From an uncultured Spirochaetota bacterium (GTDB lineage Bacteria > Spirochaetota > Brevinematia > Brevinematales > JAOACQ01): 64,000 nucleotides of DNA. The position numbers and the translations under genes were made by a program. The DNA lies in contig CAWAOD010000009.1 of NCBI GenBank assembly GCA_963783575.1, forward strand, positions 352,001 through 416,000, written 5' to 3'. Under the pieces are notes generated by a model. The model saw only the letters and a list, made by a program, of their open reading frames with translations, was not told where the DNA came from and did no database searches. Of this stretch, positions 1-64,000 are shown one piece after another; the first letter of the stretch is position 1, and every line of letters begins with the position of its first letter.

Positions 1-1
1 A

Positions 2-1390
2 AATAAAAAAATCGGCATATATAATATCAAAACTAAAGAAGCCTTCGTACTTGATATTCCATTTATTCATATTAATAGTGTTTCAGCCTGCGAAGGGAGA
101 ATTCTATTTAATTATAACGACGATTATTCTTTTTATAAATTGGGAATAATTGACGGTACAAACATGCTTATCGAAACAAACAATATTTCCGGCGGTGTTT
201 TCAACCCGATGCTGAAAGGAGAAAACATTTATTATACCGGAAAATTCTCGGAAAGCGATAAGCTGATGAAATATCCGGCCGGACTATATGACAAAGATCA
301 GTCAAACGGTTATACCCTTATCATCACTAACTGTTCTGTAATAAAATGGGATACTTTGATGATTAGTTCCGGCAATTCAAACAATTCAGATTTTCAATTT
401 GAGGAAAAGCCTTATAATAGCCTTCCCTATTTATTACCTCATTTCTGGATACCATATTTTACTTTGGGGAATCATCTTATTCCTAACAGTCTCGGCTTTT
501 ATACTGTTCTAATCGATCCTTTGTTTCAGAATATGATTTCTCTTTATTCTACTTATAATTATTTTAAAATATTCCAGAACATCAACTTAAACTGGAATAA
601 CACCGCCTTACCTTTAAATTTTAATATAGTTTTTTCTGATACTCTCCCGTATTATTATTCAACAGGCGATTATATCAGGCAAACAATGACATCGTTGGAC
701 CTTAATAAAATATATTATTTTTTCCCGGACAGCCGTTATTTTAAGATTGGCGGCACTATTTCCTGTTATCAATGGTCACCTGACAATGGAAAATTTTCGG
801 CATATTATTGGGACATGGATTATAATTCTACAATTTCAACATTTTATGCGGCTTTTTCAACATCGGTATCAAAATACCAATTTTATTACAATAAAGGATA
901 TAATGTAACGGCATGGTTCGATTATAATATCAACATGGGTGTGTACAAAGAGGAAATAAATTTAAATGCATTTACATCAGTTATTCCTGTATCCTTTAGC
1001 TTTAACGCTGCTTACAGCCCATGGAAAATATTCAACCTTGGTTCGGATAATTTTTACTTCGGAAACAATCATTACTCATCTTACTATGAGTATCAGTATT
1101 CTGCAATGGCTTCCGCTTATTTTATAAAATCGGATTTAAATATGCTTCTTTTTGACTTGGAAATTCAACAGGGAGCCTGGTTAATACCGTTATATTTTAA
1201 CCGGATATATCTGACCGCCGGATATAGAAACGCTTATCTCAATCAAAATTATTTCCATTCGGTTTATTCAAGATTAAGCTTTGGATCATCAATATTATAC
1301 GGGGCTGTTTCACCCTCATTTTACATTGAAGGATATTACGCTATAACAATGAATGGATGGGGATTTGCATATAATTTTCAATTATTATAA
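2..1390 (+). CDS. Outer-membrane/surface protein, C-terminal part (5' end outside window)
   Basis: The frame is open from position 2, upstream of the track start at 140. The C-terminal half is aromatic-rich and beta-strand-like, ending ...GFAYNFQLL. Confidence 0.45.
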   Translation, partial: NKKIGIYNIKTKEAFVLDIPFIHINSVSACEGRILFNYNDDYSFYKLGIIDGTNMLIETNNISGGVFNPMLKGENIYYTGKFSESDKLMKYPAGLYDKDQSNGYTLIITNCSVIKWDTLMISSGNSNNSDFQFEEKPYNSLPYLLPHFWIPYFTLGNHLIPNSLGFYTVLIDPLFQNMISLYSTYNYFKIFQNINLNWNNTALPLNFNIVFSDTLPYYYSTGDYIRQTMTSLDLNKIYYFFPDSRYFKIGGTISCYQWSPDNGKFSAYYWDMDYNSTISTFYAAFSTSVSKYQFYYNKGYNVTAWFDYNINMGVYKEEINLNAFTSVIPVSFSFNAAYSPWKIFNLGSDNFYFGNNHYSSYYEYQYSAMASAYFIKSDLNMLLFDLEIQQGAWLIPLYFNRIYLTAGYRNAYLNQNYFHSVYSRLSFGSSILYGAVSPSFYIEGYYAITMNGWGFAYNFQLL

Positions 1391-1482
1391 AACCCTATTT
1401 TTTATTGATTATTTATATAACTCTAACTATAATTTCATATTGAAGCGCGTGCTTTAATCAATATTTAACAACGAGGCATAAA

Positions 1483-2979
1483 ATGGAAATGACAAATCCC
1501 GAAAACAGTATTAAAAGCGTAATATTAAATAGTAACCCTATTGTTTTCAGATTTAATAACGGCAGCAAGAAAAATATGGAAATATTGATCAATGCCCTTG
1601 ATAAAATACTCAATGAAACCCGAAAATCTTTTATGAAAGCCCCGCTGGAATATATAGTCAGGGAATGTGTCTATAATGCCGATAAATCAAATTACAAAAG
1701 AATACATTTTACCCATATGAATCTTGATATAAAAAATTCGGACGATTATTATACAGGCATAAAATCTTTTGCCAATGATTACCGTGAAAAAATCGATGTC
1801 TATACCAAGGAATTGGAAAATTATAAGTACTACACGGAAGTGGAATATCTGATAAAGGACAATATTCTGTCCATTATTGTGAAAAATAATAATTTGCCTA
1901 TTTCACAGGAAATTGCCAAGGTACAGAAATTATTGGAAAAATCTAAGGCAATCAGGGATGTTGCCGAGGCTTACATGGCAGTCGGCGATTCATCCGAAGG
2001 CGCGGGACTCGGATTGATTACAATAATTTTGATGCTGAGAAGTCTTGGTCTTGACGAAAAATCGTTCCGTTTTTCAATTGACCGGCCAAGAAATGAAACG
2101 GTAACCAAAATAGATATACCTTTAAATTCTATTGCAGAAATGCATCTTGAGGAATTATCGGATATCATAGCTAAAGAAATAAAGTTCCTCCCGCAATTCC
2201 CTGAAAAGCTTACAGAACTGCAGAAAGTATTATCAAGTAAAGAAATTGATTTTTCAAAGGTTGCCGGGGTCATTCAAAGTGATATTCTTCTGACAGCGGA
2301 ACTTCTTAAGATCGTAAACTCCGCTCAATATATGCTTCCTCAAAAAGTCGGTAACATTATGAATGCTATTTCCCTGATTGGGATTAAAGGCCTTAAAAAT
2401 TTGATCTATTCATACGGCGTTCAGAATATTATGATCAAACATTACGGGCAGCTCGACGAACTCTGGACTCATTCGTACCTGTGCGCTTCTTATGCTTATA
2501 ATATTGCAAAAAAATACAAGATGAAAGACATTATGGATGACGCATATATCAGCGGAATACTCCATGATATTGGTAAAATCATCATCTATAACTCACATCC
2601 GGGACTCATAGGCAGAATCAACTCATTCAGTAAAGAAAAAGGAATTGAGGGAAATATAATTGAAAATATTTCTCTGGGAAGTAACCATGCTAAAATTGGA
2701 GCTATGATGGCGCAAAAATGGAATTTCCCCGATAATATCGTATCCGCAATCGGATTTCATCATCAGCCGCAACTTTCCAAAGATGAACACCGGATTATTA
2801 CATCTATTGCATATCTTGCAAATATGCTGACAAGGGCTCATAGGCAGGATTTTTCAATTATGGATATTGAAAAACCGGTACTTGAAATATTCGGCATTAA
2901 GAGTGAAATTGAACTGAAAGCCCTTATTGATGAATTGAATGACCTTTATAAGCTTCAATCAAGAAAGGATAAGGAATAA
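1483..2979 (+). CDS. HDOD-domain signalling protein with N-terminal HATPase-like region
   Basis: EGAGLGL G-box; LPQFP...LLKIVNSA...LWTHS...GILHDIGK...HAKIG...WNFP HDOD motifs. Confidence 0.85.
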   Translation: MEMTNPENSIKSVILNSNPIVFRFNNGSKKNMEILINALDKILNETRKSFMKAPLEYIVRECVYNADKSNYKRIHFTHMNLDIKNSDDYYTGIKSFANDYREKIDVYTKELENYKYYTEVEYLIKDNILSIIVKNNNLPISQEIAKVQKLLEKSKAIRDVAEAYMAVGDSSEGAGLGLITIILMLRSLGLDEKSFRFSIDRPRNETVTKIDIPLNSIAEMHLEELSDIIAKEIKFLPQFPEKLTELQKVLSSKEIDFSKVAGVIQSDILLTAELLKIVNSAQYMLPQKVGNIMNAISLIGIKGLKNLIYSYGVQNIMIKHYGQLDELWTHSYLCASYAYNIAKKYKMKDIMDDAYISGILHDIGKIIIYNSHPGLIGRINSFSKEKGIEGNIIENISLGSNHAKIGAMMAQKWNFPDNIVSAIGFHHQPQLSKDEHRIITSIAYLANMLTRAHRQDFSIMDIEKPVLEIFGIKSEIELKALIDELNDLYKLQSRKDKE

Positions 2980-3007
2980 AAGTTTTAATGAGGAACTTAC
3001 ATTAATT

Positions 3008-4126
3008 ATGTTGAATCTGCTTGATTTAACTTTCAATGAAATTAAAAGCCGTTTTATTGATGAAGGCTTGCCTTCTTTCCGTTCCGATCAGATAATCAAC
3101 TGGATATACAAAAAATTCACTTATAATTTCGAATCCATGTCTGACATTCCGGCAATATTAAGACCGGAATTATCATCCAGGTATAATATAATAAATTTAT
3201 CGCTTCTTGATAGTATTTCATCAAAGAACGGAGACACAATAAAATTCCTTTTTGAAACCGCGGATAAAAATCTTATTGAAGCGGTATTGATCCTCGCCGA
3301 TGATGACATTGATGAACCGGATAGCTCAAGAATGACTCTATGCGTTTCATCGCAGGCAGGCTGTCCTATCGGGTGCAGGTTTTGTGCCACAGGTTTTCTG
3401 GGATTTAAAAGGAATCTAACTGCGGGTGAGATAATTTCAGAAGTTCTTATCACGGAACAATTCATACAAAATATTGATAAAAATCAATTTAAGATTTCTG
3501 GAAGGAGTCATGACAAAATCACAAGGAAAATATCCAATATCGTTTTTATGGGTATGGGCGAACCTCTATTAAATTATGAGAATGTGTTAAAATCTATAGA
3601 AATCCTGAACTTTACCGGAGGTTACAACCTTGGCAACAGGCATTTTACAATATCTACGGCAGGCATCATTCCTGGTATTGAGCTATTAAAAAAAGAAGCT
3701 TTGCAGTTAAGGCTTGCTGTTTCGCTTCACTCGGCTTTTCAATCAAAAAGGGAAACGTTAATGCCGCTTGCCGTGACTTATAATTTAAAAAATCTTATTC
3801 TTTCGCTAAAGGATTATCAAACCGTAACTGAAAGAAGGATAACATTCGAATATGTCCTGATCGAGGGGGAGAATGACAGTGAAAAAGACGCGGCTGAATT
3901 AAAACATTTATTAAACGGGCTTGATTACAACCTAAATGTTATTGAATACAACCCGGTTGAAGAGATATCATTCCGGCCTCCTTCCGAATCAGGCATCAGG
4001 CAGTTCAAAAATTTCCTGAAGAAGTATAATATTCCATATGTATTCAGAAAAAGCAAAGGCCGAGGCATCAAGGCAGGCTGCGGACAGCTCGGCCTCTACT
4101 GGAAGAACAGGCATCAAGCTTCCTGA
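3008..4126 (+). CDS. rlmN: 23S rRNA (A2503-C2)/tRNA methyltransferase RlmN
   Basis: CVSSQAGCPIGCRFC, VFMGMGEP, SLHS and AGCGQL motifs. Start moved to the ATG at 3008. Confidence 0.95.
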   Translation: MLNLLDLTFNEIKSRFIDEGLPSFRSDQIINWIYKKFTYNFESMSDIPAILRPELSSRYNIINLSLLDSISSKNGDTIKFLFETADKNLIEAVLILADDDIDEPDSSRMTLCVSSQAGCPIGCRFCATGFLGFKRNLTAGEIISEVLITEQFIQNIDKNQFKISGRSHDKITRKISNIVFMGMGEPLLNYENVLKSIEILNFTGGYNLGNRHFTISTAGIIPGIELLKKEALQLRLAVSLHSAFQSKRETLMPLAVTYNLKNLILSLKDYQTVTERRITFEYVLIEGENDSEKDAAELKHLLNGLDYNLNVIEYNPVEEISFRPPSESGIRQFKNFLKKYNIPYVFRKSKGRGIKAGCGQLGLYWKNRHQAS

Positions 4127-4452
4127 GAAGTCAGCATTTCAGAAAATTTAATTTGAGGAAGCAATTGATATTTTTCGGGAATTTTGTTTAAGACCTCATC
4201 ATAAACTTCCATAACAGATATGAAAGTTTCTTCTTTAAAAATAATAAAATAAAGAGTGTCTTCCTTACCCGGAAACACAAACAGGCTTTTACCAAAAGGG
4301 AAGAGTTCTCTTCTTATATTGGCTATCTTTTTAACAAAGTCTTTCATTTTCAAGATTTTCGGCTTAAGCCTCATATGAAATAATAAAGTAATTTTTATTC
4401 TTAAAAATATTTGAGTAAACTTGATTATTAAATTTTTCAAAAAGCTTTTCAC
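4114..4452 (-). CDS. Hypothetical protein
   Basis: 112-aa ORF filling the space convergent to rlmN. Confidence 0.5.
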   Translation of the reverse strand: MKSFLKNLIIKFTQIFLRIKITLLFHMRLKPKILKMKDFVKKIANIRRELFPFGKSLFVFPGKEDTLYFIIFKEETFISVMEVYDEVLNKIPEKYQLLPQIKFSEMLTSQEA

Positions 4453-4599
4453 ATAATCAACCCTTCATATTTCTTTAATATAAATATTTTATTTTGTTCT
4501 TTTTGCTTTTGATTTGATATCGATTGATCCCAGATCCGGGTTAAAAACATAAGAACATCCCTTCACAAATCGAGCCGCGGATTGGTAAATTGACGCCGG

Positions 4600-4992
4600 C
4601 TATCTTTCCATGGTCACATTCTGAGAACCGCACAGGGGACAGTTTATATCAAAAAGATCATTTTCTTCATCTGTTTCTGAAATAAAATCAACCCATTTAT
4701 GCCCGCATTCTTCACAAATAAATCTTGCTTCCAGTTCTTCATCGATCTCATTCATATCATCGTCCAGAAAATCATCTTCCTGCTCATCTAACTCATCATC
4801 AAGGTCTTCCTCTTCAGCGTCAGCTTCATCAACATATAAATCATCTAAATCATCATAATCATCATCCAAATAAGAAGAATCCCCACCTTCCTCGTCTTTC
4901 GATATAAACTGGTCCACATAGTCGAAATCATCAAGATCGTCAAACTCCGCGTCATCAGATATCGAATTGCCGATCACATCCTTCATGTACAT
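4600..4992 (-). CDS. Very acidic protein with C-terminal zinc ribbon
   Basis: Long D/E tract followed by CEECG...CPLCG; AAGGAG RBS upstream. Confidence 0.75.
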   Translation of the reverse strand: MYMKDVIGNSISDDAEFDDLDDFDYVDQFISKDEEGGDSSYLDDDYDDLDDLYVDEADAEEEDLDDELDEQEDDFLDDDMNEIDEELEARFICEECGHKWVDFISETDEENDLFDINCPLCGSQNVTMER

Positions 4993-5126
4993 AAATTGCT
5001 CCTTATTTTTTCTACATTAATATTATTATCTTTATTTCAGATATGTCAAGAAAATTTAGATAATTTTTTTTGCAATTAAATTGAAGGCTCATTATAATAT
5101 ACATCCCTTACAAAAGGAATGGAGTT

Positions 5127-5465
5127 ATGTCGGATTGTCTTTTTTGTAAAATTGCAGCAAAAGAAATGAAGGCAGATATTGTCTACGAAAACGAAAAAGT
5201 TATTGCTTTTAATGACATTAATCCCCAAGCGCCTGTTCATATTGTTATTATTCCAAAAAAGCATATTGCTACATTAAATGATGTGGACGATTACTCCGTT
5301 TATACAGATATATTTAAAGCAGTTTCTATATTGACCAAAGAAAAAGGAATCCGTGAAAATGGATACAGGATTGTTGCCAACTGCAACCGTAACAGCGGCC
5401 AGACTATATTCCATATCCATTTTCATCTGCTTGGCGGAAGGGTTTTTCGCTGGCCTCCAGGCTAG
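5127..5465 (+). CDS. hinT: Histidine triad (HIT) nucleotide-binding protein
   Basis: DCLFCKI start, HIHFHLLGG motif, WPPG end. Confidence 0.93.
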   Translation: MSDCLFCKIAAKEMKADIVYENEKVIAFNDINPQAPVHIVIIPKKHIATLNDVDDYSVYTDIFKAVSILTKEKGIRENGYRIVANCNRNSGQTIFHIHFHLLGGRVFRWPPG

Positions 5466-5553
5466 CCGCTAGTCTCTGGCTGTTAGGCATAAAGACAAAT
5501 AATTTGAAAACAAAATGTTTTTTTACGATAATTATTATAAAGAGGTGATTTGA

Positions 5554-5766
5554 ATGCTTCTAATCGATTTGAGAGAGAATGAGTCAGTGGATTCGGCACT
5601 GAAAAGGTTTAAAAAGGAAGTGGAAAAGGATGGAATATTAACGGAAGAAAAAAAACACCGTTTTTATGAAAAGCCGTCCGAAGCAAGAAAGAAAAAGATA
5701 TCCACTGTTCAAAGAAAAATCGAGAAAAAGATACGCAAAATGCGGCTTATGAGCCGGTACATTTAA
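5554..5766 (+). CDS. rpsU: 30S ribosomal protein S21
   Basis: ENESVDSALKRFKK...FYEKPS. Confidence 0.95.
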   Translation: MLLIDLRENESVDSALKRFKKEVEKDGILTEEKKHRFYEKPSEARKKKISTVQRKIEKKIRKMRLMSRYI

Positions 5767-5852
5767 TAAACGGCCTGCGCCCTGATTATTTAAATGCCAT
5801 AGTTAAGTTCTCCATGAAGAGGTTTTCAATACGGCGTTTAGAGGAGGGTAAA

Positions 5853-6302
5853 ATGGGAATGTTCGAAGATATTCAAAGGCAATATATAGAAGCCAGGAAA
5901 AAACAGGACAAGTTTCTTGTTAATGTTCTGAGCATGCTGGTTTCTGAATTGAAATATGAAAAAATCAATAAGCAGAAAGATCTTGACGATGATGAAGTGA
6001 CGGCTTTTATACAAAAATCTATAAAACAGAAAAAAGAGGCGCTGGCAGAGTTTGAAAAGGCGCAGAGAGCCGATCTTATAGAAAAAGAAAGCGGGGAGAT
6101 AAATTTTCTTTCAAAGCTTCTGCCTTCGATGCTTTCTGAAAATGAAATAAGGGATATTGTACTGAAAGTAAAAGTAGAGCTTGGGGCAAATTCGCCTTCG
6201 GACATGGGCAAAGTGATGAAAGAAGCAATGGTCAGATTGAAGGGAAGAGCTGAAGGCGGTATCGTCAAGGATATTGTAAACGATGTTTTAAAGAACGGAT
6301 GA
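5853..6302 (+). CDS. yqeY: GatB/YqeY domain protein
   Basis: Follows rpsU; DMGKVMK motif; GAGGAGG RBS before ATG 5853. Confidence 0.9.
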   Translation: MGMFEDIQRQYIEARKKQDKFLVNVLSMLVSELKYEKINKQKDLDDDEVTAFIQKSIKQKKEALAEFEKAQRADLIEKESGEINFLSKLLPSMLSENEIRDIVLKVKVELGANSPSDMGKVMKEAMVRLKGRAEGGIVKDIVNDVLKNG

Positions 6303-6408
6303 TTGAATCCAATAATAAAATAACTCGGCGAATTACCGGATATATCCGTTAATTCGCTTTTTTTTTTGATCATTAACAGTATATTTGAAAACCGCATAGG
6401 AGAATTTT

Positions 6409-7266
6409 ATGAGATTTGAATTTACAAAAATGCAAGCACTTGGCAATGACTATATATTTATTAACGGTTTTAAATATCCGGAAATATTAAAAACCGCATC
6501 GGAATTATCTGTAAGATTATCAGACCGTCATTTCGGTATCGGCGGGGATGGGATTATTTTTTTACTGCCTTCCCAAAAAGCCGATCTCGGAATGAGGATT
6601 TTCAACTCTGATGGAAGCGAAGCCGAAATGTGCGGCAATGGAATCCGCCAGCTTGCATTATATGCTATTAGCAATAGAATTATCTCAACATTAAATATGA
6701 AGATAGAGACCTCGGCAGGTATTAAATATATCGAAGAAATTAAAACCAATGACAATACTTTCGCCGTTCGGGTTAATATGGGGAAACCCGTCCTGGAACC
6801 AAAGAAAATACCCGTTATTGCAGAATTAAATACCGGCGGATTTGCAAAAATCGTTCTGGGGGTAATTGATAAAAAAATGGAATTTACAGTTGTATCTATG
6901 GGTAACCCGCATGCAGTAACATATGTTGATAATTTAAATTTATTTGATATTAAGAAATATGGTGAATTTATTGAAAATATGACTGCCGTATTTCCGCAGA
7001 AAACCAATGCCGAATTCATTGAAGTAATATCGGATAAAGAAATTAAAATGAGGGTATGGGAAAGAGGGAGCGGTGAAACGCTTGCCTGCGGGACAGGTGC
7101 TTGTGCAAGTGTTGTTTCATGTGTTCTAAACGGTTTGACAAAAAGAGATGTCCTTGTAAATCTACCTGGCGGCATTCTTAATGTAGAATGGTCTAATGAC
7201 GGCAATGTATACATGACCGGCGGAGCAGAAAAAGTTTTCGACGGAACTATCAATATTGCAACATAA
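6409..7266 (+). CDS. dapF: Diaminopimelate epimerase
   Basis: FTKMQALGND, EMCGNG, GNPHAV and ERGSGETLACGTG motifs. Confidence 0.97.
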   Translation: MRFEFTKMQALGNDYIFINGFKYPEILKTASELSVRLSDRHFGIGGDGIIFLLPSQKADLGMRIFNSDGSEAEMCGNGIRQLALYAISNRIISTLNMKIETSAGIKYIEEIKTNDNTFAVRVNMGKPVLEPKKIPVIAELNTGGFAKIVLGVIDKKMEFTVVSMGNPHAVTYVDNLNLFDIKKYGEFIENMTAVFPQKTNAEFIEVISDKEIKMRVWERGSGETLACGTGACASVVSCVLNGLTKRDVLVNLPGGILNVEWSNDGNVYMTGGAEKVFDGTINIAT

Positions 7267-7268
7267 TA

Positions 7269-7298
7269 GCTTGCCCTGAGTGCATACGAAGGGTTGCA
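7269..7298. repeat. Unoccupied REP-like hairpin (GCCCTGAG...CGAAGGG)
   Basis: gcttgccctgagtgcatacgaagggttgc resembles the reconstructed targets of the three IS1182 copies. Confidence 0.6.
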
Positions 7299-7381
7299 TC
7301 CATATATTAAACAATAAATTACAATATAATCAATATATTAATAATTGACTTATAATGCTCAAGAAGCCTGCCCTGAGCATG

Positions 7382-9072
7382 CAGACTGTGTGAAAACACA
7401 GTAAATATGCTATAATTATTAGAACAAAAATAATCGGAGTAAAAGATGAAGCATATTGAGGGAGAATCAAGGGATCAGATAGTTCTGTTCAATGAAACAC
7501 TGGAAGATCTGTTAGGAGAAGAAGATCCGGTAAGGTTTATAGATATTTTTGTTGATAAGCTAAATATGAAAGGAGTTGGTTTTAAAGTAAAAGAAGCATC
7601 AACCGGCAGAAGTTCATATAAATCCGAAATACTTTTAAAAATCTATATTTACGGATATTTGAATAAAATCAGGACAAGCAGGAAATTAGAGAGAGAGTGC
7701 CGAAGAAACACAGAGTTGATGTGGCTGACTGGACGACTAGCGCCGGATTTCAAGACGATTGCCGACTTCAGGAAAGATAATAAGAAGGGAATACAGTCGA
7801 TATTCAGAGAATTTTTGAAGATATGTCATAAAGCCGGGCTTTTATCATTTGACGTTGTTGGAATTGATGGAACCAAGATCAGTGCGCAAAACCACAATAA
7901 CAATGTTTATCATAGGAAAAACATAGAAGAAATCATACATAGAATAGATCAAAAGATCGAAGAATATTTGAATGAGATGGATAAGAACGATAAGGAAGAA
8001 AAGAATGAATTTGAATTTCTTTCCGGAAAGATAGCGGAACGTTTAAAGAAAATGAAAACAAAAAAGGATAAAGTTGAGGCTATTAAAAAGATTTTTGAGG
8101 GAAATCCTGAAATGGAGAAATATTATTCAAATGACCCGGAAAGCCGGTTTATGAATGATAAAGGGAAATCCGACATTGCATATAATCTGCAGATGGCAGT
8201 AGATGATGCGAATAAACTGATTGTGGTGATTGATGTGACGAATGAAAACAATGATATCAAACAGATGGCAGGAATGTGTGACCGAGTAGAAGAAATAAAG
8301 GACGAGCTTAAGGTAGAGACTGAAACGGTCAAAGTATCGGATGCCGGTTATTACAGCGAACCGCAGATACTGGAATGTATAGATAAGGGACATAACGTAT
8401 ATATGCCGAATCCGGATGACGGACATAAGGCAAGGATTCGAGGCAAAGAAGATAATAAAGGAGTACCTGCTGAAGAATACCAGGTTGATAAATTCAAATA
8501 TGATCCGGGACAAAATGTTTATTATTGTCCGGAGGGAAACCCATTAGTGAGAAATGGGAAAAAAGTAGAGAAGGTCAATGGAGGAAAAGAGATAGTCAGG
8601 TACAAGTGCGGCTTATGCAGCCAATGTGAAGTAAGAAATAAGTGTACTGAAAGCGTGGAAGGACGAAGTATCAAAGTACCAGTTAGAAAAGAAGAAATTG
8701 AGAACTTCAAGAGGAAAATTCGTTCTGAAGCCGGGAAAAAGATCATAGAGAAAAGGAAAGAGATATGTGAACATCCATTTGGATCGATAAAAAGGAATAT
8801 GGGTTACAGTTATTTTTTAATGAAGGGAAAGGATGGCGTTCTGACGGAATCCAGTTTGGCAGGATTCATTCATAATTTAATAAAAGTATTGAATATATTG
8901 GGAATAAAGAGACTTATGACTCTGGTTTGATGCTAATAAACCATCGTTTATCGTATTCGGATAGATTTTTGAAACTAAGATTTTTTTAGCTTGAAAAATA
9001 TATCAAAAAATGGAGTTTTTGTATAATTAATCGATTTTACTATAAAATTTTACTGAGTTTTCACACAGTCTG
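7382..9072 (+). mobile_element. IS1182-family element A, copy 1
   Basis: Perfect 16-bp terminal IRs (cagactgtgtgaaaac / gttttcacacagtctg); flanked by a 3-bp ATG direct repeat. Confidence 0.93.
7446..8930 (+). CDS. IS1182-family DDE transposase
   Basis: YGY...SRKLE...MWL...PDFKTIADFRK, IDGTK, DAGY and EHPFGSIK motifs. Confidence 0.93.
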   Translation: MKHIEGESRDQIVLFNETLEDLLGEEDPVRFIDIFVDKLNMKGVGFKVKEASTGRSSYKSEILLKIYIYGYLNKIRTSRKLERECRRNTELMWLTGRLAPDFKTIADFRKDNKKGIQSIFREFLKICHKAGLLSFDVVGIDGTKISAQNHNNNVYHRKNIEEIIHRIDQKIEEYLNEMDKNDKEEKNEFEFLSGKIAERLKKMKTKKDKVEAIKKIFEGNPEMEKYYSNDPESRFMNDKGKSDIAYNLQMAVDDANKLIVVIDVTNENNDIKQMAGMCDRVEEIKDELKVETETVKVSDAGYYSEPQILECIDKGHNVYMPNPDDGHKARIRGKEDNKGVPAEEYQVDKFKYDPGQNVYYCPEGNPLVRNGKKVEKVNGGKEIVRYKCGLCSQCEVRNKCTESVEGRSIKVPVRKEEIENFKRKIRSEAGKKIIEKRKEICEHPFGSIKRNMGYSYFLMKGKDGVLTESSLAGFIHNLIKVLNILGIKRLMTLV

Positions 9073-9091
9073 ATGTGTAGGGGCACGCTTG

Positions 9092-10438
9092 CTAGACACG
9101 GATTTGGTGGACGGTTATTTCCCTGCCGCTTTTCAGGTTTACAATGTATGATTTATCGGGTTTGAACTTTGTTTTCAAATTATCCAGCGTTTTATCGCTT
9201 ACTAAAATCCTGCTTTTTGAGTTTTCAGCTTCGGTAGCAATTAATTCGGATTCTATAATGCCTTCTCCGAGGATTGCATATTCCTTAAGCTTTTTCCCCT
9301 TTGTATTGAGCATTCCAGCCATAACATTTCCGCTGTATATACCGATAAAAACATCTACCCTGACATTCTCGGCATCGGCCAATTTTTCAATATCCTCAAT
9401 TGTTCTTTGAGAGGCTTCAATTGCATTGTATTTATGATGCTCATAAAAAATTGGAGCTCCATAAACAACAACGGCTTTTTGATGTTGAAAAACCGGATAA
9501 GCCTCGTATTCATCGGCATATTCACCGATTATAACGGAGATTGAATTATAGATTTTAAAATAAACCTCGGGGGTAAGATCTGTATTTAAAATATGAAAAA
9601 TAACAGTAGATACTGTGGCATTTAATTCTTCAATTCCTGACGGCACCCCTTTCTTCGAAATTTCCGACCTCATATTTTGCGAAATATAATCGCTGAAAAG
9701 TGAAATGCTTTCTTTATCTTTCATGATCCTTTTATTCAGTTCAAGGAGTTCCGTCTGGATAAAACCGAATTCATTCGGATCGTCCGGATACGGCAAATCG
9801 TTTTGGATAAAAACAGACATGCTTTTAATGAGCGATCCAATTTTTCTTGCCTTCAAGGCTTTGTAAACAAATATCAGGAAAAGTATCACGACATTAATGC
9901 AGAAGATAAATGATAACATTAGAATATCCAGAAGCGATAAACCATGATGTATTATCGTTTTTACAAGTAAATAGGCGACAGGGGTACCGAAGCAGACAAG
10001 CATAAATAAAAAAATAGGCAATATACTTATATGCCTGATCATAATTTTCTTCTTTCTTAATAATAAAGAAAATATCAGACCATGTACAAAATAAAAAATT
10101 GTATGCAGGGGGGTGAATAAAGTAAAAATCAAAAATAATTTATAAATATCATTTTCCTGGTTAAATAAATAGTACCCGGAAATCAGAAGTATTACAAAAT
10201 CCATTATTATGGTAATTATTGTCGTATATTGGAAGAAAACCCCATTTTTTAACCGTTTTTTTATCCCAGTTAAACTCTGGAATAAAACAAACAGAAATTG
10301 GAATAATGATAAAAAACAGTAAAATAATAATATCAGGTTGTCAGTGCGAAGTTTAAAATATTGTATGGCTTGATAAGAAATATAAACCTCGGCGGATTTA
10401 TACACTAAAAAAATAATAATACTGAATAATCTTGACAT
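9092..10438 (-). CDS. Membrane protein with degenerate class III adenylate/guanylate cyclase domain
   Basis: About 6 TM segments followed by YGAP...IGIYSGNVMAG...YAILGE. Start set at ATG 10438 after AGGAG. Confidence 0.7.
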   Translation of the reverse strand: MSRLFSIIIFLVYKSAEVYISYQAIQYFKLRTDNLILLFYCFLSLFQFLFVLFQSLTGIKKRLKNGVFFQYTTIITIIMDFVILLISGYYLFNQENDIYKLFLIFTLFTPLHTIFYFVHGLIFSLLLRKKKIMIRHISILPIFLFMLVCFGTPVAYLLVKTIIHHGLSLLDILMLSFIFCINVVILFLIFVYKALKARKIGSLIKSMSVFIQNDLPYPDDPNEFGFIQTELLELNKRIMKDKESISLFSDYISQNMRSEISKKGVPSGIEELNATVSTVIFHILNTDLTPEVYFKIYNSISVIIGEYADEYEAYPVFQHQKAVVVYGAPIFYEHHKYNAIEASQRTIEDIEKLADAENVRVDVFIGIYSGNVMAGMLNTKGKKLKEYAILGEGIIESELIATEAENSKSRILVSDKTLDNLKTKFKPDKSYIVNLKSGREITVHQIRV

Positions 10439-10673
10439 AAATTTCTCCTGATATGGAAGATAGCCTGAAATTTCGACTAATAACATTTTCGGATAAAAAC
10501 TGGAATAACTTAGATTTATCACTAATTTGGTCGAATAAACTCAATTTTATCCCAAAATTATAAATATATTTATATTTATAATACTTTTGGTCATAGCGGC
10601 AGCATAGGAAAAAATTGACATTTTCATATAAGATTATAAAATATTACATTGATTTTTCAGGAGGATTTGTTAT

Positions 10674-11147
10674 ATGAAAAGGATGATTTTTGTTGCTATA
10701 ATCTTATGTGCGTTATTTATTGGAGAAGCTTTTGCCAAAGAGATGAATTCATTATCAGGTATAGGATTATATGGTAATCTTGCAGGAAGCGGCTCCAGCG
10801 CTTTCGGGGGAGGCATTGGCGCCACATTAAAATTCGGAAATTTCCCGGTATTAGGCATTGAGTATAATTTTGGCCAAACTGCAAGGGTTGGTGTCAGTTG
10901 TGATTATTGGGTACTTAACAGCCACCTTACAGGAGCTTTAAATTATTATATAGGTATCGGTGGATATGCAGGTTTAGGCCTGGGTGCAAATGGCGGAATT
11001 GATGCCGGCGGCAGAATTCCGATAGGTATTCAGATGTATCCGCTTCAGAAACTGGAATTATTTGCTGAAATAGCTCCAACGGTACCTCTATTTCCCACTA
11101 TAGGTATCGGTTATTCAATACGCATTGGTCTACGGGTCAATTTTTAA
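10674..11147 (+). CDS. Small outer-membrane beta-barrel protein (DUF3996-like)
   Basis: Signal peptide, Gly/aromatic strands, GRIPIG...ELFAEIAP, terminal F. Confidence 0.7.
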   Translation: MKRMIFVAIILCALFIGEAFAKEMNSLSGIGLYGNLAGSGSSAFGGGIGATLKFGNFPVLGIEYNFGQTARVGVSCDYWVLNSHLTGALNYYIGIGGYAGLGLGANGGIDAGGRIPIGIQMYPLQKLELFAEIAPTVPLFPTIGIGYSIRIGLRVNF

Positions 11148-11316
11148 AAGCCATTATAATCTTTTTACTAAAAGATTTCCTAACATCTGAAAAACAGAGA
11201 ATGTCAGCACCGCAAGCCTAATTTATAAATTACATCATAATTTAAATTGCATGCTTCAGCTCGTTTAATCGAATTCCGATGTAATCAAAGGCTGATCATT
11301 ATATTTGAGGACTATT

Positions 11317-12096
11317 ATGAAAAATGTTTTGACTTTTATTATATTTCTATTGATATTTTCAAATGTTTATACTGAAGGCAATGTATTTGTTTTGTGCTAT
11401 CATACATTTTTGGGTAAGAATTTTGATACCGATTTCCCGCCGGAAACATTCAGCAATCAGATTGAAAAATTAAAAAATATGGGTTACAGGTTTGTAAGCT
11501 TTAATGATATAGTTAATTCTAATGTAACCGGTGATACAAATATTTTAATAACGATAGATGACGGTAATCATTCGGTCGATGCGGTCTATAATAATTTACT
11601 GTTGTCTAATAATATCAAACCCATACTTTTTATATATCCGGCAATAATTAACAAAATGCATTATGCGCTTACATTCAATAAGTTAAAGGAATATATGAAG
11701 GATGGCGCCACAATAGGTGCTCACGGTTATTATCATCTTTATGTTACCGAAAAGCTTTTTAAGAAAAGCCGAAGTTCTTTTAATAGAGAAATATACAGAT
11801 CAAAATCAAAACTTGAAAAGGGACTGTCAAGAAATATTAATATTTACGCTTATCCTTACGGCTCATTTTCCGGCATAACTATCGAATATTTAAAAAAAGC
11901 GGGATTCCAGTATGCTTTTTCATTAAAACAGGGAATGCTTCATGTTCCCCTGGCTGAAAATGCAAACCCATATAATTTACCAAGGTATATAGTTGAAAAA
12001 AGCACCTGGAAGAATATTTATTCAACGCTGAAAAAAAATGTTGACATAAACAGCCGTATTGTTCATAAAAAGAGGAAAAGGTATGCGAATATCTAA
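11317..12096 (+). CDS. Polysaccharide deacetylase (CE4)
   Basis: LCYH, ITIDDG, GAHGYYH and AYPYG motifs. Confidence 0.9.
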   Translation: MKNVLTFIIFLLIFSNVYTEGNVFVLCYHTFLGKNFDTDFPPETFSNQIEKLKNMGYRFVSFNDIVNSNVTGDTNILITIDDGNHSVDAVYNNLLLSNNIKPILFIYPAIINKMHYALTFNKLKEYMKDGATIGAHGYYHLYVTEKLFKKSRSSFNREIYRSKSKLEKGLSRNINIYAYPYGSFSGITIEYLKKAGFQYAFSLKQGMLHVPLAENANPYNLPRYIVEKSTWKNIYSTLKKNVDINSRIVHKKRKRYANI

Positions 12097-13865
12097 GATT
12101 GCAGTATCGCAGATAAATCTAACAGTCGGAAATATTGAGAATAATCTGAAAAAGATTAAAGATGAAATCGGCATGGCGTTAAAACAAAAAGCCGATATTA
12201 TAGCGTTTCCCGAATTGACAATAACCGGCTACCCTCCGGAAGACCTAGTATTCAAACCACAATTTCTGGATTCAAATCTTAAGGGACTTGAAGAAATCAT
12301 AGATTTTTCAAAGAGTAAGGATTTATTAATAATTACAGGATTTATAGACAGGCAAAACGATAATATTTATAATTCTGCCGGAATCATTTACAATGGTACT
12401 CTTGTAGATGTCTATCACAAAATTTACTTACCGAATTATGGGGTTTTTGATGAACAAAGGTATTTTTCATCAGGCAATGAAATTCCTGTTTATCTTTTTA
12501 AAGGCATCAAATTCGGAGTAAACATCTGTGAGGACATTTGGTATCCCGGAGGGCCTCTCCATTATCAGGCACTTGTCGGAAATGCCGAAGCCGCAATAAA
12601 TATAAGCGCTTCTCCATTTCATGCGGGCAAACAAGACTACCGTGAAAGGATGTATGCTACGCGCGCAGGTGACGAGTCAATCGTGCTGATAAACTGTAAC
12701 CTTGTAGGCGGCCAGGATGAGCTTCGTTTTTGATGGAAATTCCACGGTTTATGATTCCAGTGGAGAATTGGCCGCAAGACTTAAATCCTTTGAAGAAGAT
12801 TTTGTAGTAATGGATATAGATTTGGATGCGGTTTTCAGAAAGAGGCTCAAGGATATCAGGAGAAAACAGGAAAGGAAAACCGGACCGGTTTCACCGTTTA
12901 ATCTTAAATTTATTGAAATCGTTCAAAGCAAAATAATGGAAGCGCCGCCCGATAATTATAGATCTATGTGCAGGCCGCTTGGTTACCAGCCGGAAAAAAC
13001 CGTTTTGAAAAGCGAGATACAATCGGTTTATGAGGCGCTGGTTCTTGGAACAAAAGATTATGTTGATAAAAACGGTTTCCGCAATGTGGTTGTTGCAATA
13101 AGCGGTGGCATCGATTCGGCGCTTGTTTCAACAATAGCGGTAGATGCACTGGGGAATGAACGGGTAAAAGGAATTTATCTCCCTTCGCAGTTTTCTGCCG
13201 GTATCAGCGGAATAGATGCCAAAGAACTTGCCGGCAATTTAGGGATAGAGCTTATTGAAATACCTATTTCCGGGATCTTTGAAAAGCTAAGGGATGAGCT
13301 CGCTCCGGTATTTAAAGATCTCCCTTTCGGTATTGCCGAAGAAAACCTGCAGTCAAGAATACGCGGCAATATTGTGATGGCCTTATCGAATAAATTCGGG
13401 TGGCTTGTTCTTACAACCGGAAACAAAAGCGAAATGAGCACTGGATACGCGACACTTTACGGAGATATGGCGGGCGGTTTTGCCGTCATAAAAGACGTCC
13501 TGAAAACAACGGTTTACGACCTTGCCGGTTATAGGAATTCGATTAAGAAAGTGATACCTGACAGGATAATAACAAGGCCTCCTTCGGCTGAACTCAGGCC
13601 GGATCAGAAGGATTCCGACAGCCTGCCGGAATATTCTGTTCTGGACATAATCATTCACGGATATGTCGAAGAGGATAAGACCGTTCTGGAAATCATAGAA
13701 GAAATAGGCGACAGTGCGCTTGTTAAAAAAGTAATCCGCATGATCGATTTAAGTGAATATAAAAGAAGACAGGCTCCTCCCGGAATTAAAATTACTCCGC
13801 GGGCTTTCGGCAGGGACAGAAGAATGCCGATTACAAATGGTTATAAAACTTTTGAGGCCCGGTAA
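12083..13865 (+). CDS. nadE: Glutamine-dependent NAD+ synthetase, split by an apparent 1-bp insertion near 12726
   Basis: Nitrilase domain (FPEL, ICEDIW) plus synthetase domain (SGGIDS, TGNKSE). GGQDEL-VFDG is broken by one extra base (ctt c gtt ttt gat). Confidence 0.9.
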
Positions 13866-13867
13866 TC

Positions 13868-14887
13868 ATGCTTATACTGGGAATCGAGACTTCCTGCGAC
13901 GAAACCTCCGCCGCTCTTGTGGAAGACGGAAAAAATATCATTTCAAACATAGTGTACTCACAGATAGAAATTCATAAAAAATTTAACGGCGTTGTTCCGG
14001 AAATAGCTTCACGCAATCACATCATTAAAATCCTGGACGTAATCGATGAAGCGGTGAAGAATGTTCCTTCCGGTAAAATTGACGCGGTTGCCGTCACAAA
14101 TGGCCCCGGACTTATCGGAAGCCTGCTGGTCGGTCTGACAACGGCAAAAGGAATTTCTTATACAAAAAATATTCCGCTGATTCCAGTCAACCATATTGAA
14201 GCGCATATGTACGCGCCCCATCTTTTTCAAACAATAGAATTTCCATATATCGCCCTTGTCGTATCGGGAGGTCACACCCTTATTACAATTGTGAAATCAT
14301 TCGGTAAAATAAAAATAATCGGTTCAACAATAGATGACGCTATTGGGGAAGCCTTCGACAAAACAGCGAAATTACTCGGATTGGGATATCCCGGGGGACC
14401 GGTTATTGACCGCTTGGCAAAAGAAGGGGACACGGAAAGGATGCCGGAATTCCGTAATATGCCGGTTATTCTGCCGGATAAGGGAAATGACAGGTATAAT
14501 TTCAGTTACAGCGGGCTTAAAACAGCCATCGCATTCAGGTTAAAAAATATTTCTTTAAATGAGCAGAATATCAGGGATATATCGGCAAGTTTCCAGAAAA
14601 CGGCAGTGGAAATTCTTATTAGAAAAGCAAAAAACGCATTAAGTGATTTTAACCTTAATAGGCTTGTAATTTCTGGCGGAGTTGCTGCAAACAGCTTTCT
14701 TCGCACCGAATTTGAGGGACTAAAAAAAGAAGGAATTGAAATATTCACGGCTCCCGTTGAATATTGCGGTGATAATGCCGGAATGGTTGCCGGAAGGGGT
14801 TATCAGGATTTTTTTCTGGGTAAAACCGGGGATTTAAGGACGGAGGTTTTTTCACGCCAGCCTTTGATAATCAAGGGAAAAAGATAG
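13868..14887 (+). CDS. tsaD: tRNA N6-threonylcarbamoyladenosine transferase TsaD
   Basis: LGIETSCDET, HIEAH, VSGGHT, GEAFDK and DNAGM motifs. Confidence 0.96.
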   Translation: MLILGIETSCDETSAALVEDGKNIISNIVYSQIEIHKKFNGVVPEIASRNHIIKILDVIDEAVKNVPSGKIDAVAVTNGPGLIGSLLVGLTTAKGISYTKNIPLIPVNHIEAHMYAPHLFQTIEFPYIALVVSGGHTLITIVKSFGKIKIIGSTIDDAIGEAFDKTAKLLGLGYPGGPVIDRLAKEGDTERMPEFRNMPVILPDKGNDRYNFSYSGLKTAIAFRLKNISLNEQNIRDISASFQKTAVEILIRKAKNALSDFNLNRLVISGGVAANSFLRTEFEGLKKEGIEIFTAPVEYCGDNAGMVAGRGYQDFFLGKTGDLRTEVFSRQPLIIKGKR

Positions 14888-14896
14888 GAAAATATT

Positions 14897-15739
14897 ATGC
14901 GGAAAAATGGTATAAATCATACATGCCCGGTCTGCGGCGGCAATAAATCATCAATTATCTTTAAGAATGAACAATTCATCCTTTATTCCTGCCGGCGGTG
15001 CCGCTCAAATTTTCAGGACCGGCTTAAGGATATTGATAAGCCTTATGATGAAAAATATTTTTCCGATAACCATGTCCGGGCTTATGGAACAAGTTATATC
15101 GGGGATGAGGAAAATATACGCTCCATTTCAAGAAGACGCCTTGAAAATATTAAAAAGCTCTTGCCTTCCGGGAAAACTCTTCTGGATGTTGGTTCAGCAA
15201 TGGGAATATTCTGCTCCGAAGCAATAAAAGCAGGTCTGGAATCAAAGGGAGCGGAAATTTCGGAATACGCCAGGGAATATACCAGAAGCCGCTTTAATAT
15301 TGATTGCTACCCCGATTTTATGGATATCGAGGAAAAGTTCGACTGCGTTACTCTATGGTTTACGCTGGAACACATTGAAAATCCCGGATTATGGATTCAA
15401 AAATGCCATTCATTGCTGAATAACGGAGGCTTGATTTGCATCGCCATTCCGAACGGCAGGGGAGCTTTCGCTCTTTTTAATCCCGGAGATTATTTCAAAG
15501 CGCGTCCGGTTGAACATTATTTTGAACCTTCATTAAAGGGTTTGAAAATTCTGTTTAAAAAATCAGGCTTTAAAATCGAAAAATTTGAATATTTTGGCCT
15601 TCATCCGGAAAGAATAAAATTTCTGGGAAAGCCGCTTCCACAATTGAAAATACTTCAGAACCTTCAAAAAATATTACGTTCAGGAGACACTCTTGAGGTC
15701 TACGCCGAGAAAATTAATGCATTCTATAAGGATCATTGA
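14897..15739 (+). CDS. Class I SAM-dependent methyltransferase with N-terminal Zn ribbon
   Basis: CPVC...CRRC, LLDVGSAMG, LEHI. Confidence 0.85.
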   Translation: MRKNGINHTCPVCGGNKSSIIFKNEQFILYSCRRCRSNFQDRLKDIDKPYDEKYFSDNHVRAYGTSYIGDEENIRSISRRRLENIKKLLPSGKTLLDVGSAMGIFCSEAIKAGLESKGAEISEYAREYTRSRFNIDCYPDFMDIEEKFDCVTLWFTLEHIENPGLWIQKCHSLLNNGGLICIAIPNGRGAFALFNPGDYFKARPVEHYFEPSLKGLKILFKKSGFKIEKFEYFGLHPERIKFLGKPLPQLKILQNLQKILRSGDTLEVYAEKINAFYKDH

Positions 15740-16667
15740 TATTTTCATTCCAAACAACATTTGGCTTGCCCCGATGGCCGGTTACACCGGTAAAGCCCTA
15801 AGAGAATTTGCAAAAATATTCGGGGCAGGATTAACTTTTACGGAAATGGTAAGCCTTGAAGGTTTGATAAGAGGAGATAAGAGAACCCTCAAATACATTG
15901 ATATCAATAACGATGAAAATACAGTTATACAGCTCTTCGGTAAAAACGAGCCTGAAAAGTTTTACAGGGCCGGAAAAATCCTTCAAGAAAGATCGGGAGC
16001 GAAACTGGTTGATATCAATTTCGGATGCCCGGTTAGGAAGGTAATCCGCAACGAAGCCGGATCATTCCTTCTCAAAACTCCCGGGGCCATGGCGGATATT
16101 GTAAAGGCCCTCAAAGATTCAGGCCTTTCGGTTTCTGCAAAAATACGCTCCGGCTTTGATTGTATCAATATTGAAGAGACAATACCGGCTTTAAATCTTG
16201 CCGGAGCAGACATGATCATCGTACACCCAAGGCTTGCCGTTCAATTTTATAACGGCGCCGCGGACTGGAATCTGATAAAGAAAGCCGGTGAATTAACTGA
16301 TAGAGTACTGATAGCAAGCGGTGATGTCAAGTCTCCGGAAGATGCAAAAATAATCTTGGAACTTACTCTTGCAGACGGGTTGATGATCGGCAGAAAAGCT
16401 GTCGGATCACCATATATTTTCAAACAAATAACAGAATATTTTGAAAATGGAACTTACAAAACTTACAGCTTTGGCGAAATCAAAGAAATAATGCTTGAAT
16501 TTGCCGGCCTGTATACAGGCATTGACGGAAAAAGAGGCATTGTCCCGATCCGTTCCGAATTGATACAGTATGTGAGGGATTATAAAAACTCACGTGAGAT
16601 CCGGCATAGGATTTCACTTATTCATACAATCGATGAATTGAAAGAAATTTTAAAAGACTGGCACTAA
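15717..16667 (+). CDS. dusB: tRNA-dihydrouridine synthase (DusB-like)
   Basis: LAPMAG, DINFGCP, KIRSG and DGLMIGR motifs. Confidence 0.88.
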   Translation: MHSIRIIDIFIPNNIWLAPMAGYTGKALREFAKIFGAGLTFTEMVSLEGLIRGDKRTLKYIDINNDENTVIQLFGKNEPEKFYRAGKILQERSGAKLVDINFGCPVRKVIRNEAGSFLLKTPGAMADIVKALKDSGLSVSAKIRSGFDCINIEETIPALNLAGADMIIVHPRLAVQFYNGAADWNLIKKAGELTDRVLIASGDVKSPEDAKIILELTLADGLMIGRKAVGSPYIFKQITEYFENGTYKTYSFGEIKEIMLEFAGLYTGIDGKRGIVPIRSELIQYVRDYKNSREIRHRISLIHTIDELKEILKDWH

Positions 16668-16687
16668 CAAGCGTGCCCCTTCGTCAA

Positions 16688-18378
16688 CAGACTGTGTGAA
16701 AACACAGTAAATATGCTATAATTATTAGAACAAAAATAATCGGAGTAAAAGATGAAGCATATTGAGGGAGAATCAAGGGATCAGATAGTTCTGTTCAATG
16801 AAACACTGGAAGATCTGTTAGGAGAAGAAGATCCGGTAAGGTTTATAGATATTTTTGTTGATAAGCTAAATATGAAAGGAGTTGGTTTTAAAGTAAAAGA
16901 AGCATCAACCGGCAGAAGTTCATATAAATCCGAAATACTTTTAAAAATCTATATTTACGGATATTTGAATAAAATCAGGACAAGCAGGAAATTAGAGAGA
17001 GAGTGCCGAAGAAACACAGAGTTGATGTGGCTGACTGGACGACTAGCGCCGGATTTCAAGACGATTGCCGACTTCAGGAAAGATAATAAGAAGGGAATAC
17101 AGTCGATATTCAGAGAATTTTTGAAGATATGTCATAAAGCCGGGCTTTTATCATTTGACGTTGTTGGAATTGATGGAACCAAGATCAGTGCGCAAAACCA
17201 CAATAACAATGTTTATCATAGGAAAAACATAGAAGAAATCATACATAGAATAGATCAAAAGATCGAAGAATATTTGAATGAGATGGATAAGAACGATAAG
17301 GAAGAAAAGAATGAATTTGAATTTCTTTCCGGAAAGATAGCGGAACGTTTAAAGAAAATGAAAACAAAAAAGGATAAAGTTGAGGCTATTAAAAAGATTT
17401 TTGAGGGAAATCCTGAAATGGAGAAATATTATTCAAATGACCCGGAAAGCCGGTTTATGAATGATAAAGGGAAATCCGACATTGCATATAATCTGCAGAT
17501 GGCAGTAGATGATGCGAATAAACTGATTGTGGTGATTGATGTGACGAATGAAAACAATGATATCAAACAGATGGCAGGAATGTGTGACCGAGTAGAAGAA
17601 ATAAAGGACGAGCTTAAGGTAGAGACTGAAACGGTCAAAGTATCGGATGCCGGTTATTACAGCGAACCGCAGATACTGGAATGTATAGATAAGGGACATA
17701 ACGTATATATGCCGAATCCGGATGACGGACATAAGGCAAGGATTCGAGGCAAAGAAGATAATAAAGGAGTACCTGCTGAAGAATACCAGGTTGATAAATT
17801 CAAATATGATCCGGGACAAAATGTTTATTATTGTCCGGAGGGAAACCCATTAGTGAGAAATGGGAAAAAAGTAGAGAAGGTCAATGGAGGAAAAGAGATA
17901 GTCAGGTACAAGTGCGGCTTATGCAGCCAATGTGAAGTAAGAAATAAGTGTACTGAAAGCGTGGAAGGACGAAGTATCAAAGTACCAGTTAGAAAAGAAG
18001 AAATTGAGAACTTCAAGAGGAAAATTCGTTCTGAAGCCGGGAAAAAGATCATAGAGAAAAGGAAAGAGATATGTGAACATCCATTTGGATCGATAAAAAG
18101 GAATATGGGTTACAGTTATTTTTTAATGAAGGGAAAGGATGGCGTTCTGACGGAATCCAGTTTGGCAGGATTCATTCATAATTTAATAAAAGTATTGAAT
18201 ATATTGGGAATAAAGAGACTTATGACTCTGGTTTGATGCTAATAAACCATCGTTTATCGTATTCGGATAGATTTTTTAAACTAAGATTTTTTTAGCTTGA
18301 AAAATATATCAAAAAATGGAGTCTTTGTATAATTAATCGATTTTACTATAAAATTTTACTGAGTTTTCACACAGTCTG
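16688..18378 (+). mobile_element. IS1182-family element A, copy 2
   Basis: Same 16-bp IRs as copy 1; transposase protein identical. Confidence 0.93.
16752..18236 (+). CDS. IS1182-family DDE transposase
   Basis: Identical protein to 7446..8930. Confidence 0.93.
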   Translation: MKHIEGESRDQIVLFNETLEDLLGEEDPVRFIDIFVDKLNMKGVGFKVKEASTGRSSYKSEILLKIYIYGYLNKIRTSRKLERECRRNTELMWLTGRLAPDFKTIADFRKDNKKGIQSIFREFLKICHKAGLLSFDVVGIDGTKISAQNHNNNVYHRKNIEEIIHRIDQKIEEYLNEMDKNDKEEKNEFEFLSGKIAERLKKMKTKKDKVEAIKKIFEGNPEMEKYYSNDPESRFMNDKGKSDIAYNLQMAVDDANKLIVVIDVTNENNDIKQMAGMCDRVEEIKDELKVETETVKVSDAGYYSEPQILECIDKGHNVYMPNPDDGHKARIRGKEDNKGVPAEEYQVDKFKYDPGQNVYYCPEGNPLVRNGKKVEKVNGGKEIVRYKCGLCSQCEVRNKCTESVEGRSIKVPVRKEEIENFKRKIRSEAGKKIIEKRKEICEHPFGSIKRNMGYSYFLMKGKDGVLTESSLAGFIHNLIKVLNILGIKRLMTLV

Positions 18379-18383
18379 CAGGC

Positions 18384-20021
18384 TCAGGGCAGGCTATCAT
18401 GCTGCTTGATATAATCCTTATAATATAGAAGTTTCTCATCCTTGGGAAAGAACTTCAAGCCTTCATTTACAATTTCAAGGGCATGCCGGTAATTTTTGTT
18501 ATCAATTTCTTTGCCTGCTAACATATGATAAGCGACTTTCAGATTATCTCTTAAAGTGGAATTTTCCGGCTGATAAACCAGGGCAATTTTCAGATAGTAT
18601 ATTCCTTTTTCCAGTTCTTCGCTATTAAAATATTTATTTGCCGTATTTCCGGCAACATAAGCAATGTTATTCAGCAAAGTCCCGGACTTTGGAAAAGTTT
18701 TCAAGCCGTTTTTAATTATCTCAATACCTCTGTCAGGATTTCCGGATTCGTAAAATTTTATTCCGACATCCGAGTAGTAATTTTCCAGAATAATATCCAG
18801 GTTTGCATCTTTAAATAAACTATGCCAGTCGAGAATAAAATCCTCGTCATATGGGTAATTTTCCCAATCCGATATCAATTTTTCACCGAGTAAATTCATC
18901 CCGTTTATCATAAGATTCTTTATATTTTGGGAACCTGGTTTCTCTTTTAGAAATTTTTGCCCGGTTTGAAATGCGTTGGTAAAATCCCTGTCTTTATTGA
19001 TCATTTTATAAAGTATTCTTGTATAAAGATTGTCCTCGATATCTTCATTGCGGCCTACTATTTTTACGGCATTGTCATAAGCGTTAAAAGCATCCGCATA
19101 CCGGTTGGATTCTATAATTTGATTTAGGTATTTATCCAGACTATAAAAATAATTGCTTACAAACATTTCTTTGTTAGGCAGATTTGAGATTGCCTCGCCT
19201 GAAATATTTAAAGCCCTCTGGTAATCTCTTTTCACATCAGTTAAATAAATACCATATTGACTGTATGCTGCAACTGCATTTGTACTTACATAAATCCCGC
19301 CCTGGTAAACTGCCAGAGATTTTAACGCGCTCTGAAAGGCTGATTGTGTTTGCCCAAGCTGTGAAGCAAAATATGCGATATTGCCGTAAGTATAAGCAAT
19401 TATTCCCTTATTATCGACAACTTCGATCTGGCTGCTTTCATGGCTGTATGCAAATCCTGTAAGCCTTCTGAAAAAGTCCTGGGCTTCTTTATTTGTTCCT
19501 ATATCAAAGCCGTAAGGGCTTGTGTTTTCAACATCGATCTCGCGTCCGTTGAAAGTAAGCATGGAATAGATATGAGTCGGCAGCACTACAGCCCTGTATG
19601 GAATTTTGAAGTCCTCAAGAAGGCTTGAATATAATACTGTGGATGAAAGGCAGTTGTACCTTCCGGTCTTTAACAGGACATCAAGAGTTGTTGAAGATAC
19701 ATCATATCTGTTTAAAAGCCTGCGGTGCATTTCATTAAAAAGAGTCTTCGCAGTTTCAAACTGGTTGTCAAAATTGATCAAAGGCTTGACGCTTTCCTCA
19801 AAATTATTTATTTGAGTCAGGTAAAACTGCAAATTTTCGGGTTTTATGCCTGAAACCAGGAGCGATGCCGTTTTCAGGTCGAATTTTTCAGTATGAATTA
19901 AAAGCTGGTATTCCATAGAATTTGTGTCGAGTTCCAGAAATTTTGAAATAAAAGCATAGCTGTTTAAGAAAATGAATTGTATTATTAAAATTAAAACTAC
20001 CCTTTTCATATAAAATTTCAA
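18384..20021 (-). CDS. Secreted transglutaminase-like plus TPR-repeat protein
   Basis: Signal peptide; YNCLSS...PTHIY...DVENT putative Cys-His-acid triad; TPR-like helices. Confidence 0.7.
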   Translation of the reverse strand: MKFYMKRVVLILIIQFIFLNSYAFISKFLELDTNSMEYQLLIHTEKFDLKTASLLVSGIKPENLQFYLTQINNFEESVKPLINFDNQFETAKTLFNEMHRRLLNRYDVSSTTLDVLLKTGRYNCLSSTVLYSSLLEDFKIPYRAVVLPTHIYSMLTFNGREIDVENTSPYGFDIGTNKEAQDFFRRLTGFAYSHESSQIEVVDNKGIIAYTYGNIAYFASQLGQTQSAFQSALKSLAVYQGGIYVSTNAVAAYSQYGIYLTDVKRDYQRALNISGEAISNLPNKEMFVSNYFYSLDKYLNQIIESNRYADAFNAYDNAVKIVGRNEDIEDNLYTRILYKMINKDRDFTNAFQTGQKFLKEKPGSQNIKNLMINGMNLLGEKLISDWENYPYDEDFILDWHSLFKDANLDIILENYYSDVGIKFYESGNPDRGIEIIKNGLKTFPKSGTLLNNIAYVAGNTANKYFNSEELEKGIYYLKIALVYQPENSTLRDNLKVAYHMLAGKEIDNKNYRHALEIVNEGLKFFPKDEKLLYYKDYIKQHDSLP

Positions 20022-20146
20022 AGTATGGGAAAATTTGATCCCCAGACTTTCTGCCTCCCTTTACTCCTGAAAAATTTGCATTTATTATAGATTAAATAAT
20101 ATTTTCAGGGAAGTCAATCGGCTAATTCCAAAGTTCATCCGGATGG

Positions 20147-20833
20147 CTATTCCATATTATTAAGAAGCCTTTCCATCAGTTCATTAATTATTTTATAATT
20201 TGAGTTTTGATTAATTATAAATTCCGGTTTCTGAATATATTTTCCGGCAGTAAGTTCATTTCCGCAATTTTTTATCAGCCGATTAACACTTGCCGGGATT
20301 GATTCAAGGTGAAACTGTAAACCCGCCGTATTTCCATTAAAAACGAATGCCTGGTTTTCACAAGCCTCGCTTTTGGCAACATGAACCGCCCCGGGTGGAA
20401 TTGAAAACATATCCCCATGCCAGAGAAAAGCTTTAAATTTCACGGGAAAACCGAAAAACGGATTTTCAATTGATTTCTGAGATATCATTTCAATATCAAA
20501 CCACCCGATCTCTTTTTCTTTATTCCTTGTTACCTTTCCCCCCAGGACATCGGAAATAAGCTGAGCGCCAAGGCATATTCCGAGAACTTTCTTATCCATC
20601 TTAACGGCTTTTTCAATGAATTTTTTTTCAAGGGTGAGAAAAGGATAAAGATTCTCTTCATAAACATTCATCGGGCCGCCAAGAATTATTATGAAATCCT
20701 GGTTATTGACATCCGGAAGTCCTTCACCCAGAAATAATTTAGTCTTTGATAAAGTATGCCCTTTTTTTTCAGTCCATTTCCCGATATATGCCTCATCTTC
20801 AAAATCAATATTTTGCAGAATATGAATATTCAT
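20147..20833 (-). CDS. Type 1 glutamine amidotransferase
   Basis: LGGPM, GICLGAQL, WHGD and QFHLE motifs. Confidence 0.92.
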   Translation of the reverse strand: MNIHILQNIDFEDEAYIGKWTEKKGHTLSKTKLFLGEGLPDVNNQDFIIILGGPMNVYEENLYPFLTLEKKFIEKAVKMDKKVLGICLGAQLISDVLGGKVTRNKEKEIGWFDIEMISQKSIENPFFGFPVKFKAFLWHGDMFSIPPGAVHVAKSEACENQAFVFNGNTAGLQFHLESIPASVNRLIKNCGNELTAGKYIQKPEFIINQNSNYKIINELMERLLNNME

Positions 20834-20945
20834 TTATTTCTCCCGAATTTTTATCAGTTTTGAAATTAATATTAAGGAATTATAGAAGATGAATATAATT
20901 TTGTCTAAATTTTGGGTTTAAGATTTGTTTCCAGAAATTAAAAGC

Positions 20946-21737
20946 TTATGCCACATTTGAAACTGTTTCTTTTGCTCTGGCAGATAATTTTGAAAGCCTT
21001 GCGATTTCAGATTCCATCATTAAATCGGTCATTTCTTTTTTGGAAAGAATATATAATTCTTCAAATCTCAGCGCTTCATTCAGTGAATTTTCATCGCCAA
21101 GTATGGTTTCGCATGGGAGAACAACCTTACGTGTTTCAATGCATTCGATATTTTCTATAATATCGGGACTATCGTTAAATTTTGCTATGCTTTTTGAGCT
21201 GATACTCCCGCCAACCGTGAATGAAAATCCGTAATCTGCGGATTTCCTTCCGGCATAGTAAACAAGGTTCATTACAAAATCACTGTCGGGTGTAACTTCT
21301 TCATCCATGTAAGACGCACTCAAATCCGTGCGCCCAAGCGTGATATTGTCTATATTTCCCTGGGCAAGAGCAAAAATATCGTCAACCTGGCTTATGGCGT
21401 TTCTGCTTTCAATGTTGATCGACAGCTTGATTTTATTCTCTTTATAAACCGCATGGTATGCTTCGAGAAATTTCTTAAGAGCAAATTTTGTTTCCACCAT
21501 TGGGGCAATCAACCCGTCAACACCAAGCTCGACAGAATCCTTGATATCCCTGAGGGCCTCGACACCGCCGATTTTCAGGTAAAGCTTAACATCCGCTTTG
21601 TTTGTAAGCCTCCGTAAACGGACAATATCGCTGTAGCTGGACCCTTCGGCCTCAAATTCGGATTTTATCGCGACAAGATTGTATTCATTTTTTAATAATA
21701 ATATCTGATCATAAAGCAGATTTTCTATTCCAAACAT
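20946..21737 (-). CDS. HpcH/HpaI aldolase/citrate lyase family protein
   Basis: KIGGVEA, APMVET, NIES and GRTDL motifs. Confidence 0.8.
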   Translation of the reverse strand: MFGIENLLYDQILLLKNEYNLVAIKSEFEAEGSSYSDIVRLRRLTNKADVKLYLKIGGVEALRDIKDSVELGVDGLIAPMVETKFALKKFLEAYHAVYKENKIKLSINIESRNAISQVDDIFALAQGNIDNITLGRTDLSASYMDEEVTPDSDFVMNLVYYAGRKSADYGFSFTVGGSISSKSIAKFNDSPDIIENIECIETRKVVLPCETILGDENSLNEALRFEELYILSKKEMTDLMMESEIARLSKLSARAKETVSNVA

Positions 21738-21860
21738 AAAATCCTCCGTCTTTATATTTTTCGATATAAATTAAAATTAAATTAATGAAACTGGAAATAT
21801 TTTTCAAAACTTACTTTTTAGCAAAGGGTGAAAACGATCCTGAGTTATTTCAGGGAAGCA

Positions 21861-22393
21861 CCGCTCGAGAGAGCGGATTGCTATCGGAAGCTCGCTGCGG
21901 CGAATCACACTCATGCCGATGCGGTAATGCCAAGGTAAGCAAACAAGAAAGCATCCCTGGCATTATGCAGTTTTGATTAGAACATGTCTGGGTAAGACAA
22001 AACTGCCCAGCTTTTGCAAAGAGACTGCAGAATTGTCTTTCTAAAGTTGGTTCTTATCAATTCTGCAAATTATCCGGTCTGCTATTCATTACACTAGCCC
22101 GGATAATACGGCCGCATCCTTGATTTTGCTGAAAAATGAATTAAAATTTGAAAACTATAACCAACCTTTTCTAATTGTATTTATAACTCATTGTTATAAA
22201 ATAGGATATGACACCAATAAAATACTGTTTATTAAACATTTTAAGATTTATGATGATTTTCAGTGAACACATCCGTGCGGCCTATCTCTATGAGTGTGTT
22301 TTGCCCCCGCTAGCCGGGATTTAAATAAACGATTCTTTATGATTATCAACAAGCTGAAATTATCTGTTCTTTCTGGTTCTTGACCGGCTGTTC
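21861..22393. repeat. Dispersed structured non-coding element, copy A
   Basis: Shares the ccgctcgagag(a/g)gcgg...ggaag..cgctgcg start and an approximately 60-bp tail ending ccggctgttc with 29790..30040. Arms 21900-21914 and 22290-22304 are complementary. Confidence 0.6.
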
Positions 22394-22813
22394 AGGAAAG
22401 GATTGATGTTTAAATAAATATAAAACGATTTTTTATTGATTTAACTTATCAAATAAGTTCGCTTAATTACACCATGGAGCATAAGCGCAATTTCTGATTG
22501 AACTTATATTATACTTATAAGGAATCTTGGTACAAAATCATTGTTATTCGTAATTAACATTGTTTAAACAAGTTTGAGGATTTCAACCACGGAAGGTTGA
22601 GACCGAGGAATCAGAACAAGGACGTACTAATGACGAAGCGGTAAGTAAAAGACAGCTTTTACAAATAATCCTGAATAACAACATCTCAGTACTCAAAGAT
22701 TACTTCACATGAAAAATGGTGTTAATGCGAAGGGGCGATTTTTCTTTTCGATTCCTTTTCTTTTGAACGATCAAAAGAAAAGGAATAAAGCCATATGCCG
22801 TGGTTCCGCGGCA

Positions 22814-24802
22814 TTAAAGGTTCATTTTCACATAAATAAAAGAACTCAGTACATTTTTATAATATTCCTGCATATCAACAAATTTTATTAATACAATGTT
22901 TTGTTTCCGTGTAAGAATAATACCATTTGTACTTAGATCGGTTTCATTAATTGATATTTTGATATTATTGTTAAGTATAACATCATTTATTCTCAGGTCT
23001 TCATCCGTAAAATCTCCGGTTAATTCTATAACCATTCCATCCATTGATATTGATTTCAATTTACCGACAACCGTTTTATGTGTACTTGGTGAACGGATTG
23101 CTATCAGTATCCTATCGCTGGCGTCAGGCTCGACACGGATTGATTGCCTGCGTTCAATATTCATATTATCCTGGAACAGCATCTTGAATATGTTTTTTTC
23201 AAATATTTCCTGAACAAAAGGCTTTAAGATTATTCCTTTTATTCCTATTCTAATCATTTCTTCAAAAAAATCTTTCGATGAAGGCGGCGCCCAGAGTATA
23301 ACCTTAACAAATCTCAACTCCTCATTCTGCTTGATCCCCCTTATTATTTCAATAATATCAACTGTTAAAGGAGTGCAGGAGCATAAGAACACATTGTATT
23401 TTTTTGTCTTCAGCTTTCCTGCTATTTCCTTTTTTTCATGAATGCACAAGCATTTTATCCCATTATTTATAAATGTATAGATAATCGGTTTTTGTATCTG
23501 GCTGATTGGTTCATAGACCAAAATATTAATTTGATCTGTTATTTGCCTATCAAAGGCATCGGTTTTGTCAATATAATTTTTCAGCCAATTAAGGGCTGTA
23601 TTCTCGTCATTAAAAAGTCTTCTGGGAGGGCCGCCGGGCATTCTATGCAAGTCCATGAAGAAATTTGCCATAAACCTTGAAATCCCTGACTTTATTATAA
23701 TCGCAATTGCCGCAACCGAAATCTGGGCTTCTTCCGATTCATAATATTTTCTACTTTCAGGGGTCATATCTTTAACTTTCGAAGAATCAATTAGAACAGG
23801 CGATTTTCTACCTTTTACCATTTTATCGACAACCGTAATAATTTCCCTGGCGTCATCAGCCGTATGAATTTCGCTGACGGTAAGTATCCTGACAATCCCA
23901 TCATCTCCCATGAAGACATTTGACGAGTTTGTTTCTACCATTTCCAGTATTGAAATATTATTTCTACTTGCATATTGCTGTACTCCGGTGCTGCTTTCAA
24001 AAACATTTTTCAGCCAATGTAAGGCTTTACTCTCATCATTGAAAAGTCTTTTAGGGGGGCCGGACTGCTTGCTGAAATCTATAAAGAAATCGGACATCAT
24101 TTTTGAAATTTTTGAACCTAAAACAACAGCCATCGCTGAAATCGATTGAACAGCCTCATCCGCCTCATAATATTTTCTGCTCTCCGGGGTCATTTCAATT
24201 ACCCTTGAATTATCTATCAATAGAGGAAATTTAGCGTCTTTTGCAATACGATTAACCGCGTTAATGTTTTCTTTCGCATTATCTTCAGTTTGAATTATTG
24301 TCAAACATATTACCCGTATAATACCATCGTCTGCCAGTAATATTTTTGACGTTTTTGTATCTATAGATTCTATTATGGAAATATTATTTTGACTCAGGTA
24401 TTGCTGAAGGTCAAAATCTTTATTATAAAAATTTTTCAGCCATTCAATTGCTTTACTATCTTCATTGAAAAGTCTTTTAGGGGGGCCGGGATATTTAATT
24501 ATATTTTTCAGGAAATCTGTCATGTTGTTTGTCAATACATTGCCGAAAACAACTGCAACCGCAAAAACAGAATCGATCGCAAACATAGATTCATAATATT
24601 TTAAGTTTTTTGAATCGATTTCCCTGAACTGCATCATATCAAGTAAAAGAGGATATGAATTACCGGAGGCTATTTTCTTGATGGCGTTGCTGTTTTCTTT
24701 TACGCAGTCTTCAGATTGGAGTTCTTTAATACAGGTAAGCCTAATAATCCCATCATCGCCTAAATTAATCTTGGATGAGTTCGTTTCAAGCGCATTCATC
24801 AT
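22814..24802 (-). CDS. Signalling protein: 3 tandem STAS/SpoIIAA-like domains, pseudo-receiver and PilZ-like domain
   Basis: Three repeats DDGI(I/V)R...P(L/V)LID...GPP(K/R)RLFN...A..WLKN; ILKPF receiver motif; ERRQSIR PilZ motif. Confidence 0.7.
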   Translation of the reverse strand: MMNALETNSSKINLGDDGIIRLTCIKELQSEDCVKENSNAIKKIASGNSYPLLLDMMQFREIDSKNLKYYESMFAIDSVFAVAVVFGNVLTNNMTDFLKNIIKYPGPPKRLFNEDSKAIEWLKNFYNKDFDLQQYLSQNNISIIESIDTKTSKILLADDGIIRVICLTIIQTEDNAKENINAVNRIAKDAKFPLLIDNSRVIEMTPESRKYYEADEAVQSISAMAVVLGSKISKMMSDFFIDFSKQSGPPKRLFNDESKALHWLKNVFESSTGVQQYASRNNISILEMVETNSSNVFMGDDGIVRILTVSEIHTADDAREIITVVDKMVKGRKSPVLIDSSKVKDMTPESRKYYESEEAQISVAAIAIIIKSGISRFMANFFMDLHRMPGGPPRRLFNDENTALNWLKNYIDKTDAFDRQITDQINILVYEPISQIQKPIIYTFINNGIKCLCIHEKKEIAGKLKTKKYNVFLCSCTPLTVDIIEIIRGIKQNEELRFVKVILWAPPSSKDFFEEMIRIGIKGIILKPFVQEIFEKNIFKMLFQDNMNIERRQSIRVEPDASDRILIAIRSPSTHKTVVGKLKSISMDGMVIELTGDFTDEDLRINDVILNNNIKISINETDLSTNGIILTRKQNIVLIKFVDMQEYYKNVLSSFIYVKMNL

Positions 24803-24940
24803 TCACATAATCTCCTTACCCAATAACAGATAAATCAGAATATGATATGATTAAATACCCCAATAAAACATTTTTCATCCATTCCAATTATAGCTTTCAG
24901 CAAATAAAAATGCAATATAAGTAGACAAAAATTTCAACAA

Positions 24941-26080
24941 TTATTTTACCCGTCCTGCAACCAGGTATTCCGTTGTTTCACCGGCTTTATAAACCCTTTT
25001 CGAATGATCGATGTCTGCCCGGAACCTTTGATATGGGAGCTTTACAAATTTATAACCTGAACAATAAGCCTCGAAAAGACTCTTAATAAAATCTTCCGAA
25101 ACAAGCCCCTCGTTATTATATGAAAGAATGACATATCTAGAATTTATTTTTGAAAATAATTCCAAATATGCCGATTCCGATTTGCTCCTGAGGCTGTAAT
25201 CCGAAATCAATTCTTTACTGTCTCTTAAACCCGTTATTCCCCTCGGAAAAAATCTATTAAGATCCCATTTCACGATTGTTTCAAGTATATGATAATTTCC
25301 CGAGTACTGGCGGTGATTGTAAGGCGGATCAATGTAGGTTAATAATATATTATCGTTTTTCAATTGTTCAAGAAGTTTTAAGGAATCAACGCAAAATACC
25401 TTGTGATTTCCAGGATTGGATTTACTTTTAACAGGTTTTATTGCAATCATTTCCATCGGTTTTTCAGCGGTTTTTTTAATTTTTTTCAGGAAGGCACCGT
25501 AAACCGAAGCTGTGTTGGCCGCCCTGTCCGCTGATTCCAGAAGACAGGCTATAAGCCAGGTTTTTTCATTGCCGGCGAGAAGGCCTTTCCGGTTCCATTC
25601 TTCGATTTTATCCCTGACAGCCTGAATTTTAAGCCCATTTTCGCCTGAAAAATATTTTCTTCCCTGACTTCCGCCGTCGCAGTAATAATCATAAAATTCA
25701 CCGCTTTTACCGCTTAAATTTCCAAGATATGTTAATACCTTGATAAAAGGCATATCTTCGATTAAATCATTACTGCAGCCGTAAGAATGGGTTTTTACCG
25801 GTAAAGGTTTTGTATCATATACTGATTTTTCCTCGTCGCTGTTAAGAAGTTTTTTAAATTCCGGGAAGCCATCGAATATAATATAAGATGCCGTAAGGCA
25901 GTATGAGTAATACTGCCAGTCATTTGCGTAAACAGCATATCCCAGGGACTTAAAAAGCTGCGATACAACGCCGGTTCCGGAGAACAGATCAAGGACTGTT
26001 CCGCCTTCCGGAATATTGTATTCTCTAATAATATTTTCTATGTGTTTTAACAAGCTGAATTTAGATCCGATATAATTCAT
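24941..26080 (-). CDS. N6-adenine DNA methyltransferase (D12 class), apparently orphan
   Basis: MNYIGSK, DLFSGTG, YIDPPY and LSYNNEG motifs. Confidence 0.9.
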   Translation of the reverse strand: MNYIGSKFSLLKHIENIIREYNIPEGGTVLDLFSGTGVVSQLFKSLGYAVYANDWQYYSYCLTASYIIFDGFPEFKKLLNSDEEKSVYDTKPLPVKTHSYGCSNDLIEDMPFIKVLTYLGNLSGKSGEFYDYYCDGGSQGRKYFSGENGLKIQAVRDKIEEWNRKGLLAGNEKTWLIACLLESADRAANTASVYGAFLKKIKKTAEKPMEMIAIKPVKSKSNPGNHKVFCVDSLKLLEQLKNDNILLTYIDPPYNHRQYSGNYHILETIVKWDLNRFFPRGITGLRDSKELISDYSLRSKSESAYLELFSKINSRYVILSYNNEGLVSEDFIKSLFEAYCSGYKFVKLPYQRFRADIDHSKRVYKAGETTEYLVAGRVK

Positions 26081-26206
26081 GGTTTATTCTTCCTTAAACT
26101 TTTCAGGATTTTATTATAACCTATTATTGACGTTAATACATTAAATTTTTTTACTTTTTAAAATTTTCTAGTTATATTATATAAAAAATATATTTAAGGA
26201 AATTAT

Positions 26207-27903
26207 ATGAAAGTAACTGTACCGAAAGAAGAGATCGACAAGCTTATCAATGAATACGGATCAACGGAAAACGAGGCAGTTAAGGCGTTTCTGGACGCAC
26301 AACAGGCTTCCCAGGATGCTTTTCAGCAGGTGCTCAGCAAACAGCTTGGAGCCAAAAAGAACGGAAGCAACGGTAAAAGGGTAAATACCGTTTTTACCCC
26401 CCGGCAGATCAAGGAACACCTGGACCGATACGTTATAGGCCAGGAGGAGTACAAAAAGCGGCTTTCAATCGCGGCGGCATTCCATTTTGCAATACTGCAC
26501 TACCTTGACGAGAATCCCCAGGAAACAATGGTAAAACGCTTCCGCAAGAAAAACACAATCATAGCCGGCCCTTCCGGCAGCGGAAAAACATACAGCGTGG
26601 AAGTATTGGGGGATCTTCTTGAAGTCCCTACGCTTATTATAGACGCAACTGATTACACCGAAGCCGGGTATGTCGGTAAAAGCGCCGATGATATGATCCG
26701 TGAATTGATCGATATGGCCCCCGGGGCCACACATAATGAAAAAGGCGAATTCATTAATAAATACGGCGGAATTATTTTTATTGACGAAATCGACAAGAAA
26801 GCCAAAGACGGCCAGCTTGCCGGATATGATATTTCCCGCGAAGGATTCCAGAGAGCTGTATTGAAGCTGATAGAACGTAAGTTTGTTTCCATAGATAACC
26901 CGATGTCGCCGGCATCGCAGATTCAGGAAGTTATCAACGTCCAGCGCGGCGGCGGGACAAAAAAGCAGGAAAACATGATCAGCACGGAAAAGATTTTGTT
27001 CATTGTCGGCGGTTCTTTCCAGCGGGTGAACGACAGCCTTGAAGAGATAGTCAAGGACCGGATTAAGCATCAATCCGGCAGGGTCCGGGATGACGGAAGC
27101 TTTATGGTAACAGGATTCGGCCCGGATGAATCTGAAGGAAGAGCGAAGGCAATGCTGAATTTATACAAGGAAGCCGATGTCGACGATTATATCCGTTTCG
27201 GCCTTATACCCGAACTTGTGGGAAGAATTCCTATCAGAAGCTACGTGAACCTTCTTTCTAAAAACGATCTTATCCGAATTATGAGAGATACGGAGGATTC
27301 CATCATTCACCAGTATATCGCCGAATTCAAAGCCTTCGATATAGATATTCATTTTAACGATGAGGCTATTGAATTTGTCGCGGGGCTTTCGGAAAATAAA
27401 AAGACCGGCGCGAGGGCGCTTGTAAGCGTCTGGGAGAATATTTTCACGGATTTTCAGTATGAAATGCCAGGCTCTCATTTCAAGGAATTGACTATCAGTG
27501 AAGAATTATGCAGGGCCCTAAAGACGCCCTGTTAAATCTTCTTGAACTGTCTCCTTTTGTCGATTTTACCGACAGGTTCAACAAGGAATATAATATCGAG
27601 CTGGTTCTGGAACAGGAAGCCCAGGAATATGTGGAAAATTTTGCCCGACAGAACGGCATTCAGATATCCGACACTTTGAAACAACTTTTAAAAGGGGCAT
27701 CCTCTCTTAATTATATGAATATTACAGGAAAATACAATATTACCGTTGGTATGCTCAAGGACCCTATTTATTTCGATAAGCTGTTTACCGAATGGTACAA
27801 GCAGTCGAGATCAGACGGGCCGCTGCCGGACCTTCCGCAGACAGAACAACCTGAAAATAAGCAGAATGATTCAGGCAAGGCTGAAACCGGCGGAGTTGAA
27901 TAA
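26207..27903 (+). CDS. ClpX-like AAA+ ATPase, probably one gene with a frameshift near 27512
   Basis: YVIGQE, GPSGSGKT, TEAGYVG, IDEIDK, PELVGR and TGARAL motifs. ORF 27508..27903 overlaps in a different frame. Confidence 0.75.
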
Positions 27904-27921
27904 TTATTTCGGGAGCACGGA

Positions 27922-28758
27922 TTGTTATTATTCGTAATGACCGGAAACTCGGAAGCAAAGCCGTTAATTAAGAGCTGGCGTTTAAAAAAAGATCCTGCCG
28001 TCAGAAGAATGGAATATTATTCCGGAGATAACGCCCGCCTTATTATCAGCGGTAAAGGAATTGTCAGAACATCAGCCGCGGCTGCTTTTCTTCTCGGCAA
28101 AAATAACTACAGAGATACGGATATTTTAATCCATATAGGATTCTGTTTTGCCGTAAATACAGATTTCGCTCCAGGAACCCCTGTTATATGCAACAAAATT
28201 ATCAACGAATCATCGGGAAAATCATTTTACCCCGACATCATCTTTAAACATGAATTGAATGAATCATCAATTTCAAGCTATTCGTTTTTCAAAGGAATTG
28301 ATGCGGATGAAATAAAAGAAGCTGGGCTTTTCGATTCCGAAGCGGCCGGCTTTATTGAAAGCGCTCTTGCCTTCCTGCCTCCACATCGCGTTTTATGCAT
28401 TAAATTTATAATCCCGGCCGAAGAATACAATTCAAAGAGCGTCAACCGCCTGGGCAACAAATATATTTATTATAATCATCCTTTAATAGAAAAATTAATT
28501 CTTGCCGCTCAAACTTATTTTACAGAAAAACCAATTGCCATTCCCGATGATGAAATCGAATTTCTTGAACAAATATTTGTCAGACTGCGACTGACGGAGA
28601 CAATGAAGCATAGACTTATGGAACTTGCAGAGCATTACATATTTAAACATCAATGCGGGCTGGATGTATTAAAACCTTACCTGTTAATTGAACCGGAATC
28701 AAAACAAAAAAGAAATTCAATTTTCAATTCCATTGTAGACATACTTTCGGAAGGATGA
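27922..28758 (+). CDS. Nucleoside phosphorylase-like protein (SPL-associated)
   Basis: EAKPLI...SGKG...IHIGFC...FDSEAAG; directly upstream of the SPL-like gene. Confidence 0.65.
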   Translation: MLLFVMTGNSEAKPLIKSWRLKKDPAVRRMEYYSGDNARLIISGKGIVRTSAAAAFLLGKNNYRDTDILIHIGFCFAVNTDFAPGTPVICNKIINESSGKSFYPDIIFKHELNESSISSYSFFKGIDADEIKEAGLFDSEAAGFIESALAFLPPHRVLCIKFIIPAEEYNSKSVNRLGNKYIYYNHPLIEKLILAAQTYFTEKPIAIPDDEIEFLEQIFVRLRLTETMKHRLMELAEHYIFKHQCGLDVLKPYLLIEPESKQKRNSIFNSIVDILSEG

Positions 28759-28765
28759 TTTTAAT

Positions 28766-29749
28766 ATGTTTTCACACCTATATATTGAAAAAAAGGCTTT
28801 AGAATATCCAATGACCCGGAAAATTTTAAAAAGTTTTCCAAATTCCGTCAGAATAACAATTGATCATTACAAGGATTTTTTCTGCCGTCCGGATCAGGAT
28901 TATACCGCCCAGAAATCTTCTCAAAAGCTTATACTGGCCGTTAAGGAGGATAGGTTTCTTTACAGGGTGCCGGAAATCTGCATTGATAATGACCGGGAAA
29001 ATTTACAGAACAGCGAAATATATTACTCTTCAGCGGTAATAAACTGCATATATAACTGTGAATACTGTTTTTTACAGGGTATGTACCCATCCGCGAATAT
29101 TGTTGTTTTTGTCAATATTGATGATTTTTTCGGGGCTGCGGAAAATAAAATCAATGAATCGAAAGAAAATCATATTAAATTGAAAGTTTCTTATGACTCA
29201 GATATCATAGCATTGGAAAACATCGTACCATATGCTTACGAATGGATAAGATTCGCAAAAAGAAACCGGAGAGCAACGGTCGAAATCCGTACAAAAAGCG
29301 GAAATTTTAATTCGATATCGATGCTTGACCCCCCTGAAAATATTGATCTTGCCTGGACATTATCCCCGCAATCCGTTGCCGAAGAATTCGAAAATGGCGC
29401 TCCCTCGCTTGAATCAAGGATTTCATCCGTCCGGCAGGCCGTTGATAAAGGCTGGAAAGTCAGGCTTTGTTTTGACCCTGTGATAATGGTTAAAAACTGG
29501 AAAGATATTTATTCGGAATTTATTGATTATATTTTCACTCAATTGCCTTACGGTGAAATTCATGATATAAGCACAGGCGCATTCAGAATGCCGTTTGAAT
29601 ATTTCAAAAAGATAAAAAAAATCAGGCCTGATTCCGGTTTATATTACACTAAGCTGGAAAACCGTAGCGGAAATATCCGATATCCCGAAAAGTCAGAATT
29701 TGAGATGCTGGATCATATCGGCAATTGCATAAATAAATATAAAAGATGA
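28766..29749 (+). CDS. Spore photoproduct lyase family radical SAM protein
   Basis: NCIYNCEYCFLQGMY, EIRTKS, WTLSP and CFDPVI motifs. Confidence 0.85.
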   Translation: MFSHLYIEKKALEYPMTRKILKSFPNSVRITIDHYKDFFCRPDQDYTAQKSSQKLILAVKEDRFLYRVPEICIDNDRENLQNSEIYYSSAVINCIYNCEYCFLQGMYPSANIVVFVNIDDFFGAAENKINESKENHIKLKVSYDSDIIALENIVPYAYEWIRFAKRNRRATVEIRTKSGNFNSISMLDPPENIDLAWTLSPQSVAEEFENGAPSLESRISSVRQAVDKGWKVRLCFDPVIMVKNWKDIYSEFIDYIFTQLPYGEIHDISTGAFRMPFEYFKKIKKIRPDSGLYYTKLENRSGNIRYPEKSEFEMLDHIGNCINKYKR

Positions 29750-29789
29750 TAAGGCTTACCGAACTGATGTTCGGCGGTTGACTAGGGGG

Positions 29790-30040
29790 CCGCTCGAGAG
29801 GGCGGGTCATTAACGGGAAGAGCGCTGCGAAAGAAAGTAACTTTTGCAGCCCTTCGTAACTCACGTCCTGTTCGAACAGATCTACGGGCACGCGCGAGTC
29901 CTATCGCGCTCGCAAAAGTGACTTTCTTTCTCCGCTGTGCTTTCCCGTGAATCTAGTAAAGAAAGAACAGCCGGGAAATTAGTTTATGATTAATAATAAT
30001 CTGAAATTGACAGTTCTTTTTGGTTATTAGCCGGCTGTTC
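29790..30040. repeat. Dispersed structured non-coding element, copy B
   Basis: Long stem 29814-29847 / 29912-29947, second stem 29965-29974 / 30031-30040; homologous to 21861..22393. Confidence 0.65.
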
Positions 30041-30102
30041 TGAATATTTACAAAAGTCCCCTGTTTGTGGAAGAGAGGTTATATCTGTTTACAAAATGAT
30101 TC

Positions 30103-30132
30103 TTGACAATCAATAAATTAAAATGCTATAAT
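30103..30132 (+). promoter_or_regulatory. Consensus sigma70 promoter upstream of the cassette array (Pc-like)
   Basis: TTGACA (30103-08), 18-bp spacer, extended TG-c-TATAAT (30124-32). Confidence 0.75.
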
Positions 30133-30234
30133 AAAAATATTTATGTCCGTTGACCGGCAGAATATTTTTTTATAATATTACTAAGTTTTTTAATAAGTTC
30201 GTATTTTACAAGTATTTTGAAGTAATATATGAAG

Positions 30235-30292
30235 TGCGCATATCACTCCGAAATTAGAGTAATATACGCAATGCGTATATATCGAGTTGTAC
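30235..30292 (+). other. attI-like first recombination junction
   Basis: GTTGTAC at 30286-92 with no matching R'' upstream; preceded by the palindrome atatacgca-a-tgcgtatat (30262-80). Confidence 0.55.
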
Positions 30293-30331
30293 GAAAGAAA
30301 TGCCCAGTAAGTTTATTTTTTGGAGAGTGTT

Positions 30332-31735
30332 ATGAATAAAATAATTATTTTATTATTAGTAATATTGTTTAATATCTTTTTATCTAACAATTTATATTGT
30401 AATTGGTCTCCAGTTGATGGTTCGTCATTAAAACAACCAAGAACAATGCAGCTAATTAATAATAAGTCTATATTTATTGAAAATGAAACAATTTCAATAA
30501 AAATTGAAAAAGAAAGTGCTTTTGTTAGTGTATTATATAAATTAAAAAATACAATAAATAAACAGGATGTTAATGTCAGTTTCCCAGTTGAATATTTATT
30601 AGAACCATATTTTGATGAGTTTAATAATAGTAATAAGGTTGACTATTTCAACGCTTATGAAAAAAGTGCTGATAACTATCAAAAAATAGTTTGCAATGAA
30701 TTATCAATAACAAATAATTTTAATAAAGATAGAGATGAATATAATATAACTCGATGGTATAATGCAAAGCTCAATTTTGTAAAAAATGAACTTAAAGAAA
30801 TTAAAGTTGAATACAAGATGAGTCTCGGTTTTGGAGATGGTATATCAACAATAGATTATTTTGTTAGATATTCACCAAGGACTTTTAAATATTTATTAAC
30901 ACCTGCAAAAAATTGGGGAAATGGGTTAGCCAAACATATAGAAATTAATATGGATTTAAATGATTTAAAAACCAATAATTTAATACTAAATAATATAAAA
31001 TTTCCTGGAAGTAAAAATAAATTTGGAATTTTCCAGGGATTAATAAACATTATTTCCCCAAATAAAACATTAATTAACAATAAATATTATTATAGTTTTA
31101 AATCAGATAATTTCAATTTTAACAATGCAGAAAATATTGAATTGGAATTTGATGTGGGTTCAATTTATAATTCTCAAATAGCATTAAGTAATAGAATTTC
31201 TAATAATCAAATTATTTCAATGAAGTCTTCTTCTACTCTTATAGATAAAAAGTATAGTTATTCAGTTTCTAATTTAATTGATAATAATTTTTCTACTGCT
31301 TGGGTTGAAGGTTCTTCTGGCCAAGGAATCGGCGATTGGGTTGAGTTCACATTTGATAATCCGAAAATAGGTTATATTGGAATTATCAATGGCCTTTTTA
31401 TAAATGAAAAGCTATATTATGCCAACAGTAGAATAAAAAAATTAAATTATTATGTAGAATATAATACAAATTATAATGATCCAAATAACATAACTTTTCA
31501 ACAGCAATATTTAACATATCATACTAATAATTATGAATCTTATGACATTAACTTTGAAGATAAACCTTATTTTAATATTTCTAAGTCAAATTTTTATAGA
31601 GTATTAGAAAGAGTATATGAAAACCCAGATTCTCCATTTCCAATTAAAAAATTTAGATTAACAATAAAAGATGTTTATCCTGGAAAAAGTTATAAAGATA
31701 CCTGTATTTCAGAAATATATTTTTTAAGCAATTAA
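30332..31735 (+). CDS. Cassette 1: secreted protein with DUF4424-like N-terminus and discoidin/glycan-binding C-terminal domain
   Basis: Signal peptide; YLLTPAKNW; NLIDNNFSTAWVEG...DVYPGKSYKDTCISEI. Confidence 0.7.
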   Translation: MNKIIILLLVILFNIFLSNNLYCNWSPVDGSSLKQPRTMQLINNKSIFIENETISIKIEKESAFVSVLYKLKNTINKQDVNVSFPVEYLLEPYFDEFNNSNKVDYFNAYEKSADNYQKIVCNELSITNNFNKDRDEYNITRWYNAKLNFVKNELKEIKVEYKMSLGFGDGISTIDYFVRYSPRTFKYLLTPAKNWGNGLAKHIEINMDLNDLKTNNLILNNIKFPGSKNKFGIFQGLINIISPNKTLINNKYYYSFKSDNFNFNNAENIELEFDVGSIYNSQIALSNRISNNQIISMKSSSTLIDKKYSYSVSNLIDNNFSTAWVEGSSGQGIGDWVEFTFDNPKIGYIGIINGLFINEKLYYANSRIKKLNYYVEYNTNYNDPNNITFQQQYLTYHTNNYESYDINFEDKPYFNISKSNFYRVLERVYENPDSPFPIKKFRLTIKDVYPGKSYKDTCISEIYFLSN

Positions 31736-31759
31736 GTAAAACAACTGGGCGTTTCCTTC

Positions 31760-31983
31760 GTACAACATGGCGTACACGTTCCGCTCCGTCCTCACTAGCG
31801 TTCCGGGCGGTGCTCAGGCTTCGCCACATTTCGCTTTGGCACGGATTTTTGCCTGAAATTTATTAAAGAGGGAATATGATGTTTAATAATGACTGTATTT
31901 ATAGAAAAACTTTACGGCAAAGTGGCAAAAACACGTGCCAACCCTGACGGGCCGCGAAACGTCGTGTACGCCTGCCGTTATAT
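31760..31983 (+). other. attC-like site 1 (224 bp)
   Basis: R'' GTACAAC, R' GTTATAT; ggcgtacacg / cgtgtacgcc and ttggcacg..tttttgcc / ggcaaaaa.cacgtgccaa arms; AT-rich loop. Confidence 0.85.
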
Positions 31984-32036
31984 GCAATGCCTTAAATTTT
32001 CTTGTTTTATAAATATTAGTATAATAGGAGGTTAAA

Positions 32037-32531
32037 ATGAATCCTAATGTTAATTTGACATTATTTTCTAAGGATAGTTATCGCTCGACCCGACAAGGGA
32101 AAATGGTGCTTAATTTTAGTGCGCTCCAAATATTTCCCTTATTGTGCCCAGTAGAAGAGTATAAATGGTTCCCAGGCTGGGAATGTATAATGGTATATTC
32201 CAAAACAGGGATTGCAGAGAAAGATGCCGTCTTTTTAACCAAAGAAAAGGACGGTTCTAATATTGTCTGGACAGTTATCACATATGATCCACCCAATTTA
32301 ATTGAATTTAGTATCGTAAACGGTCTGAATTCCGTCGAGAGATTCAGTATTATTTTGACAGAGATATCTCATAAAAGTACTGAACTTGAATGGAAAATCA
32401 TGAATACATCTTATTCAAAAAATAGTATTGAACAAAACAAAAATCAAAATAATGAATCTTTTAATATTTTTTTAGAAGATAGAAAAAAGGAAATGGACTA
32501 CTATCTACGGACAGGGAAAATAATTCAATAA
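32037..32531 (+). CDS. Cassette 2: SRPBCC/START-like protein
   Basis: IFPLLCPVEEYKWFPGW motif; AGGAGG RBS. Confidence 0.75.
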   Translation: MNPNVNLTLFSKDSYRSTRQGKMVLNFSALQIFPLLCPVEEYKWFPGWECIMVYSKTGIAEKDAVFLTKEKDGSNIVWTVITYDPPNLIEFSIVNGLNSVERFSIILTEISHKSTELEWKIMNTSYSKNSIEQNKNQNNESFNIFLEDRKKEMDYYLRTGKIIQ

Positions 32532-32551
32532 TTATATTAATAAGGCACTGC

Positions 32552-32712
32552 GCACAACAGCAAGTCAGCGGTTGCGCTCGAGTACTCGCTCCACCCAAAT
32601 CGCCGGGCTGGTTGAAAGCAATTAAATATGTTAATTTTTATAAATGCTTTTTGATATAATATTTACAGCTTAATTAAATACCGGCGACTTCGCCGACTTG
32701 CACCCGTTGTAC
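32552..32712 (+). other. attC-like site 2 (161 bp)
   Basis: R'' GCACAAC, R' GTTGTAC; gcaagtcagcg / cgccgacttgc and tcgccgg / ccggcga arms. Confidence 0.85.
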
Positions 32713-32822
32713 GAAAATTTCCGGGCCGAAGCTGATGATATTACTTTTCCGGCGTCCTTGCCGGAAAAATGATTTATTATTTAAAATGTATTAGAATTTA
32801 TATCGATTAGTAGAGGTTTTAA

Positions 32823-34160
32823 ATGGCATTATTATCAGAAATTGAATCTGCACTAATGCTTGGAATTACAGTTGAATTATTAAATTCATATACAAAATAT
32901 TGTCCAAAATCTGGCGAAAATGTTAAATTAAAATATAAAATAGTAAAAGGTATAAAACATTTTGAAAAAGATGATATTCTATTTTATCATAAATATTTAA
33001 ACAGTCCGTGGCCTATGCCAAAAAAAGGAGAAAGACCATATATTCCTAAAGCAATCCAAGATTTTATAAAGTTTGAATCACATTATTCCTGTTCAATTTG
33101 CGGTCATATGGATAATGGTGAAATAGCACATATTGAAGCAGTTTCAACAACACTAAATAATAGTCCAGATAATCTTATTTATTTATGTCCAAATCATCAT
33201 ACAAAATATGATTATGGTTACAAACCTAATAGTAATGTTACATTAGAAGAAATTCGTGCTTCAAAACTTTTAAAAAGAAATGCTTTACAAAGAGTGATGA
33301 AATATGAGTCTAATACAGTTAAATTATTAAAAGTTACATTATTAAACATAAAATCAATCAGTGAAAAACTAGCCTTTGAAAGTGATAAAACAATGCTAGA
33401 GATTTATAATGTTGAATTACAAAACATTGTGAAGAATTTACCAGAATATATAGATAAAGCAAATGATGACGCAAAAAAAGATATAAGTTTAGTAAATGAA
33501 AAAGAACTATTATCTAAAAATGCACCAAATTTAATAAAATATTCAAATATAATAATAAAAGATTCTTCTTTGTTCAAAACATCCGTTGACTCAATAATCA
33601 AGATTTCTAACGAAATATTTATTGATTTAGATGAATATCCCTGTCCTCATTGTGGAGGAAGCGGACTAACAGGATTACTCGGTGATATATGTGTTTATTG
33701 TAAAGGTTCTTGTGTAGTCTCAAAGCAAATGGTTAATAGTTATGACTCTAATAAAATTGATGAAGTTGAATGTCCTCATTGTGGAGGAAGCGGACTAACA
33801 GGATTACTCGGTAATATATGTATTTATTGTAAAGGTTCTCGTAGAGTATCTCATAAAAAGTTTGATCAGTATGATCCAGATAAAATCGATGAAGTTGATT
33901 GCCCTCGTTGTGGGGGAAGCGGACTAACAGGATTACTCGGTGATATATGTACTTATTGTAAAGGTTCTCGTAGAGTATCTCATAAAAAGTTTGATGAGTA
34001 TGATCCCGATGAAACCAATGAAGTTGAATGTCCTCATTGTAGGGGAAGTGGTCTATCAGGATTAGTCGGTAATGTATGTAAATTATGTAAAGGTTCATGT
34101 GTTGTAACTAAGATAGTATATAAAGAATATATCAAGAAATATGGAACTATTGGCGATTAA
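32823..34160 (+). CDS. Cassette 3: HNH endonuclease with four DnaJ-like zinc-finger repeats
   Basis: CSICG...EIAHI...NLIYLCPNHH HNH motif; four CPxCxGSG...CxxCKGS repeats with 43-aa (129-bp) period. Confidence 0.85.
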   Translation: MALLSEIESALMLGITVELLNSYTKYCPKSGENVKLKYKIVKGIKHFEKDDILFYHKYLNSPWPMPKKGERPYIPKAIQDFIKFESHYSCSICGHMDNGEIAHIEAVSTTLNNSPDNLIYLCPNHHTKYDYGYKPNSNVTLEEIRASKLLKRNALQRVMKYESNTVKLLKVTLLNIKSISEKLAFESDKTMLEIYNVELQNIVKNLPEYIDKANDDAKKDISLVNEKELLSKNAPNLIKYSNIIIKDSSLFKTSVDSIIKISNEIFIDLDEYPCPHCGGSGLTGLLGDICVYCKGSCVVSKQMVNSYDSNKIDEVECPHCGGSGLTGLLGNICIYCKGSRRVSHKKFDQYDPDKIDEVDCPRCGGSGLTGLLGDICTYCKGSRRVSHKKFDEYDPDETNEVECPHCRGSGLSGLVGNVCKLCKGSCVVTKIVYKEYIKKYGTIGD

Positions 34161-34224
34161 AGCCTCCGCCGTCCTGGGCTCCGGCTTTTTGCTTAAACAT
34201 TCGGCCCGGAAAACATCGTACAAC

Positions 34225-35978
34225 GGCCTTGTAGAAAAAGTTAATTTCAGGTAATAATCCTCCATTCCCAAACAGTTTGTTTTTTTTGATCTGTCTGGAA
34301 TTACTTTATTTATATAAAACCGGGCTGAATTTACCGGCAAAGCTGCTTTTATTCCATCACTATGCCATTATATCCCTCCATAGACCTGAATTTTCCCGAT
34401 ATTGTGCACAGTATTATATAATACCCATTGAATATTCACTTTTCCCTTTCCCCTCAGCGTAAATCGATCCATACCTTTACATGCCCTTATATTCCCGAAT
34501 ACAGGCTCAACTATAGCCATTCTTTTCGCATAAAGCTTTCTGCCTTCAGGTGTATCTATGAACTTTCTCATTTCGTCCGAGTAATGTCTGTTATCCGCAT
34601 TTAACGGCCTTTTTGGCTATATAGTAGCTCTTATGGAACCTCCGTGTTCCCAAGGTTGTTTGATTTTATTTTAATTCTTCAGGAAGTCTTTCTGGAATGG
34701 ACAATTACGGCAGGCCGATAACCGGCACATATACTTCGCATATGTAATATGATTCACCGTATAGTTATATCTGAACCTGAGTTCCTCTCCTTTCTTGCAT
34801 ATATAAACATTATTTTCCGGATCATATTGAAAATCATCAATTGTATACTGCCCTTTCTTCGCAGGCTTATGTCTGTCAGCGGTTTCAAACCTGCAATCGC
34901 GCTTCCTGAAATTCGTATCCGGGATGACCGGTTTCATACCGTTTTGCGAAATATATTTCAGGTTCTTTTCGCTGAAATAATTGGTGTCCGCGGTGATTAT
35001 TTTATCCTTTAAATCTTTTCCCAATTCTACTTTTGCTTTACGGATCATCCCTTTCAGGAATTCCCCCTCAGACCCGCTCCCAAAAGCTTCGGGATATACC
35101 ACAACCTGATACTTCGAATCCACTACAGAAAGTCCGTTGTAGCCCTGGATAACACCATGTGAACTCTTTATTTTCGCACTCTCGTTGTCAGTGACATTGG
35201 ACTGCTTTTCACCATGCCGTGCCTTGTTTTTGGGTTTTTCACTTTCCAGAAACTTTTCTATCTTTTCAGCTTTCTTTAAAATCTTCTCGATCCGTGCCAG
35301 ATCTTTTTCCTTATCCTTCTCAGGAAAACCGCCGTCCTGATCACGCTTTTCATGTTCATCAAGCATTTCCTTAACCAGGTTTTCCAGCTTCTCTTTTTTC
35401 TTCTTCAAATCCTTAAATGTTCCGCTCCATTCCTTTGATGCATTTGACGATAGTTTGCACCCGTCCAGCGCGAACATATCCCCGCCTATGAGATTCAGTT
35501 CGTCACAAACCATCAATATATTCAGGAATACGGTATTTATCTCATTTTTCATCGAAGAAACAAAATCGGCGATTGAAGTAAAGTGCGGTATTGAATTGGC
35601 GGAAATGGCTTTGGCTATAATATTCGTTTTACACAAATATTCGATTTCACGTGATGTAAAAATACCGCGGGAATAGCTGTAGAGTATTATCTTCAGCATA
35701 ACCCGCGGATTATAGGCCGGGGCACCGGTAGCATCGTTCTTATACTTATTCTCAAAGATTTTAAGATCAATTCTGCTGTCAACAAGAAAACTGAGTGTAT
35801 ATTCAAATGTTCCCGGTATAATCTGCTCATCGAATGAGACAGGTATGAGTTCCATTTGATCGTAATTAACTTTCTTATGTCTTGCCATAATTGATTTCCC
35901 CTCTTGATTTTATTTACAATATATTTTAAAGTATAACCGTTATTTTGTACATGAATGACGGACTTTTTCTACAGGCTC
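34225..35978 (-). mobile_element. IS1182-family element B, full-length copy
   Basis: Imperfect 17-bp IRs (ggccttgtagaaaaagt / actttttctacaggctc); flanked by an AAC direct repeat. Confidence 0.88.
34368..35888 (-). pseudogene. IS1182-family transposase, frameshifted into 34671..35888 and 34368..34571
   Basis: GAPAYNP, LDGCKL, ADTNY motifs; C-terminal KRMAIVEPVFGNI lies in a different frame. Confidence 0.8.
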
Positions 35979-36399
35979 AACAACAGCTTAGCGTTCCGTT
36001 CCTCGGCGTTGCGACGCCTGCGGTACTCAGGGCTGCGCCCACATTTGCCTTTGACACAGTTTTTGCGTTATAATATTTGAAGGAAAGTTTTATGAGAAAT
36101 AATAAAATTTTACACTTTAAGGAAGCATTTACACAAAAAGGCAAAAACTGCGCCAATCGCTGACACGAACGTCAAACGTCGCCAAGCTATACCGTTATGT
36201 GCAATACTCGCGTTCGATTTAATAAATATTTATAGGGCGATTTAATTTTGCTTCTAAATTTTTTTTGATATAAAATAATACTTATAAATTTCAACTTTTT
36301 TTTGACTTTATTCTACTTTCTCATATAGAATATTTGACAGATTAAAATTAAAATATAATTATAAAAATAAGTTAATTGTAAAGTAAGGAGGATATTATT

Positions 36400-36819
36400 A
36401 TGATAAGTAAATCATTTTCAACAACAACTAAGAAGGTTTCAAAAGAGCAACTTTGGAAGCTTATGTCCCACATCAATGATTGGAAAAAGTGGGATAACAC
36501 AGTTGAATATTCTGAACTTCAAGGAGACTTTAAAACTGGATCAACATTTATTTTAAAACCTAAAGAAGGACCAAAAGTAAAAATAAAATTAATTGAAGTA
36601 AAACCAAATAATTATTTTAAAGACTGTACTATATTTCCTTTGGCTAAAATGTTTGGAGAACATTGGTATGAGGAAACGTCTGATGGCGTAAAAATTACTG
36701 TAACGATGACTATAAAAGGTATTCTGTCCTTTTTATGGTATAAAATAGTTATGAAGGAATTAGTTGAACATCTTCCGGAAGATGTAAAAAATCAAATTCA
36801 AGCTGCATATAAGTTATAA
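36400..36819 (+). CDS. Cassette 4 gene 1: SRPBCC/polyketide cyclase family protein
   Basis: LWKLMSHINDWKKW motif; AGGAGG RBS. Confidence 0.8.
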   Translation: MISKSFSTTTKKVSKEQLWKLMSHINDWKKWDNTVEYSELQGDFKTGSTFILKPKEGPKVKIKLIEVKPNNYFKDCTIFPLAKMFGEHWYEETSDGVKITVTMTIKGILSFLWYKIVMKELVEHLPEDVKNQIQAAYKL

Positions 36820-36873
36820 TTTATTTGCACTATAATTAGAGTAATCTAGAAGATTTATAAAAGAGGTATTAAT

Positions 36874-37305
36874 ATGAAATATTGGATTAATACAGTTTCA
36901 AAAGATCATGTTATGATTGGTAAAAAAAATGGAATAGTTCAAGCCAATCATGGAAAATTATCACCATTGAAACGATTAAAAGTTGGAGATCAAATAATTT
37001 ATTATTCGCCGAAAACCTCATTCGAAAATGGTGAACCTTTAAAAGCATTTACAGCAATTGCAGAAATAATCGATGAAAAAATATATCAAATAGAATTAAG
37101 TGATGACTTTAAACCATATAGAATAAATGCTAAATATTTGGATTGCAATGAAGTTAAAATTGAACCTCTGATAGAAAGTTTAAATTTTATTAAGAATAAA
37201 AAATCTTGGGGTTATATGTTTAGATTTGGATTATTTGAAATAACAAAACATGATTTTGATTTGATTTATTCGATGATGAAAAAACAACGCGAGTACAGCA
37301 CATAA
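36874..37305 (+). CDS. Cassette 4 gene 2: EVE domain protein
   Basis: YWINTVSKDHV...QANHGK...GDQIIYYSP...WGYMFRFGLFEI; stop codon lies within R'' ACATAAC (37300-06). Confidence 0.88.
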   Translation: MKYWINTVSKDHVMIGKKNGIVQANHGKLSPLKRLKVGDQIIYYSPKTSFENGEPLKAFTAIAEIIDEKIYQIELSDDFKPYRINAKYLDCNEVKIEPLIESLNFIKNKKSWGYMFRFGLFEITKHDFDLIYSMMKKQREYST

Positions 37306-37604
37306 CGGCCTTGTAGAAAAAGTTAATTTCAGGTAATAATCCTCCCTTTCCAAACAGCATGTTTTTTTTGATCTGTCCGGAATCACTTTTTTATATAAAA
37401 CCGGGCTGAATTTACCGGCAAAACTGCTTTTATTCCATCACTATGCCATTATATACCACCATATGGAAATGTCAAGAGTTTTTCCCATATCTGCGCTCGG
37501 GTAATTTCCCACCCCTTCCACAAGAGTATTTCCCATATGCTTCACAAGAGTTTTCCCCATACCTTCCACGTGAGTATTTCCCATAGTGAGGAGGCAAAGA
37601 ATGG

Positions 37605-38354
37605 TTACTCAACCTCCTTATTCAAATTTTGTATTCTGTAAGATTCTCCGCTCAAGTTATAAATATTTGAATGATGTAAAAGCCTATCCAGAAGAGCGGT
37701 TGTCATAATCGGGTCTCCCATCATTTCAGCCCAATCCTGAAATCCCTTATTCGATGTTATCACAATTGATGTCTTTTCATACAATTCACTTACAAGACTA
37801 AAGAATAGATTTGCCTCCTTCTTTTCGATAGGTGTGTAACCTATCTCATCAATGATTAATAAGTGTGACTTCATCATCCGGTTCAGCCTGAAAGCAGAGC
37901 TTCTCTGGATGTCCGCCGTTTTCAGAAACTTAATGAGAGTAGTCATCCTTTCAAAGCAGACAATATATCCCTTTTCAACTGCCCGGATTCCGATACTAAT
38001 TGCCAGATGCGTTTTCCCCAGCCCCGGAGACCCAAAGAACAACAGGTTATGATGATTATCAATCCAGCAGAAATCCAATAGCTGTGAAACATCCATTTTA
38101 GATATTCCATTCACTTTTTCAAAATTAAAACCTTCCACATCTTTGCGGACCGGGAAGTGTGCTCCTGCCATATTCCGCTGAAAACGTTTTTCCACTCTAT
38201 AATTCAATTCCAGAGAAAGCAGCCTCTGCAGAAAACTCAGATAAGACTCTTTTGCCTTTTCAGCCTCACCAATTTCCTCATCAATCCGTTTTATCATACC
38301 CTTCAACCCGAGAGTTGTAAGCGCAGTTATGATTTGTTCTCTTATCTTCAACAT
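37605..38354 (-). CDS. istB: IS21 helper ATPase IstB
   Basis: GSPGLGKTHLA, IIDEIGY and ALLDRLLHH motifs. Confidence 0.95.
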   Translation of the reverse strand: MLKIREQIITALTTLGLKGMIKRIDEEIGEAEKAKESYLSFLQRLLSLELNYRVEKRFQRNMAGAHFPVRKDVEGFNFEKVNGISKMDVSQLLDFCWIDNHHNLLFFGSPGLGKTHLAISIGIRAVEKGYIVCFERMTTLIKFLKTADIQRSSAFRLNRMMKSHLLIIDEIGYTPIEKKEANLFFSLVSELYEKTSIVITSNKGFQDWAEMMGDPIMTTALLDRLLHHSNIYNLSGESYRIQNLNKEVE

Positions 38355-39901
38355 TGCCGGCCCCCGATGGAGTCACAGAAACTCTGGTATTTCCCGATGT
38401 CTGATTTAGCTACTTCAAGATAGTGTTCAGGATTCACTGAAGGCCTGACAATCTTTTCAACATTCAAGGGTATTTCTGCCTTTTCTGTTATAAAACAGTT
38501 CAGGTAATTATCCCACAAATCCTTCATGGAATAACTATCACTCTCCAGGCAGTTTGAGATCGCTTGTGTAAGCTTCCCGGTATCAATTATCTTGTCCCTG
38601 AAGTATTTTCTTCCGGAAAGACATTGGTCCCTTACATAACGATTGAACTTCCTGAAATTACATTCAAGAAAATCCTTCCAGCCGGGAATATCAAAGTACC
38701 CGCTTACTTCTTCTTTCAATAACTGCACAGTCTTTCCCATTTCCCGGATCATTGACCTGTTGGTTACAATCTGCCCCGGAATCACTGAAAGCCGGTATTC
38801 GGCGATTTGCTCTCCCGTTATCCTGTCAAAGACAAAAAGCCGACTGCCCGTCTTGTAGATGTCCACCGAACCGTTCCTGTATTTTTCGGGAATATCATAC
38901 TGGCTTGCATCAACTGCGATCCGGCATTTATCGCTTACACTGCGCTCTTCCCTTGCTCCTATCCTGTCTTTACGGAATATCGAATTCCTGACAGATTGGA
39001 GATATGGTCTTTCCGTTTCAATCTCTATCAGTGGTATTTTCATTGTAGCCTGGGATATTCTCCCGTTGGCTTTTCTTTCCAGCCATTTCATCAGGCTTTC
39101 TTCCGCTTCCATTAAACTGTTGAACTCCCGGACTGAGAAGAAACCGTGCTTGATGAATTTGACTACGTTTTCAATCTTTCCCTTACTTTCCGGGTCAGCA
39201 GGTCGGCACACATACATTTTAAGACCCATTTCCCCGATGAAATACTGAAAGTCTTTCGTGTAGATGATATCGCCTGAGTTCTCACTCGCAACCATCGTGC
39301 AGTCCTGATCGATGACAAGTTCATGCGGTATCCCGCCCATATATGCGAAACAGTCCAACAGATGATTGATAAGGTCTTCTGTCCGGAATGGCCTCTCCTG
39401 GAGGGCCGCATACTTAAAACGACTGGCGGATAACACCGCGGCAAATATGTAATACCTTCTGCCATATCTGTCGGTATATTGACCGAAATCAAGCTGGAGC
39501 TGCTTTCCATATGGCATGTCAGGCACTTTTGTGTAATACCGTCGCTTTTCATTCAAGGTAAGCTGCCCGCTTTCAATCAGGTAATGTACGAAATTCCTCA
39601 TCGTATTTTCATTCGCCGGTAGTTTGCCTTTTACCTCCAATAAATAGTCATACAAAGCAGACATATTCAGCCGGATGTAATCATTCTTTTCATATACTTT
39701 CAATATGTCTGTTTTTATTCCTTCGAATTCTTTTTCACGGAAAGAGAATTCCATCAGGCTTTTCTGGTATTCGGAATCGTTCATAGCCCAATATTTTCGG
39801 ACTGTCTTAATATCTATTGACAGTTCCCGGGATACACCATTTTTACTTTTCCCCAAAAGTTTCAGTTTTTTTATGTCCTGATACATAATATTTTTCACCA
39901 T
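38348..39901 (-). CDS. istA: IS21 transposase IstA
   Basis: N-terminal HTH; QLDFG, IDQD and SKGKIENVV motifs. Confidence 0.95.
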   Translation of the reverse strand: MVKNIMYQDIKKLKLLGKSKNGVSRELSIDIKTVRKYWAMNDSEYQKSLMEFSFREKEFEGIKTDILKVYEKNDYIRLNMSALYDYLLEVKGKLPANENTMRNFVHYLIESGQLTLNEKRRYYTKVPDMPYGKQLQLDFGQYTDRYGRRYYIFAAVLSASRFKYAALQERPFRTEDLINHLLDCFAYMGGIPHELVIDQDCTMVASENSGDIIYTKDFQYFIGEMGLKMYVCRPADPESKGKIENVVKFIKHGFFSVREFNSLMEAEESLMKWLERKANGRISQATMKIPLIEIETERPYLQSVRNSIFRKDRIGAREERSVSDKCRIAVDASQYDIPEKYRNGSVDIYKTGSRLFVFDRITGEQIAEYRLSVIPGQIVTNRSMIREMGKTVQLLKEEVSGYFDIPGWKDFLECNFRKFNRYVRDQCLSGRKYFRDKIIDTGKLTQAISNCLESDSYSMKDLWDNYLNCFITEKAEIPLNVEKIVRPSVNPEHYLEVAKSDIGKYQSFCDSIGGRQC

Positions 39902-40171
39902 TCCTGCCTTCCTTTAATGAATTTTCATTAAAGGTAATCTTCAAGCCTCTCTATGGGAAATCTGTTTGTGACAGGTATGGGAATTTCATTTATTGCTACC
40001 CTGGTAAATTAGTTTATCATTTCCACCATAGACCTGAATTTTTCCTGTAAAGAACAAAGCCTGCTTATGTGCGCCCCGCAACATTAACGCCATTTCCGAT
40101 TGAGATGATGACAATTTGTTCGTTAGGAATATGGGCCAATTAGACGCTTACTGATTGTCAGTATAAAGATT

Positions 40172-41614
40172 TTATTGCTCGTAATTATTTTCTTCAGTTT
40201 TGAATTTGCTAACCAGTTTATCTAATAATTCAAGATTATCACTATTTTTTTGATTTGATTGTGATAAGATTTCGATTGAATTTAGTATCTGAATAAATCC
40301 TGTATTTATTTCTTCAAATTTGTTTTTAGTATCACTTGAAATCAAACTAATATTTGACATTGATAAAGTAATATTATCACTTTTTGAATCAACATCATGG
40401 CTTTGATCTTTTAATTTTTCAAAACTTGCCATTTGTTTTGATAATGATAGAATTATTTCTTTACTATGTGATGTTAAATTATTCATTGAAGTTTTTATAT
40501 CAATCATGCTATCTGATATATCCGAAACAGTGATTGAGATTTTTTGAAATACTTCATTAATTTCAGTTGTTGATTTTTCAGAATCATGTATATTATCAAG
40601 TATATTTTTTAAGGAAGTATGTACAGATTTTGAATTCAATGATGTACTTTCAGCGAGTTTTCTTATTTCGGTTGCAATAATTAAAAATCCTTTACCTTGT
40701 TCTCCGGCATGTGATGCTTGAATCGCAGCATTCATTGCCAGCAAATTAGTCATTTCCGAAATATCGTTAATGATATCGATAAAATTGAGAATATTCCTTG
40801 TTGAGGCAACAACCTTCTTCATTATTTCATTATTATTATTAATTTTCACGGCGCTATCTTTTGCTATAACAACTAAATCATCAACGATTTTAAGTTTTTC
40901 TATTAATGTATTCTCAATAGTTTTTATTAAAGAAATCATAACTTCTATTACTGAAGAAGATTCGGTTATTTCAACTGCCTGATTAGTAATTTTGTCAACA
41001 GAATCATTTATTGTAATACGCATATCCTCTGAAAGAGTATTACATTTTTGTATTTCAGTATCAAGTGTATTCATCATTGTAAATATATTGGAAATGTTAT
41101 TTTGAATTTCTTCAATTGATAGTGAGACTTCTCCAAATGAAGCTGTTAACTCAATATTAGTTAATACAGAATTTTCTTTTGTTTTTTTAATTTCTTTAAT
41201 AGCAGAATTTAGGGTCGATAAATAATTGTTATAGTTTTCTGATATTTCACTAAATTCATTTGAATATTTTTTATTAATTGTATCTATCAGATTGAAATTT
41301 TTAGCATCTCCCAATTTACTTTTTAATTCTTTTAGAGGAGATAAAATAAGTTTATATAAAATCAATAAAAAAATAAGTATAAGTGTTATAAATAAAGGAA
41401 TCTCCCATAATAAATTACTTATACTGCTATTATTAAATAAGGCTCCGAATAATACCATAAGTATTGAATACGGAATAATATAAACAAAAACTTTTATTAT
41501 AACTAATTTTTTCTTAAAAAACATTTTAGTAATATAAAATGCTAAAATTGTAAATATTGTTATAGAAATAATAAATACTGAGTATTTTTCCATATATTCC
41601 ATATAATTAATCAA
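40172..41614 (-). CDS. Methyl-accepting chemotaxis protein
   Basis: TM segments, HAMP-like region and [22 protein letters not shown] hairpin. Confidence 0.9.
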
Positions 41615-41668
41615 AAATATTACTTTTTATAAGATTCACAGATAATATTTTGATATTTTTTGGCATTA

Positions 41669-42232
41669 TTATTTTCCAATCCAGGTAATAACTAACTCAC
41701 AATATCCTTTACCTTCTTCAATCAACACAGTATATTTTGCATCAACTTGTTTTGCTCCCGATATTTCCAGTGCTTTTTTATAAAACCCTATAATAGAAAA
41801 TCCAATAATCCTATGCTGTTTTTCAAAACCGGTATATTTTATTATAGCTCCATTAGGACCTGTCATTTTAACCTCAATTGAAACACCTCTAAAATAACTT
41901 TGATGTATAGCTGACATTTTATTAAGAACGAATTCAGGGGAACCTAATTTAACGAATATTTTATAAATACCTCTTAACTGTTTTTCAATTATTATTTCTG
42001 TTCTAGCTATTAATTCAGATTCATTACCATTTGCAGTTATTTTTATATCAGATTCCAAAAATTTTGAAAAATGATCCAATGAATACCATCCTAATGATAA
42101 TATCATTTTTTGAAATATAGCTCTAGATTCATTGTCCAGGCTTGAAATAATGCTATTAAACACCTGTTCTCCGCTTCTTTTTTTGAGATTTTCAAGTGAA
42201 TCATTAATCACTGAACCTTTAACTTCAACCAT
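41669..42232 (-). CDS. Hypothetical protein (DUF2378/V4R-like small-ligand fold), upstream of the MCP
   Basis: VKGSV...GWY...GIYKIF...LEISGAK...C...TW pattern; AGGAGG RBS. Confidence 0.55.
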   Translation of the reverse strand: MVEVKGSVINDSLENLKKRSGEQVFNSIISSLDNESRAIFQKMILSLGWYSLDHFSKFLESDIKITANGNESELIARTEIIIEKQLRGIYKIFVKLGSPEFVLNKMSAIHQSYFRGVSIEVKMTGPNGAIIKYTGFEKQHRIIGFSIIGFYKKALEISGAKQVDAKYTVLIEEGKGYCELVITWIGK

Positions 42233-42356
42233 ATTATCCTCCTATTGATAATTGATAGGAAAAAATATAATTCTATCTGAATGATAGGGAAATTATAATC
42301 AACGATTGAAAATAAAGCAAAAAAAAAGGAAAAACTGCAAAATATCACAACGTTTA

Positions 42357-42811
42357 GTAGACTTTAAAGGCTGGTGGTATACTTCGGAACAGGAACGCTG
42401 TGAACCTCTGGCGGTCCGAGAAATGAAGAGAGGCCTCATGAGGGCCTTGAAATGAAGACTCCTGCTATGATTTATTGTTTATCCCAGAGAAAGTATGATG
42501 GGACAGAAGATTGGCTGGTTTATCCTGAAGGGTATATCAGCCTCTGTTTGAATGACCGTGGATATATCAATCACAAAGGCAGAAGAATCTTTATTACTAA
42601 TGCCTCTGTGGTTTTAATATTGGTCTGAGGCTGAAAAGTAAACTAATGGCTGAAGTATGGTTTGAGAATAATTTAATGGGAAACCTGGACTTGAAAACTT
42701 TTATTTTTAAATCTATAATGAAAGAGGTTTTTCCCAGACACAAAAGAAAAATACATTAGTGTTACCTATGTCCTGACGTTAAAACGTTACCCATATCTTG
42801 AAGTCGGACCT
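42357..42811 (+). pseudogene. Internally deleted IS481-like transposase remnant with right end
   Basis: Translates VDFKGWWYT...RCEPL then NEERPHEGLEMKTPA; tandem ttacc(t/c)at.tc.tga end motifs. Confidence 0.75.
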
Positions 42812-42863
42812 AATCAGTGATGGACAGTACCTTACCAACTTATAGTGGAGGACTCATTTAAGG

Positions 42864-43301
42864 ATGAAAAGGGAAATTAACGTATTAGGTGGGAGTGAAG
42901 TTTTAGACAACGGCCCCTTTTATCACGGGACGAAAGCGGATTTGCGGGTTGGCGATTTGTTGACTGCTGGGTTTCGGTCAAATTACAAACCCGAAGTCAT
43001 TATGAATCACATTTATTTTACAGCCTTGGCTAATGGGGCAGGACTTGCCGCAGCCTTGGCCAAAGGTGATGGACGTGAACGTGTATATATAGTTGAACCG
43101 ACGGGTAGCTTTGAAAATGACCCGAATGTTACGGACAAAAAATTTCCTGGTAATCCAACACGCTCATATCGCACTAAAGCGCCTTTGAAAATCGTCGGCG
43201 AATTAACAGATTGGGTGAGACCAACGCCTGAGGAACTTCAAAAATGGCGCGTAAAGTTGGCTGATATCAAAACGGATTCGAAAGCAGAAATTATTAATTA
43301 A
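42864..43301 (+). CDS. arr: NAD(+)-rifampin ADP-ribosyltransferase
   Basis: GPFYHGTKADL, HIYFTA and YIVEPTG.FENDPNVTDKKFPGNPTRSYR motifs. Confidence 0.95.
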   Translation: MKREINVLGGSEVLDNGPFYHGTKADLRVGDLLTAGFRSNYKPEVIMNHIYFTALANGAGLAAALAKGDGRERVYIVEPTGSFENDPNVTDKKFPGNPTRSYRTKAPLKIVGELTDWVRPTPEELQKWRVKLADIKTDSKAEIIN

Positions 43302-43394
43302 AAACATGGAAGAATTATAATGAATTCCTGGCGGCATCCTTGCCGGTAAAATAAGGAACCAGTTGTTCGTTATAAATTAATTGGAGGATTCATA

Positions 43395-44945
43395 ATGTTA
43401 GACTTATGGAGAAGATTCTGGATTATTCTTATTATTTTTTTCTGCTTCACGGTACCGGTTATAGCTAATGATACCAATGATTATTACCCCAGTACTACAT
43501 GGCGGACTTCAACTCCGGAAGCGCAGGGTATTGATTCGGGACATCTGGTCAGGATGCTGGATTATATACAATCGTATGATATAAATTTCCACAGTATTAT
43601 AATTATCCGTCATGGATATATTGTCATGGAAGCTTACGCAGAACCTTTCGGAAAGAACGTTATCCATACCCTTAATTCATGCACTAAAAGTGTCGTATCA
43701 TCTTTGATCGGTATTGCTTTAAGAGAAGGCTATATCAAAAGCATTGATCAAAGGGTCGTTGATATATTTTCCAATCAGAATATAAAAAATATGGATGATA
43801 ATAAACGGCAGATAACAATTGAACATCTGCTGACCATGAGTTCGGGAATCAACCAACCGGATGTAGATGGGCACCCCCCGGAAAATTATTTTAAAGCCTC
43901 CAAATGGAACCAATATTATCTTGATCTCCCAATGGCAACACAACCAGGTAAATTATTTGCTTATGATTCCTCAGGGGTAAACCTTCTTATGGCTATTTTA
44001 CAAAAAACCAGCGGTATGAAAAATTCGGATTTTGCCGATAAATTTCTTTTCAAGCCGATCGGTATTACCAATTATTATTGGCGGACTGATCCGCAGGGAG
44101 ATTATCTCGGAGGCTTTGGATTGGCTTTAACTCCAATGGATATGGCCAGGTTCGGTTATCTATATTTAAAAAAAGGAAATTGGAATGGAAAACAGATAAT
44201 ACCCGCCGATTGGGTTGAAATATCCATGTCCAACAATATTGATACATCAATGTGCCCTTTTGCGATTTCTACAAATAAAGGATACGGTTTCCTGTGGTGG
44301 GGGCTTCAGTTTGGTGGTTTTACAGCGATGGGCGCTGGTGGACAATTTATAATGGTCATGCCTGAAAATGATATGGTAGTTGTAGTTACCTCCGGTTTTC
44401 CCCCTCAAGATTTTCAAACACCATTAATTTATTTAGCTGAACAATTCACAAACCAATCCTATGTTTCCAGCAGCAGTCTCCCCGAAAATCCAGAAAAACA
44501 GGCGGAACTTGCGGCCGCCATCCGGAATTTTGGGAATCCAACAAATGATACAGATTTAGTTATTCCGGAAATGGCGAAAATAATTTCAGGGAAAAAATAT
44601 ATTCTTGATTCAAATCCGGGTAACTTAAAATCTATTATGGTGAATTTCAATGGTTCCAACGAATGTATTTTCGATGCAGAATATCCGGATAACCATTTTA
44701 AAATAATAATCGGATTGGACGGGAAATACCGTGAAAATAGATATGAAAATTTTTTATATTATAAGGAGTTCTGGCGTGGTAAATGGACAGGTGAAAATAC
44801 TTTTGTAGCAGAATATTACAGACCTTGTGTTGACGGTAGTAAAATTCAATTTACTTTTCAATTCGATCAGGATAAGCTCAAAATGGCACAAGAATCAACG
44901 GTTGGAGAATGGTGGCGGCATTTTACAGGAAAAATGGAACAATAA
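43395..44945 (+). CDS. Secreted serine hydrolase (beta-lactamase/NylB-like fold)
   Basis: Signal peptide; SCTK, LLTMSSG, FAYDS, DMARFG and GYGFLWW motifs. Confidence 0.88.
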   Translation: MLDLWRRFWIILIIFFCFTVPVIANDTNDYYPSTTWRTSTPEAQGIDSGHLVRMLDYIQSYDINFHSIIIIRHGYIVMEAYAEPFGKNVIHTLNSCTKSVVSSLIGIALREGYIKSIDQRVVDIFSNQNIKNMDDNKRQITIEHLLTMSSGINQPDVDGHPPENYFKASKWNQYYLDLPMATQPGKLFAYDSSGVNLLMAILQKTSGMKNSDFADKFLFKPIGITNYYWRTDPQGDYLGGFGLALTPMDMARFGYLYLKKGNWNGKQIIPADWVEISMSNNIDTSMCPFAISTNKGYGFLWWGLQFGGFTAMGAGGQFIMVMPENDMVVVVTSGFPPQDFQTPLIYLAEQFTNQSYVSSSSLPENPEKQAELAAAIRNFGNPTNDTDLVIPEMAKIISGKKYILDSNPGNLKSIMVNFNGSNECIFDAEYPDNHFKIIIGLDGKYRENRYENFLYYKEFWRGKWTGENTFVAEYYRPCVDGSKIQFTFQFDQDKLKMAQESTVGEWWRHFTGKMEQ

Positions 44946-44996
44946 ATTTAATTATCTTTTAAATAACTGAAATATTATTTACATACATCGCCGTCC

Positions 44997-45200
44997 GTGG
45001 CTTTAATATTGGTCTGAGGCTGAAAAGTAAACTAATGGCTGAAGTATGGTCTGAGAATAATTTAATGGGAAACCTGGACTTGAAAATTTTTATTTTTAAA
45101 TCTATAATAAAAGAGTTGTTTTCCAGACACAAAAGAAAAATACATTAGTATTACTTATGTCCTGACGTTAAAACCTTACCCATGTCTTGAAGTCGGACCT
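44997..45200 (+). repeat. Second copy of the IS481-like right end (direct repeat of 42608..42811)
   Basis: About 200 bp, near-identical, ending gaagtcggacct. Confidence 0.88.
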
Positions 45201-45226
45201 GGGCCAGCTTTTTTGTGGAGAAAAAA

Positions 45227-45590
45227 ATGTATTTAAAAAGAACAAATAATTGATGAAATTAAGCGTATTGCATTTCAGTTAGGGGTTTCATCATTAAAAT
45301 GAAGAGATTTTCAAATGAAATCAATAATATCTTTGAGTACAGTTTGTTATCATTTTAATACTTGGAATTAAGCAGTTAATGAAGCTGGATTAACACCTAT
45401 AGATAGTACTAAAATATTCAATAATATAGAACGCGGAATTGATGAAGTTGATTTACTAACTGAATTAATCAGACTTAATAAAGAAAATAATATTATTCCA
45501 ACAGGAAGTCTTATTAATTCTAAGGGTAAATATAGTACCAGACCTTATGAACATCGTTGGAAAAATATTAATAATGCATTTAAAAAAGAA
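45227..45590 (+). pseudogene. Homing-endonuclease-associated-repeat protein remnant (N-terminal part)
   Basis: EQIIDEIKRIA...YHFNTWN*AVNEAGL...LLTELIRL...PT..., with internal stops. Confidence 0.65.
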
Positions 45591-45601
45591 GGAGGTAATT
45601 T

Positions 45602-46261
45602 GTGTTTAATAAGAGTTTATTAATTTTATTAGTTGTTTTGTCAATAATCATTTATAATAAACAAATATTAAATGGAAAAAATAATGAAAAGACTACAACT
45701 GGTTTAACAAACAAATTAAAAATATACGATAATTTGGATTATGGCTTTGATTTTAAATATCCGGCAAATTTTAAACTCCAAAACTTTAATGATCTTGGCC
45801 CAGATGAATTTATGCAAACCCATGACAAATTACAGTTGGAAAAATTAGTAGAAATTAATATGAATGGTTGGTTTTGTACCTACATTTGTCCTATTGATAA
45901 ATTTCTGGATGTGAATAATGTTAAGACTGTTAAAGATTTAGATCCGAAACTGCAATCGAAATCAATAAATAAGATTAAATATTATTTAAGCCCGGATGAA
46001 GAGGGTCCAGCAGCCATGGGCGGCCATAGAAGTACAGTATTTACTTATATTACTATTCAAAACAATCATTGCTTTTTATTTGTACAAACGTTGGCATATG
46101 ATATATATGATTTTGCAACAGAAGGAGGCGATATGCCCCGCAACCTGCATCCAAAAGAAGAGAAGGCATTACAAGACTGGATAACCAAACAAAAAAATGA
46201 ATATGAAAAATTCCTGGAGTCAGTTAAATTTTATAATACTAATCCAGGACCTAATGGCTGA
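45602..46261 (+). CDS. Hypothetical secreted/membrane-anchored protein
   Basis: GGAGG RBS, GTG start, hydrophobic N-terminus, YGFDFKYP. Confidence 0.7.
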   Translation: MFNKSLLILLVVLSIIIYNKQILNGKNNEKTTTGLTNKLKIYDNLDYGFDFKYPANFKLQNFNDLGPDEFMQTHDKLQLEKLVEINMNGWFCTYICPIDKFLDVNNVKTVKDLDPKLQSKSINKIKYYLSPDEEGPAAMGGHRSTVFTYITIQNNHCFLFVQTLAYDIYDFATEGGDMPRNLHPKEEKALQDWITKQKNEYEKFLESVKFYNTNPGPNG

Positions 46262-46399
46262 CAAATAAAAAGCAAACCTTCTATTAAATAACTTCTAGTA
46301 AGTAAAATAATTGTCAGATAACTTGCTTAGTTTTGTAAAATTAGCGAGGTTATAATTTTTGCCTGATGCATTTCTGTTAAAGATATTAAAATCATTTCA

Positions 46400-46570
46400 T
46401 CATTAATTATATCAGTTAAAATTGAATTTGAATTCAATAGTAAAAATTTTGTAAATCACGGTCATAATCCGGATGAATGTGATATTATAGTATATTGGGT
46501 TCATGATTGGCAAGAATGTACTTTAGTAATTTTAGAATTAAGGAATGTTATAAAATATTTGAAAAGTTAA
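46400..46570 (+). pseudogene. C-terminal remnant of a PD-(D/E)xK-like nuclease
   Basis: Translates KIEFEFNSKNFVNHGHNPDECDIIVYWVHDWQEC...LEL...*. Confidence 0.6.
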
Positions 46571-46586
46571 ACACGCGCGGAAAACT

Positions 46587-46620
46587 TCGTACAAACACGG
46601 CATACCTGTTCCGCTCCGTC
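46587..46620 (+). other. Left half of an attC-like site, truncated by an IS110 remnant
   Basis: tcgtacaaacacggcatacctgttccgctccgtc aligns with the start of site 1 (tcgtacaacatggcgtacacgttccgctccgtc). Confidence 0.7.
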
Positions 46621-47358
46621 TATGATAAAAGTCTAGTTTTAGTAAAATTTTAAACTACTTTTTTCAAAAAGTTATTATAATCTTTCAATTTATATAAGTG
46701 AAATTCTTTATCCATATAATAAAAATATTCATTTTTCTTCAGCATATGATATATTGCCACTAAAACTTTTCTTACAATAGCAATCCTTACCTTGACAGAG
46801 CTTTTACCATTTCTTTTCTTTTCATAGAACAATCTGAATTTATCATATGTTTTAAAATGGACTATGGATCCAATTAATAGATTGACAGATAATATTCTTC
46901 CCTGTTTATTTATTCTTCCAATTCTGGTTGTTTGGTTTGAAGAATCTACTCTTGGCGCTGACCTTAAATATGAGCAAAAGCATTTTGCATCAGCAAACCG
47001 ATTGATATCCGCAACATCAGACATAATTCCGATTGCACAAAATGGACTGATACCTTTGATGCTGGTTAATATTTCTATCTTATGTCGGAAATACCTTTGA
47101 TCAAGATTTCAGATTTTACTTCCTTTAGTGAATTTGAAACCGTCTCTAAATTCTGATAAAGTAATGTGATTTCCATTTTAACACTCAAATGTAATTCCAA
47201 ATTTAATATAGATTCTTTGATCTCTTTTCTTTCCAGGCTTTCTTTTGGATATTTATATCCATTCTGCTTCAATAGGGAATGCATACGGTTTTTGAGCATT
47301 ACAACCTGCTTTCTAAAAAATGATAAGTGGTAAATAACTGGCGTATTTCCCTGACTTC
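46621..47358 (-). pseudogene. IS110-family transposase remnant (5'-truncated, frameshifted)
   Basis: LKNRMH, LTSIKGI, DINRFADAK.FCSY..AP...SS and AIVRK motifs; end reads gacttttatcatag on the minus strand. Confidence 0.8.
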
Positions 47359-47483
47359 AGGCTTCGTCAACAACTTTTGTATGACATTCTTTTATCTTTT
47401 GTGTGTCCTTCAGATCGTCTGCAAACTACCAATCCTCCTGAAAAAGGATCAAACACTTAATGGTTATAAGGCACTGTAGAAAT

Positions 47484-48518
47484 CTATGGTGTAACTATTA
47501 TAGATACATAATTGCTCCATCCTGTTGCCGCTTTATATGCGGACAAACTACCCGAGGGAACATGGATTTGCAGACTAGAATTACAATTTATAAATGCCTG
47601 TGATCCTGTAGGCAAGTCTGGAGGTGTAGTTCCCTGAACTGTAATGCTGGTCAGACTGGAGCAGTTAAAAAACGATCCAGCAATACTGGAACCAATACTG
47701 TTAACGCTAGAGGGGATGATGACACTGTTTAAAGTAATACCACTAAACGTATCGCCTCCTATGTTAGTAACACCAGATGGGATAGTGTAACTTCCAGCTA
47801 TACCGCCTGGGAAAGATAACAAGATAGTTCCGGTTTTATCAAACAAAACACCGGCTATTGATTCGTAATACAGGTTTGCTGAGTCGACGGAAATATTAGT
47901 AAGGACTGGGGAAAAAACGTAGGAACAACCATTGAATGCGCCTAGCCCAATACTGGTAACACTAGAAGGAATAGTTATATTGCTCAAACATGTTCCTCCT
48001 AATGCCCAAAGATTTATGTTGGTAACGCCAGATGGGATACTGTAGTTTCCAGCTTTACCTCTGGGGAAAGATAACAAGATAGTTCCGGTTTTATCGAACA
48101 GAACACCATCTATTGATTCATAATACTGATTTGCAGAATCAACGAAAAAATTGGCAAGGATGCCGCAATCCTTAAAATACCACCGGGCTATATTAGTGAT
48201 ACTAGAGGGGATAGTGACGGTAGTTATAGCACAGTAACTACCATCAAATGCATTATCACCAATTTCCGTTACAGGAACTCCATCAATATTTGATAATATC
48301 GTAATATTTCCGCTTGCGTTAGTACCTGTTAAAACAATCCATGTAGTTCCTGTATTGGTATAGACAACATTATCACTATTGGTATAACTTTCTCTCCCTC
48401 CACTCGAAGACGAATTTCCTCCACTGCTACTGCCGGAAGAAGACAGTGAACTACACGAAACAAGCATACTTATAATAATAAAAGTAAATAGGATTGGGGC
48501 TGACAATTTTCTGATCAT
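47484..48518 (-). CDS. BspA/TpLRR-type leucine-rich repeat lipoprotein
   Basis: LVSC lipobox, Ser/Gly linker, IPSSVTSIG..AF repeats. Confidence 0.9.
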   Translation of the reverse strand: MIRKLSAPILFTFIIISMLVSCSSLSSSGSSSGGNSSSSGGRESYTNSDNVVYTNTGTTWIVLTGTNASGNITILSNIDGVPVTEIGDNAFDGSYCAITTVTIPSSITNIARWYFKDCGILANFFVDSANQYYESIDGVLFDKTGTILLSFPRGKAGNYSIPSGVTNINLWALGGTCLSNITIPSSVTSIGLGAFNGCSYVFSPVLTNISVDSANLYYESIAGVLFDKTGTILLSFPGGIAGSYTIPSGVTNIGGDTFSGITLNSVIIPSSVNSIGSSIAGSFFNCSSLTSITVQGTTPPDLPTGSQAFINCNSSLQIHVPSGSLSAYKAATGWSNYVSIIVTP

Positions 48519-48825
48519 AAAAATATACCTCCAAATATATTAAGCTTATTTTAGAAATAACTGTATAAAAAGTCAATACGGAGTTATCCGTATTATTGAC
48601 TTTTTATAAATATTTAACTTAACTTTATATATAATACTTTTGAAAATAATAAAATCTGAAATAAATAAAACAAATATTTGCACGATAGCTAGCAGAGAAA
48701 CAGATCCTCATTGGGGAAAATTCAAACTCTCTACCCTATGCCCATTCCTCTGCTTCTGCTCTGTCCGTATTTTAATTCAAAAAGATTTGGAAACAATTCA
48801 TAATATTAAAGCTTTTAAAGAAAGA

Positions 48826-48885
48826 TGCAACAACTGCGACAATCGCTGACGGGTAAGGCAAACGTCACCAAACATGCCGTTATAT
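48826..48885 (+). other. Right half of an attC-like site
   Basis: gcaacaactgcgacaatcgctgac...aaacgtc...gccGTTATAT aligns with the right arms of sites 1 and 3. Confidence 0.7.
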
Positions 48886-49126
48886 GCAAGCAATGTCGGA
48901 TCTTTGCGTTAAGAAGTGATTTCGGCATCCTTACCGGAAAATTGATTTTATTGAATTATCTAATTTATTATAGAATTTATAAAATTTAAATACAATAATT
49001 ACATATGTGACACAGTGTTATAATTATATGTATTGTAATAAGTTATTAAATATTAAAAAATATTATGATTTGTTTTCTCCATTTTTTTTTGCTATAATAT
49101 TATCCAAATTTATTGAGGAGTTTAAT

Positions 49127-50017
49127 ATGTTTGAAGAGAAAGCATTAAATGTTGGTCCTTCAAAGCTCAATATAGTTTATCAGCGTTTTGGTAGTCCTGC
49201 GTCGCCACCTATCCTGCTCATTATGGGCGGTGGTGCTCAGATGATTGCTTGGCCGGAAGGTTTCTGTGAAGAACTTGCTAGCCAGGGCCTGCAGCCGATT
49301 CGTTTTGATAATCGAGATACCGGATTGACCACTCACATTACCGACGCGCCGATCCCAGACTTGAAAGCGGCCAGAGCCGGTAATTTTTCATCGGTGTCTT
49401 ACACACTTTCCGATATGGCAGCTGATACCGTCGGACTTATGAGCGCACTAGGGTTTGAAAGTGCGCATCTTCTTGGAGCTTCGATGGGAGGTATGATTGC
49501 TCAGACCGTCGCTATTGAATACCCGGAAAAGGTGCGCTCACTAACATCAATGATGTCTACCACGGGAAACCCTTCTGTAGGACAGCCTGACAACAAAACA
49601 ATTGCCAACTTAGGTGCCCCTCCGCGCGATGATCGCCAGGGTGCCATTGATTGGCAAGTACGATCTCTTAAGGCTATCGGTTCGCCGAAATACCCGCTTG
49701 ATGAGGTTATTACAGCAGAAAATGCAGGCCGGGCCTGGGATCGTGATCACGATCCGTTAGGCATGTTACGCCAATCAGTAGCTGTTCTTAAATCTGGTGA
49801 CCGTACAAAGCAACTCCGAAAACTTCATGTGCCCACATTAGTAATCCATGGCGCTGACGACAAGATGATCGATGTCAGCGGCGGTAAAGCGACTGCAGCC
49901 GCCATTCCAGGAGCTGAAATCGTTATATTTGAAGGAATGGGTCATGGTTTCCCTCAACCTCTGTGGAAGGAGTTTGCGAAGCTCATTGTTAACCTTGTTA
50001 ATAGAGCAGAAGTATAA
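49127..50017 (+). CDS. Alpha/beta hydrolase
   Basis: LLIMG, FDNRDTG, GASMGG, HGADD and GMGH motifs; GAGGAG RBS before ATG 49127. Confidence 0.92.
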   Translation: MFEEKALNVGPSKLNIVYQRFGSPASPPILLIMGGGAQMIAWPEGFCEELASQGLQPIRFDNRDTGLTTHITDAPIPDLKAARAGNFSSVSYTLSDMAADTVGLMSALGFESAHLLGASMGGMIAQTVAIEYPEKVRSLTSMMSTTGNPSVGQPDNKTIANLGAPPRDDRQGAIDWQVRSLKAIGSPKYPLDEVITAENAGRAWDRDHDPLGMLRQSVAVLKSGDRTKQLRKLHVPTLVIHGADDKMIDVSGGKATAAAIPGAEIVIFEGMGHGFPQPLWKEFAKLIVNLVNRAEV

Positions 50018-50140
50018 TTATAAATCGCCGTCCTGGCTTTACTTTATGCGCCGATTTTCGACCGGGCCAACGTTTAATACGGTATAGCTGTTTTGCCCAG
50101 TCTCAATAGTGTTACGAGCTGTGCTCAGTCCTTTCGTCAG

Positions 50141-51830
50141 CAGACTGTGTGAAAACACAGTAAATATGCTATAATTATTAGAACAAAATAATCGGAGTAA
50201 AAGATGAAGCATATTGAGGGAGAATCAAGGGATCAGATAGTTCTGTTCAATGAAACACTGGAAGATCTGTTAGGAGAAGAAGATCCGGTAAGGTTTATAG
50301 ATATTTTTGTTGATAAGCTAAATATGAAAGGAGTTGGTTTTAAAGTAAAAGAAGCATCAACCGGCAGAAGTTCATATAAATCCGAAATACTTTTAAAAAT
50401 CTATATTTACGGATATTTGAATAAAATCAGGACAAGCAGGAAATTAGAGAGAGAGTGCCGAAGAAACACAGAGTTGATGTGGCTGACTGGACGACTAGCG
50501 CCGGATTTCAAGACGATTGCCGACTTCAGGAAAGATAATAAGAAGGGAATACAGTCGATATTCAGAGAATTTTTGAAGATATGTCATAAAGCCGGGCTTT
50601 TATCATTTGACGTTGTTGGAATTGATGGAACCAAGATCAGTGCGCAAAACCACAATAACAATGTTTATCATAGGAAAAACATAGAAGAAATCATACATAG
50701 AATAGATCAAAAGATCGAAGAATATTTGAATGAGATGGATAAGAACGATAAGGAAGAAAAGAATGAATTTGAATTTCTTTCCGGAAAGATAGCGGAACGT
50801 TTAAAGAAAATGAAAACAAAAAAGGATAAAGTTGAGGCTATTAAAAAGATTTTTGAGGGAAATCCTGAAATGGAGAAATATTATTCAAATGACCCGGAAA
50901 GCCGGTTTATGAATGATAAAGGGAAATCCGACATTGCATATAATCTGCAGATGGCAGTAGATGATGCGAATAAACTGATTGTGGTGATTGATGTGACGAA
51001 TGAAAACAATGATATCAAACAGATGGCAGGAATGTGTGACCGAGTAGAAGAAATAAAGGACGAGCTTAAGGTAGAGACTGAAACGGTCAAAGTATCGGAT
51101 GCCGGTTATTACAGCGAACCGCAGATACTGGAATGTATAGATAAGGGACATAACGTATATATGCCGAATCCGGATGACGGACATAAGGCAAGGATTCGAG
51201 GCAAAGAAGATAATAAAGGAGTACCTGCTGAAGAATACCAGGTTGATAAATTCAAATATGATCCGGGACAAAATGTTTATTATTGTCCGGAGGGAAACCC
51301 ATTAGTGAGAAATGGGAAAAAAGTAGAGAAGGTCAATGGAGGAAAAGAGATAGTCAGGTACAAGTGCGGCTTATGCAGCCAATGTGAAGTAAAAAATAAG
51401 TGTACTGAAAGCGTGGAAGGACGAAGTATCAAAGTACCAGTTAGAAAAGAAGAAATTGAGAACTTCAAGAGGAAAATTCGTTCTGAAGCCGGGAAAAAGA
51501 TCATAGAGAAAAGGAAAGAGATATGTGAACATCCATTTGGATCGATAAAAAGGAATATGGGTTACAGTTATTTTTTAATGAAGGGAAAGGATGGCGTTCT
51601 GACGGAATCCAGTTTGGCAGGATTCATTCATAATTTAATAAAAGTATTGAATATATTGGGAATAAAGAGACTTATGACTCTGGTTTGATGCTAATAAACC
51701 ATCGTTTATCGTATTCGGATAGATTTTTTAAACTAAGATTTTTTTAGCTTGAAAAATATATCAAAAAATGGAGTTTTTGTATAATTAATCGATTTTACTA
51801 TAAAATTTTACTGAGTTTTCACACAGTCTG
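50141..51830 (+). mobile_element. IS1182-family element A, copy 3
   Basis: Same 16-bp IRs; flanked by a 3-bp CAG direct repeat. Confidence 0.93.
50204..51688 (+). CDS. IS1182-family DDE transposase
   Basis: Differs from copies 1 and 2 by one residue (EVRNK vs EVKNK). Confidence 0.93.
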   Translation: MKHIEGESRDQIVLFNETLEDLLGEEDPVRFIDIFVDKLNMKGVGFKVKEASTGRSSYKSEILLKIYIYGYLNKIRTSRKLERECRRNTELMWLTGRLAPDFKTIADFRKDNKKGIQSIFREFLKICHKAGLLSFDVVGIDGTKISAQNHNNNVYHRKNIEEIIHRIDQKIEEYLNEMDKNDKEEKNEFEFLSGKIAERLKKMKTKKDKVEAIKKIFEGNPEMEKYYSNDPESRFMNDKGKSDIAYNLQMAVDDANKLIVVIDVTNENNDIKQMAGMCDRVEEIKDELKVETETVKVSDAGYYSEPQILECIDKGHNVYMPNPDDGHKARIRGKEDNKGVPAEEYQVDKFKYDPGQNVYYCPEGNPLVRNGKKVEKVNGGKEIVRYKCGLCSQCEVKNKCTESVEGRSIKVPVRKEEIENFKRKIRSEAGKKIIEKRKEICEHPFGSIKRNMGYSYFLMKGKDGVLTESSLAGFIHNLIKVLNILGIKRLMTLV

Positions 51831-51944
51831 CAGGCTCAGGGTACAGGGATCACCTCACAAAATAGATCATTTCGTAAGTTGATCCATATAGAAACTTTAA
51901 GGTCAACCAAAAATTAAAATTTTCAACTTTTTTATCTTACTTTC

Positions 51945-53338
51945 TTATACTCTTTTCCATACAACCCCATCTTTGGTGTCCCTTATCTCAACTCCTCCGG
52001 AAAGCAGTTTTGCCCTGATCTCGTCAGCCCTTTTGTAATCCTTATTAAGTTTCGCTTTCGTTCTTTCTTCGATAAATTTTTTTTCTTCTTTAGATAATTC
52101 ATCCATTTTTTTGTCTATTACAAATCCCAGCACGGAATCTATATTATCAATAAAATCAAGGGTCTCACTTGCGTTTTCCTGCGTGATTGAATCCCATCTT
52201 TCATAATAAAGATTAATAATTTCAAAAATTGCGGCAATTGCTTCGGCAATATTCAAATCTTCATCCATTGAGGCTTCGAACTTTTCAGAGAGTCCCCGGA
52301 ACTTATTTGATACTACAATGTCTTTTTTACCATTTTTTTTATTGTTTTTTAATGCGAAAACAAACTCATCCAGCCTTTTTAAGGAAGAATCAGCCTGCTT
52401 CAAAAGATCGAATGAAAAATTCAATATTTTTCTGTAATGTGTTGTAAGCAGGGCATATCTCAGGGAACGCGGCGAAAATCCTTTTTCAATTAAATCCTGA
52501 AGCGTAAAGTAATTTCCCTTTGATTTCGACATCTTCTCACCGTTTACTATTAAAAATTCATTATGAATCCAATAATTTACAAATTTTTTCCCTGTCGCGG
52601 CCTCGCTCTGCGCTATTTCGTTAGTATGATGCGGGAAGATCAAATCCACTCCGCCCGAATGAATGTCAAGCGTTTCACCCAGGTATTTCATGTCATTGCC
52701 GAGCATTCGATATGCCATCCCGGCCTTCCGGCGCCGAATGGGGCTTCCCATTTTACATCGCCGTCTGCCGTGTCCCATTTTTTCCACAGGGCAAAATCAG
52801 CAATGTTTTCCTTCGTATATTCGTCGCTTGCATGCCTTCCCCCAGCCCCGGCTTTAAGTGAATCATGCTCCAGATTGGCCAGTTCACCATAGTTTTTAAA
52901 AGCCGAAATTTTAAAGTAAATCCCGTCGCCGGTTTCATATGCAAAGCCTTTATCCAGAAGAGTCCGGATAAGCGAGGTCATTTCCGGTATGTGATCCGTT
53001 GCCGCCGGATAATGTTCCGCCGGACGGATATTGAGTATCATGAGGCCTTCAAAGTAAATTTTTTTGTAAAAATCAGTATATTCTTGGATATTTTTATTCT
53101 GCTTGATAGAATTCGAAATTATTTTATCATCAACATCCGTCAGGTTCATAATGTGATGGACATTTAAGCCCCTATACTTCAGCCATCGGCAAAGCAGGTC
53201 GGTAACCAGCGGAGGCCTGTAATTCCCGATATGAGGATAATTGTAAACAGTTGGACCACATGTATAGATTGACACCTCCCCGGGTTTTATAGGAATAAAA
53301 TCTTCCAGCCTTCTGGATAATGTATTGTAAATCCGCAT
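51945..53338 (-). CDS. cysS: Cysteine-tRNA ligase, split by an apparent 1-bp deletion near 52692
   Basis: CGPTVY, HIGN, GRPGWHIECSAM | MKYLG...GGVDLIFPHH, KMSKS motifs. Confidence 0.92.
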
Positions 53339-53515
53339 AACCGCTCAATCCTCCAATTATATAATAAAATCCGATTTATTTTAAAGAATCAAATATAGGC
53401 AGTTCCATTGGATAAAAAGTGTAGTTTAAAGAAGGTTTTTGAACTGACCATATTATAATATGAAACTTGATTATAATAAAATTTTTATAATTCCTGAGTT
53501 ATGATTGAAATTTTG

Positions 53516-53630
53516 CAATTATCTGTAGCTAATTTTCAATTATCTGTAGCTAATTTTCAATTATCTGTAGCTAATTTTCAATTATCTGTAGCTAATTTTC
53601 AATTATCTGTAGCTAATTTTGCAATTATCT
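53516..53630. repeat. 21-bp tandem repeat (caattatctgtagctaatttt) x5 plus a partial unit
   Basis: Five perfect units at 53516-53620, with no spacers. Confidence 0.95.
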
Positions 53631-53686
53631 TGGTCATTATCTAAAATCTATTATTCTTAAATTCAATTTTTTATCCGGATAATGTC

Positions 53687-54511
53687 ATGAATTTAATAAA
53701 TAAGAACCTTAAGCCGGGGAAATGGAAAGTCGAAGCCAAACGGATGGCAGCCGGCATCAGGCGGAATGTGCTTGAGCAGACTATCAATAATAACTGCGGT
53801 TACTTGAGCCAGGCCTGCTCTTCAGCAGAAATTATTGCCACCCTTTTTGTGAAAATTGTAAAGTTTGATAGTGACCGTTTTTTCTTTTCTTCCAGGCACT
53901 ATGGACAGGTAATTTACAACGCTGTTCTTGAGGCCGGAATAATAAATAAAGATTCTTTTGATCCGTTCGGGAAATCGAGTTCCGGTATTGAAACTGCCTC
54001 TTATGGAAATATACGGGAGATAGCTGATTTTACAGGGAAATTATATAAGGATTTAGGCCAGGCTTGTGGCGTAGCTATGATCCGGAAGCTTAAAGGCGAA
54101 AATGGACGGGTAATTCTTTTTATGCATAGCGGGGAATTCGGGAATGGGGAAACCTGGGATTCAGTTCAAACTATGGCTTTTCACAACCTTGAAAATATGC
54201 TCATTTTCATAGATATGAACGGTTATCAAATTAAAGATAATAATACATCAGCAGTAGATATAGAATCGCTTGAAATAAAGCTTGCTTCGTTTGGCGCAAA
54301 GGTCTACCGTATTTATGGTCATAATTTGAATATTTTAGCGGAAACGGCTGAATATTCGCCGGAAGGCAGGCCTGTATTTGTCATTGCCGATACCGATCCC
54401 TGTCATGGACTTGATATGCTGCGTTCAAGGTATCCTGATTTTCATTATTTTTGTTTCAATAATGAAGATGAAAAGAATTTGTACCGCAATCTGCTTAAGC
54501 ATTTTAAGTGA
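53687..54511 (+). CDS. Transketolase N-terminal subunit-like protein (degenerate)
   Basis: GYLSQACSSAEI, GE...GETW, ID.NGYQ and GHN motifs. Confidence 0.75.
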   Translation: MNLINKNLKPGKWKVEAKRMAAGIRRNVLEQTINNNCGYLSQACSSAEIIATLFVKIVKFDSDRFFFSSRHYGQVIYNAVLEAGIINKDSFDPFGKSSSGIETASYGNIREIADFTGKLYKDLGQACGVAMIRKLKGENGRVILFMHSGEFGNGETWDSVQTMAFHNLENMLIFIDMNGYQIKDNNTSAVDIESLEIKLASFGAKVYRIYGHNLNILAETAEYSPEGRPVFVIADTDPCHGLDMLRSRYPDFHYFCFNNEDEKNLYRNLLKHFK

Positions 54512-55482
54512 GTATGCTTATGGAAACCTTTCCTATGACATATGCCGTTAATCTGCTGGATTGGGCAAGAGATAAACCGGAAGTAGTCGTATTATCTTAT
54601 GGAATAAATGGTTTTAAGGAAACCGGTCTTTTCAGCAAGGAATATCCGGATCGTTTTCTCGAACTTAAAATCACCGGGAAAAATTTGATTTCGATTGCCT
54701 ATGGTATTGCCGGAGAAGGATATATTCCAATTATTCATACCTCAACGAATATAATATTCCACAATGCATTTGGGGAGCTGGCGGCATCCGCCGCCGGTTC
54801 AAAAGTACCGTTAAGAATAATTGGTTTCCCTCCCGATAATGGCGGCTCCAAAGAGGCGGAATTTGATATTTCAGTAATACGGACAATACCGGATATGACT
54901 GTGATCGAATGCTGCGATGCTACCGATATTGAGTGTGTTCTGCATGTCGCTCATACGGTTAAAGGCCCAGTATACATAAGAATGATCTCCGGCGATATTC
55001 CAAGGCTCTTTCCAAGAAATATTCCGATGTGCATCGGTGAACCGCGTTTTCTATCAGAAGGCAATGATATAGCTGTCTTTTCCTGCGGTATCTGCACGGG
55101 TGAAGCTATGACGGCTGTCAATGAACTTAAAAAAACCGGGATATTTGCATTTCATCTGCACATCAGCACATTGAAGCCTTTTCCAGCAGACAATGATCAG
55201 AAAAAGAAATTGCTTGATATTATAAATAATGTAAAATATGGAGTAATTACAGTTGAAAATCATCCCATAACCGGCGGTCTTGGAAGTATTGTCGCCGAAT
55301 TAATGGCAGAATCAGGTATTGGTAAAAGACTTTACAGGTTAGGTTTACCTGATGTTTTTATCAATAATTCCGGCAGTAGGAATTTAATAAAACAATATGG
55401 GCTTGATGCCATCTCGATCATACGTCTGATTGAAAAGATTCTTCATACCACGCTTGGAATCGATGGGGATGATCTGAAGTGA
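54508..55482 (+). CDS. Transketolase C-terminal subunit-like protein (degenerate)
   Basis: YPDRF, GPVYIR, STLKPF, TVENH..GGLGS motifs. Confidence 0.8.
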   Translation: MSMLMETFPMTYAVNLLDWARDKPEVVVLSYGINGFKETGLFSKEYPDRFLELKITGKNLISIAYGIAGEGYIPIIHTSTNIIFHNAFGELAASAAGSKVPLRIIGFPPDNGGSKEAEFDISVIRTIPDMTVIECCDATDIECVLHVAHTVKGPVYIRMISGDIPRLFPRNIPMCIGEPRFLSEGNDIAVFSCGICTGEAMTAVNELKKTGIFAFHLHISTLKPFPADNDQKKKLLDIINNVKYGVITVENHPITGGLGSIVAELMAESGIGKRLYRLGLPDVFINNSGSRNLIKQYGLDAISIIRLIEKILHTTLGIDGDDLK

Positions 55483-55553
55483 GTACTAGGCATGGATAAA
55501 TTGAGAGGAATTATGATCGGATTAAGCCTTACACTTGTTAAAAGGGGAAGGTT

Positions 55554-57152
55554 ATGAGTGAAGAGGAATTGAAGCAAAAAATTATTGATCTGGAAAAAGA
55601 CTTAACTGAAAAGAACAATTATATTGTTCATCTTGAAAAAATGAATAATGCTTACAGCATCCTTTCAGATATGTTCAATAATGAATTAAAGGAAGCTGAC
55701 CGTATATTAAAGGCACAGGAAATTTTGCAGGATTTAATGATCAAGGAAAGAATTGAAGCTGATCAAACAATCAAAGCTCATGAAAATCTTGAATTATTGA
55801 CAACCTATGAAAAAATCCAGGCTGACCAGATAATTAAGGCTCATGAAAACCTTGAAGAATACAGCATACAGGAAAAAATAGAAATGGACCGTATGTTAAA
55901 AGCACAGGAAATTACAAATAAGTTATCAATGGAGGAACTGGTAGAAAGAGACAAGGCTCTTTCTCATATTCTGGAAGTTAATAAGAACATAAGTATGTTT
56001 CTTGAAGAGAATATTTTACTGAAGAATATATTGTATAGTCTTGCCGGCATTGTCCATGCTCAAAGAGGGATTTTATTCCTCAGGGAAAAAAATCTATTAA
56101 TTCCAAGACTTCTTTTAAATATGAGCAGGGATGAATTAAAAAAGGATTATTTTCTGGATTCTTTTAAAATAATAAAGGATACTATCCAGAAAAGAAAAAG
56201 CTGTCTGGTTGTTAATCAAAAAATAGAGCTGCAGGATGATAATACAATCACCAATCAGCCTGTCAATATTTCTATAATCAGCTCCCCCCTTATTTATAAA
56301 GACAATATCCTAGGAATTTTATATATTGATATTCTGTCAAATTCAGAAAATTTCAAAGAGCGTGACCTTTCCCTAGTTGAAATTTTCTGTTCGCAAGCTT
56401 CTATTTCTATTAATAATTCGATTTTATACAAAGAAATTAAAAAAAAGAACAATCAGCTTTTAAAATTGATCAATTTCCGGGATCAATTTATTATGCACCT
56501 CTCCGATGATTTGAGCCGTCCTCTGGTAAATATCCGCGATCAGCTTGAAAAAGCCATTAACGATAAAAAAGACGACCCTGATGAAAGGAACGGCTTAATT
56601 GCCCTTACGGTATCTAAACTTAGCAGGATTCAGAATACCATATCTAAAGTATTGACGACAATATCGCTGGAAGAGGAAGTGGAAAGGTTATTTAAAGATA
56701 ATATTAATTTTAATGAGACCATTTCGCATATATTTAATAAGCATAACAGCGTCATTAAACAAAAAAATTTAACCATCTCAATAAAAATGCAGCCGGAATT
56801 CAATTCTTTCAAAGCCAATAGCCTGGTTATTAAAGTAATTCTTGATGAATTGATAAGTAACGCCGTTTATTATAACAGACCCGGGGGAAAGATCGATATA
56901 ATAGGCGAGGTTAATGATCAATATTTATCGATTGATATTATTGATACCGGTTACGGGATAAAAAATGAAGATATTGATAAAATATTCGAAAAATTTTACA
57001 GAACAGCAAATTCTGCATATTTGAACGAAAACGGCGCAGGGCTTGGATTATTTATGGTGAAAGAATCAATCAGGCATTATGGAGGAAAAATCTCGGTTAG
57101 CAGCGTTTATCAGGAAGGAAGCAAATTCACCATAAGTTTTTTAATGCATTAA
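55554..57152 (+). CDS. GAF-domain histidine kinase-like protein with N-terminal 21-aa repeats
   Basis: GAF (PLIY..ILGILYID...F), HATPase (SNAVYY, DTGYGI, FYR, GAGLGL). Confidence 0.85.
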   Translation: MSEEELKQKIIDLEKDLTEKNNYIVHLEKMNNAYSILSDMFNNELKEADRILKAQEILQDLMIKERIEADQTIKAHENLELLTTYEKIQADQIIKAHENLEEYSIQEKIEMDRMLKAQEITNKLSMEELVERDKALSHILEVNKNISMFLEENILLKNILYSLAGIVHAQRGILFLREKNLLIPRLLLNMSRDELKKDYFLDSFKIIKDTIQKRKSCLVVNQKIELQDDNTITNQPVNISIISSPLIYKDNILGILYIDILSNSENFKERDLSLVEIFCSQASISINNSILYKEIKKKNNQLLKLINFRDQFIMHLSDDLSRPLVNIRDQLEKAINDKKDDPDERNGLIALTVSKLSRIQNTISKVLTTISLEEEVERLFKDNINFNETISHIFNKHNSVIKQKNLTISIKMQPEFNSFKANSLVIKVILDELISNAVYYNRPGGKIDIIGEVNDQYLSIDIIDTGYGIKNEDIDKIFEKFYRTANSAYLNENGAGLGLFMVKESIRHYGGKISVSSVYQEGSKFTISFLMH

Positions 57153-57253
57153 CAAGCGTTCCGCTTGACCGTTATGAAAATCAATGCAAGATATATCATT
57201 AATTGAATACTGTTCAAGGCTATTAATATATGGATCCAGCATCATACTGCCAT

Positions 57254-58024
57254 TTAATTTAATAAAAAATTTTTAGCATTATTCAGCTCTTCTTCGCTTA
57301 ATGGCAGTAATCCCGAATCCCGCGGCGGTTTATTGATAGTAAGGATGTCTATTCTTTCAGGGGCTAATTTTTTATAGCATGCCTTTAATGCCGTTAGTTC
57401 TTCCAAAGAAGAATTATTAATTCTTCCCTTTACAAGCATTGTCTGGATTGTCTTATTCCTGAGGCCGCGAGCCGCCTCAAGCCATTCCCGCAGATTTACG
57501 TCGAACCCCGGCCTTGCTATTTTTTTCCATGTTTCATTAACTCCGGAATCAAGTTTAAGGCAGGGCCTGTCGGTCTTTTCCAGCGCTTTTTGAAATTCAA
57601 TGTGATTTGAATTAATTACAGGCAGAAGTCCCATACCATTGGTTAAAACAGTGATTTTTGTTTCTTTAATATCTTTATTGCTTAAACAGCCGTTTCTCAA
57701 CTCGATAAGAGATTCAATTATCCCGGGAAAATCAGGATTATCCGTCGGTTCGCCGTTTCCGGCTATTGTCCAGTCTGCAATATTATTAAGGTGGTATTCA
57801 AGAAGTCTTTTGATCAAAGCGATTTTAACCATTTCGGCATCAGGTAAACTGTTTATAATTTCTTTTTGATAACCATTACCCTGGTTTCCGCCGCGAAAAC
57901 AGTATGGGCAGTTAAACGAACAGTATTTACCGTTTCCGGAGATGTTTATTCCCAGGGATAGACCGAACCGCCTGGATTGAACCGGACCATATATAATTCC
58001 CGAAACAAGATTCTGGTTAATCAT
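57254..58024 (-). CDS. Radical SAM protein
   Basis: YGPVQSRRFGLSLGIN, CSFNCPYC, GNGEPT and LKLDSG motifs. Confidence 0.88.
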   Translation of the reverse strand: MINQNLVSGIIYGPVQSRRFGLSLGINISGNGKYCSFNCPYCFRGGNQGNGYQKEIINSLPDAEMVKIALIKRLLEYHLNNIADWTIAGNGEPTDNPDFPGIIESLIELRNGCLSNKDIKETKITVLTNGMGLLPVINSNHIEFQKALEKTDRPCLKLDSGVNETWKKIARPGFDVNLREWLEAARGLRNKTIQTMLVKGRINNSSLEELTALKACYKKLAPERIDILTINKPPRDSGLLPLSEEELNNAKNFLLN

Positions 58025-58034
58025 TTTTCCACCT

Positions 58035-58754
58035 CTATCTTTTTAAAATATATATCACCCAGGGGGAAATTTCAGTTTCTTTAATCCAGTTATATGGTTC
58101 ATTTGATCTCCCAAGTGGCCTGTAAGTTTCCTCCAATTCAAGCCCGGATTTCCGGAATAATTCCAGGTAATCGTTATGGAACCAGATAACATCCTCCACC
58201 GGTCTTTTATCCTCAACATCTTTCATAATAACCCTTACTTTATCCCCGCTTTTTGCTTTTTTATTTTCGGGAAAATCTATTGTGGAGAAGGATGCCCATT
58301 CATTACAGTAACTTTCCGGCGTTGAGTCAAGAAGCAGAATCATACCGCCATTATTAATTAAATTCCCAAGACCATTTAATATTTTGATCCTATTTTCCCT
58401 GCCTGGTATATTATCGAAAGTAAAAATCGACGTTACCAGATCAAAACCATTTATTTCAAATTGACTGTAATCACCGTCGCTTATTTGATAATATTCGCCG
58501 GAAGGATCAATTTTTCTGGCTTTATTAATCATTTCCGGAGAAATATCGATACCGGCCGCATCAAAACCTGATCTTTTAATAAACCTTGTCGATCTTCCCG
58601 CCCCGCAGCCGAAATCTATCGCTTTTCTTCCCCTGGCATGTTTTTGCAAAATTTCGGGAATGTCTCTGTAAGCCAGATAATAGGTATTAGGAAATTCAAG
58701 TTTTGAGTAAGAATCGGCTCGGAATGGGTCTTCATAGACATTGGAAAAATTCAT
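58035..58754 (-). CDS. Class I SAM-dependent methyltransferase
   Basis: IDFGCGAGRS, GIDIS. Confidence 0.88.
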   Translation of the reverse strand: MNFSNVYEDPFRADSYSKLEFPNTYYLAYRDIPEILQKHARGRKAIDFGCGAGRSTRFIKRSGFDAAGIDISPEMINKARKIDPSGEYYQISDGDYSQFEINGFDLVTSIFTFDNIPGRENRIKILNGLGNLINNGGMILLLDSTPESYCNEWASFSTIDFPENKKAKSGDKVRVIMKDVEDKRPVEDVIWFHNDYLELFRKSGLELEETYRPLGRSNEPYNWIKETEISPWVIYILKR

Positions 58755-58768
58755 AATTAACACTCCTT

Positions 58769-59533
58769 TTACCATTTTTTCATTGCTTTCAACATTTCTT
58801 TGTAAATTTCCGGTAAAACGGAATTTAAATAATTCACACCGGCTTCGCTCGAACCTCCCGGGTGGGCCACCCTTTGAACTATTTCAATGGAATCTATTTT
58901 ATCAAGTTCCTGAAGATGTATTGTCCCCAGAACCGTTTCCATCATCAATTTGCGGCAAAATTCAATGCCGAAGTCATGCCGCCTGCCGAGGGTATCGGCA
59001 AACAATTCAAGCATAGTCGAGTATAAGGCCGGGCCGCAGCTCGAAATTGCAGAATATAAGTGCAGGTCTTCACCGGAAACTTCATGGATGGTTCCGGTCA
59101 GTCTTAAAATATCATTAATAATTTGCCTGTCACTTTCACTCAGATTTGAAGCGTAATGAATAATGGTAGCGCCAAAACCGGCGGCCATGTTGACATTTGG
59201 AAGGCATTCGGCCCATCGCGGCGTGTAGCCGGCAAGGGGAACGCCTGTTGTACAGCTTACAATAACTGGCAGCCGCCTGCCTATAATGCCTGAGTTGCGT
59301 TCCAGAACTTCCTGTGCATCACTGCCTTTTGTCCAGAGAAATATTATATCGCAAAGCTCGAATATTTCGGTTTCGGAATCGCGAAGACTCAAACTGCCCG
59401 CCTGTCTGACTGCAGTCTTGCCTTTTTCTTTATCGCGGCTGAAACCATAGATTAATTCCACTTTTTTCGACCTGTCAAGGCCGCGCGCCAGTGCCAGCCC
59501 CAGCCTTCCAAGCCCGATAATTCCAATCTGCAT
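58769..59533 (-). CDS. Pyrroline-5-carboxylate reductase family protein (ProC/ComER-like)
   Basis: GIIGLGRLG, LPN, SSCGPA and VAHPGG motifs. Confidence 0.8.
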   Translation of the reverse strand: MQIGIIGLGRLGLALARGLDRSKKVELIYGFSRDKEKGKTAVRQAGSLSLRDSETEIFELCDIIFLWTKGSDAQEVLERNSGIIGRRLPVIVSCTTGVPLAGYTPRWAECLPNVNMAAGFGATIIHYASNLSESDRQIINDILRLTGTIHEVSGEDLHLYSAISSCGPALYSTMLELFADTLGRRHDFGIEFCRKLMMETVLGTIHLQELDKIDSIEIVQRVAHPGGSSEAGVNYLNSVLPEIYKEMLKAMKKW

Positions 59534-59555
59534 AATTTAAACCTCTTGTTTAAAT

Positions 59556-59996
59556 TTATCTTTGAGGACGCGGGTTCCTTATTTCCATCCACTTTTCGGG
59601 GTTCTGAACCGGTTTAAACCCGGATTTCGAGTATAAATAATGGGCGTCGGATGTTATCAACAGCCATTGGTAAATATCTTTCATTCCGGGATGGTTCAGG
59701 ATAAAATCTATCATGCCTTTTCCAATCCCTTTTTCCCTGTGTTTCTCATCCACATAAACATCCAGAATATACGCGAAACGGATTTTATCGGATATCACCC
59801 TTGAATAGCCGGTCTGCAAACCTTCCTGTGTAAACGCCCCCACAACCAGTGCCGAGTTTTCGGCGCCTTTAACAACTTCTTCCCTGCCGATGCCCTTACT
59901 CCAGTATGCTTCTTTAAGCATTTCGGTGATTCGTTCGAAATCCATTTTTTTTATTTCATCGCCTATTATGTATCCTGAATTTAATTTTATTTCCAT
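59556..59996 (-). CDS. GNAT N-acetyltransferase
   Basis: YW, RVISD, DVYV..HR.KGIG and AH.LY.K.GF motifs. Confidence 0.9.
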   Translation of the reverse strand: MEIKLNSGYIIGDEIKKMDFERITEMLKEAYWSKGIGREEVVKGAENSALVVGAFTQEGLQTGYSRVISDKIRFAYILDVYVDEKHREKGIGKGMIDFILNHPGMKDIYQWLLITSDAHYLYSKSGFKPVQNPEKWMEIRNPRPQR

Positions 59997-60009
59997 AAAT
60001 GCACTCCTT

Positions 60010-61548
60010 CTAGTACAAAAAATCACCCAATCCGCTGAGACCCGGTTCACCCGGCGTTCCTTTAAGCAGATCCTTAACGGCCGCCGCCAAAAGTTCTATA
60101 CCTTCAACGATTTGATGCACCTCAAGAGACCCGTAAGCAAGCCTGAATCCGTTTGTGAAACGGTGATCAACATCCATCTGAGGCCCGGGAATGATTACAA
60201 CGCCTTTCTCGATCGCCAGTAAATAAAGCGTAATGCTTGAGTAGCCTGACGGCATTTCCACCCATAACTGGAAACCGCCGTTTGGTATTGTCCACGAAAC
60301 GCCGGCGGGCATGTTCTTTTTTAGAGCCTGATGCGTGGCATCCATCCTGATTTTGTAATGTTCCCTTGCCCTGATAATATGTTCACCATATTTCCCGGTA
60401 GCCAGCGATGCAAGAGCAATACCCTGCATCAGCGGAGGACAGGCAATGTCCATTGCCCTTTTTAATCCTATGAGTGAATTAATTCTATCTTTTCCGGTAA
60501 TAAGCCATCCGATCCGCAGTCCGCAAATGAATGATTTTGATAATGACCCGACAACAATTGAATTATCCTTCCCGTAATTCGATAAAATACTGACAGGCGC
60601 TTCTCCTTCAATTCTAAGATCATGGTAAATCTCATCAGCAATCAATAAGATTTTATTCTCTTTTGCCCAATTGACAAAAATTTTCATCCGTTCAACAGAT
60701 ATGTCAGTACCCATCGGATTATGCATTTCGGGACAAAAGTATAATAAAGAATTACGGTTATTTGAAACTGCTTTAAGCTTTTCAGGAATTGGTCCATACC
60801 TGTCCCTCGGGATTGTCTCAACCCAATGCCCGATCGCGCCGAAAGCGTTTGGAACACCCTGGTAGCAGGGCGATTCACAGATTGTTCTGTAATTATTCTC
60901 AAGTGCATACTGAGCGATCAATGAAATCGCCTGCTGAGATCCGCTTGTAATCAATATCTCTTCCGGTGATATATCAACGCCTTCACTTTTGTATTTTTGA
61001 GAGATTATTTCCCTTAATTCAAGCATGCCCATGGGATCGCCGTAATCCTGGTACATAGCCTGGTCTCTTTTCAGCGCTTCAAGAGTCATCTCAGAGAGTA
61101 AACCCGGCTGAAGAATGGAGATATCCGGAACACCCTGGGAAAATTGGATCAGGCCGGGACGCCTGGATAAAACCTGAAGAGCCTCAAGGCTCTTTGCCGC
61201 TCCCATCCGGAGCCTCCTAGCGGCGATAGTTAGTTCAGGATCGAAAGGTTCGAGGGGCGATCTCAGTAATAAGGTATCCTTGATATTACGGTTGGCGGAA
61301 TTATCGGAAGGATCGGTTACAAAAGAACCCCTGCCGACATGAGAAGCCATATAACCCGCTTCGATCAAATCCTCAAACGCCCTGAGAATTGTGGTTTGAG
61401 TGACCCCAAGCTGTTTGGAAAAAACAGCGACAGCCGGCAGACGGCTCCCGGCATCAAGTTTATTATCTTTAATTGCCTTGATTATGCCGTCACGTATTTG
61501 AGCATACAGCGGAATATCCGATTCCCTGTCAAGCCGGATATCAAACAT
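60010..61548 (-). CDS. MocR/GntR-family PLP-dependent transcriptional regulator
   Basis: PLYAQI...RLP wHTH; ITSGSQQA, HNPMG, ADEIY and SLSK..GLRIG motifs. Confidence 0.92.
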   Translation of the reverse strand: MFDIRLDRESDIPLYAQIRDGIIKAIKDNKLDAGSRLPAVAVFSKQLGVTQTTILRAFEDLIEAGYMASHVGRGSFVTDPSDNSANRNIKDTLLLRSPLEPFDPELTIAARRLRMGAAKSLEALQVLSRRPGLIQFSQGVPDISILQPGLLSEMTLEALKRDQAMYQDYGDPMGMLELREIISQKYKSEGVDISPEEILITSGSQQAISLIAQYALENNYRTICESPCYQGVPNAFGAIGHWVETIPRDRYGPIPEKLKAVSNNRNSLLYFCPEMHNPMGTDISVERMKIFVNWAKENKILLIADEIYHDLRIEGEAPVSILSNYGKDNSIVVGSLSKSFICGLRIGWLITGKDRINSLIGLKRAMDIACPPLMQGIALASLATGKYGEHIIRAREHYKIRMDATHQALKKNMPAGVSWTIPNGGFQLWVEMPSGYSSITLYLLAIEKGVVIIPGPQMDVDHRFTNGFRLAYGSLEVHQIVEGIELLAAAVKDLLKGTPGEPGLSGLGDFLY

Positions 61549-61715
61549 AAAATTTCTCCTGAATATTATTACAGTAATATTACCATAATAATATAGTATT
61601 GTCAAGATAAAAAAATGTTTTTTTGAATTTAATCTTAAGTCATGATATAATAGCAGCAAAAAGCAGGCTGCGGCCCCCAGGATAATGTTTTCACAATGTT
61701 GGAAAGAGGTAAATT

Positions 61716-62588
61716 ATGATCAGACATTTCGTTTTACTTAAAGCAATATTGCTATTCATTGTATTTTTCTCAGTAGCCGCCTGCACAAAGGACGGCGGTA
61801 AGATTTTACCCATGAAAACATATCCGGTTACAAGCATCCCCGACGGTGAGTTTCTTCATTACGGCGTTTACTCCGGCGGTGAAAAGAATATGAACTATTA
61901 TTATGTTAAAAAAAAAGAAACAAACGAAAGCGACGGAATTTGTTACCGGGTACATTATGATATAATTTCCGAGCCTGCCGGTAAAAGACTACCTGAAAAT
62001 TATGCCGATTGGCCGGTTATTGTGCTGATTGATCCTGCCCGCGGACAGACCATTGAATCGACAGGAAATTTGAATACCAATATCCTGAAGGATTTTGGAA
62101 ATCTGGGTGTCGGGGGACTCATTTACTGGAACTATAAATTGAACCGTGAGAAGGGTGAAATAAGGTATGTTTCAAAATCAATAAATGATATCTCGACAAA
62201 CACGAAAAATTACAGGATTAATATTAATACAACTTACCCGATAATGGATATGATATCACAGGACTTTATTACCTATCGCCTGATAGATCCGAAAAGCCCG
62301 GGGATCATTTATTTTGTAATGCCGGATTTTATGAAAGACCCTTTATCAATTTCGCTCAGGTTGGGTAAAAAGGAAACCGTAAAAGTCAAAGCGGGGACTT
62401 TCAGTGTTAATGAGGTAATTATGATCGCGGCCGACAGGTTTATAGCAAAACTGGCGGAGCCTTTCCTGAAAAATTCAAGCTACTGGGTCGAGGATTCGGA
62501 CAGAAGACTGATTGTTAAAGGACAGGGGCTGGGAGAGGATATTCAGCTTGAGGAAATCTCAAATGTAAATATAGGACGAAATAAATGA
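61716..62588 (+). CDS. Hypothetical lipoprotein
   Basis: VAAC lipobox; KETVKVKAGTF motif. Confidence 0.7.
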   Translation: MIRHFVLLKAILLFIVFFSVAACTKDGGKILPMKTYPVTSIPDGEFLHYGVYSGGEKNMNYYYVKKKETNESDGICYRVHYDIISEPAGKRLPENYADWPVIVLIDPARGQTIESTGNLNTNILKDFGNLGVGGLIYWNYKLNREKGEIRYVSKSINDISTNTKNYRININTTYPIMDMISQDFITYRLIDPKSPGIIYFVMPDFMKDPLSISLRLGKKETVKVKAGTFSVNEVIMIAADRFIAKLAEPFLKNSSYWVEDSDRRLIVKGQGLGEDIQLEEISNVNIGRNK

Positions 62589-63568
62589 AATTTTTTTCCA
62601 CAGGATCAAAGCCATTTTTTTTAACTGTCTGCCTCAATCCTACACTCCAGAAAACCATAATTCTCAAGGATTTAAAAGAGGATAAAGTTAACAGAAGCCG
62701 CGAATATTATCTCGATGCTTCAGGTAAAGGTATAAATGTAAGCAGGGTTCTCGCTCAGCTTTGTGAAAATGTTCTCCATCTGACTCAAACCGGCGGCAGA
62801 GATAAAAAGCTTTTTTCGGCTCTTGCTGAAAATGATGGAATAAAGATGGAAACCGTTGAATCGGGTTCGGATATCAGGTTTTGTTATACGATCTTAAACA
62901 AATCAAAAAACACCACAACGGAGATTATTGAGGAATCAAAACCCGTTAATCCGGAAACGGAAGATAAAATAATGAAAAAGTTTTATAAGATCCTTCCTGA
63001 TTGTCATACTTTGATCATTTCAGGAACAAAAGCGGACGGATTTTCTAAAAATATTTTTCCCGGAATGGTAAAAGAAGCGAAGAATGCCGGAAAAGTCGTA
63101 ATACTGGATTTCCGCGGTGAAGACCTGATTAATTCACTGTCTTTAAGGCCAGATATTATCAAGCCTAATTTTAGCGAGTTCTGCTCAACCTTCTTCCCGG
63201 GTTTTGAAAAATCATACAATAATATTGATTTAGACTTTATTGTCAGGAATAAAATGGTTGAGATATACCGGGATTACGGAATTTCTACGATCCTTACACA
63301 TGGCGGACTCGATATTCTTTATCTTGAGGATGGATTAGCCTGTAGTATGCAGGTTCCGGCAATTGTCCCGGTAAATACGACAGGCAGCGGAGATGCTTTT
63401 ACCGCGGGGTTCGGGTCAGCATTTCATTCCGGAAAGAGAATAAGGTTTTGTATTGAAAAAGGAATGGAATGTTCTTTAAAGAACGTTGTCCTGATTAAAC
63501 CCGGCACAATTAAGCGAAAAAACGAAAATTTTAATTTACAGAAAGACAAGAAGACACGAAGTTATTAA
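62585..63568 (+). CDS. PfkB/1-phosphofructokinase-family sugar kinase
   Basis: LNP, GKGINV, IKPN and NTTGSGDAF motifs. Confidence 0.9.
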   Translation: MKFFSTGSKPFFLTVCLNPTLQKTIILKDLKEDKVNRSREYYLDASGKGINVSRVLAQLCENVLHLTQTGGRDKKLFSALAENDGIKMETVESGSDIRFCYTILNKSKNTTTEIIEESKPVNPETEDKIMKKFYKILPDCHTLIISGTKADGFSKNIFPGMVKEAKNAGKVVILDFRGEDLINSLSLRPDIIKPNFSEFCSTFFPGFEKSYNNIDLDFIVRNKMVEIYRDYGISTILTHGGLDILYLEDGLACSMQVPAIVPVNTTGSGDAFTAGFGSAFHSGKRIRFCIEKGMECSLKNVVLIKPGTIKRKNENFNLQKDKKTRSY

Positions 63569-63740
63569 CAGCGGATTAATTTAGTATTCTCAAGATTCTT
63601 GAAAAAATATATTCTGCCGCAATAATATTGATTATTTCAAATTCCCGCTCTTCTAGTCTTCCATACTTCCTGTAAAAACAGCAATCAAAAAACGATAACA
63701 TTGTATGGTTATAAAAAATATAATTTTTAGGAGCTTGTCT

Positions 63741-63938
63741 ATGGCAAATTCAGCAAAAATCTGCCCGTTAAACGGATCACAATGCGATCCTCTTTCGCAA
63801 AACGCGAATGAAACGGCAAACCTTAACTGTTCTTTTTTTATTTCGGATATCTTCGCGGCACGCTGCCTTTATATTGAAAGCATGAAAGCATTACCGCAGA
63901 TTGCGGAAAATATTAAAAAAATTAAAATACAAAGCTGA
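63741..63938 (+). CDS. Small Cys-containing hypothetical protein
   Basis: AGGAG RBS before ATG 63741; four Cys. Confidence 0.5.
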   Translation: MANSAKICPLNGSQCDPLSQNANETANLNCSFFISDIFAARCLYIESMKALPQIAENIKKIKIQS

Positions 63939-64000
63939 ATGTTGCGGATTATAAATTATCATTATAATTTTGCATAAAACATGTTTTATCAGTAAAATAT

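What the first reader, a model, noticed from the sequence alone, without database searches (positions are those of the whole stretch)
30103..37306. Integrase-less integron-like platform: promoter, attI-like site and four cassettes with oversized attC-like sites
Seen: a consensus promoter (30103-32), a first GTTGTAC junction (30286), then four co-oriented AT-rich cassettes delimited by AAC/GTT boxes. R'' boxes are GTACAAC, GCACAAC, GTACAAC and ACATAAC; R' boxes are GTTATAT, GTTGTAC and GTTATGT. The intervening palindromic sites are 224, 161 and about 226 bp, and further half-sites occur at 46587 and 48826. No tyrosine recombinase is encoded in the 64 kb. Established: canonical attC sites are about 57-141 bp with GTTRRRY / RYYYAAC boxes. 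Inference: this is a divergent cassette system with GTTRTRY boxes and large AT-rich loops, served in trans or orphaned, that default attC searches may miss.
Basis: partly seen in the sequence, partly recalled or inferred. Interest (0 to 1): 0.88.

Follow-up and report, generated by a model that had tools for sequence, protein, structure and literature searches.

The report
Satellite dock of insertion-less integron
This is a real gene-cassette docking site with four cassettes and oversized hairpin recombination sites, one of about eleven such docks in the genome, and it is likely served from a distance by a single recombinase that lacks the helix held to be essential for integron enzymes.

Summary
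Observation confirmed: a promoter (30103-30132), an attI-like site (crossover G|TT at 30286) and four co-oriented cassettes. Two sites are intact (224, 161 bp); the third (226 bp) is split by an IS1182. The recombinase lies elsewhere. Contig C5 carries a frameshifted tyrosine recombinase directly followed by a 92%-identical attI and a long co-oriented array. Cassettes 2-3 of the window recur there at 99.85% identity, starting at G|TT. The enzyme is IntI-related but lacks the IntI-specific insertion (65 versus 106 residues between motifs) and has an N-terminal, probably HARP-like extension. No canonical IntI was found. The genome holds 11 attI-like sites, only one beside a near-complete recombinase gene. 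Integrase-less docks also occur in two related genera, where cassettes are shuffled at GTT. Sites reach 253 bp, favour bottom-strand folding and mostly lack extrahelical bases. An IS1182 lineage inserts at the R'' triplet (21 of 22 left ends). Activity in trans and single-strand recombination are inferred, not shown. Ten literature searches found no description of this system. This scan has noted the insertion-less integrase, integrase-less docks and attC-targeting IS1182 before, on other DNA.

The parts
29789..30050 (.). Dispersed ~255-bp hairpin repeat upstream of the promoter; role unknown
   Evidence: Many copies genome-wide; lies within 260 bp upstream of 6 of 12 promoter modules
30103..30132 (+). 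Cassette promoter candidate (Pc-like), TTGACA-18-TATAAT
   Evidence: 12/12 consensus match; 12 near-copies in the genome, 9 with an attI-like site within 400 bp downstream; transcription not tested
30225..30292 (+). attI-like site: inverted pair ATATACG-N5-CGTATAT, a 5-base spacer, then the crossover G|TT at 30286/30287; a second, weaker inverted pair lies about 37 bp upstream
   Evidence: 92% identical over 65 bp to the DNA right behind the recombinase gene at G000:C5:458192-458256; similarity among copies ends at GTT
30287..31977 (+). Cassette 1: ORF 30332-31735 (467 aa) with a C-terminal NADase-type glycan-binding domain
   Evidence: PF25302 and NF047619; own core GTTGTAC is the exact complement of its R''
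31760..31983 (+). attC-like site 1, 224 bp; 10-bp L stem without a bulge, branched interior
   Evidence: z -5.8; recombinogenic-fold probability bottom 0.072, top 0.074; 88% identical copies in G011 arrays
31978..32706 (+). Cassette 2: ORF 32037-32531 (164 aa, no Pfam family)
   Evidence: Copy in the integrase-linked array on C5, with homology starting at the G|TT junction
32552..32712 (+). attC-like site 2, 161 bp
   Evidence: z -3.6; fold probability bottom 0.84, top 0.16; identical copy at C5:472894
32707..36194 (+). Cassette 3: ORF 32823-34160 (445 aa; weak HNH match and CXXC zinc-finger repeats), with an IS1182 inside its site
   Evidence: Pfam; weak PADLOC PDC-M68A match, E 3e-6; copy on C5
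34225..35978 (-). attC-targeting IS1182-family element; transposase frame 34671-35888 is 405 aa, shorter than the 494-aa copy on C16; flanked by a duplicated AAC
   Evidence: NF033551 over its cut-off for the C16 copy P0135; end contexts
35975..36200 (+). attC-like site 3, 226 bp; its R''-like box GCTCAAC is formed by the IS right end plus the duplicated AAC; original R'' at 34218-34224
   Evidence: Fold probability bottom 0.35, top 0.023
36195..37306 (+). Cassette 4: two ORFs, 36400-36819 (SRPBCC/polyketide-cyclase-like) and 36874-37305 (EVE domain); only the R'' of its site is left
   Evidence: Pfam; own core GTTATGT is the exact complement of R'' ACATAAC
37307..37463 (+). Left-end fragment of the attC-targeting IS1182, cut by an IS21 (37464-40028)
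46589..46620 (+). Orphan left arm of a site-1-type attC, followed by an IS110-type remnant
   Evidence: 84% over 32 bp to site 1; PF02371
48826..48885 (+). Orphan right arm of a site-3-type attC ending in GTTATAT, upstream of an alpha/beta-hydrolase ORF
   Evidence: 79% over 76 bp to site 3

Best explanation
The region is an integrase-less promoter-plus-attI dock with four gene cassettes, and it is likely one satellite of a genome-wide integron-like system whose recombinase, encoded on contig C5, lacks the IntI-specific (I2) insertion. Shown: the dock, the cassettes, their exchange between arrays at G|TT, the shared attI, and the missing insertion. Inferred (about 0.65): the short recombinase excises cassettes as circles by recombining the folded bottom strands of the large sites and inserts them at any attI copy. 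There the shared sigma-70 promoter would express the nearest cassettes. Inferred (about 0.4): the N-terminal HARP-like domain takes over the single-strand handling that I2 gives in canonical integrases, which would fit the lack of extrahelical bases. Inferred (about 0.6): satellites arise when a complete platform loses most of its integrase gene or when the promoter-attI head is copied, and they keep receiving cassettes afterwards. An IS1182 lineage inserts after the R'' AAC, and its right end rebuilds an RYYYAAC box, so it probably rides inside cassettes without killing the site.
For: The window attI is 92% identical to the sequence right after the C5 recombinase gene. Intact homologues in G011, G004 and G005 are followed by the same attI type and co-oriented arrays. 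No IntI passes the TIGR02249 cut-off in G000, in G011/G002/G009/G013/G017 (0 of 5) or in 5 more family members. The motif spacing is 65 residues in 116 of 117 measurable homologues and 106 in the 7 measurable IntIs; the alignment to VchIntI4 leaves 42 residues unmatched. Each cassette's R'' complements its own 5' core: 21 of 34 perfectly, against a permutation mean of 7.1, with 0 of 100000 permutations as high. The boxes paired in the array as it stands match in only 2 of 13. In relatives the match is 13 of 13. Window 31975-34612 equals C5:472317-474954 at 99.85%, starting at the junction. In G011 the first cassette at an integrase-linked attI recurs at 100% over 595 bp inside an integrase-less array, starting exactly at GTT. 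L stems of 31 sites hold 293 Watson-Crick pairs over 21 stem sequences, with 14 wobbles that work on the bottom strand against 1 on the top; bottom-strand fold probability is higher in 27 of 31. Satellites occur in G004 and G011. Two G000 satellites keep the last ~27-30 codons of an integrase gene. A Logan record (P0105) carries the C-terminal part of the C5 enzyme in one frame.
Against: No recombination was observed, and the reads laid did not cover the recombinase or any junction. The C5 gene is broken at two places in this assembly, and only one break is contradicted by another record. The genome is 89.85% complete, so a missing IntI is not excluded. The right end of the shared cassette 2-3 block lies inside the multi-copy IS1182, and the site after the IS differs between the window and C5, so homologous recombination between IS copies took part. 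Site 1 shows no strand preference (0.072 vs 0.074). Cassette 2's R'' mismatches its own core at 3 of 4 positions. About 10 of 31 sites do carry one extra base on the R'' arm, so 'no extrahelical base' is not universal. 26 of 44 wider homologue loci showed no site downstream with my strict scanner. The HARP match is weak: over the cut-off in 1 of 5 proteins scanned. The window's dock has no integrase remnant.
Confidence: 0.68

Rival explanations
1. Orphaned relic: the dock is what is left of a once complete platform. It no longer receives cassettes, and the cassettes it shares with C5 came by IS-mediated homologous recombination or gene conversion.
For: The C5 gene is frameshifted in this assembly. 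Most satellite arrays are short and riddled with IS. Two satellites keep integrase gene tails. The shared block ends inside an IS. Loss of intI is a published route to CALINs (PMC4889954, PMC8618304; passages).
Against: The left end of the shared block falls at G|TT behind unrelated attC arms. The promoter and attI are well conserved, with 0-3 differences in 10 of 12 promoter copies. Each attI copy is followed by a different first cassette. G011, which has intact enzymes, shares IS-free cassettes between linked and unlinked arrays.
Confidence: 0.2
2. Same enzyme, different chemistry: the insertion-less recombinase acts on double-stranded core sites, or on a hairpin that only mimics duplex DNA with both strands exchanged, as Xer does with CTXphi. 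The large palindromes would then be kept for another reason, such as termination or IS targeting.
For: I2 is reported as necessary for cassette capture and single-strand recombination, and Xer proteins lack it (PMC7790495; passages). Most L stems have no bulge. attI and attC share a CGTATA-like L box.
Against: Arm complementarity is kept over 21 different stems with a 14:1 bottom-strand wobble bias. R'' tracks the cassette's own core, which a purely double-stranded L'-R' site would not need.
Confidence: 0.17
3. An ordinary CALIN: the true enzyme is a canonical IntI that is unassembled or visits from another cell, and the short recombinase is a bystander.
For: Completeness is 89.85%. Canonical IntIs occur in 15 of 151 genomes of the phylum sample. 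A CALIN with its own attI is published (PMC9892861; passages).
Against: The attI abuts the short recombinase gene in G000, G011, G004, G005 and G002. None of 10 related genomes tested has an IntI over the cut-off. Sites of 153-253 bp exceed the 57-141 bp range (PMC5371416).
Confidence: 0.05

Closest known systems
Sedentary chromosomal integrons (IntI, attI, Pc, attC; VchIntI4, PDB 2A3V)
   Same: G|TT crossover; AAC/GTT boxes; R''-spacer-L stem with an asymmetric unpaired central spacer; bottom-strand bias; co-oriented cassettes; best sequence and Foldseek match is 2A3V.
   Different: The recombinase lacks the ~40-residue IntI insertion and has an N-terminal extension; sites are 153-253 bp against 57-141 bp (PMC5371416); most lack extrahelical bases; there are 11 attI copies in one genome.
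Treponema-type 'inverted' integrons (PMC3607928, passages)
   Same: [quoted passage not shown]
   Different: Treponema-type enzymes pass the IntI model and keep the insertion; their attC sites are 63-132 bp; that paper states there is one attI per integron.
CALIN elements (PMC4889954) and the CALIN with its own attI in Shewanella prophage M16-3 (PMC9892861)
   Same: A cassette array with no neighbouring integrase; possible service in trans; in M16-3 the CALIN has its own attI copy.
   Different: Here there are ten dispersed docks, nine with a shared promoter, tied to a non-IntI enzyme; M16-3 has one extra attI beside a canonical IntI.
Duplicated and truncated attI cassettes of class 1 and 2 integrons (PMC12901181, abstract only)
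   Same: More than one attI-type site is used by one integrase.
   Different: Those sites lie inside mobile arrays of canonical integrons, not as separate promoter-bearing chromosomal docks.
XerA-like / NF040815 'site-specific tyrosine recombinase/integron integrase' family
   Same: 5 of 5 full-length homologues pass the NF040815 cut-off; same short catalytic domain; structure match to 4A8E, Z 24.3, rmsd 10.0, 257 aligned.
   Different: G000 has separate XerC/D-like genes; this enzyme heads cassette arrays, and its tree position is nearer to IntI than to XerC/D.
IS1111-attC group (PMC11187229, passages) and palindrome-targeting IS1182 members such as IS1272 (PMC5678879, passages)
   Same: An insertion sequence that sits at a fixed point of attC sites; some IS1182 members are known to target palindromes.
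   Different: This is a DDE IS1182 with a 3-bp AAC duplication at R''. IS1111-attC elements are DEDD enzymes, and IS1272 replaces the target stem-loop.

Membership tests
Integron (canonical) | Tyrosine recombinase with the IntI-specific additional domain (I2) | tested here: not met
   Motif spacing 65 vs 106 residues; 42-residue gap against 2A3V; below the TIGR02249 cut-off
Integron (canonical) | Integrase gene adjacent to attI | tested here: not met
   Not in this window; met for the C5 copy with its non-IntI enzyme
Integron (canonical) | attI with G|TT crossover ahead of the first cassette | tested here: met
   11 copies align up to GTT and diverge right after it
Integron (canonical) | Pc promoter facing the cassettes | tested here: inconclusive
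   12/12 consensus, conserved in 12 copies; no RNA data
Integron (canonical) | attC with AAC/GTT boxes, paired R and L stems and an unpaired central spacer | tested here: met
   31 sites, including the window's 3; shuffle control
Integron (canonical) | Extrahelical bases on the R''/L'' arm | tested here: not met
   None in the first 10 pairs of the window's 3 sites; about 10 of 31 sites carry one extra base
Integron (canonical) | attC length 57-141 bp | tested here: not met
   21 G000 sites are 153-253 bp; range from PMC5371416
Integron (canonical) | Cassettes move as units cut at G|TT | tested here: met
   Own-core complementarity and shared cassettes with GTT boundaries
Integron (canonical) | Recombination of the folded bottom strand with replicative resolution | not testable with these tools
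   Only indirect support: wobble bias 14:1 and bottom fold probability higher in 27 of 31
CALIN | Two or more attC sites with no integron integrase nearby | tested here: met
   3 sites and no PF00589 hit in the window; detection by IntegronFinder itself not run
XerC/XerD/XerA chromosome-dimer resolvase | Acts at a dif site in chromosome segregation | not tested
   Separate XerC/D-like genes exist in G000; dif was not sought
IS1182 family (element at 34225-35978) | Transposase matching NF033551; terminal inverted repeats; short target duplication | tested here: met
   278.6 bits against cut-off 270 for the full-length copy P0135; ends and AAC duplication
HARP domain (recombinase N-terminus) | PF07443 match | tested here: inconclusive
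   Over the cut-off in P0004, just under in P0015 and P0054, weak (E 0.003) in the G000 frame, absent in P0002; the fold search did not test residues 1-73

The most novel reading that the evidence does not exclude
A distributed integron: one recombinase without the I2 helix serves about ten separate promoter-attI docks across the chromosome. It recombines single-stranded, branched, bulge-free sites up to 253 bp with the help of a HARP-like domain, which would be a second, independent or ancestral solution to cassette capture. A dedicated IS1182 rebuilds the R'' box and rides in the cassettes.
Probability: 0.4. Interest if true: 0.88.

Novelty: new variant of a known kind. Interest (0 to 1): 0.72.

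Why it matters
The I2 helix is used to define integron integrases, and it is held to be what allowed single-strand cassette capture; the authors of PMC7790495 note the lack of intermediates. A natural family without I2 that heads shuffled cassette arrays makes that question testable with existing assays. Several docks with their own promoters would let one enzyme express many cassettes in first position at once. Tools that require the IntI domain or cap attC size would miss or mislabel these arrays: 15 of 21 sites here exceed 200 bp, which I recall as IntegronFinder's default cap. The cassette pool of these lineages may therefore be undercounted.

Tried and rejected
Rfam scan of 29500-50300 at E up to 5 gave no match, so no known RNA family explains the sites. 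Reads: 2 runs were laid on the C5 array. Both were contigs covering mostly IS copies; there were no joints, and the recombinase was barely covered. The frameshifts and circular junctions therefore stay open. One X1 contig matched an attC from R'' to GTT, with an IS right end before and a different cassette start after; it may come from another organism, so it is only a hint. The idea that the promoter module is a decayed integrase 3' end was not supported by HMM search. The idea that the oversized interiors derive from the dispersed 255-bp repeat was not supported, as their BLAST hits do not overlap. Trees (quick method): IntI is one clade (100), and IntI plus the short enzymes are apart from XerC/D (99). 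Whether the short enzymes are sister to IntI or paraphyletic is unresolved (one clade not rejected, p-AU 0.667; long-branch and truncated rows were left out). Fold searches of the whole model returned only tyrosine recombinases and did not test the N-terminal domain. The attI model R1 was built from the G000 copies, so its G000 hits are circular; an exact attI pattern found only the two G011 integrase-linked copies. Literature searches returned no listing that describes an I2-less integron or an attC-targeting IS1182; one search returned 0 papers. The library lacks most subscription papers, and Messier and Roy 2001 was not held. No supplements were read. IntegronFinder is not available here.
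Full report
Observation. A scan for AAC...GTT pairs with complementary arms finds exactly three sites in 30001-37400 (224, 161 and 226 bp); 300 shuffles gave 0.007 on average. Sites 1 and 2 fold far better than shuffles (z -5.8 and -3.6). The third site is split by an IS1182 (34225-35978), and the fourth is reduced to its R'' box, followed by an IS1182 end and an IS21. Cassettes encode a protein with a NADase-type glycan-binding domain, an unknown 164-aa protein, an HNH/zinc-finger-repeat protein, and an SRPBCC plus EVE pair. No tyrosine recombinase lies in the window.

The enzyme. The genome (G000; 4.9 Mb, 89.85% complete; probably Spirochaetota, inferred from the nearest named loci) has 15 PF00589 matches, and none passes the IntI cut-off. 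The best IntI-like match, at C5:457130-458193, is broken at two places. It is followed at once by a sequence 92% identical over 65 bp to the window's attI-like stretch, and then by a co-oriented array of at least 14 cassettes with the same large sites. Homologues were found in 8 of 40 relatives, 6 of 11 in the same family. In G011, G004 and G005 the gene is intact (bar one truncated G011 copy at a contig end) and is followed by attI and cassettes; in G002 the contig ends just after attI. The protein family (alignment A1) passes NF040815 and not TIGR02249 (5 of 5 full-length proteins). It lacks the IntI insertion: 65 residues separate two catalytic-domain motifs in 116 of 117 measurable homologues, against 106 in the 7 measurable IntIs, and the alignment to VchIntI4 skips 42 residues. 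Of 90 homologues with a long N-terminus, 85 have a W..W motif, with weak HARP matches. A Logan record, P0105, is identical over the shared part and runs through the second break in one frame, so at least that break may be an assembly error or a variant; the window's cysteinyl-tRNA synthetase is likewise split. The first break is unresolved.

The docks. Eleven attI-like sites align up to GAG|TT and diverge right after it. A genome-wide pattern found 13 matches against 2 and 2 in reversed and complemented controls; 3 of the 13 look like chance. Only one attI lies beside a near-complete recombinase gene. A shared promoter occurs 12 times, and 9 copies have an attI-like site within 400 bp (8 flagged, plus C9:633021 seen). 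Two satellites keep the last 27-30 codons of an integrase gene before attI (E about 1e-8), so some arose by loss of most of the gene; the window's dock has no such remnant. In G004, G009 and G011:C2 a similar promoter lies between the integrase stop and attI (read). Integrase-less docks with arrays also occur in G004 (C12) and G011 (C2).

Cassettes move. A cassette's R'' is the exact complement of the core at its own 5' end in 21 of 34 G000 cassettes (109 of 136 positions; permutation means 7.1 and 69.0; 0 of 100000 as high). That set contains one duplicate counted by slip, a mismatching one, and intervals that hold IS elements. The boxes that pair in the array as it stands match in 2 of 13. 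In relatives the own-core match is 13 of 13, after dropping duplicate cassettes and IS-containing intervals; three of the dropped intervals mismatch. Window cassettes 2-3 equal C5:472317-474954 at 99.85%, from the junction behind unrelated attC arms. The block ends inside the IS, and a different site follows on C5, so IS-by-IS recombination also acted. In G011 several cassettes recur in different order in linked and unlinked arrays with boundaries at or within a few bases of GTT.

The sites. Twenty-one G000 sites measure 153-253 bp, and 15 exceed 200 bp; ten G011 sites measure 138-223 bp. The published range is 57-141 bp (PMC5371416, passages). The L stems hold 293 Watson-Crick pairs over 21 different sequences, with 14 bottom-strand wobbles against 1 top-strand wobble. 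The fold with R and L paired is more probable on the bottom strand in 27 of 31 sites, though not in site 1. The window's three sites have no bulge in the first 10 pairs; about 10 of 31 have one extra base on the R'' arm, the arm that carries extrahelical bases in canonical sites (PMC5027507, passages). Cores vary: 23 of 35 fit GTTRTRY. In a wider GTDB sample, 9 of 44 homologue loci had 3 or more sites downstream (up to 229 bp in a Jejudonia genome) and 26 had none; the totals were 59 sites in 390 kb downstream against 15 in 300 kb upstream.

The parasite. Of 22 left ends of the IS1182 found by BLAST, 21 follow an R''-type AAC, and 9 of 9 right ends are followed by AAC and an attC arm. A search without the AAC in the pattern gave 22 of 25, two of the three misses looking like chance matches. 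In G011, 8 of 8 related copies follow such an AAC, and 6 of 8 continue into an attC arm. The right end plus the duplicated AAC reads GCTCAAC, a valid RYYYAAC box, and such sites still fold. I infer that the IS usually leaves the site usable and travels in the cassette.

Mechanism. Most likely, the insertion-less recombinase excises cassettes by recombining folded bottom strands and inserts them at any attI copy, the window's dock being one such target with its own promoter. The anatomy and past movement are shown; the strand chemistry, the role of the N-terminal domain and present activity in trans are inferred. The main rival is that the dock is an orphaned relic reshuffled by IS recombination.

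Comparison. It works like an integron but fails membership on the IntI domain, which is described as specific to and necessary for integron integrases (PMC4889954, PMC9668308, PMC7790495; passages). Co-orientation is known from Treponema (PMC3607928, passages). A CALIN with its own attI is known from one prophage (PMC9892861, passages), and duplicated attI pieces from class 1 and 2 integrons (PMC12901181, abstract). attC-targeting is known for IS1111-type elements (PMC11187229, passages), and palindrome-targeting for some IS1182 members (PMC5678879, passages). Passages of PMC8352920, PMC8618304, PMC8435808 and PMC13616975 added no description of this system. Ten searches found none either, within a library that lacks most subscription papers. 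Earlier notes of this scan report each of the three features in other genomes. They are unchecked AI notes and are not counted as support.

Verdict. A real feature; new variant of a known kind; interest 0.72.

Noticed in passing
window 7446-8930, 16752-18236, 50204-51688 (and about 35 copies in G000): A second IS1182 (494 aa) whose copies sit behind a short recurring motif (GCCCTGAG or CCCTTCG), which suggests targeting of a dispersed repeat rather than of attC.
   Followed up: partly
window 42864-44945: A rifampin ADP-ribosyltransferase (arr)-like gene and a beta-lactamase-fold gene lie between two 226-bp repeats downstream of the array; no attC-like site was found around them.
   Followed up: partly
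window 51945-53338: Cysteinyl-tRNA synthetase is split into two frames, a hint of indel errors in the assembly.
   Followed up: no
window 29789-30050: The ~255-bp dispersed hairpin repeat precedes 6 of 12 promoter modules, and all 12 modules carry a conserved (C)CGTTG motif about 10 bp after the -10 box; both are unexplained.
   Followed up: partly
G000:C5:24633-24783; C15:2544-2706, 22594-22742, 33630-33790; C6:15506-15707: Palindromes of 149-202 bp with near-perfect TAAC/GTTA ends; those on C5 and C15 lie near clustered paired tyrosine recombinase genes. They are a separate class from the cassette sites.
   Followed up: no
L016, L017, L164 (G011): One ~585-bp cassette with no ORF of 70 aa or more recurs at least eight times across three arrays and holds its own internal palindrome.
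   Followed up: partly
L016, L017, L018 (G011): Three near-identical integrase platforms each follow a type I restriction-modification methyltransferase-like fragment (recognised by eye, not scanned), which suggests that the whole platform was duplicated.
   Followed up: no
window 24941-29749: An adenine methyltransferase, a ClpX-like ATPase, two unknown ORFs and a spore-photoproduct-lyase-like gene lie just upstream of the dock.
   Followed up: no
L139, L140 (G000:C13:218724, C4:27050): Integrase 3'-end remnants lie between promoter and attI in two satellites.
   Followed up: yes

Follow-up and report, generated by a model that had tools for sequence, protein, structure and literature searches.

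Candidate translation-start modules in the apical loops of attC-like sites of a spirochaete cassette array

Two attC-like sites in a cassette array of an uncultured Spirochaetota bacterium contain, within their hairpin loops, a ribosome-binding motif followed by a short ORF, raising the question of why a recombination site would carry signals for starting translation. The window analyzed here is a stretch of 64,000 nt from this genome (labelled G000 in the comparisons; the genomes compared with it include G001-G011, and fetched loci carry L-numbers).

Organization of the array and nature of its sites

Examination of the window (features are on the + strand unless stated) revealed an attI-like platform copy (30230..30293, crossover G|TT at 30286/30287) without an adjoining recombinase in the window. 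It matches C5:115038 and C5:458192 (94% over 67 nt and 92% over 65 nt), and the attI-like copy at C5:458192 lies directly behind the array recombinase. The cassette 1 gene (30320..31735) encodes 471 aa with a C-terminal F5/8-type domain (PF25302), and the 5' end of the cassette, GTTGTAC, is complementary to its 3' end, GTACAAC. Site 1 (31760..31983, 224 nt) contains, in order, R'' (31760-31766), a branched left arm, an inner stem, a loop, the right arm and R' (31977-31983). Its AT-rich apical loop (31853..31924, 72 nt) carries an SD, GAGGG, at 31868-31872. The cassette 2 gene (32037..32531, 164 aa, no Pfam family) has a strong SD of its own and is followed by site 2 (32552..32712, 161 nt), with a 69-nt AT-rich loop. 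The cassette 3 gene (32823..34160, 445 aa) encodes an HNH protein with repeated CXXCXGXG zinc fingers.

Site 3 (35979..36200, R' at 36194-36200) is interrupted by an element on the - strand (34225..35978) with DUF772/DDE matches, which we take to be IS1182-like. The element is inserted right after the AAC of R'', with a duplication of the AAC, leaving R'' stranded at 34218-34224. The apical loop of site 3 (36067..36140, 74 nt) carries an SD, AAGGA, at 36080-36084. A two-gene cassette (36400..37305) encodes an SRPBCC-like protein and an EVE-domain protein, and is closed by an R'', CATAAC, after which comes a second IS1182-like end (37307). Two fragments lie further on: an orphan attC-like left arm (46585..46622, 86% over 36 nt to the left arm of site 1), interrupted by an IS110-family remnant with an adjoining PF02371 match, and a broken right half-site (48770..48885) that retains a partial loop, the right arm and R' (48879-48885).

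The sites are attC-like sites of an integron-like system. The inverted cores R''/R' are present, with invariant AAC/GTT triplets and looser outer bases (GTACAAC/GTTGTAC), and the R'' at each cassette's end matches the start of its own cassette. Bottom-strand hairpins are predicted for site 1 (-48.2 kcal/mol, z -4.8), site 2 (z -3.1) and site 3 (z -1.7, weak because the IS split its R''). The folds of sites 1 and 2 contain bulged bases, those of site 1 not in clearly canonical positions. Window 31977-34225 is identical at 2248/2249 positions to the sequence from C5:472319 onward, yet lies behind a different attC, so that a single cassette pair is found behind two different attC-like sites. The identity starts at CC|GTT, placing the crossover at G|TT of R'. 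A conserved, non-hairpin attI-type site ending in ATCGAG|TT lies behind the recombinase, and copies of it head other arrays. A generic attC detector was too noisy, and sites were instead defined by arm motifs and arm HMMs. A known RNA family (riboswitch, leader, sRNA) was rejected, with no Rfam match at E<=1 over 29500-50500.

The sites resemble those of sedentary chromosomal integrons (VCR), which have long, variable terminal structures, as described in excerpts of PMC5027507 and PMC5371416, in the R''/R' cores, the paired outer stem, the bottom-strand hairpin and the G|TT crossover, and the arrays also share homogeneous repeated sites and toxin-antitoxin-like and defence-like cassettes. Unlike that type, the spirochaete sites are branched and longer (161-258 nt against a usual 57-141 bp in these two sources), with G-rich loops on the top rather than the bottom strand. 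No IntI integrase was detected in G000 (TIGR02249, 1e-30). An integron-specific insertion carried by five canonical IntI is missing from the recombinases at the array heads of G000, G011 and G005, another difference from sedentary chromosomal integrons, as is the orientation of the array recombinase, which is that of the array; the G000 copy is broken. Leptospira-type cassette repeats (L052-L056) share the arm skeleton CACATTT..CTTTG.CA ... GCCAA ... AAACGTC ... CGTT, but their apical loops are a few bases long, and neither a 70-nt loop nor a mini-ORF was seen in them.

Start signals in the apical loops

Both mini-ORFs described in the initial annotation, at 31876..31947 and 36092..36163, are present, each of 72 nt, with the peptides read there and RBS-like motifs upstream. 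The half-site around 48826 likewise keeps the frame open to the TGA at 48847-49 and has no ATG, its sole in-frame start candidate being a TTG at 48787. Pairing with the genome's own 16S tail gave SD duplex energies of -6.9 kcal/mol for site 1 and -5.7 kcal/mol for site 3. The loop of a site 1 homolog in G011 is 83% identical and keeps the SD, the second ATG and the frame. This ATG, at 31879, is better spaced and is the only one kept in G011, so the site 1 mini-ORF probably comprises 22 codons (31879..31947) rather than 23. The mini-ORF of site 3 has 23 codons, and a conserved length of 23, as first proposed, does not extend to the loop types of the whole genome, where it varies between 20 and 27.

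The stop proposed as equivalent between sites is indeed shared, and lies 30 nt before the crossover in site 1 and 31 nt in site 3, where it is 236 nt from the next gene. The TGA falls within the T-N-N-C loop of a minor side hairpin in the right arm, a position that holds a stop triplet in 6 of 12 distinct loopless sites as well. The shared stop is therefore mostly a feature of the arm, and we rejected it as independent evidence.

To compare start signals with chance, loop types were located by their arms alone and scored by a strict rule, in which the SD window lies wholly inside the loop. Seven of the eight types in G000 have an SD, an ATG and a frame open into the right arm, against 0.24 expected from shuffles, a pattern beyond chance. 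The sole negative type is that of site 2. Without sites 1 and 3, from which the idea came, 5/6 types pass, and on the reverse strand 0/17 do. Dinucleotide shuffles passed at rates similar to other shuffles, and real intergenic 70-mers set into the arms of site 3 passed in 98/3768 cases; overall, composition-preserving shuffles and intergenic 70-mers gave 1-6%. SD strength in the mini-ORF loops ranges from -4.5 to -9.3 kcal/mol, around the genome median of -6.3, and SD pairing is in use in 70% of 2979 long ORFs. The count omits C16:113143 (an IS end, earlier counted as a negative type) and the G011 homolog of site 1, which is not independent; degenerate sites (C10:85374, C9:121507, C9:632100, C4:99557 and the half-site) were left unscored.

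The loops are ~70 nt long and mostly unrelated between types, and the same arms occur loopless, as in a type B site at C5:472170-472325, or with several unrelated loops of 65-77 nt. The mean similarity score among the seven passing types is 31, against 26 +/- 8.5 for unrelated gene starts, so either the signal arose more than once or it persisted while the remaining loop sequence changed. The slight excess (P about 0.05) makes shared ancestry possible, so that the P values overstate independence.

Outside G000, the site 1 homolog in G011 passes, as does 1 of 9 other loop types (0.52 expected). L077b and L066b passed a looser rule only through an arm contribution to the SD, and fail the strict one. 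In G011, 24 of the 27 listed sites lack a long loop. Long loops without the signal occur in L068 and L088, ~70-nt loops without any start occur in other lineages, the ATG is not kept in ~70-nt loops of Bacteroidota, and purine-rich top-strand loops without an ATG are common in loopless relatives. Forty regions beside canonical IntI genes across the phylum contained mostly short Treponema-type sites or no array, with ~70-nt loops only in L018, L022 and L029. The type A loop, present in 17 copies, was found in no other genome among 401 (14 weak matches were short AT-rich stretches), and the L018 loop recurred in none of the others among sets of 5 and 122 genomes. No arrays with the right-end pattern were detected in G001-G010, the motif matches in G001 being IS sequence. 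BLAST searches of plasmids and phages with the sites of G000 found nothing similar, and IMG/VR pattern scans for related phage sites gave none or unrelated ones. Judged by its absence from most G011 sites and from Leptospira-type sites, and by the missing signal in site 2, L068 and L088, the long loop with its mini-ORF is dispensable.

These distributions also bear on an explanation that we consider improbable, in which the loops are AT-rich, G-skewed spacers for DNA structure or internal promoters, and the SD and ATG are by-products of composition or of a few related lineages. Consistent with it, G exceeds C on the top strand of most loops, whether or not they hold an ORF, site 3 is overlapped by a TTGCCT-18-TATAAT match, and most long loops outside G000 carry no signal. 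Chance alone, however, is largely refuted by the pass rates of the shuffles and intergenic 70-mers; new loop types found by their arms alone passed, and promoter-like matches at sites 1 and 2 are below expectation (2 vs 4.7).

Frame, stop position and peptide evolution

The reading frame is fixed per arm type. In the arms of site 1, site 3 and type B, a single one of the three frames reaches a stop ahead of the crossover, and it is this frame that each of the three types uses. Two unrelated loops found by arms alone, C13:207664 and C9:534334 (GGAGG), use the same frame as type A. For 6 of 7 types, spanning two arm families, the stop precedes the crossover by 28-34 nt. In the frame and indel check proposed in the initial annotation, 16/17 type A copies keep the frame and all 1-nt length differences lie upstream of the SD; one copy, C9:180220, has a 7-nt frameshift. 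The ATG is kept in 16/17 copies and replaced by TTG in the other. A sigma-70 promoter using the TTGACT invariant in type A was rejected on inspection, there being no -10 at 16-18 nt.

The proposed dN/dS check gave 5 synonymous and 23 non-synonymous changes (dN/dS 0.8; Fisher P 0.58 against neutrality); in type B, all 8 of the changes are non-synonymous. No nonsense changes were seen against 1.7 expected, an absence that is not significant. On this substitution pattern, the mini-ORF peptide evolves neutrally and its sequence is unimportant. The 17 type A peptides are alike and begin with a hydrophobic stretch, as a functional small peptide might, but such a role is very improbable given the near-neutral ratio, the lack of likeness between types or of a Pfam match, and a C-terminal half dictated by the hairpin arm. 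Of the two roles first suggested for the loop, a translation module or a small peptide, the former is supported at the level of sequence and the latter is not.

The next start follows the mini-ORF stop at a median of 89 nt (21 of 24 sites with a call), usually with a strong SD of its own; one value of 3 nt reflects a spurious start within the arm. This spacing exceeds the 2-62 nt between stop and start of the reinitiation type, and together with the next gene's own SD makes direct termination-reinitiation coupling unlikely.

Possible roles of the loops

We hypothesized that the ~70-nt apical loop would act as an exchangeable, peptide-independent translation-initiation module that relieves polarity, the best explanation in our view, held with about as much doubt as confidence. 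Ribosomes would load at the loop SD and ATG on the cassette transcript, read 20-27 codons of arbitrary sequence across the right half of the inner stem, and halt ~30 nt before the crossover, a position that would make the module self-contained within its cassette. The ~300-nt untranslated, heavily folded gap between genes would be broken into pieces and the RNA hairpin partly unfolded, with less Rho-dependent termination or RNase attack and higher expression of the next cassette expected. We infer both translation of the mini-ORFs and a benefit through relieved polarity. In favor of this reading, the genome has a rho gene, matched in pieces and below the cut-off, and forcing the ORF open takes away 29-50 kcal/mol of predicted RNA structure. 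The predicted unpaired probability of the SD is 0.03-0.61, lowest in site 3, so the SD is not predicted to be open. The ~90 nt after the mini-ORF stop would remain untranslated, and promoter-like sites accompany some of the next cassettes themselves.

Short attC ORFs that aid translation are already known from class 1 integrons: they raise downstream translation (Jacquier 2009, via PMC8876359), and it is translation rather than the peptide that is considered to counter the hairpin's adverse effect on the next cassette (PMC8876359, PMC11511950). An untranslated 98-nt 3' UTR lowered downstream expression 4-fold, partly restored by translating it, and only a minority of class 1 cassettes were affected by deletion of the attC (PMC11511950). 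Excerpts of these sources describe sites of 57-141 bp in which ribosomes reinitiate from the stop of the gene before, and call the cases anecdotal. Unlike these, the spirochaete mini-ORFs have their own SD in an exchangeable loop, start 130-250 nt after the previous gene, occur as seven mostly unrelated sequences, and end ~90 nt ahead of a gene that has an SD too. They also resemble ORF-11, ORF-17 and ORF-18 of attI1, non-functional peptides with a proper SD inside the recombination site. ORF-17, which is self-contained, has been suggested to act through mRNA stabilisation, including where the gene carries an SD itself (excerpts of PMC8876359). Spirochaete loops share the SD and start codon within a recombination site, but attI1 ORFs occur once, in the platform, serving only the first cassette, whereas the spirochaete module travels with each cassette.

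Alternatively, translation may be real but serve recombination, the ribosomes blocking R-loops or altering supercoiling and so tuning bottom-strand extrusion and excision. The mini-ORF ends just ahead of the L'/R' stem, the sites exceed the usual attC length, and long terminal loops lower recombination from double-stranded DNA (PMC5027507, in part). This we regard as quite improbable, since the array recombinase of G000 is broken, though type A copies still look recently spread.

It has long been asked how attC sites and cassettes come to be assembled, and the fixed size and exchangeability of the loops may hint at how attC sites are built. An unlikely, though not negligible, possibility is that the loops are captured or vestigial gene 5' ends (leader, RBS and first 10-15 codons) of fixed size inserted at the hairpin apex, either during cassette or attC formation or from 'hairpin-first' cassettes with a gene starting in the loop; they would then be copied along with the attC, with no need for useful translation here. 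The occurrence of the same arms loopless and with unrelated loops fits such capture, as does the gene-start level of similarity between loops, and a 38-nt type A segment with SD and start lies outside any attC at C16:32302, in frame with a 58-codon ORF behind an attI copy. Random capture, however, leaves the fixed frame per arm family and the stop distance unexplained; no loop could be traced to a source gene in G000 or the fetched loci, the phage searches above gave no related site, codon usage downstream of the ATG falls between that of real starts and that of off-frame sequence, and startless ~70-nt loops occur in other lineages. It is also rather unlikely that the apex takes real ~70-nt gene 5' ends repeatedly, kept only in the frame stopping inside the arm; if so, the loops would serve as portable modules for starting translation and, at the same time, preserve a fossil record of attC and cassette assembly.

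Cassette arrays are usually read as promoter-distance gradients, with small attC ORFs treated as anecdotes. A dedicated, exchangeable RBS-bearing attC loop was not found in the literature searched, and the text searched in PMC9892861 on phage CALINs makes no reference to start codons. Here nearly every long attC of G000 carries a putative translation start of its own, in no fewer than seven distinct sequences, suggesting that the recombination site itself may be shaped to control expression of the next cassette to land. Natural pairs exist, with the same arms occurring with and without the loop and one downstream cassette lying behind both loop-bearing and loopless sites, making the idea directly testable.

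Mini-ORF loops of the attC-like sites

Both 72-nt ORFs described in the initial annotation, at 31876-31947 in attC-like site 1 (31760-31983) and 36092-36163 in site 3 (35979-36200), were recovered exactly, as was the frame of the broken half-site (48770-48885), which lacks an ATG and is open to the TGA at 48847-48849. The two candidate ATG codons of site 1 lie 3 and 6 nt from GAGGG; in the homolog from G011, a genome of the same family, CTT replaces the first ATG while the second is retained, so the site 1 ORF probably starts at the second ATG and comprises 22 codons. The same loop holds another frame (31889-32035, 48 codons, ATG without a Shine-Dalgarno (SD) motif) that crosses the recombination point and terminates 1 nt 5' of the next gene's ATG, its existence depending on the adjoining cassette.

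Profiles made from right arms only gave 32 matches in the window's own genome, G000, whose contig C9 contains the window. The long-looped matches in which neither arm was damaged were 17 copies of loop type A, two type-A arm pairs carrying unrelated loops (C13:207664 and C9:534334), type E, type B (3 copies), site 1 and site 3. Three matches were loopless, and the remainder were degenerate or IS-cut. One degenerate type-B site (C10:85255-85410) has lost its stop, and its frame continues as far as a TAA that overlaps the ATG of the following gene. Site 2 (32552-32712, two copies) was added from a separate search. Long loops in G000 measure 65-77 nt, and since the same arms also occur loopless, the loop acts like an insert that can be exchanged. 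Among the sites listed for G011, 3 of 27 have a long loop; Leptospira-type sites showed none of about 70 nt. In other lineages, Bacteroidota plasmids among them, attC sites likewise have G/T-rich apical loops of about 70 nt (L022, L077, L155, L160, L175-L178), with no conserved start; loop size may thus reflect a separate, unexplained constraint.

Start signal, frame and putative function

A loop was scored as passing if it contained an ATG, if its SD paired at ≤ -4 kcal/mol to the 16S tail of the genome it came from, and if the frame stayed open as far as the right arm. One representative per loop type was used, and the SD was confined to the loop. The SD threshold was fixed after sites 1 and 3 and types A and B were known, before most other types. 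The proposed conservation of RBS, ATG and frame beyond shuffled sequence held in G000, where 7/8 loop types passed against 0.24 expected (5/6 against 0.18 without sites 1 and 3); in other genomes 1/9 types passed against 0.52. The reverse strand gave 0/17, dinucleotide shuffles passed at 1-5% per passing type, and 98 of 3768 real intergenic 70-mers passed. The cleanest out-of-sample cases are C13:207664 and C9:534334, both of which were located through their arms. Similarity among the seven passing loops is close to that among unrelated AT-rich gene starts and slightly exceeds it (P about 0.05); some shared ancestry is therefore possible, and the nominal P values are too small. The mini-ORF loop is a real, genome-wide, non-random feature of G000.

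In the arms common to site 1, site 3 and type B, a stop precedes the crossover in just one frame, which is the frame used by each of these types; the three loops on type-A arms likewise share one frame. This agreement has a chance of roughly 1 in 27 times 1 in 9 if the types are independent. Among the 17 type-A copies, frame and ATG are each kept in 16, the exceptions being one 7-nt deletion and one TTG for ATG; one copy has lost the upstream in-frame TTG. In six types the stop lies 28-34 nt 5' of the crossover; for type E this distance is 8 nt. The suggested fixed length of 23 codons did not hold (range 20-27), and the "equivalent TGA" is common to both annotated ORFs but coincides with a stop in 6/12 loopless sites. 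It sits in a T-N-N-C side-hairpin loop; the two long-loop sites lacking a stop there, L068 and L088, also lack the mini-ORF. A small-peptide function found no backing, the peptide being unconserved: synonymous/non-synonymous changes were 3/8 (type A), 2/7 (site 1) and 0/8 (type B), with a pooled dN/dS of 0.8.

The signature combines a conserved start signal and frame with an unconstrained peptide and a stop within the cassette, and appears to be one of translation that is important in itself. The main alternative, that the loops are captured gene 5' ends, accounts for the fixed loop size and unrelated loop sequences but not for the fixed frames, and no source gene was found for any loop in G000 or the retrieved loci. 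It fits a type-A SD and start segment outside any attC (C16:32302-32265, minus strand), fused in frame to a 58-codon ORF; a hydrolase-like gene follows directly, and the cassette that holds them stands behind an attI copy. Ribosomes are unlikely to reinitiate on the next gene, given the median gap of 89 nt from mini-ORF stop to next gene and the strong downstream SDs. Relief of polarity or RNA decay by mini-ORF translation would fit best, since the previous gene usually ends 130-250 nt 5' of the loop ATG, G000 has a rho gene, and translation is predicted to remove 29-50 kcal/mol of RNA structure. Against such relief count the modest or poor predicted SD accessibility and the fact that most relatives manage without the loop. 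The function proposed for the loop, which belongs to a non-canonical integron-like system, is inferred.

Short ORFs in attC and attI1 are described as aiding translation, the attC cases being called anecdotal, in PMC8876359 and PMC11511950. The passages searched in PMC9892861, PMC8352920, PMC9024848 and PMC3184786 contain nothing on starts in attC loops, and a literature search, mostly outside subscription journals and for other papers confined to listings and the openings of abstracts, turned up no account of spirochaete attC loops that bear an RBS. The mini-ORF loop is a variant of an already known idea, that ORFs in att sites aid translation.

The integron-like system

An attI-like site at 30230-30293 heads the window's cassette array, and other G000 arrays begin with this site too, one copy being located behind a tyrosine recombinase on contig C5. 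Copies with cassettes are the window's own and C4:7135, C5:115038, C5:358976, C9:129800, C13:218559 and C16:120180. As at least six of these have no adjoining recombinase (with the neighborhood examined at only some copies), a single recombinase may act in trans on several platforms. The array-head recombinases (C5:457129-458190; loci L089 and L182) are co-oriented with their arrays and have an extra N-terminal domain. A frameshift and an early stop disrupt the G000 copy; in G011, G005 and G346 arrays are headed by its relatives. The IntI insertion is absent from the G000 recombinase and from its intact array-head relatives, and a TIGR02249 (IntI) profile search of G000 gave no match at 1e-30. 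The recombinase is not a canonical IntI.

The end of each cassette is complementary to the bases with which it begins. At 31977-34225 the window matches a stretch of the C5 array at 2248/2249 positions, yet this stretch is preceded there by a different attC. Because the same stretch stands behind different attC sites, with identity starting at CC|GTT, the crossover and the orientation are shown. The attC-like sites are branched and 161-258 nt long, their bottom strands fold well (sites 1 and 2), and they have an arm skeleton in common with records named as Leptospira and Spirochaetota, from which the phylum was deduced. PMC5027507 and PMC5371416 give the attC size range and the part played by the terminal attC loop.

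Insertion element and other features

An element at 34225-35978, which we take to be IS1182-like, recurs at 37307 and on contigs C4, C5, C9, C10, C12, C13 and C16, always oriented opposite to the cassettes. Its left end follows R'' ...AAC in 15/16 cases and AAC comes next at the right end in 10/10 (3-bp duplication); the attC R'' box is its target. Among the literature matches listed, no paper addresses IS1182 targeting of attC by title.

The inner-stem bottom strand of sites 1 and 3 (e.g., 31925-31941 and 36141-36156) and of Leptospira-type sites carries TGGC(A/G)(C/T)-N5-TTGC, resembling a sigma-54 -24/-12 promoter. It occurs in 88 of 127 matched sites, the pattern having been chosen on the motif itself, and rpoN is present in G000. 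The variable spacing (9 in 35 sites, 11 in four) argues for coincidence.

The product of cassette gene 32823-34160 has an HNH domain and repeats the CXXCXGXG motif four times, in tandem units of 129 nt; the C5 copy of the gene is shortened by a stop. Two 207-nt direct repeats (42605 and 44994) flank 42864-44945, which holds an arr-like gene for a rifampin ADP-ribosyltransferase and a gene of the serine beta-lactamase family. The window also contains three copies of a 494-aa DDE transposase (7446, 16752 and 50204), an IS21-like pair (37605-39901) and a 21-nt tandem repeat (53491-53641).

Follow-up and report, generated by a model that had tools for sequence, protein, structure and literature searches.

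What brings an insertion sequence to the same base of an attC site twice within one cassette array? The locus lies in a 64,000-nucleotide stretch of DNA from an uncultured Spirochaetota bacterium, referred to here as the window. An earlier note on this DNA placed one IS end, GGCCTTGTAGAAAAAGT, directly behind two attC R'' boxes and proposed an attC-specific DDE transposon that inactivates the sites it enters. The coordinates given there were correct: the end follows GTACAAC, starting at 34225, and again follows ACATAAC, starting at 37307, both times in one orientation. The two copies were also said to differ, and they do, by 9 substitutions and 1 gap over 158 aligned nt.

The complete copy is an IS1182-family element of 1754 bp (34225..35978, minus strand) whose transposase is antisense to the cassettes. 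It terminates in imperfect 17-bp inverted repeats (GGCCTTGTAGAAAAAGT and GAGCCTGTAGAAAAAGT) and is bordered by AAC on both sides. The transposase gene (34671..35888, minus strand) is cut to 405 amino acids by a foreign segment (about 34600-34670) which is related to a dispersed genomic repeat and replaces part of the gene, leaving a 3' remnant at 34377-34589. Pfam domains DUF772, DDE_Tnp_1 and DDE_Tnp_1_6 were found in the window protein. The stop after codon 405 is common to the window copy and four other full copies, one further copy is frameshifted, and only one of the seven full copies (C16, 494 aa) encodes an intact transposase. This intact sibling reaches 278.6 bits against NF033551, the IS1182 model, passing the cut-off of 270. 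Residues D142, D301 and E449 are invariant across 105 transposase homologues and are candidates for the DDE catalytic triad; a search for a solved structure related by sequence to the transposase found none.

The window protein matches IS1182 only and the element's repeats are terminal, unlike the DEDD enzyme and sub-terminal repeats of the IS1111-attC group, which also uses a seekRNA. A domain search found no RT domain in the element, as a group IIC-attC intron would carry. Outward promoter matches within the window IS numbered 10 vs 6.8 ± 2.7 in shuffles, and the promoter/terminator scan did not rise above chance. Of the second copy, a right-end remnant of 157 nt is left (37307..37463, minus strand), with about 17 nt more at 40026. 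It was split by an IS21-family element (istA and istB; 37464..40025, minus strand; 5-bp CCATA repeat) and then deleted shortly past it. Miniature elements of 109 bp that share the ends of the full element and lie in attC sites between AAC triplets were found at G000:C16:118829-118937 and L138:12112-12220.

The surrounding array has co-oriented cassettes on the plus strand, with starts that complement their own R'' boxes, behind an attI-like head (30232..30296; crossover GTT at 30286). No integrase gene adjoins this head, which is 92% identical over 65 nt to C5:458192-458256, a segment directly downstream of an integrase-like gene. Two IS-free sites follow, an attC at 31760..31983 (R'' GTACAAC at 31760, R' GTT at 31977, paired arms) and attC1 at 32552..32712 (R'' GCACAAC at 32552, R' GTT at 32706). 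A two-cassette unit (31975..34224) starts at an attC crossover and is duplicated at C5:472317-474566 with 99.96% identity over 2250 nt. A cassette gene at 32823..34160 encodes 445 aa with an HNH domain and CxxCxGxG zinc-finger repeats (Pfam HNH_2 and DnaJ_CXXCXGXG). This cassette ends in the native R'' box GTACAAC (34218..34224), which is complementary to the cassette start GTTGTACG at 32706 and whose AAC is the left target repeat.

Behind the element, sequence and fold indicate an IS-built R'' box (35975..35981) composed of GCTC from the IS end and the duplicated AAC. The attC body is kept downstream of the IS (35979..36200; R' GTT at 36194), and its bottom-strand fold pairs AAC with GTT as well as the L arms. 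The AAC and GTT triplets close this bottom-strand hairpin, which has L boxes and a spacer left unpaired. The next cassette (36400..37305; start GTTATGTG, end CACATAAC) contains two genes, one polyketide-cyclase/lipid-transport-like (PF10604) and one for an EVE-domain protein (PF01878), and is followed by the second R'' box, ACATAAC (37300..37306), called from its sequence.

Several further features of these arrays were recorded. In many host cassettes the start and end are complementary over ~25 nt, beyond the 7-nt R boxes (e.g. 32704-32730 / 34200-34226). Copies of the attI-like head open several arrays with no integrase gene nearby, namely the window array (30232-30296) and those on G000 C4 (about 7090), C16 (about 120156) and C13 (218537). 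Further along the window, 42864-44945 carries a rifampin ADP-ribosyltransferase-like gene (Arr-ms) and then a beta-lactamase-fold serine hydrolase with paralogues on C14 and C15.

The main array of the host is headed, in the cassette direction, by the integrase-like gene at C5:457130-458180 (L001), which is frameshifted as assembled; this layout is known from Treponema integrons (PMC3607928). A 202-aa piece of the product scores 155.7 on TIGR02249, where the cut-off is 265. The recombinase is extended at its N terminus and by score lies nearer to NF040815 than to TIGR02249. Open homologues (62%) number four in genome G011 (e.g. L159:1405-2460). The C5 recombinase is possibly a non-canonical integron integrase for long (150-250 nt) attC sites. 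Recombination by an integrase has indirect support from the duplicated unit, in the window and at C5:472317-474566, which starts at an attC crossover.

Cassette-side ends of the element were compiled genome-wide (n=24, including four from related subfamilies and one 109-bp miniature copy), the tabulation of flanks that the earlier note had proposed as its check. AAC precedes 23 of the 24 ends (22 as YAAC) and the remaining one follows TAC, while AAC follows all nine far ends found in the genome; AAC makes up 1.5% of strand positions. A clear matching GTT cassette start, behind an attC or attI, was identified for 12 of the 24 occupied ends. As controls, two other IS1182 families had 0/65 and 0/12 ends at AAC/GTT and IS21 left ends had 0/13, so that the three control families together gave 0/90. 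One of the control IS1182 families has about 32 copies in the genome, three of them in the window (7382-9075, 16688-18380 and 50140-51831), never at AAC/GTT. The element was absent from the genome's R' GTTs and from all five attI-like heads. The identification of an IS1182-family DDE element with attC specificity stands, and attC targeting by this DDE transposon is real, strong and lineage-wide.

Occupied sites are common in this genome. A profile search found 18 paired attC sites, 13 of them IS-free, or roughly 15–17 free sites when profile misses are counted. With about 24 occupied ends, the element is or was present at more than half of all cassette ends. Along the main array, ten free attC sites come first and four occupied ones follow. 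At two attC sites, G000:C10:80074 and C12:24368, the R'' AAC reads ATC, and both are without the element. Seven cassette junctions (L152 = G000:C13:203466-214000; G000:C12:23373 and 25011) consist of R''-AAC, ~55 bp of the IS right end and a common G-rich segment, and most end in attI-like sequence ahead of the next cassette. No attC hairpin was seen in the four hybrid junctions that were folded, and the G-rich segment of this repeated separator was not found in five other genomes. Several of the IS21 copies on G000 C4, C5, C9 and C13 lie within sequence of the attC-like or hybrid-junction type, at positions that vary.

We then considered what insertion does to the site. Excising the window IS together with one AAC restores an attC, as the earlier note had proposed, in whose bottom-strand fold AAC pairs with GTT at 36194. 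The same note's claim that insertion inactivates a site, and thereby locks or fuses cassettes, was not supported: insertion duplicates the AAC and GCTC comes from the IS end, so that an R'' box (GCTCAAC) and the complete hairpin are still present downstream. The fold energy at the window site is -34.9 with either the native or the IS-built box. Outer R''/R' pairing comprises 1–2 of 4 nt at IS-built sites and 0–4 (median 2) at IS-free sites. Among relatives, the IS end and triplet together form YYYAAC at 48 of 54 ends. A strict fold test detected an attC-like hairpin at 22/52 AAC-class sites, 4/31 others and 5/150 random AAC positions; the test is conservative, failing 30 of the 52 AAC-class sites including three of six from this genome, and was used because two home-made stem scores did not discriminate (one left 37/55 unresolved).

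Sequence conservation in attC is limited to the AAC and GTT triplets (PMC2727003), and attC recombination is described as tolerant even within the cleavage triplet (PMC2811028). With a rebuilt box, an unchanged fold and conservation of the triplets only, the attC is most likely preserved and the IS carried as cassette cargo; an IS-built site would then most likely still recombine. That AAC, spacer, L boxes and R' are all kept, that fold and energy at the window site are unchanged and that outer pairing resembles IS-free sites weigh against the rival that accepts targeting and has each insertion inactivate its attC, locking or fusing cassettes, even though R''-L'' is essential for recombination (PMC2727003), the far end is lost at 15 of the 24 occupied sites (kept at only nine), so that many became dead, and a different IS1182 element of G011, which enters 4 nt further along and makes a 4-bp repeat, would part R'' from the attC body. 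We consider this rival unlikely. Inactivation is probably the wrong reading of the insertion itself, and loss of function is a secondary event that follows where copies later decayed by deletion (e.g. 37307). The GAG-type IS end also occurs in a clade of relatives that does not target attC, so the rebuilding of the box may be luck, from a fit possibly already present, rather than adaptation.

The element is not confined to this host. Matches were found in 11 of 401 genomes of the phylum, in Gracilibacter and Atribacterota records, in Pseudoalteromonas and Catenovulum replicons and at one locus in viral contigs; the closest named transposase record is from an uncultured Spirochaetota (88%). From metagenomes we sampled the best 80 of 574 loci, with both ends present in 62, one end in 15 and none in 3. 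The 62 two-ended loci of this sample divide evenly into 31 at AAC/GTT and 31 at other sequence. L133, 10 duplicate proteins and seven loci whose ORFs fell short of 400 aa were excluded from the trees. The non-attC elements group together in a single clade of 41 rows (SH-aLRT 99) and have the same ends as the attC type; three loci with AAC repeats sit inside it, which we read as chance, having labelled them non-attC after the first tree was seen. Outside this clade, 28 of 29 two-ended loci are at AAC/GTT. A rooted quick tree nests the non-attC clade within the attC elements, but the data do not reject a single clade of attC elements (AU p 0.37). Compared column by column, the attC and non-attC transposases revealed no extra domain (median 516 vs 506 aa) and no clear determinant.

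The non-attC class also helps to define the duplication. A matching 3-bp repeat of varied sequence is present at 17 of the 31 loci of the 'other' class, which fixes the IS boundary and identifies AAC as a target duplication. The 3-bp repeat is corroborated by the 109-bp miniature copy, by empty sites and by the non-attC clade. A blind inverted-repeat search was right about the ends at only around half of the 23 loci it covered.

Many relatives insert directly after the R' GTT instead, while the window lineage uses R''. R' insertion is clear in genomes G331 and G379, whose invaded arrays also contain identical attC sites that are empty, and likewise in the Catenovulum and P. piscicida records. 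Both orientations of the transposase relative to the cassettes occur among lineages. Calling R'' or R' from gene direction at 63 loci gave 25 R'', 20 R', 2 conflicting and 16 undetermined, a noisy measure that miscalls L045 and the off-target L022, and our assignment relies on the clear arrays rather than on these calls.

Genome G011 also carries a second IS1182 element (L142:5073-6751; two further sites in L140) of 1679 bp and 488 aa that is 23% identical to the window element and passes NF033551. It inserts 4 nt past the R'' AAC, with a 4-bp repeat at the two sites where both ends are present and the same offset at a third end. At that position it would cut R'' off from the attC body. It may represent an independent attC-targeting lineage.

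How is the site recognised? We infer that the transposase itself reads it, by sequence, with or without help from the hairpin. An 18-nt motif suffices for site choice within this host: at the weakest leave-one-out score it selects 56 of the 149,300 AAC sites in the genome and gives mirror R' sites lower scores, a partly circular result since the motif was trained on related attC sites. A partly extruded hairpin with its R boxes still duplex would explain the use of either end, a speculation that fits the taste of the IS1182 family for stem-loops (PMC5678879). Two of the eight G011 insertions argue against a strict need for structure or integrase: one lies inside an ORF and not in an attC, the other just ahead of an older IS end that has decayed; neither adjoins a hairpin, and both score poorly on the target motif.

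The transposase could alternatively be recruited through protein contact with an attC-bound integrase rather than reading DNA itself, as has been proposed for IS1202 elements and XerC (PMC10132070), and the use of both R boxes, which are integrase-binding sites, across lineages would suit such a route. Against it, the cut falls inside a box that a bound integrase would presumably cover, and none of the five attI-like heads carries the element. The hosts' integrases are moreover very different, a canonical IntI adjoining the invaded array in G379 and those of G000 and G176 falling below the TIGR02249 cut-off. The off-target insertion in an ORF also speaks against recruitment, as does the ability of the 18-nt motif alone, with the circularity noted above, to separate R'' from its mirror R'. 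We regard recruitment as quite unlikely and favour direct recognition by the transposase.

The two window junctions do not derive from one duplication, the outcome that would have undone the earlier note's reading of independent events, as they lie at different cassettes and their ends are 94% identical. The left junction at 34225 has a more complex history. It is common to C5:474567, and the IS follows both copies of the duplicated unit. The window IS equals C5:474567 exactly over its first 322 nt, and its far end is closer to C5:477313 (after nt 1308, 2 vs 18 differences). Different attC bodies stand behind the window IS and C5:474567. This mosaic, with its duplicated left flank, points to one insertion followed by duplication and recombination between IS copies, perhaps by RecA-type exchange. 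Recombination between IS3 copies in a V. cholerae array has been shown experimentally (PMC11023631). No cassette, IS and attC unit was found at two array positions, and thus no such sign of integrase-driven movement; in one sequencing run (7% of words) no joint across the IS was seen, which is uninformative.

Elsewhere the insertions are clearly separate. All eight G011 matches are AAC-flanked, and six identical copies occupy six different sites. In three cases homologous cassette ends in different genomes carry different IS types at the same base. Empty homologous sites have a single AAC, and in two G011 homologues of the window cassette end an attC follows immediately on one AAC. Although the window junction and C5:474567 descend from one event, the idea that there is no targeting, and that one old insertion spread as cassette cargo or by duplication or that random insertions were purged by selection, is largely refuted and very improbable, given 23 distinct upstream flanks in one genome, the six identical copies at six G011 sites, the different IS types at homologous ends, the many other places occupied by the same genome's other IS families and an attC trait that tracks the transposase tree.

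The explanation we consider likely overall is an IS1182 subgroup whose DDE transposase selects the attC R-box triplet and whose insertion rebuilds the site. In this model, a single DDE transposase of a widespread subgroup would select integron attC sites and make a 3-bp staggered cut on the invariant R-box triplet, which in the window lineage is the AAC of R'', the transposase lying antisense to the cassettes. Duplication of the triplet next to the GCTC of the IS end produces a consensus-like R'' box and a whole hairpin behind the element. The attC would probably still be recombinable, with the IS as cargo at the cassette 3' end. Since all copies lie at the same base, homologous recombination between two of them can delete or swap cassettes and leave one proper site.

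These observations have several consequences. With about 24 occupied vs roughly 15–17 free attC sites, elements of this kind can rank among the chief forces that remodel arrays and give rise to integrase-less ones. If insertion preserves the site, annotators should not score such an attC as dead. Target choice by a one-protein transposase is directly testable, and close relatives differing only in target (R'', R' or non-attC) are suited to domain swaps. We give roughly even chances to a wider proposal, in which a broad undescribed IS1182 subgroup acts as a 'polite' integron parasite that homes on either R-box triplet across phyla, rebuilds a working site, rides cassettes between genomes and seeds identically placed homology that shuffles cassettes without an integrase, with a second lineage, 23% identical, having reached the target separately.

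Our literature search found no attC-targeting IS1182 element; subscription papers lay mostly outside it, and ISfinder or TnPedia entries might carry such a target. PMC9137128 contains both terms, IS1182 and attC, which are unrelated there. Named IS1182 elements in plasmid records (ISPa22-like, ISBusp4, ISPse1) are only 25–27% identical to the window element. The attC-seeking elements that the search found in papers, IS1111-attC and group II introns, use RNA guidance, and here a plain DDE transposase appears precise to a single base.

The closest parallels differ from the window element in instructive ways. In common with the IS1111-attC group (ISPa21, ISPst6, ISKpn4), it enters attC at one set position close to the 5' end and lies antisense to the cassettes (PMC3001079, PMC11187229). 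Members of that group are described as using a DEDD enzyme and a seekRNA (PMC11187229), whereas the window element is a DDE IS1182 with true terminal repeats and a 3-bp duplication, whose relatives use either R box. Group IIC-attC introns such as S.ma.I2 are likewise antisense to the cassettes and part a gene from its attC, entering the attC bottom strand (PMC3001079); unlike the window IS, they are RNA retroelements without duplication or inverted repeats. The ISAjo2 group of the IS1202 family, the pdif/dif hunters, also combines a single DDE transposase with a tyrosine-recombinase site, a fixed distance and orientation, and a short duplication (PMC10132070). IS1202 is a different family, which inserts 5 bp outside the XerC box, while the window element enters the attC R box and rebuilds it. 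Finally, IS1272 and TnSha1 belong to the IS1182 family itself, and IS1272 targets stem-loops (PMC5678879). IS1272 replaces the stem-loop, with no duplication and no sequence preference, whereas the window element keeps the hairpin and duplicates 3 bp.
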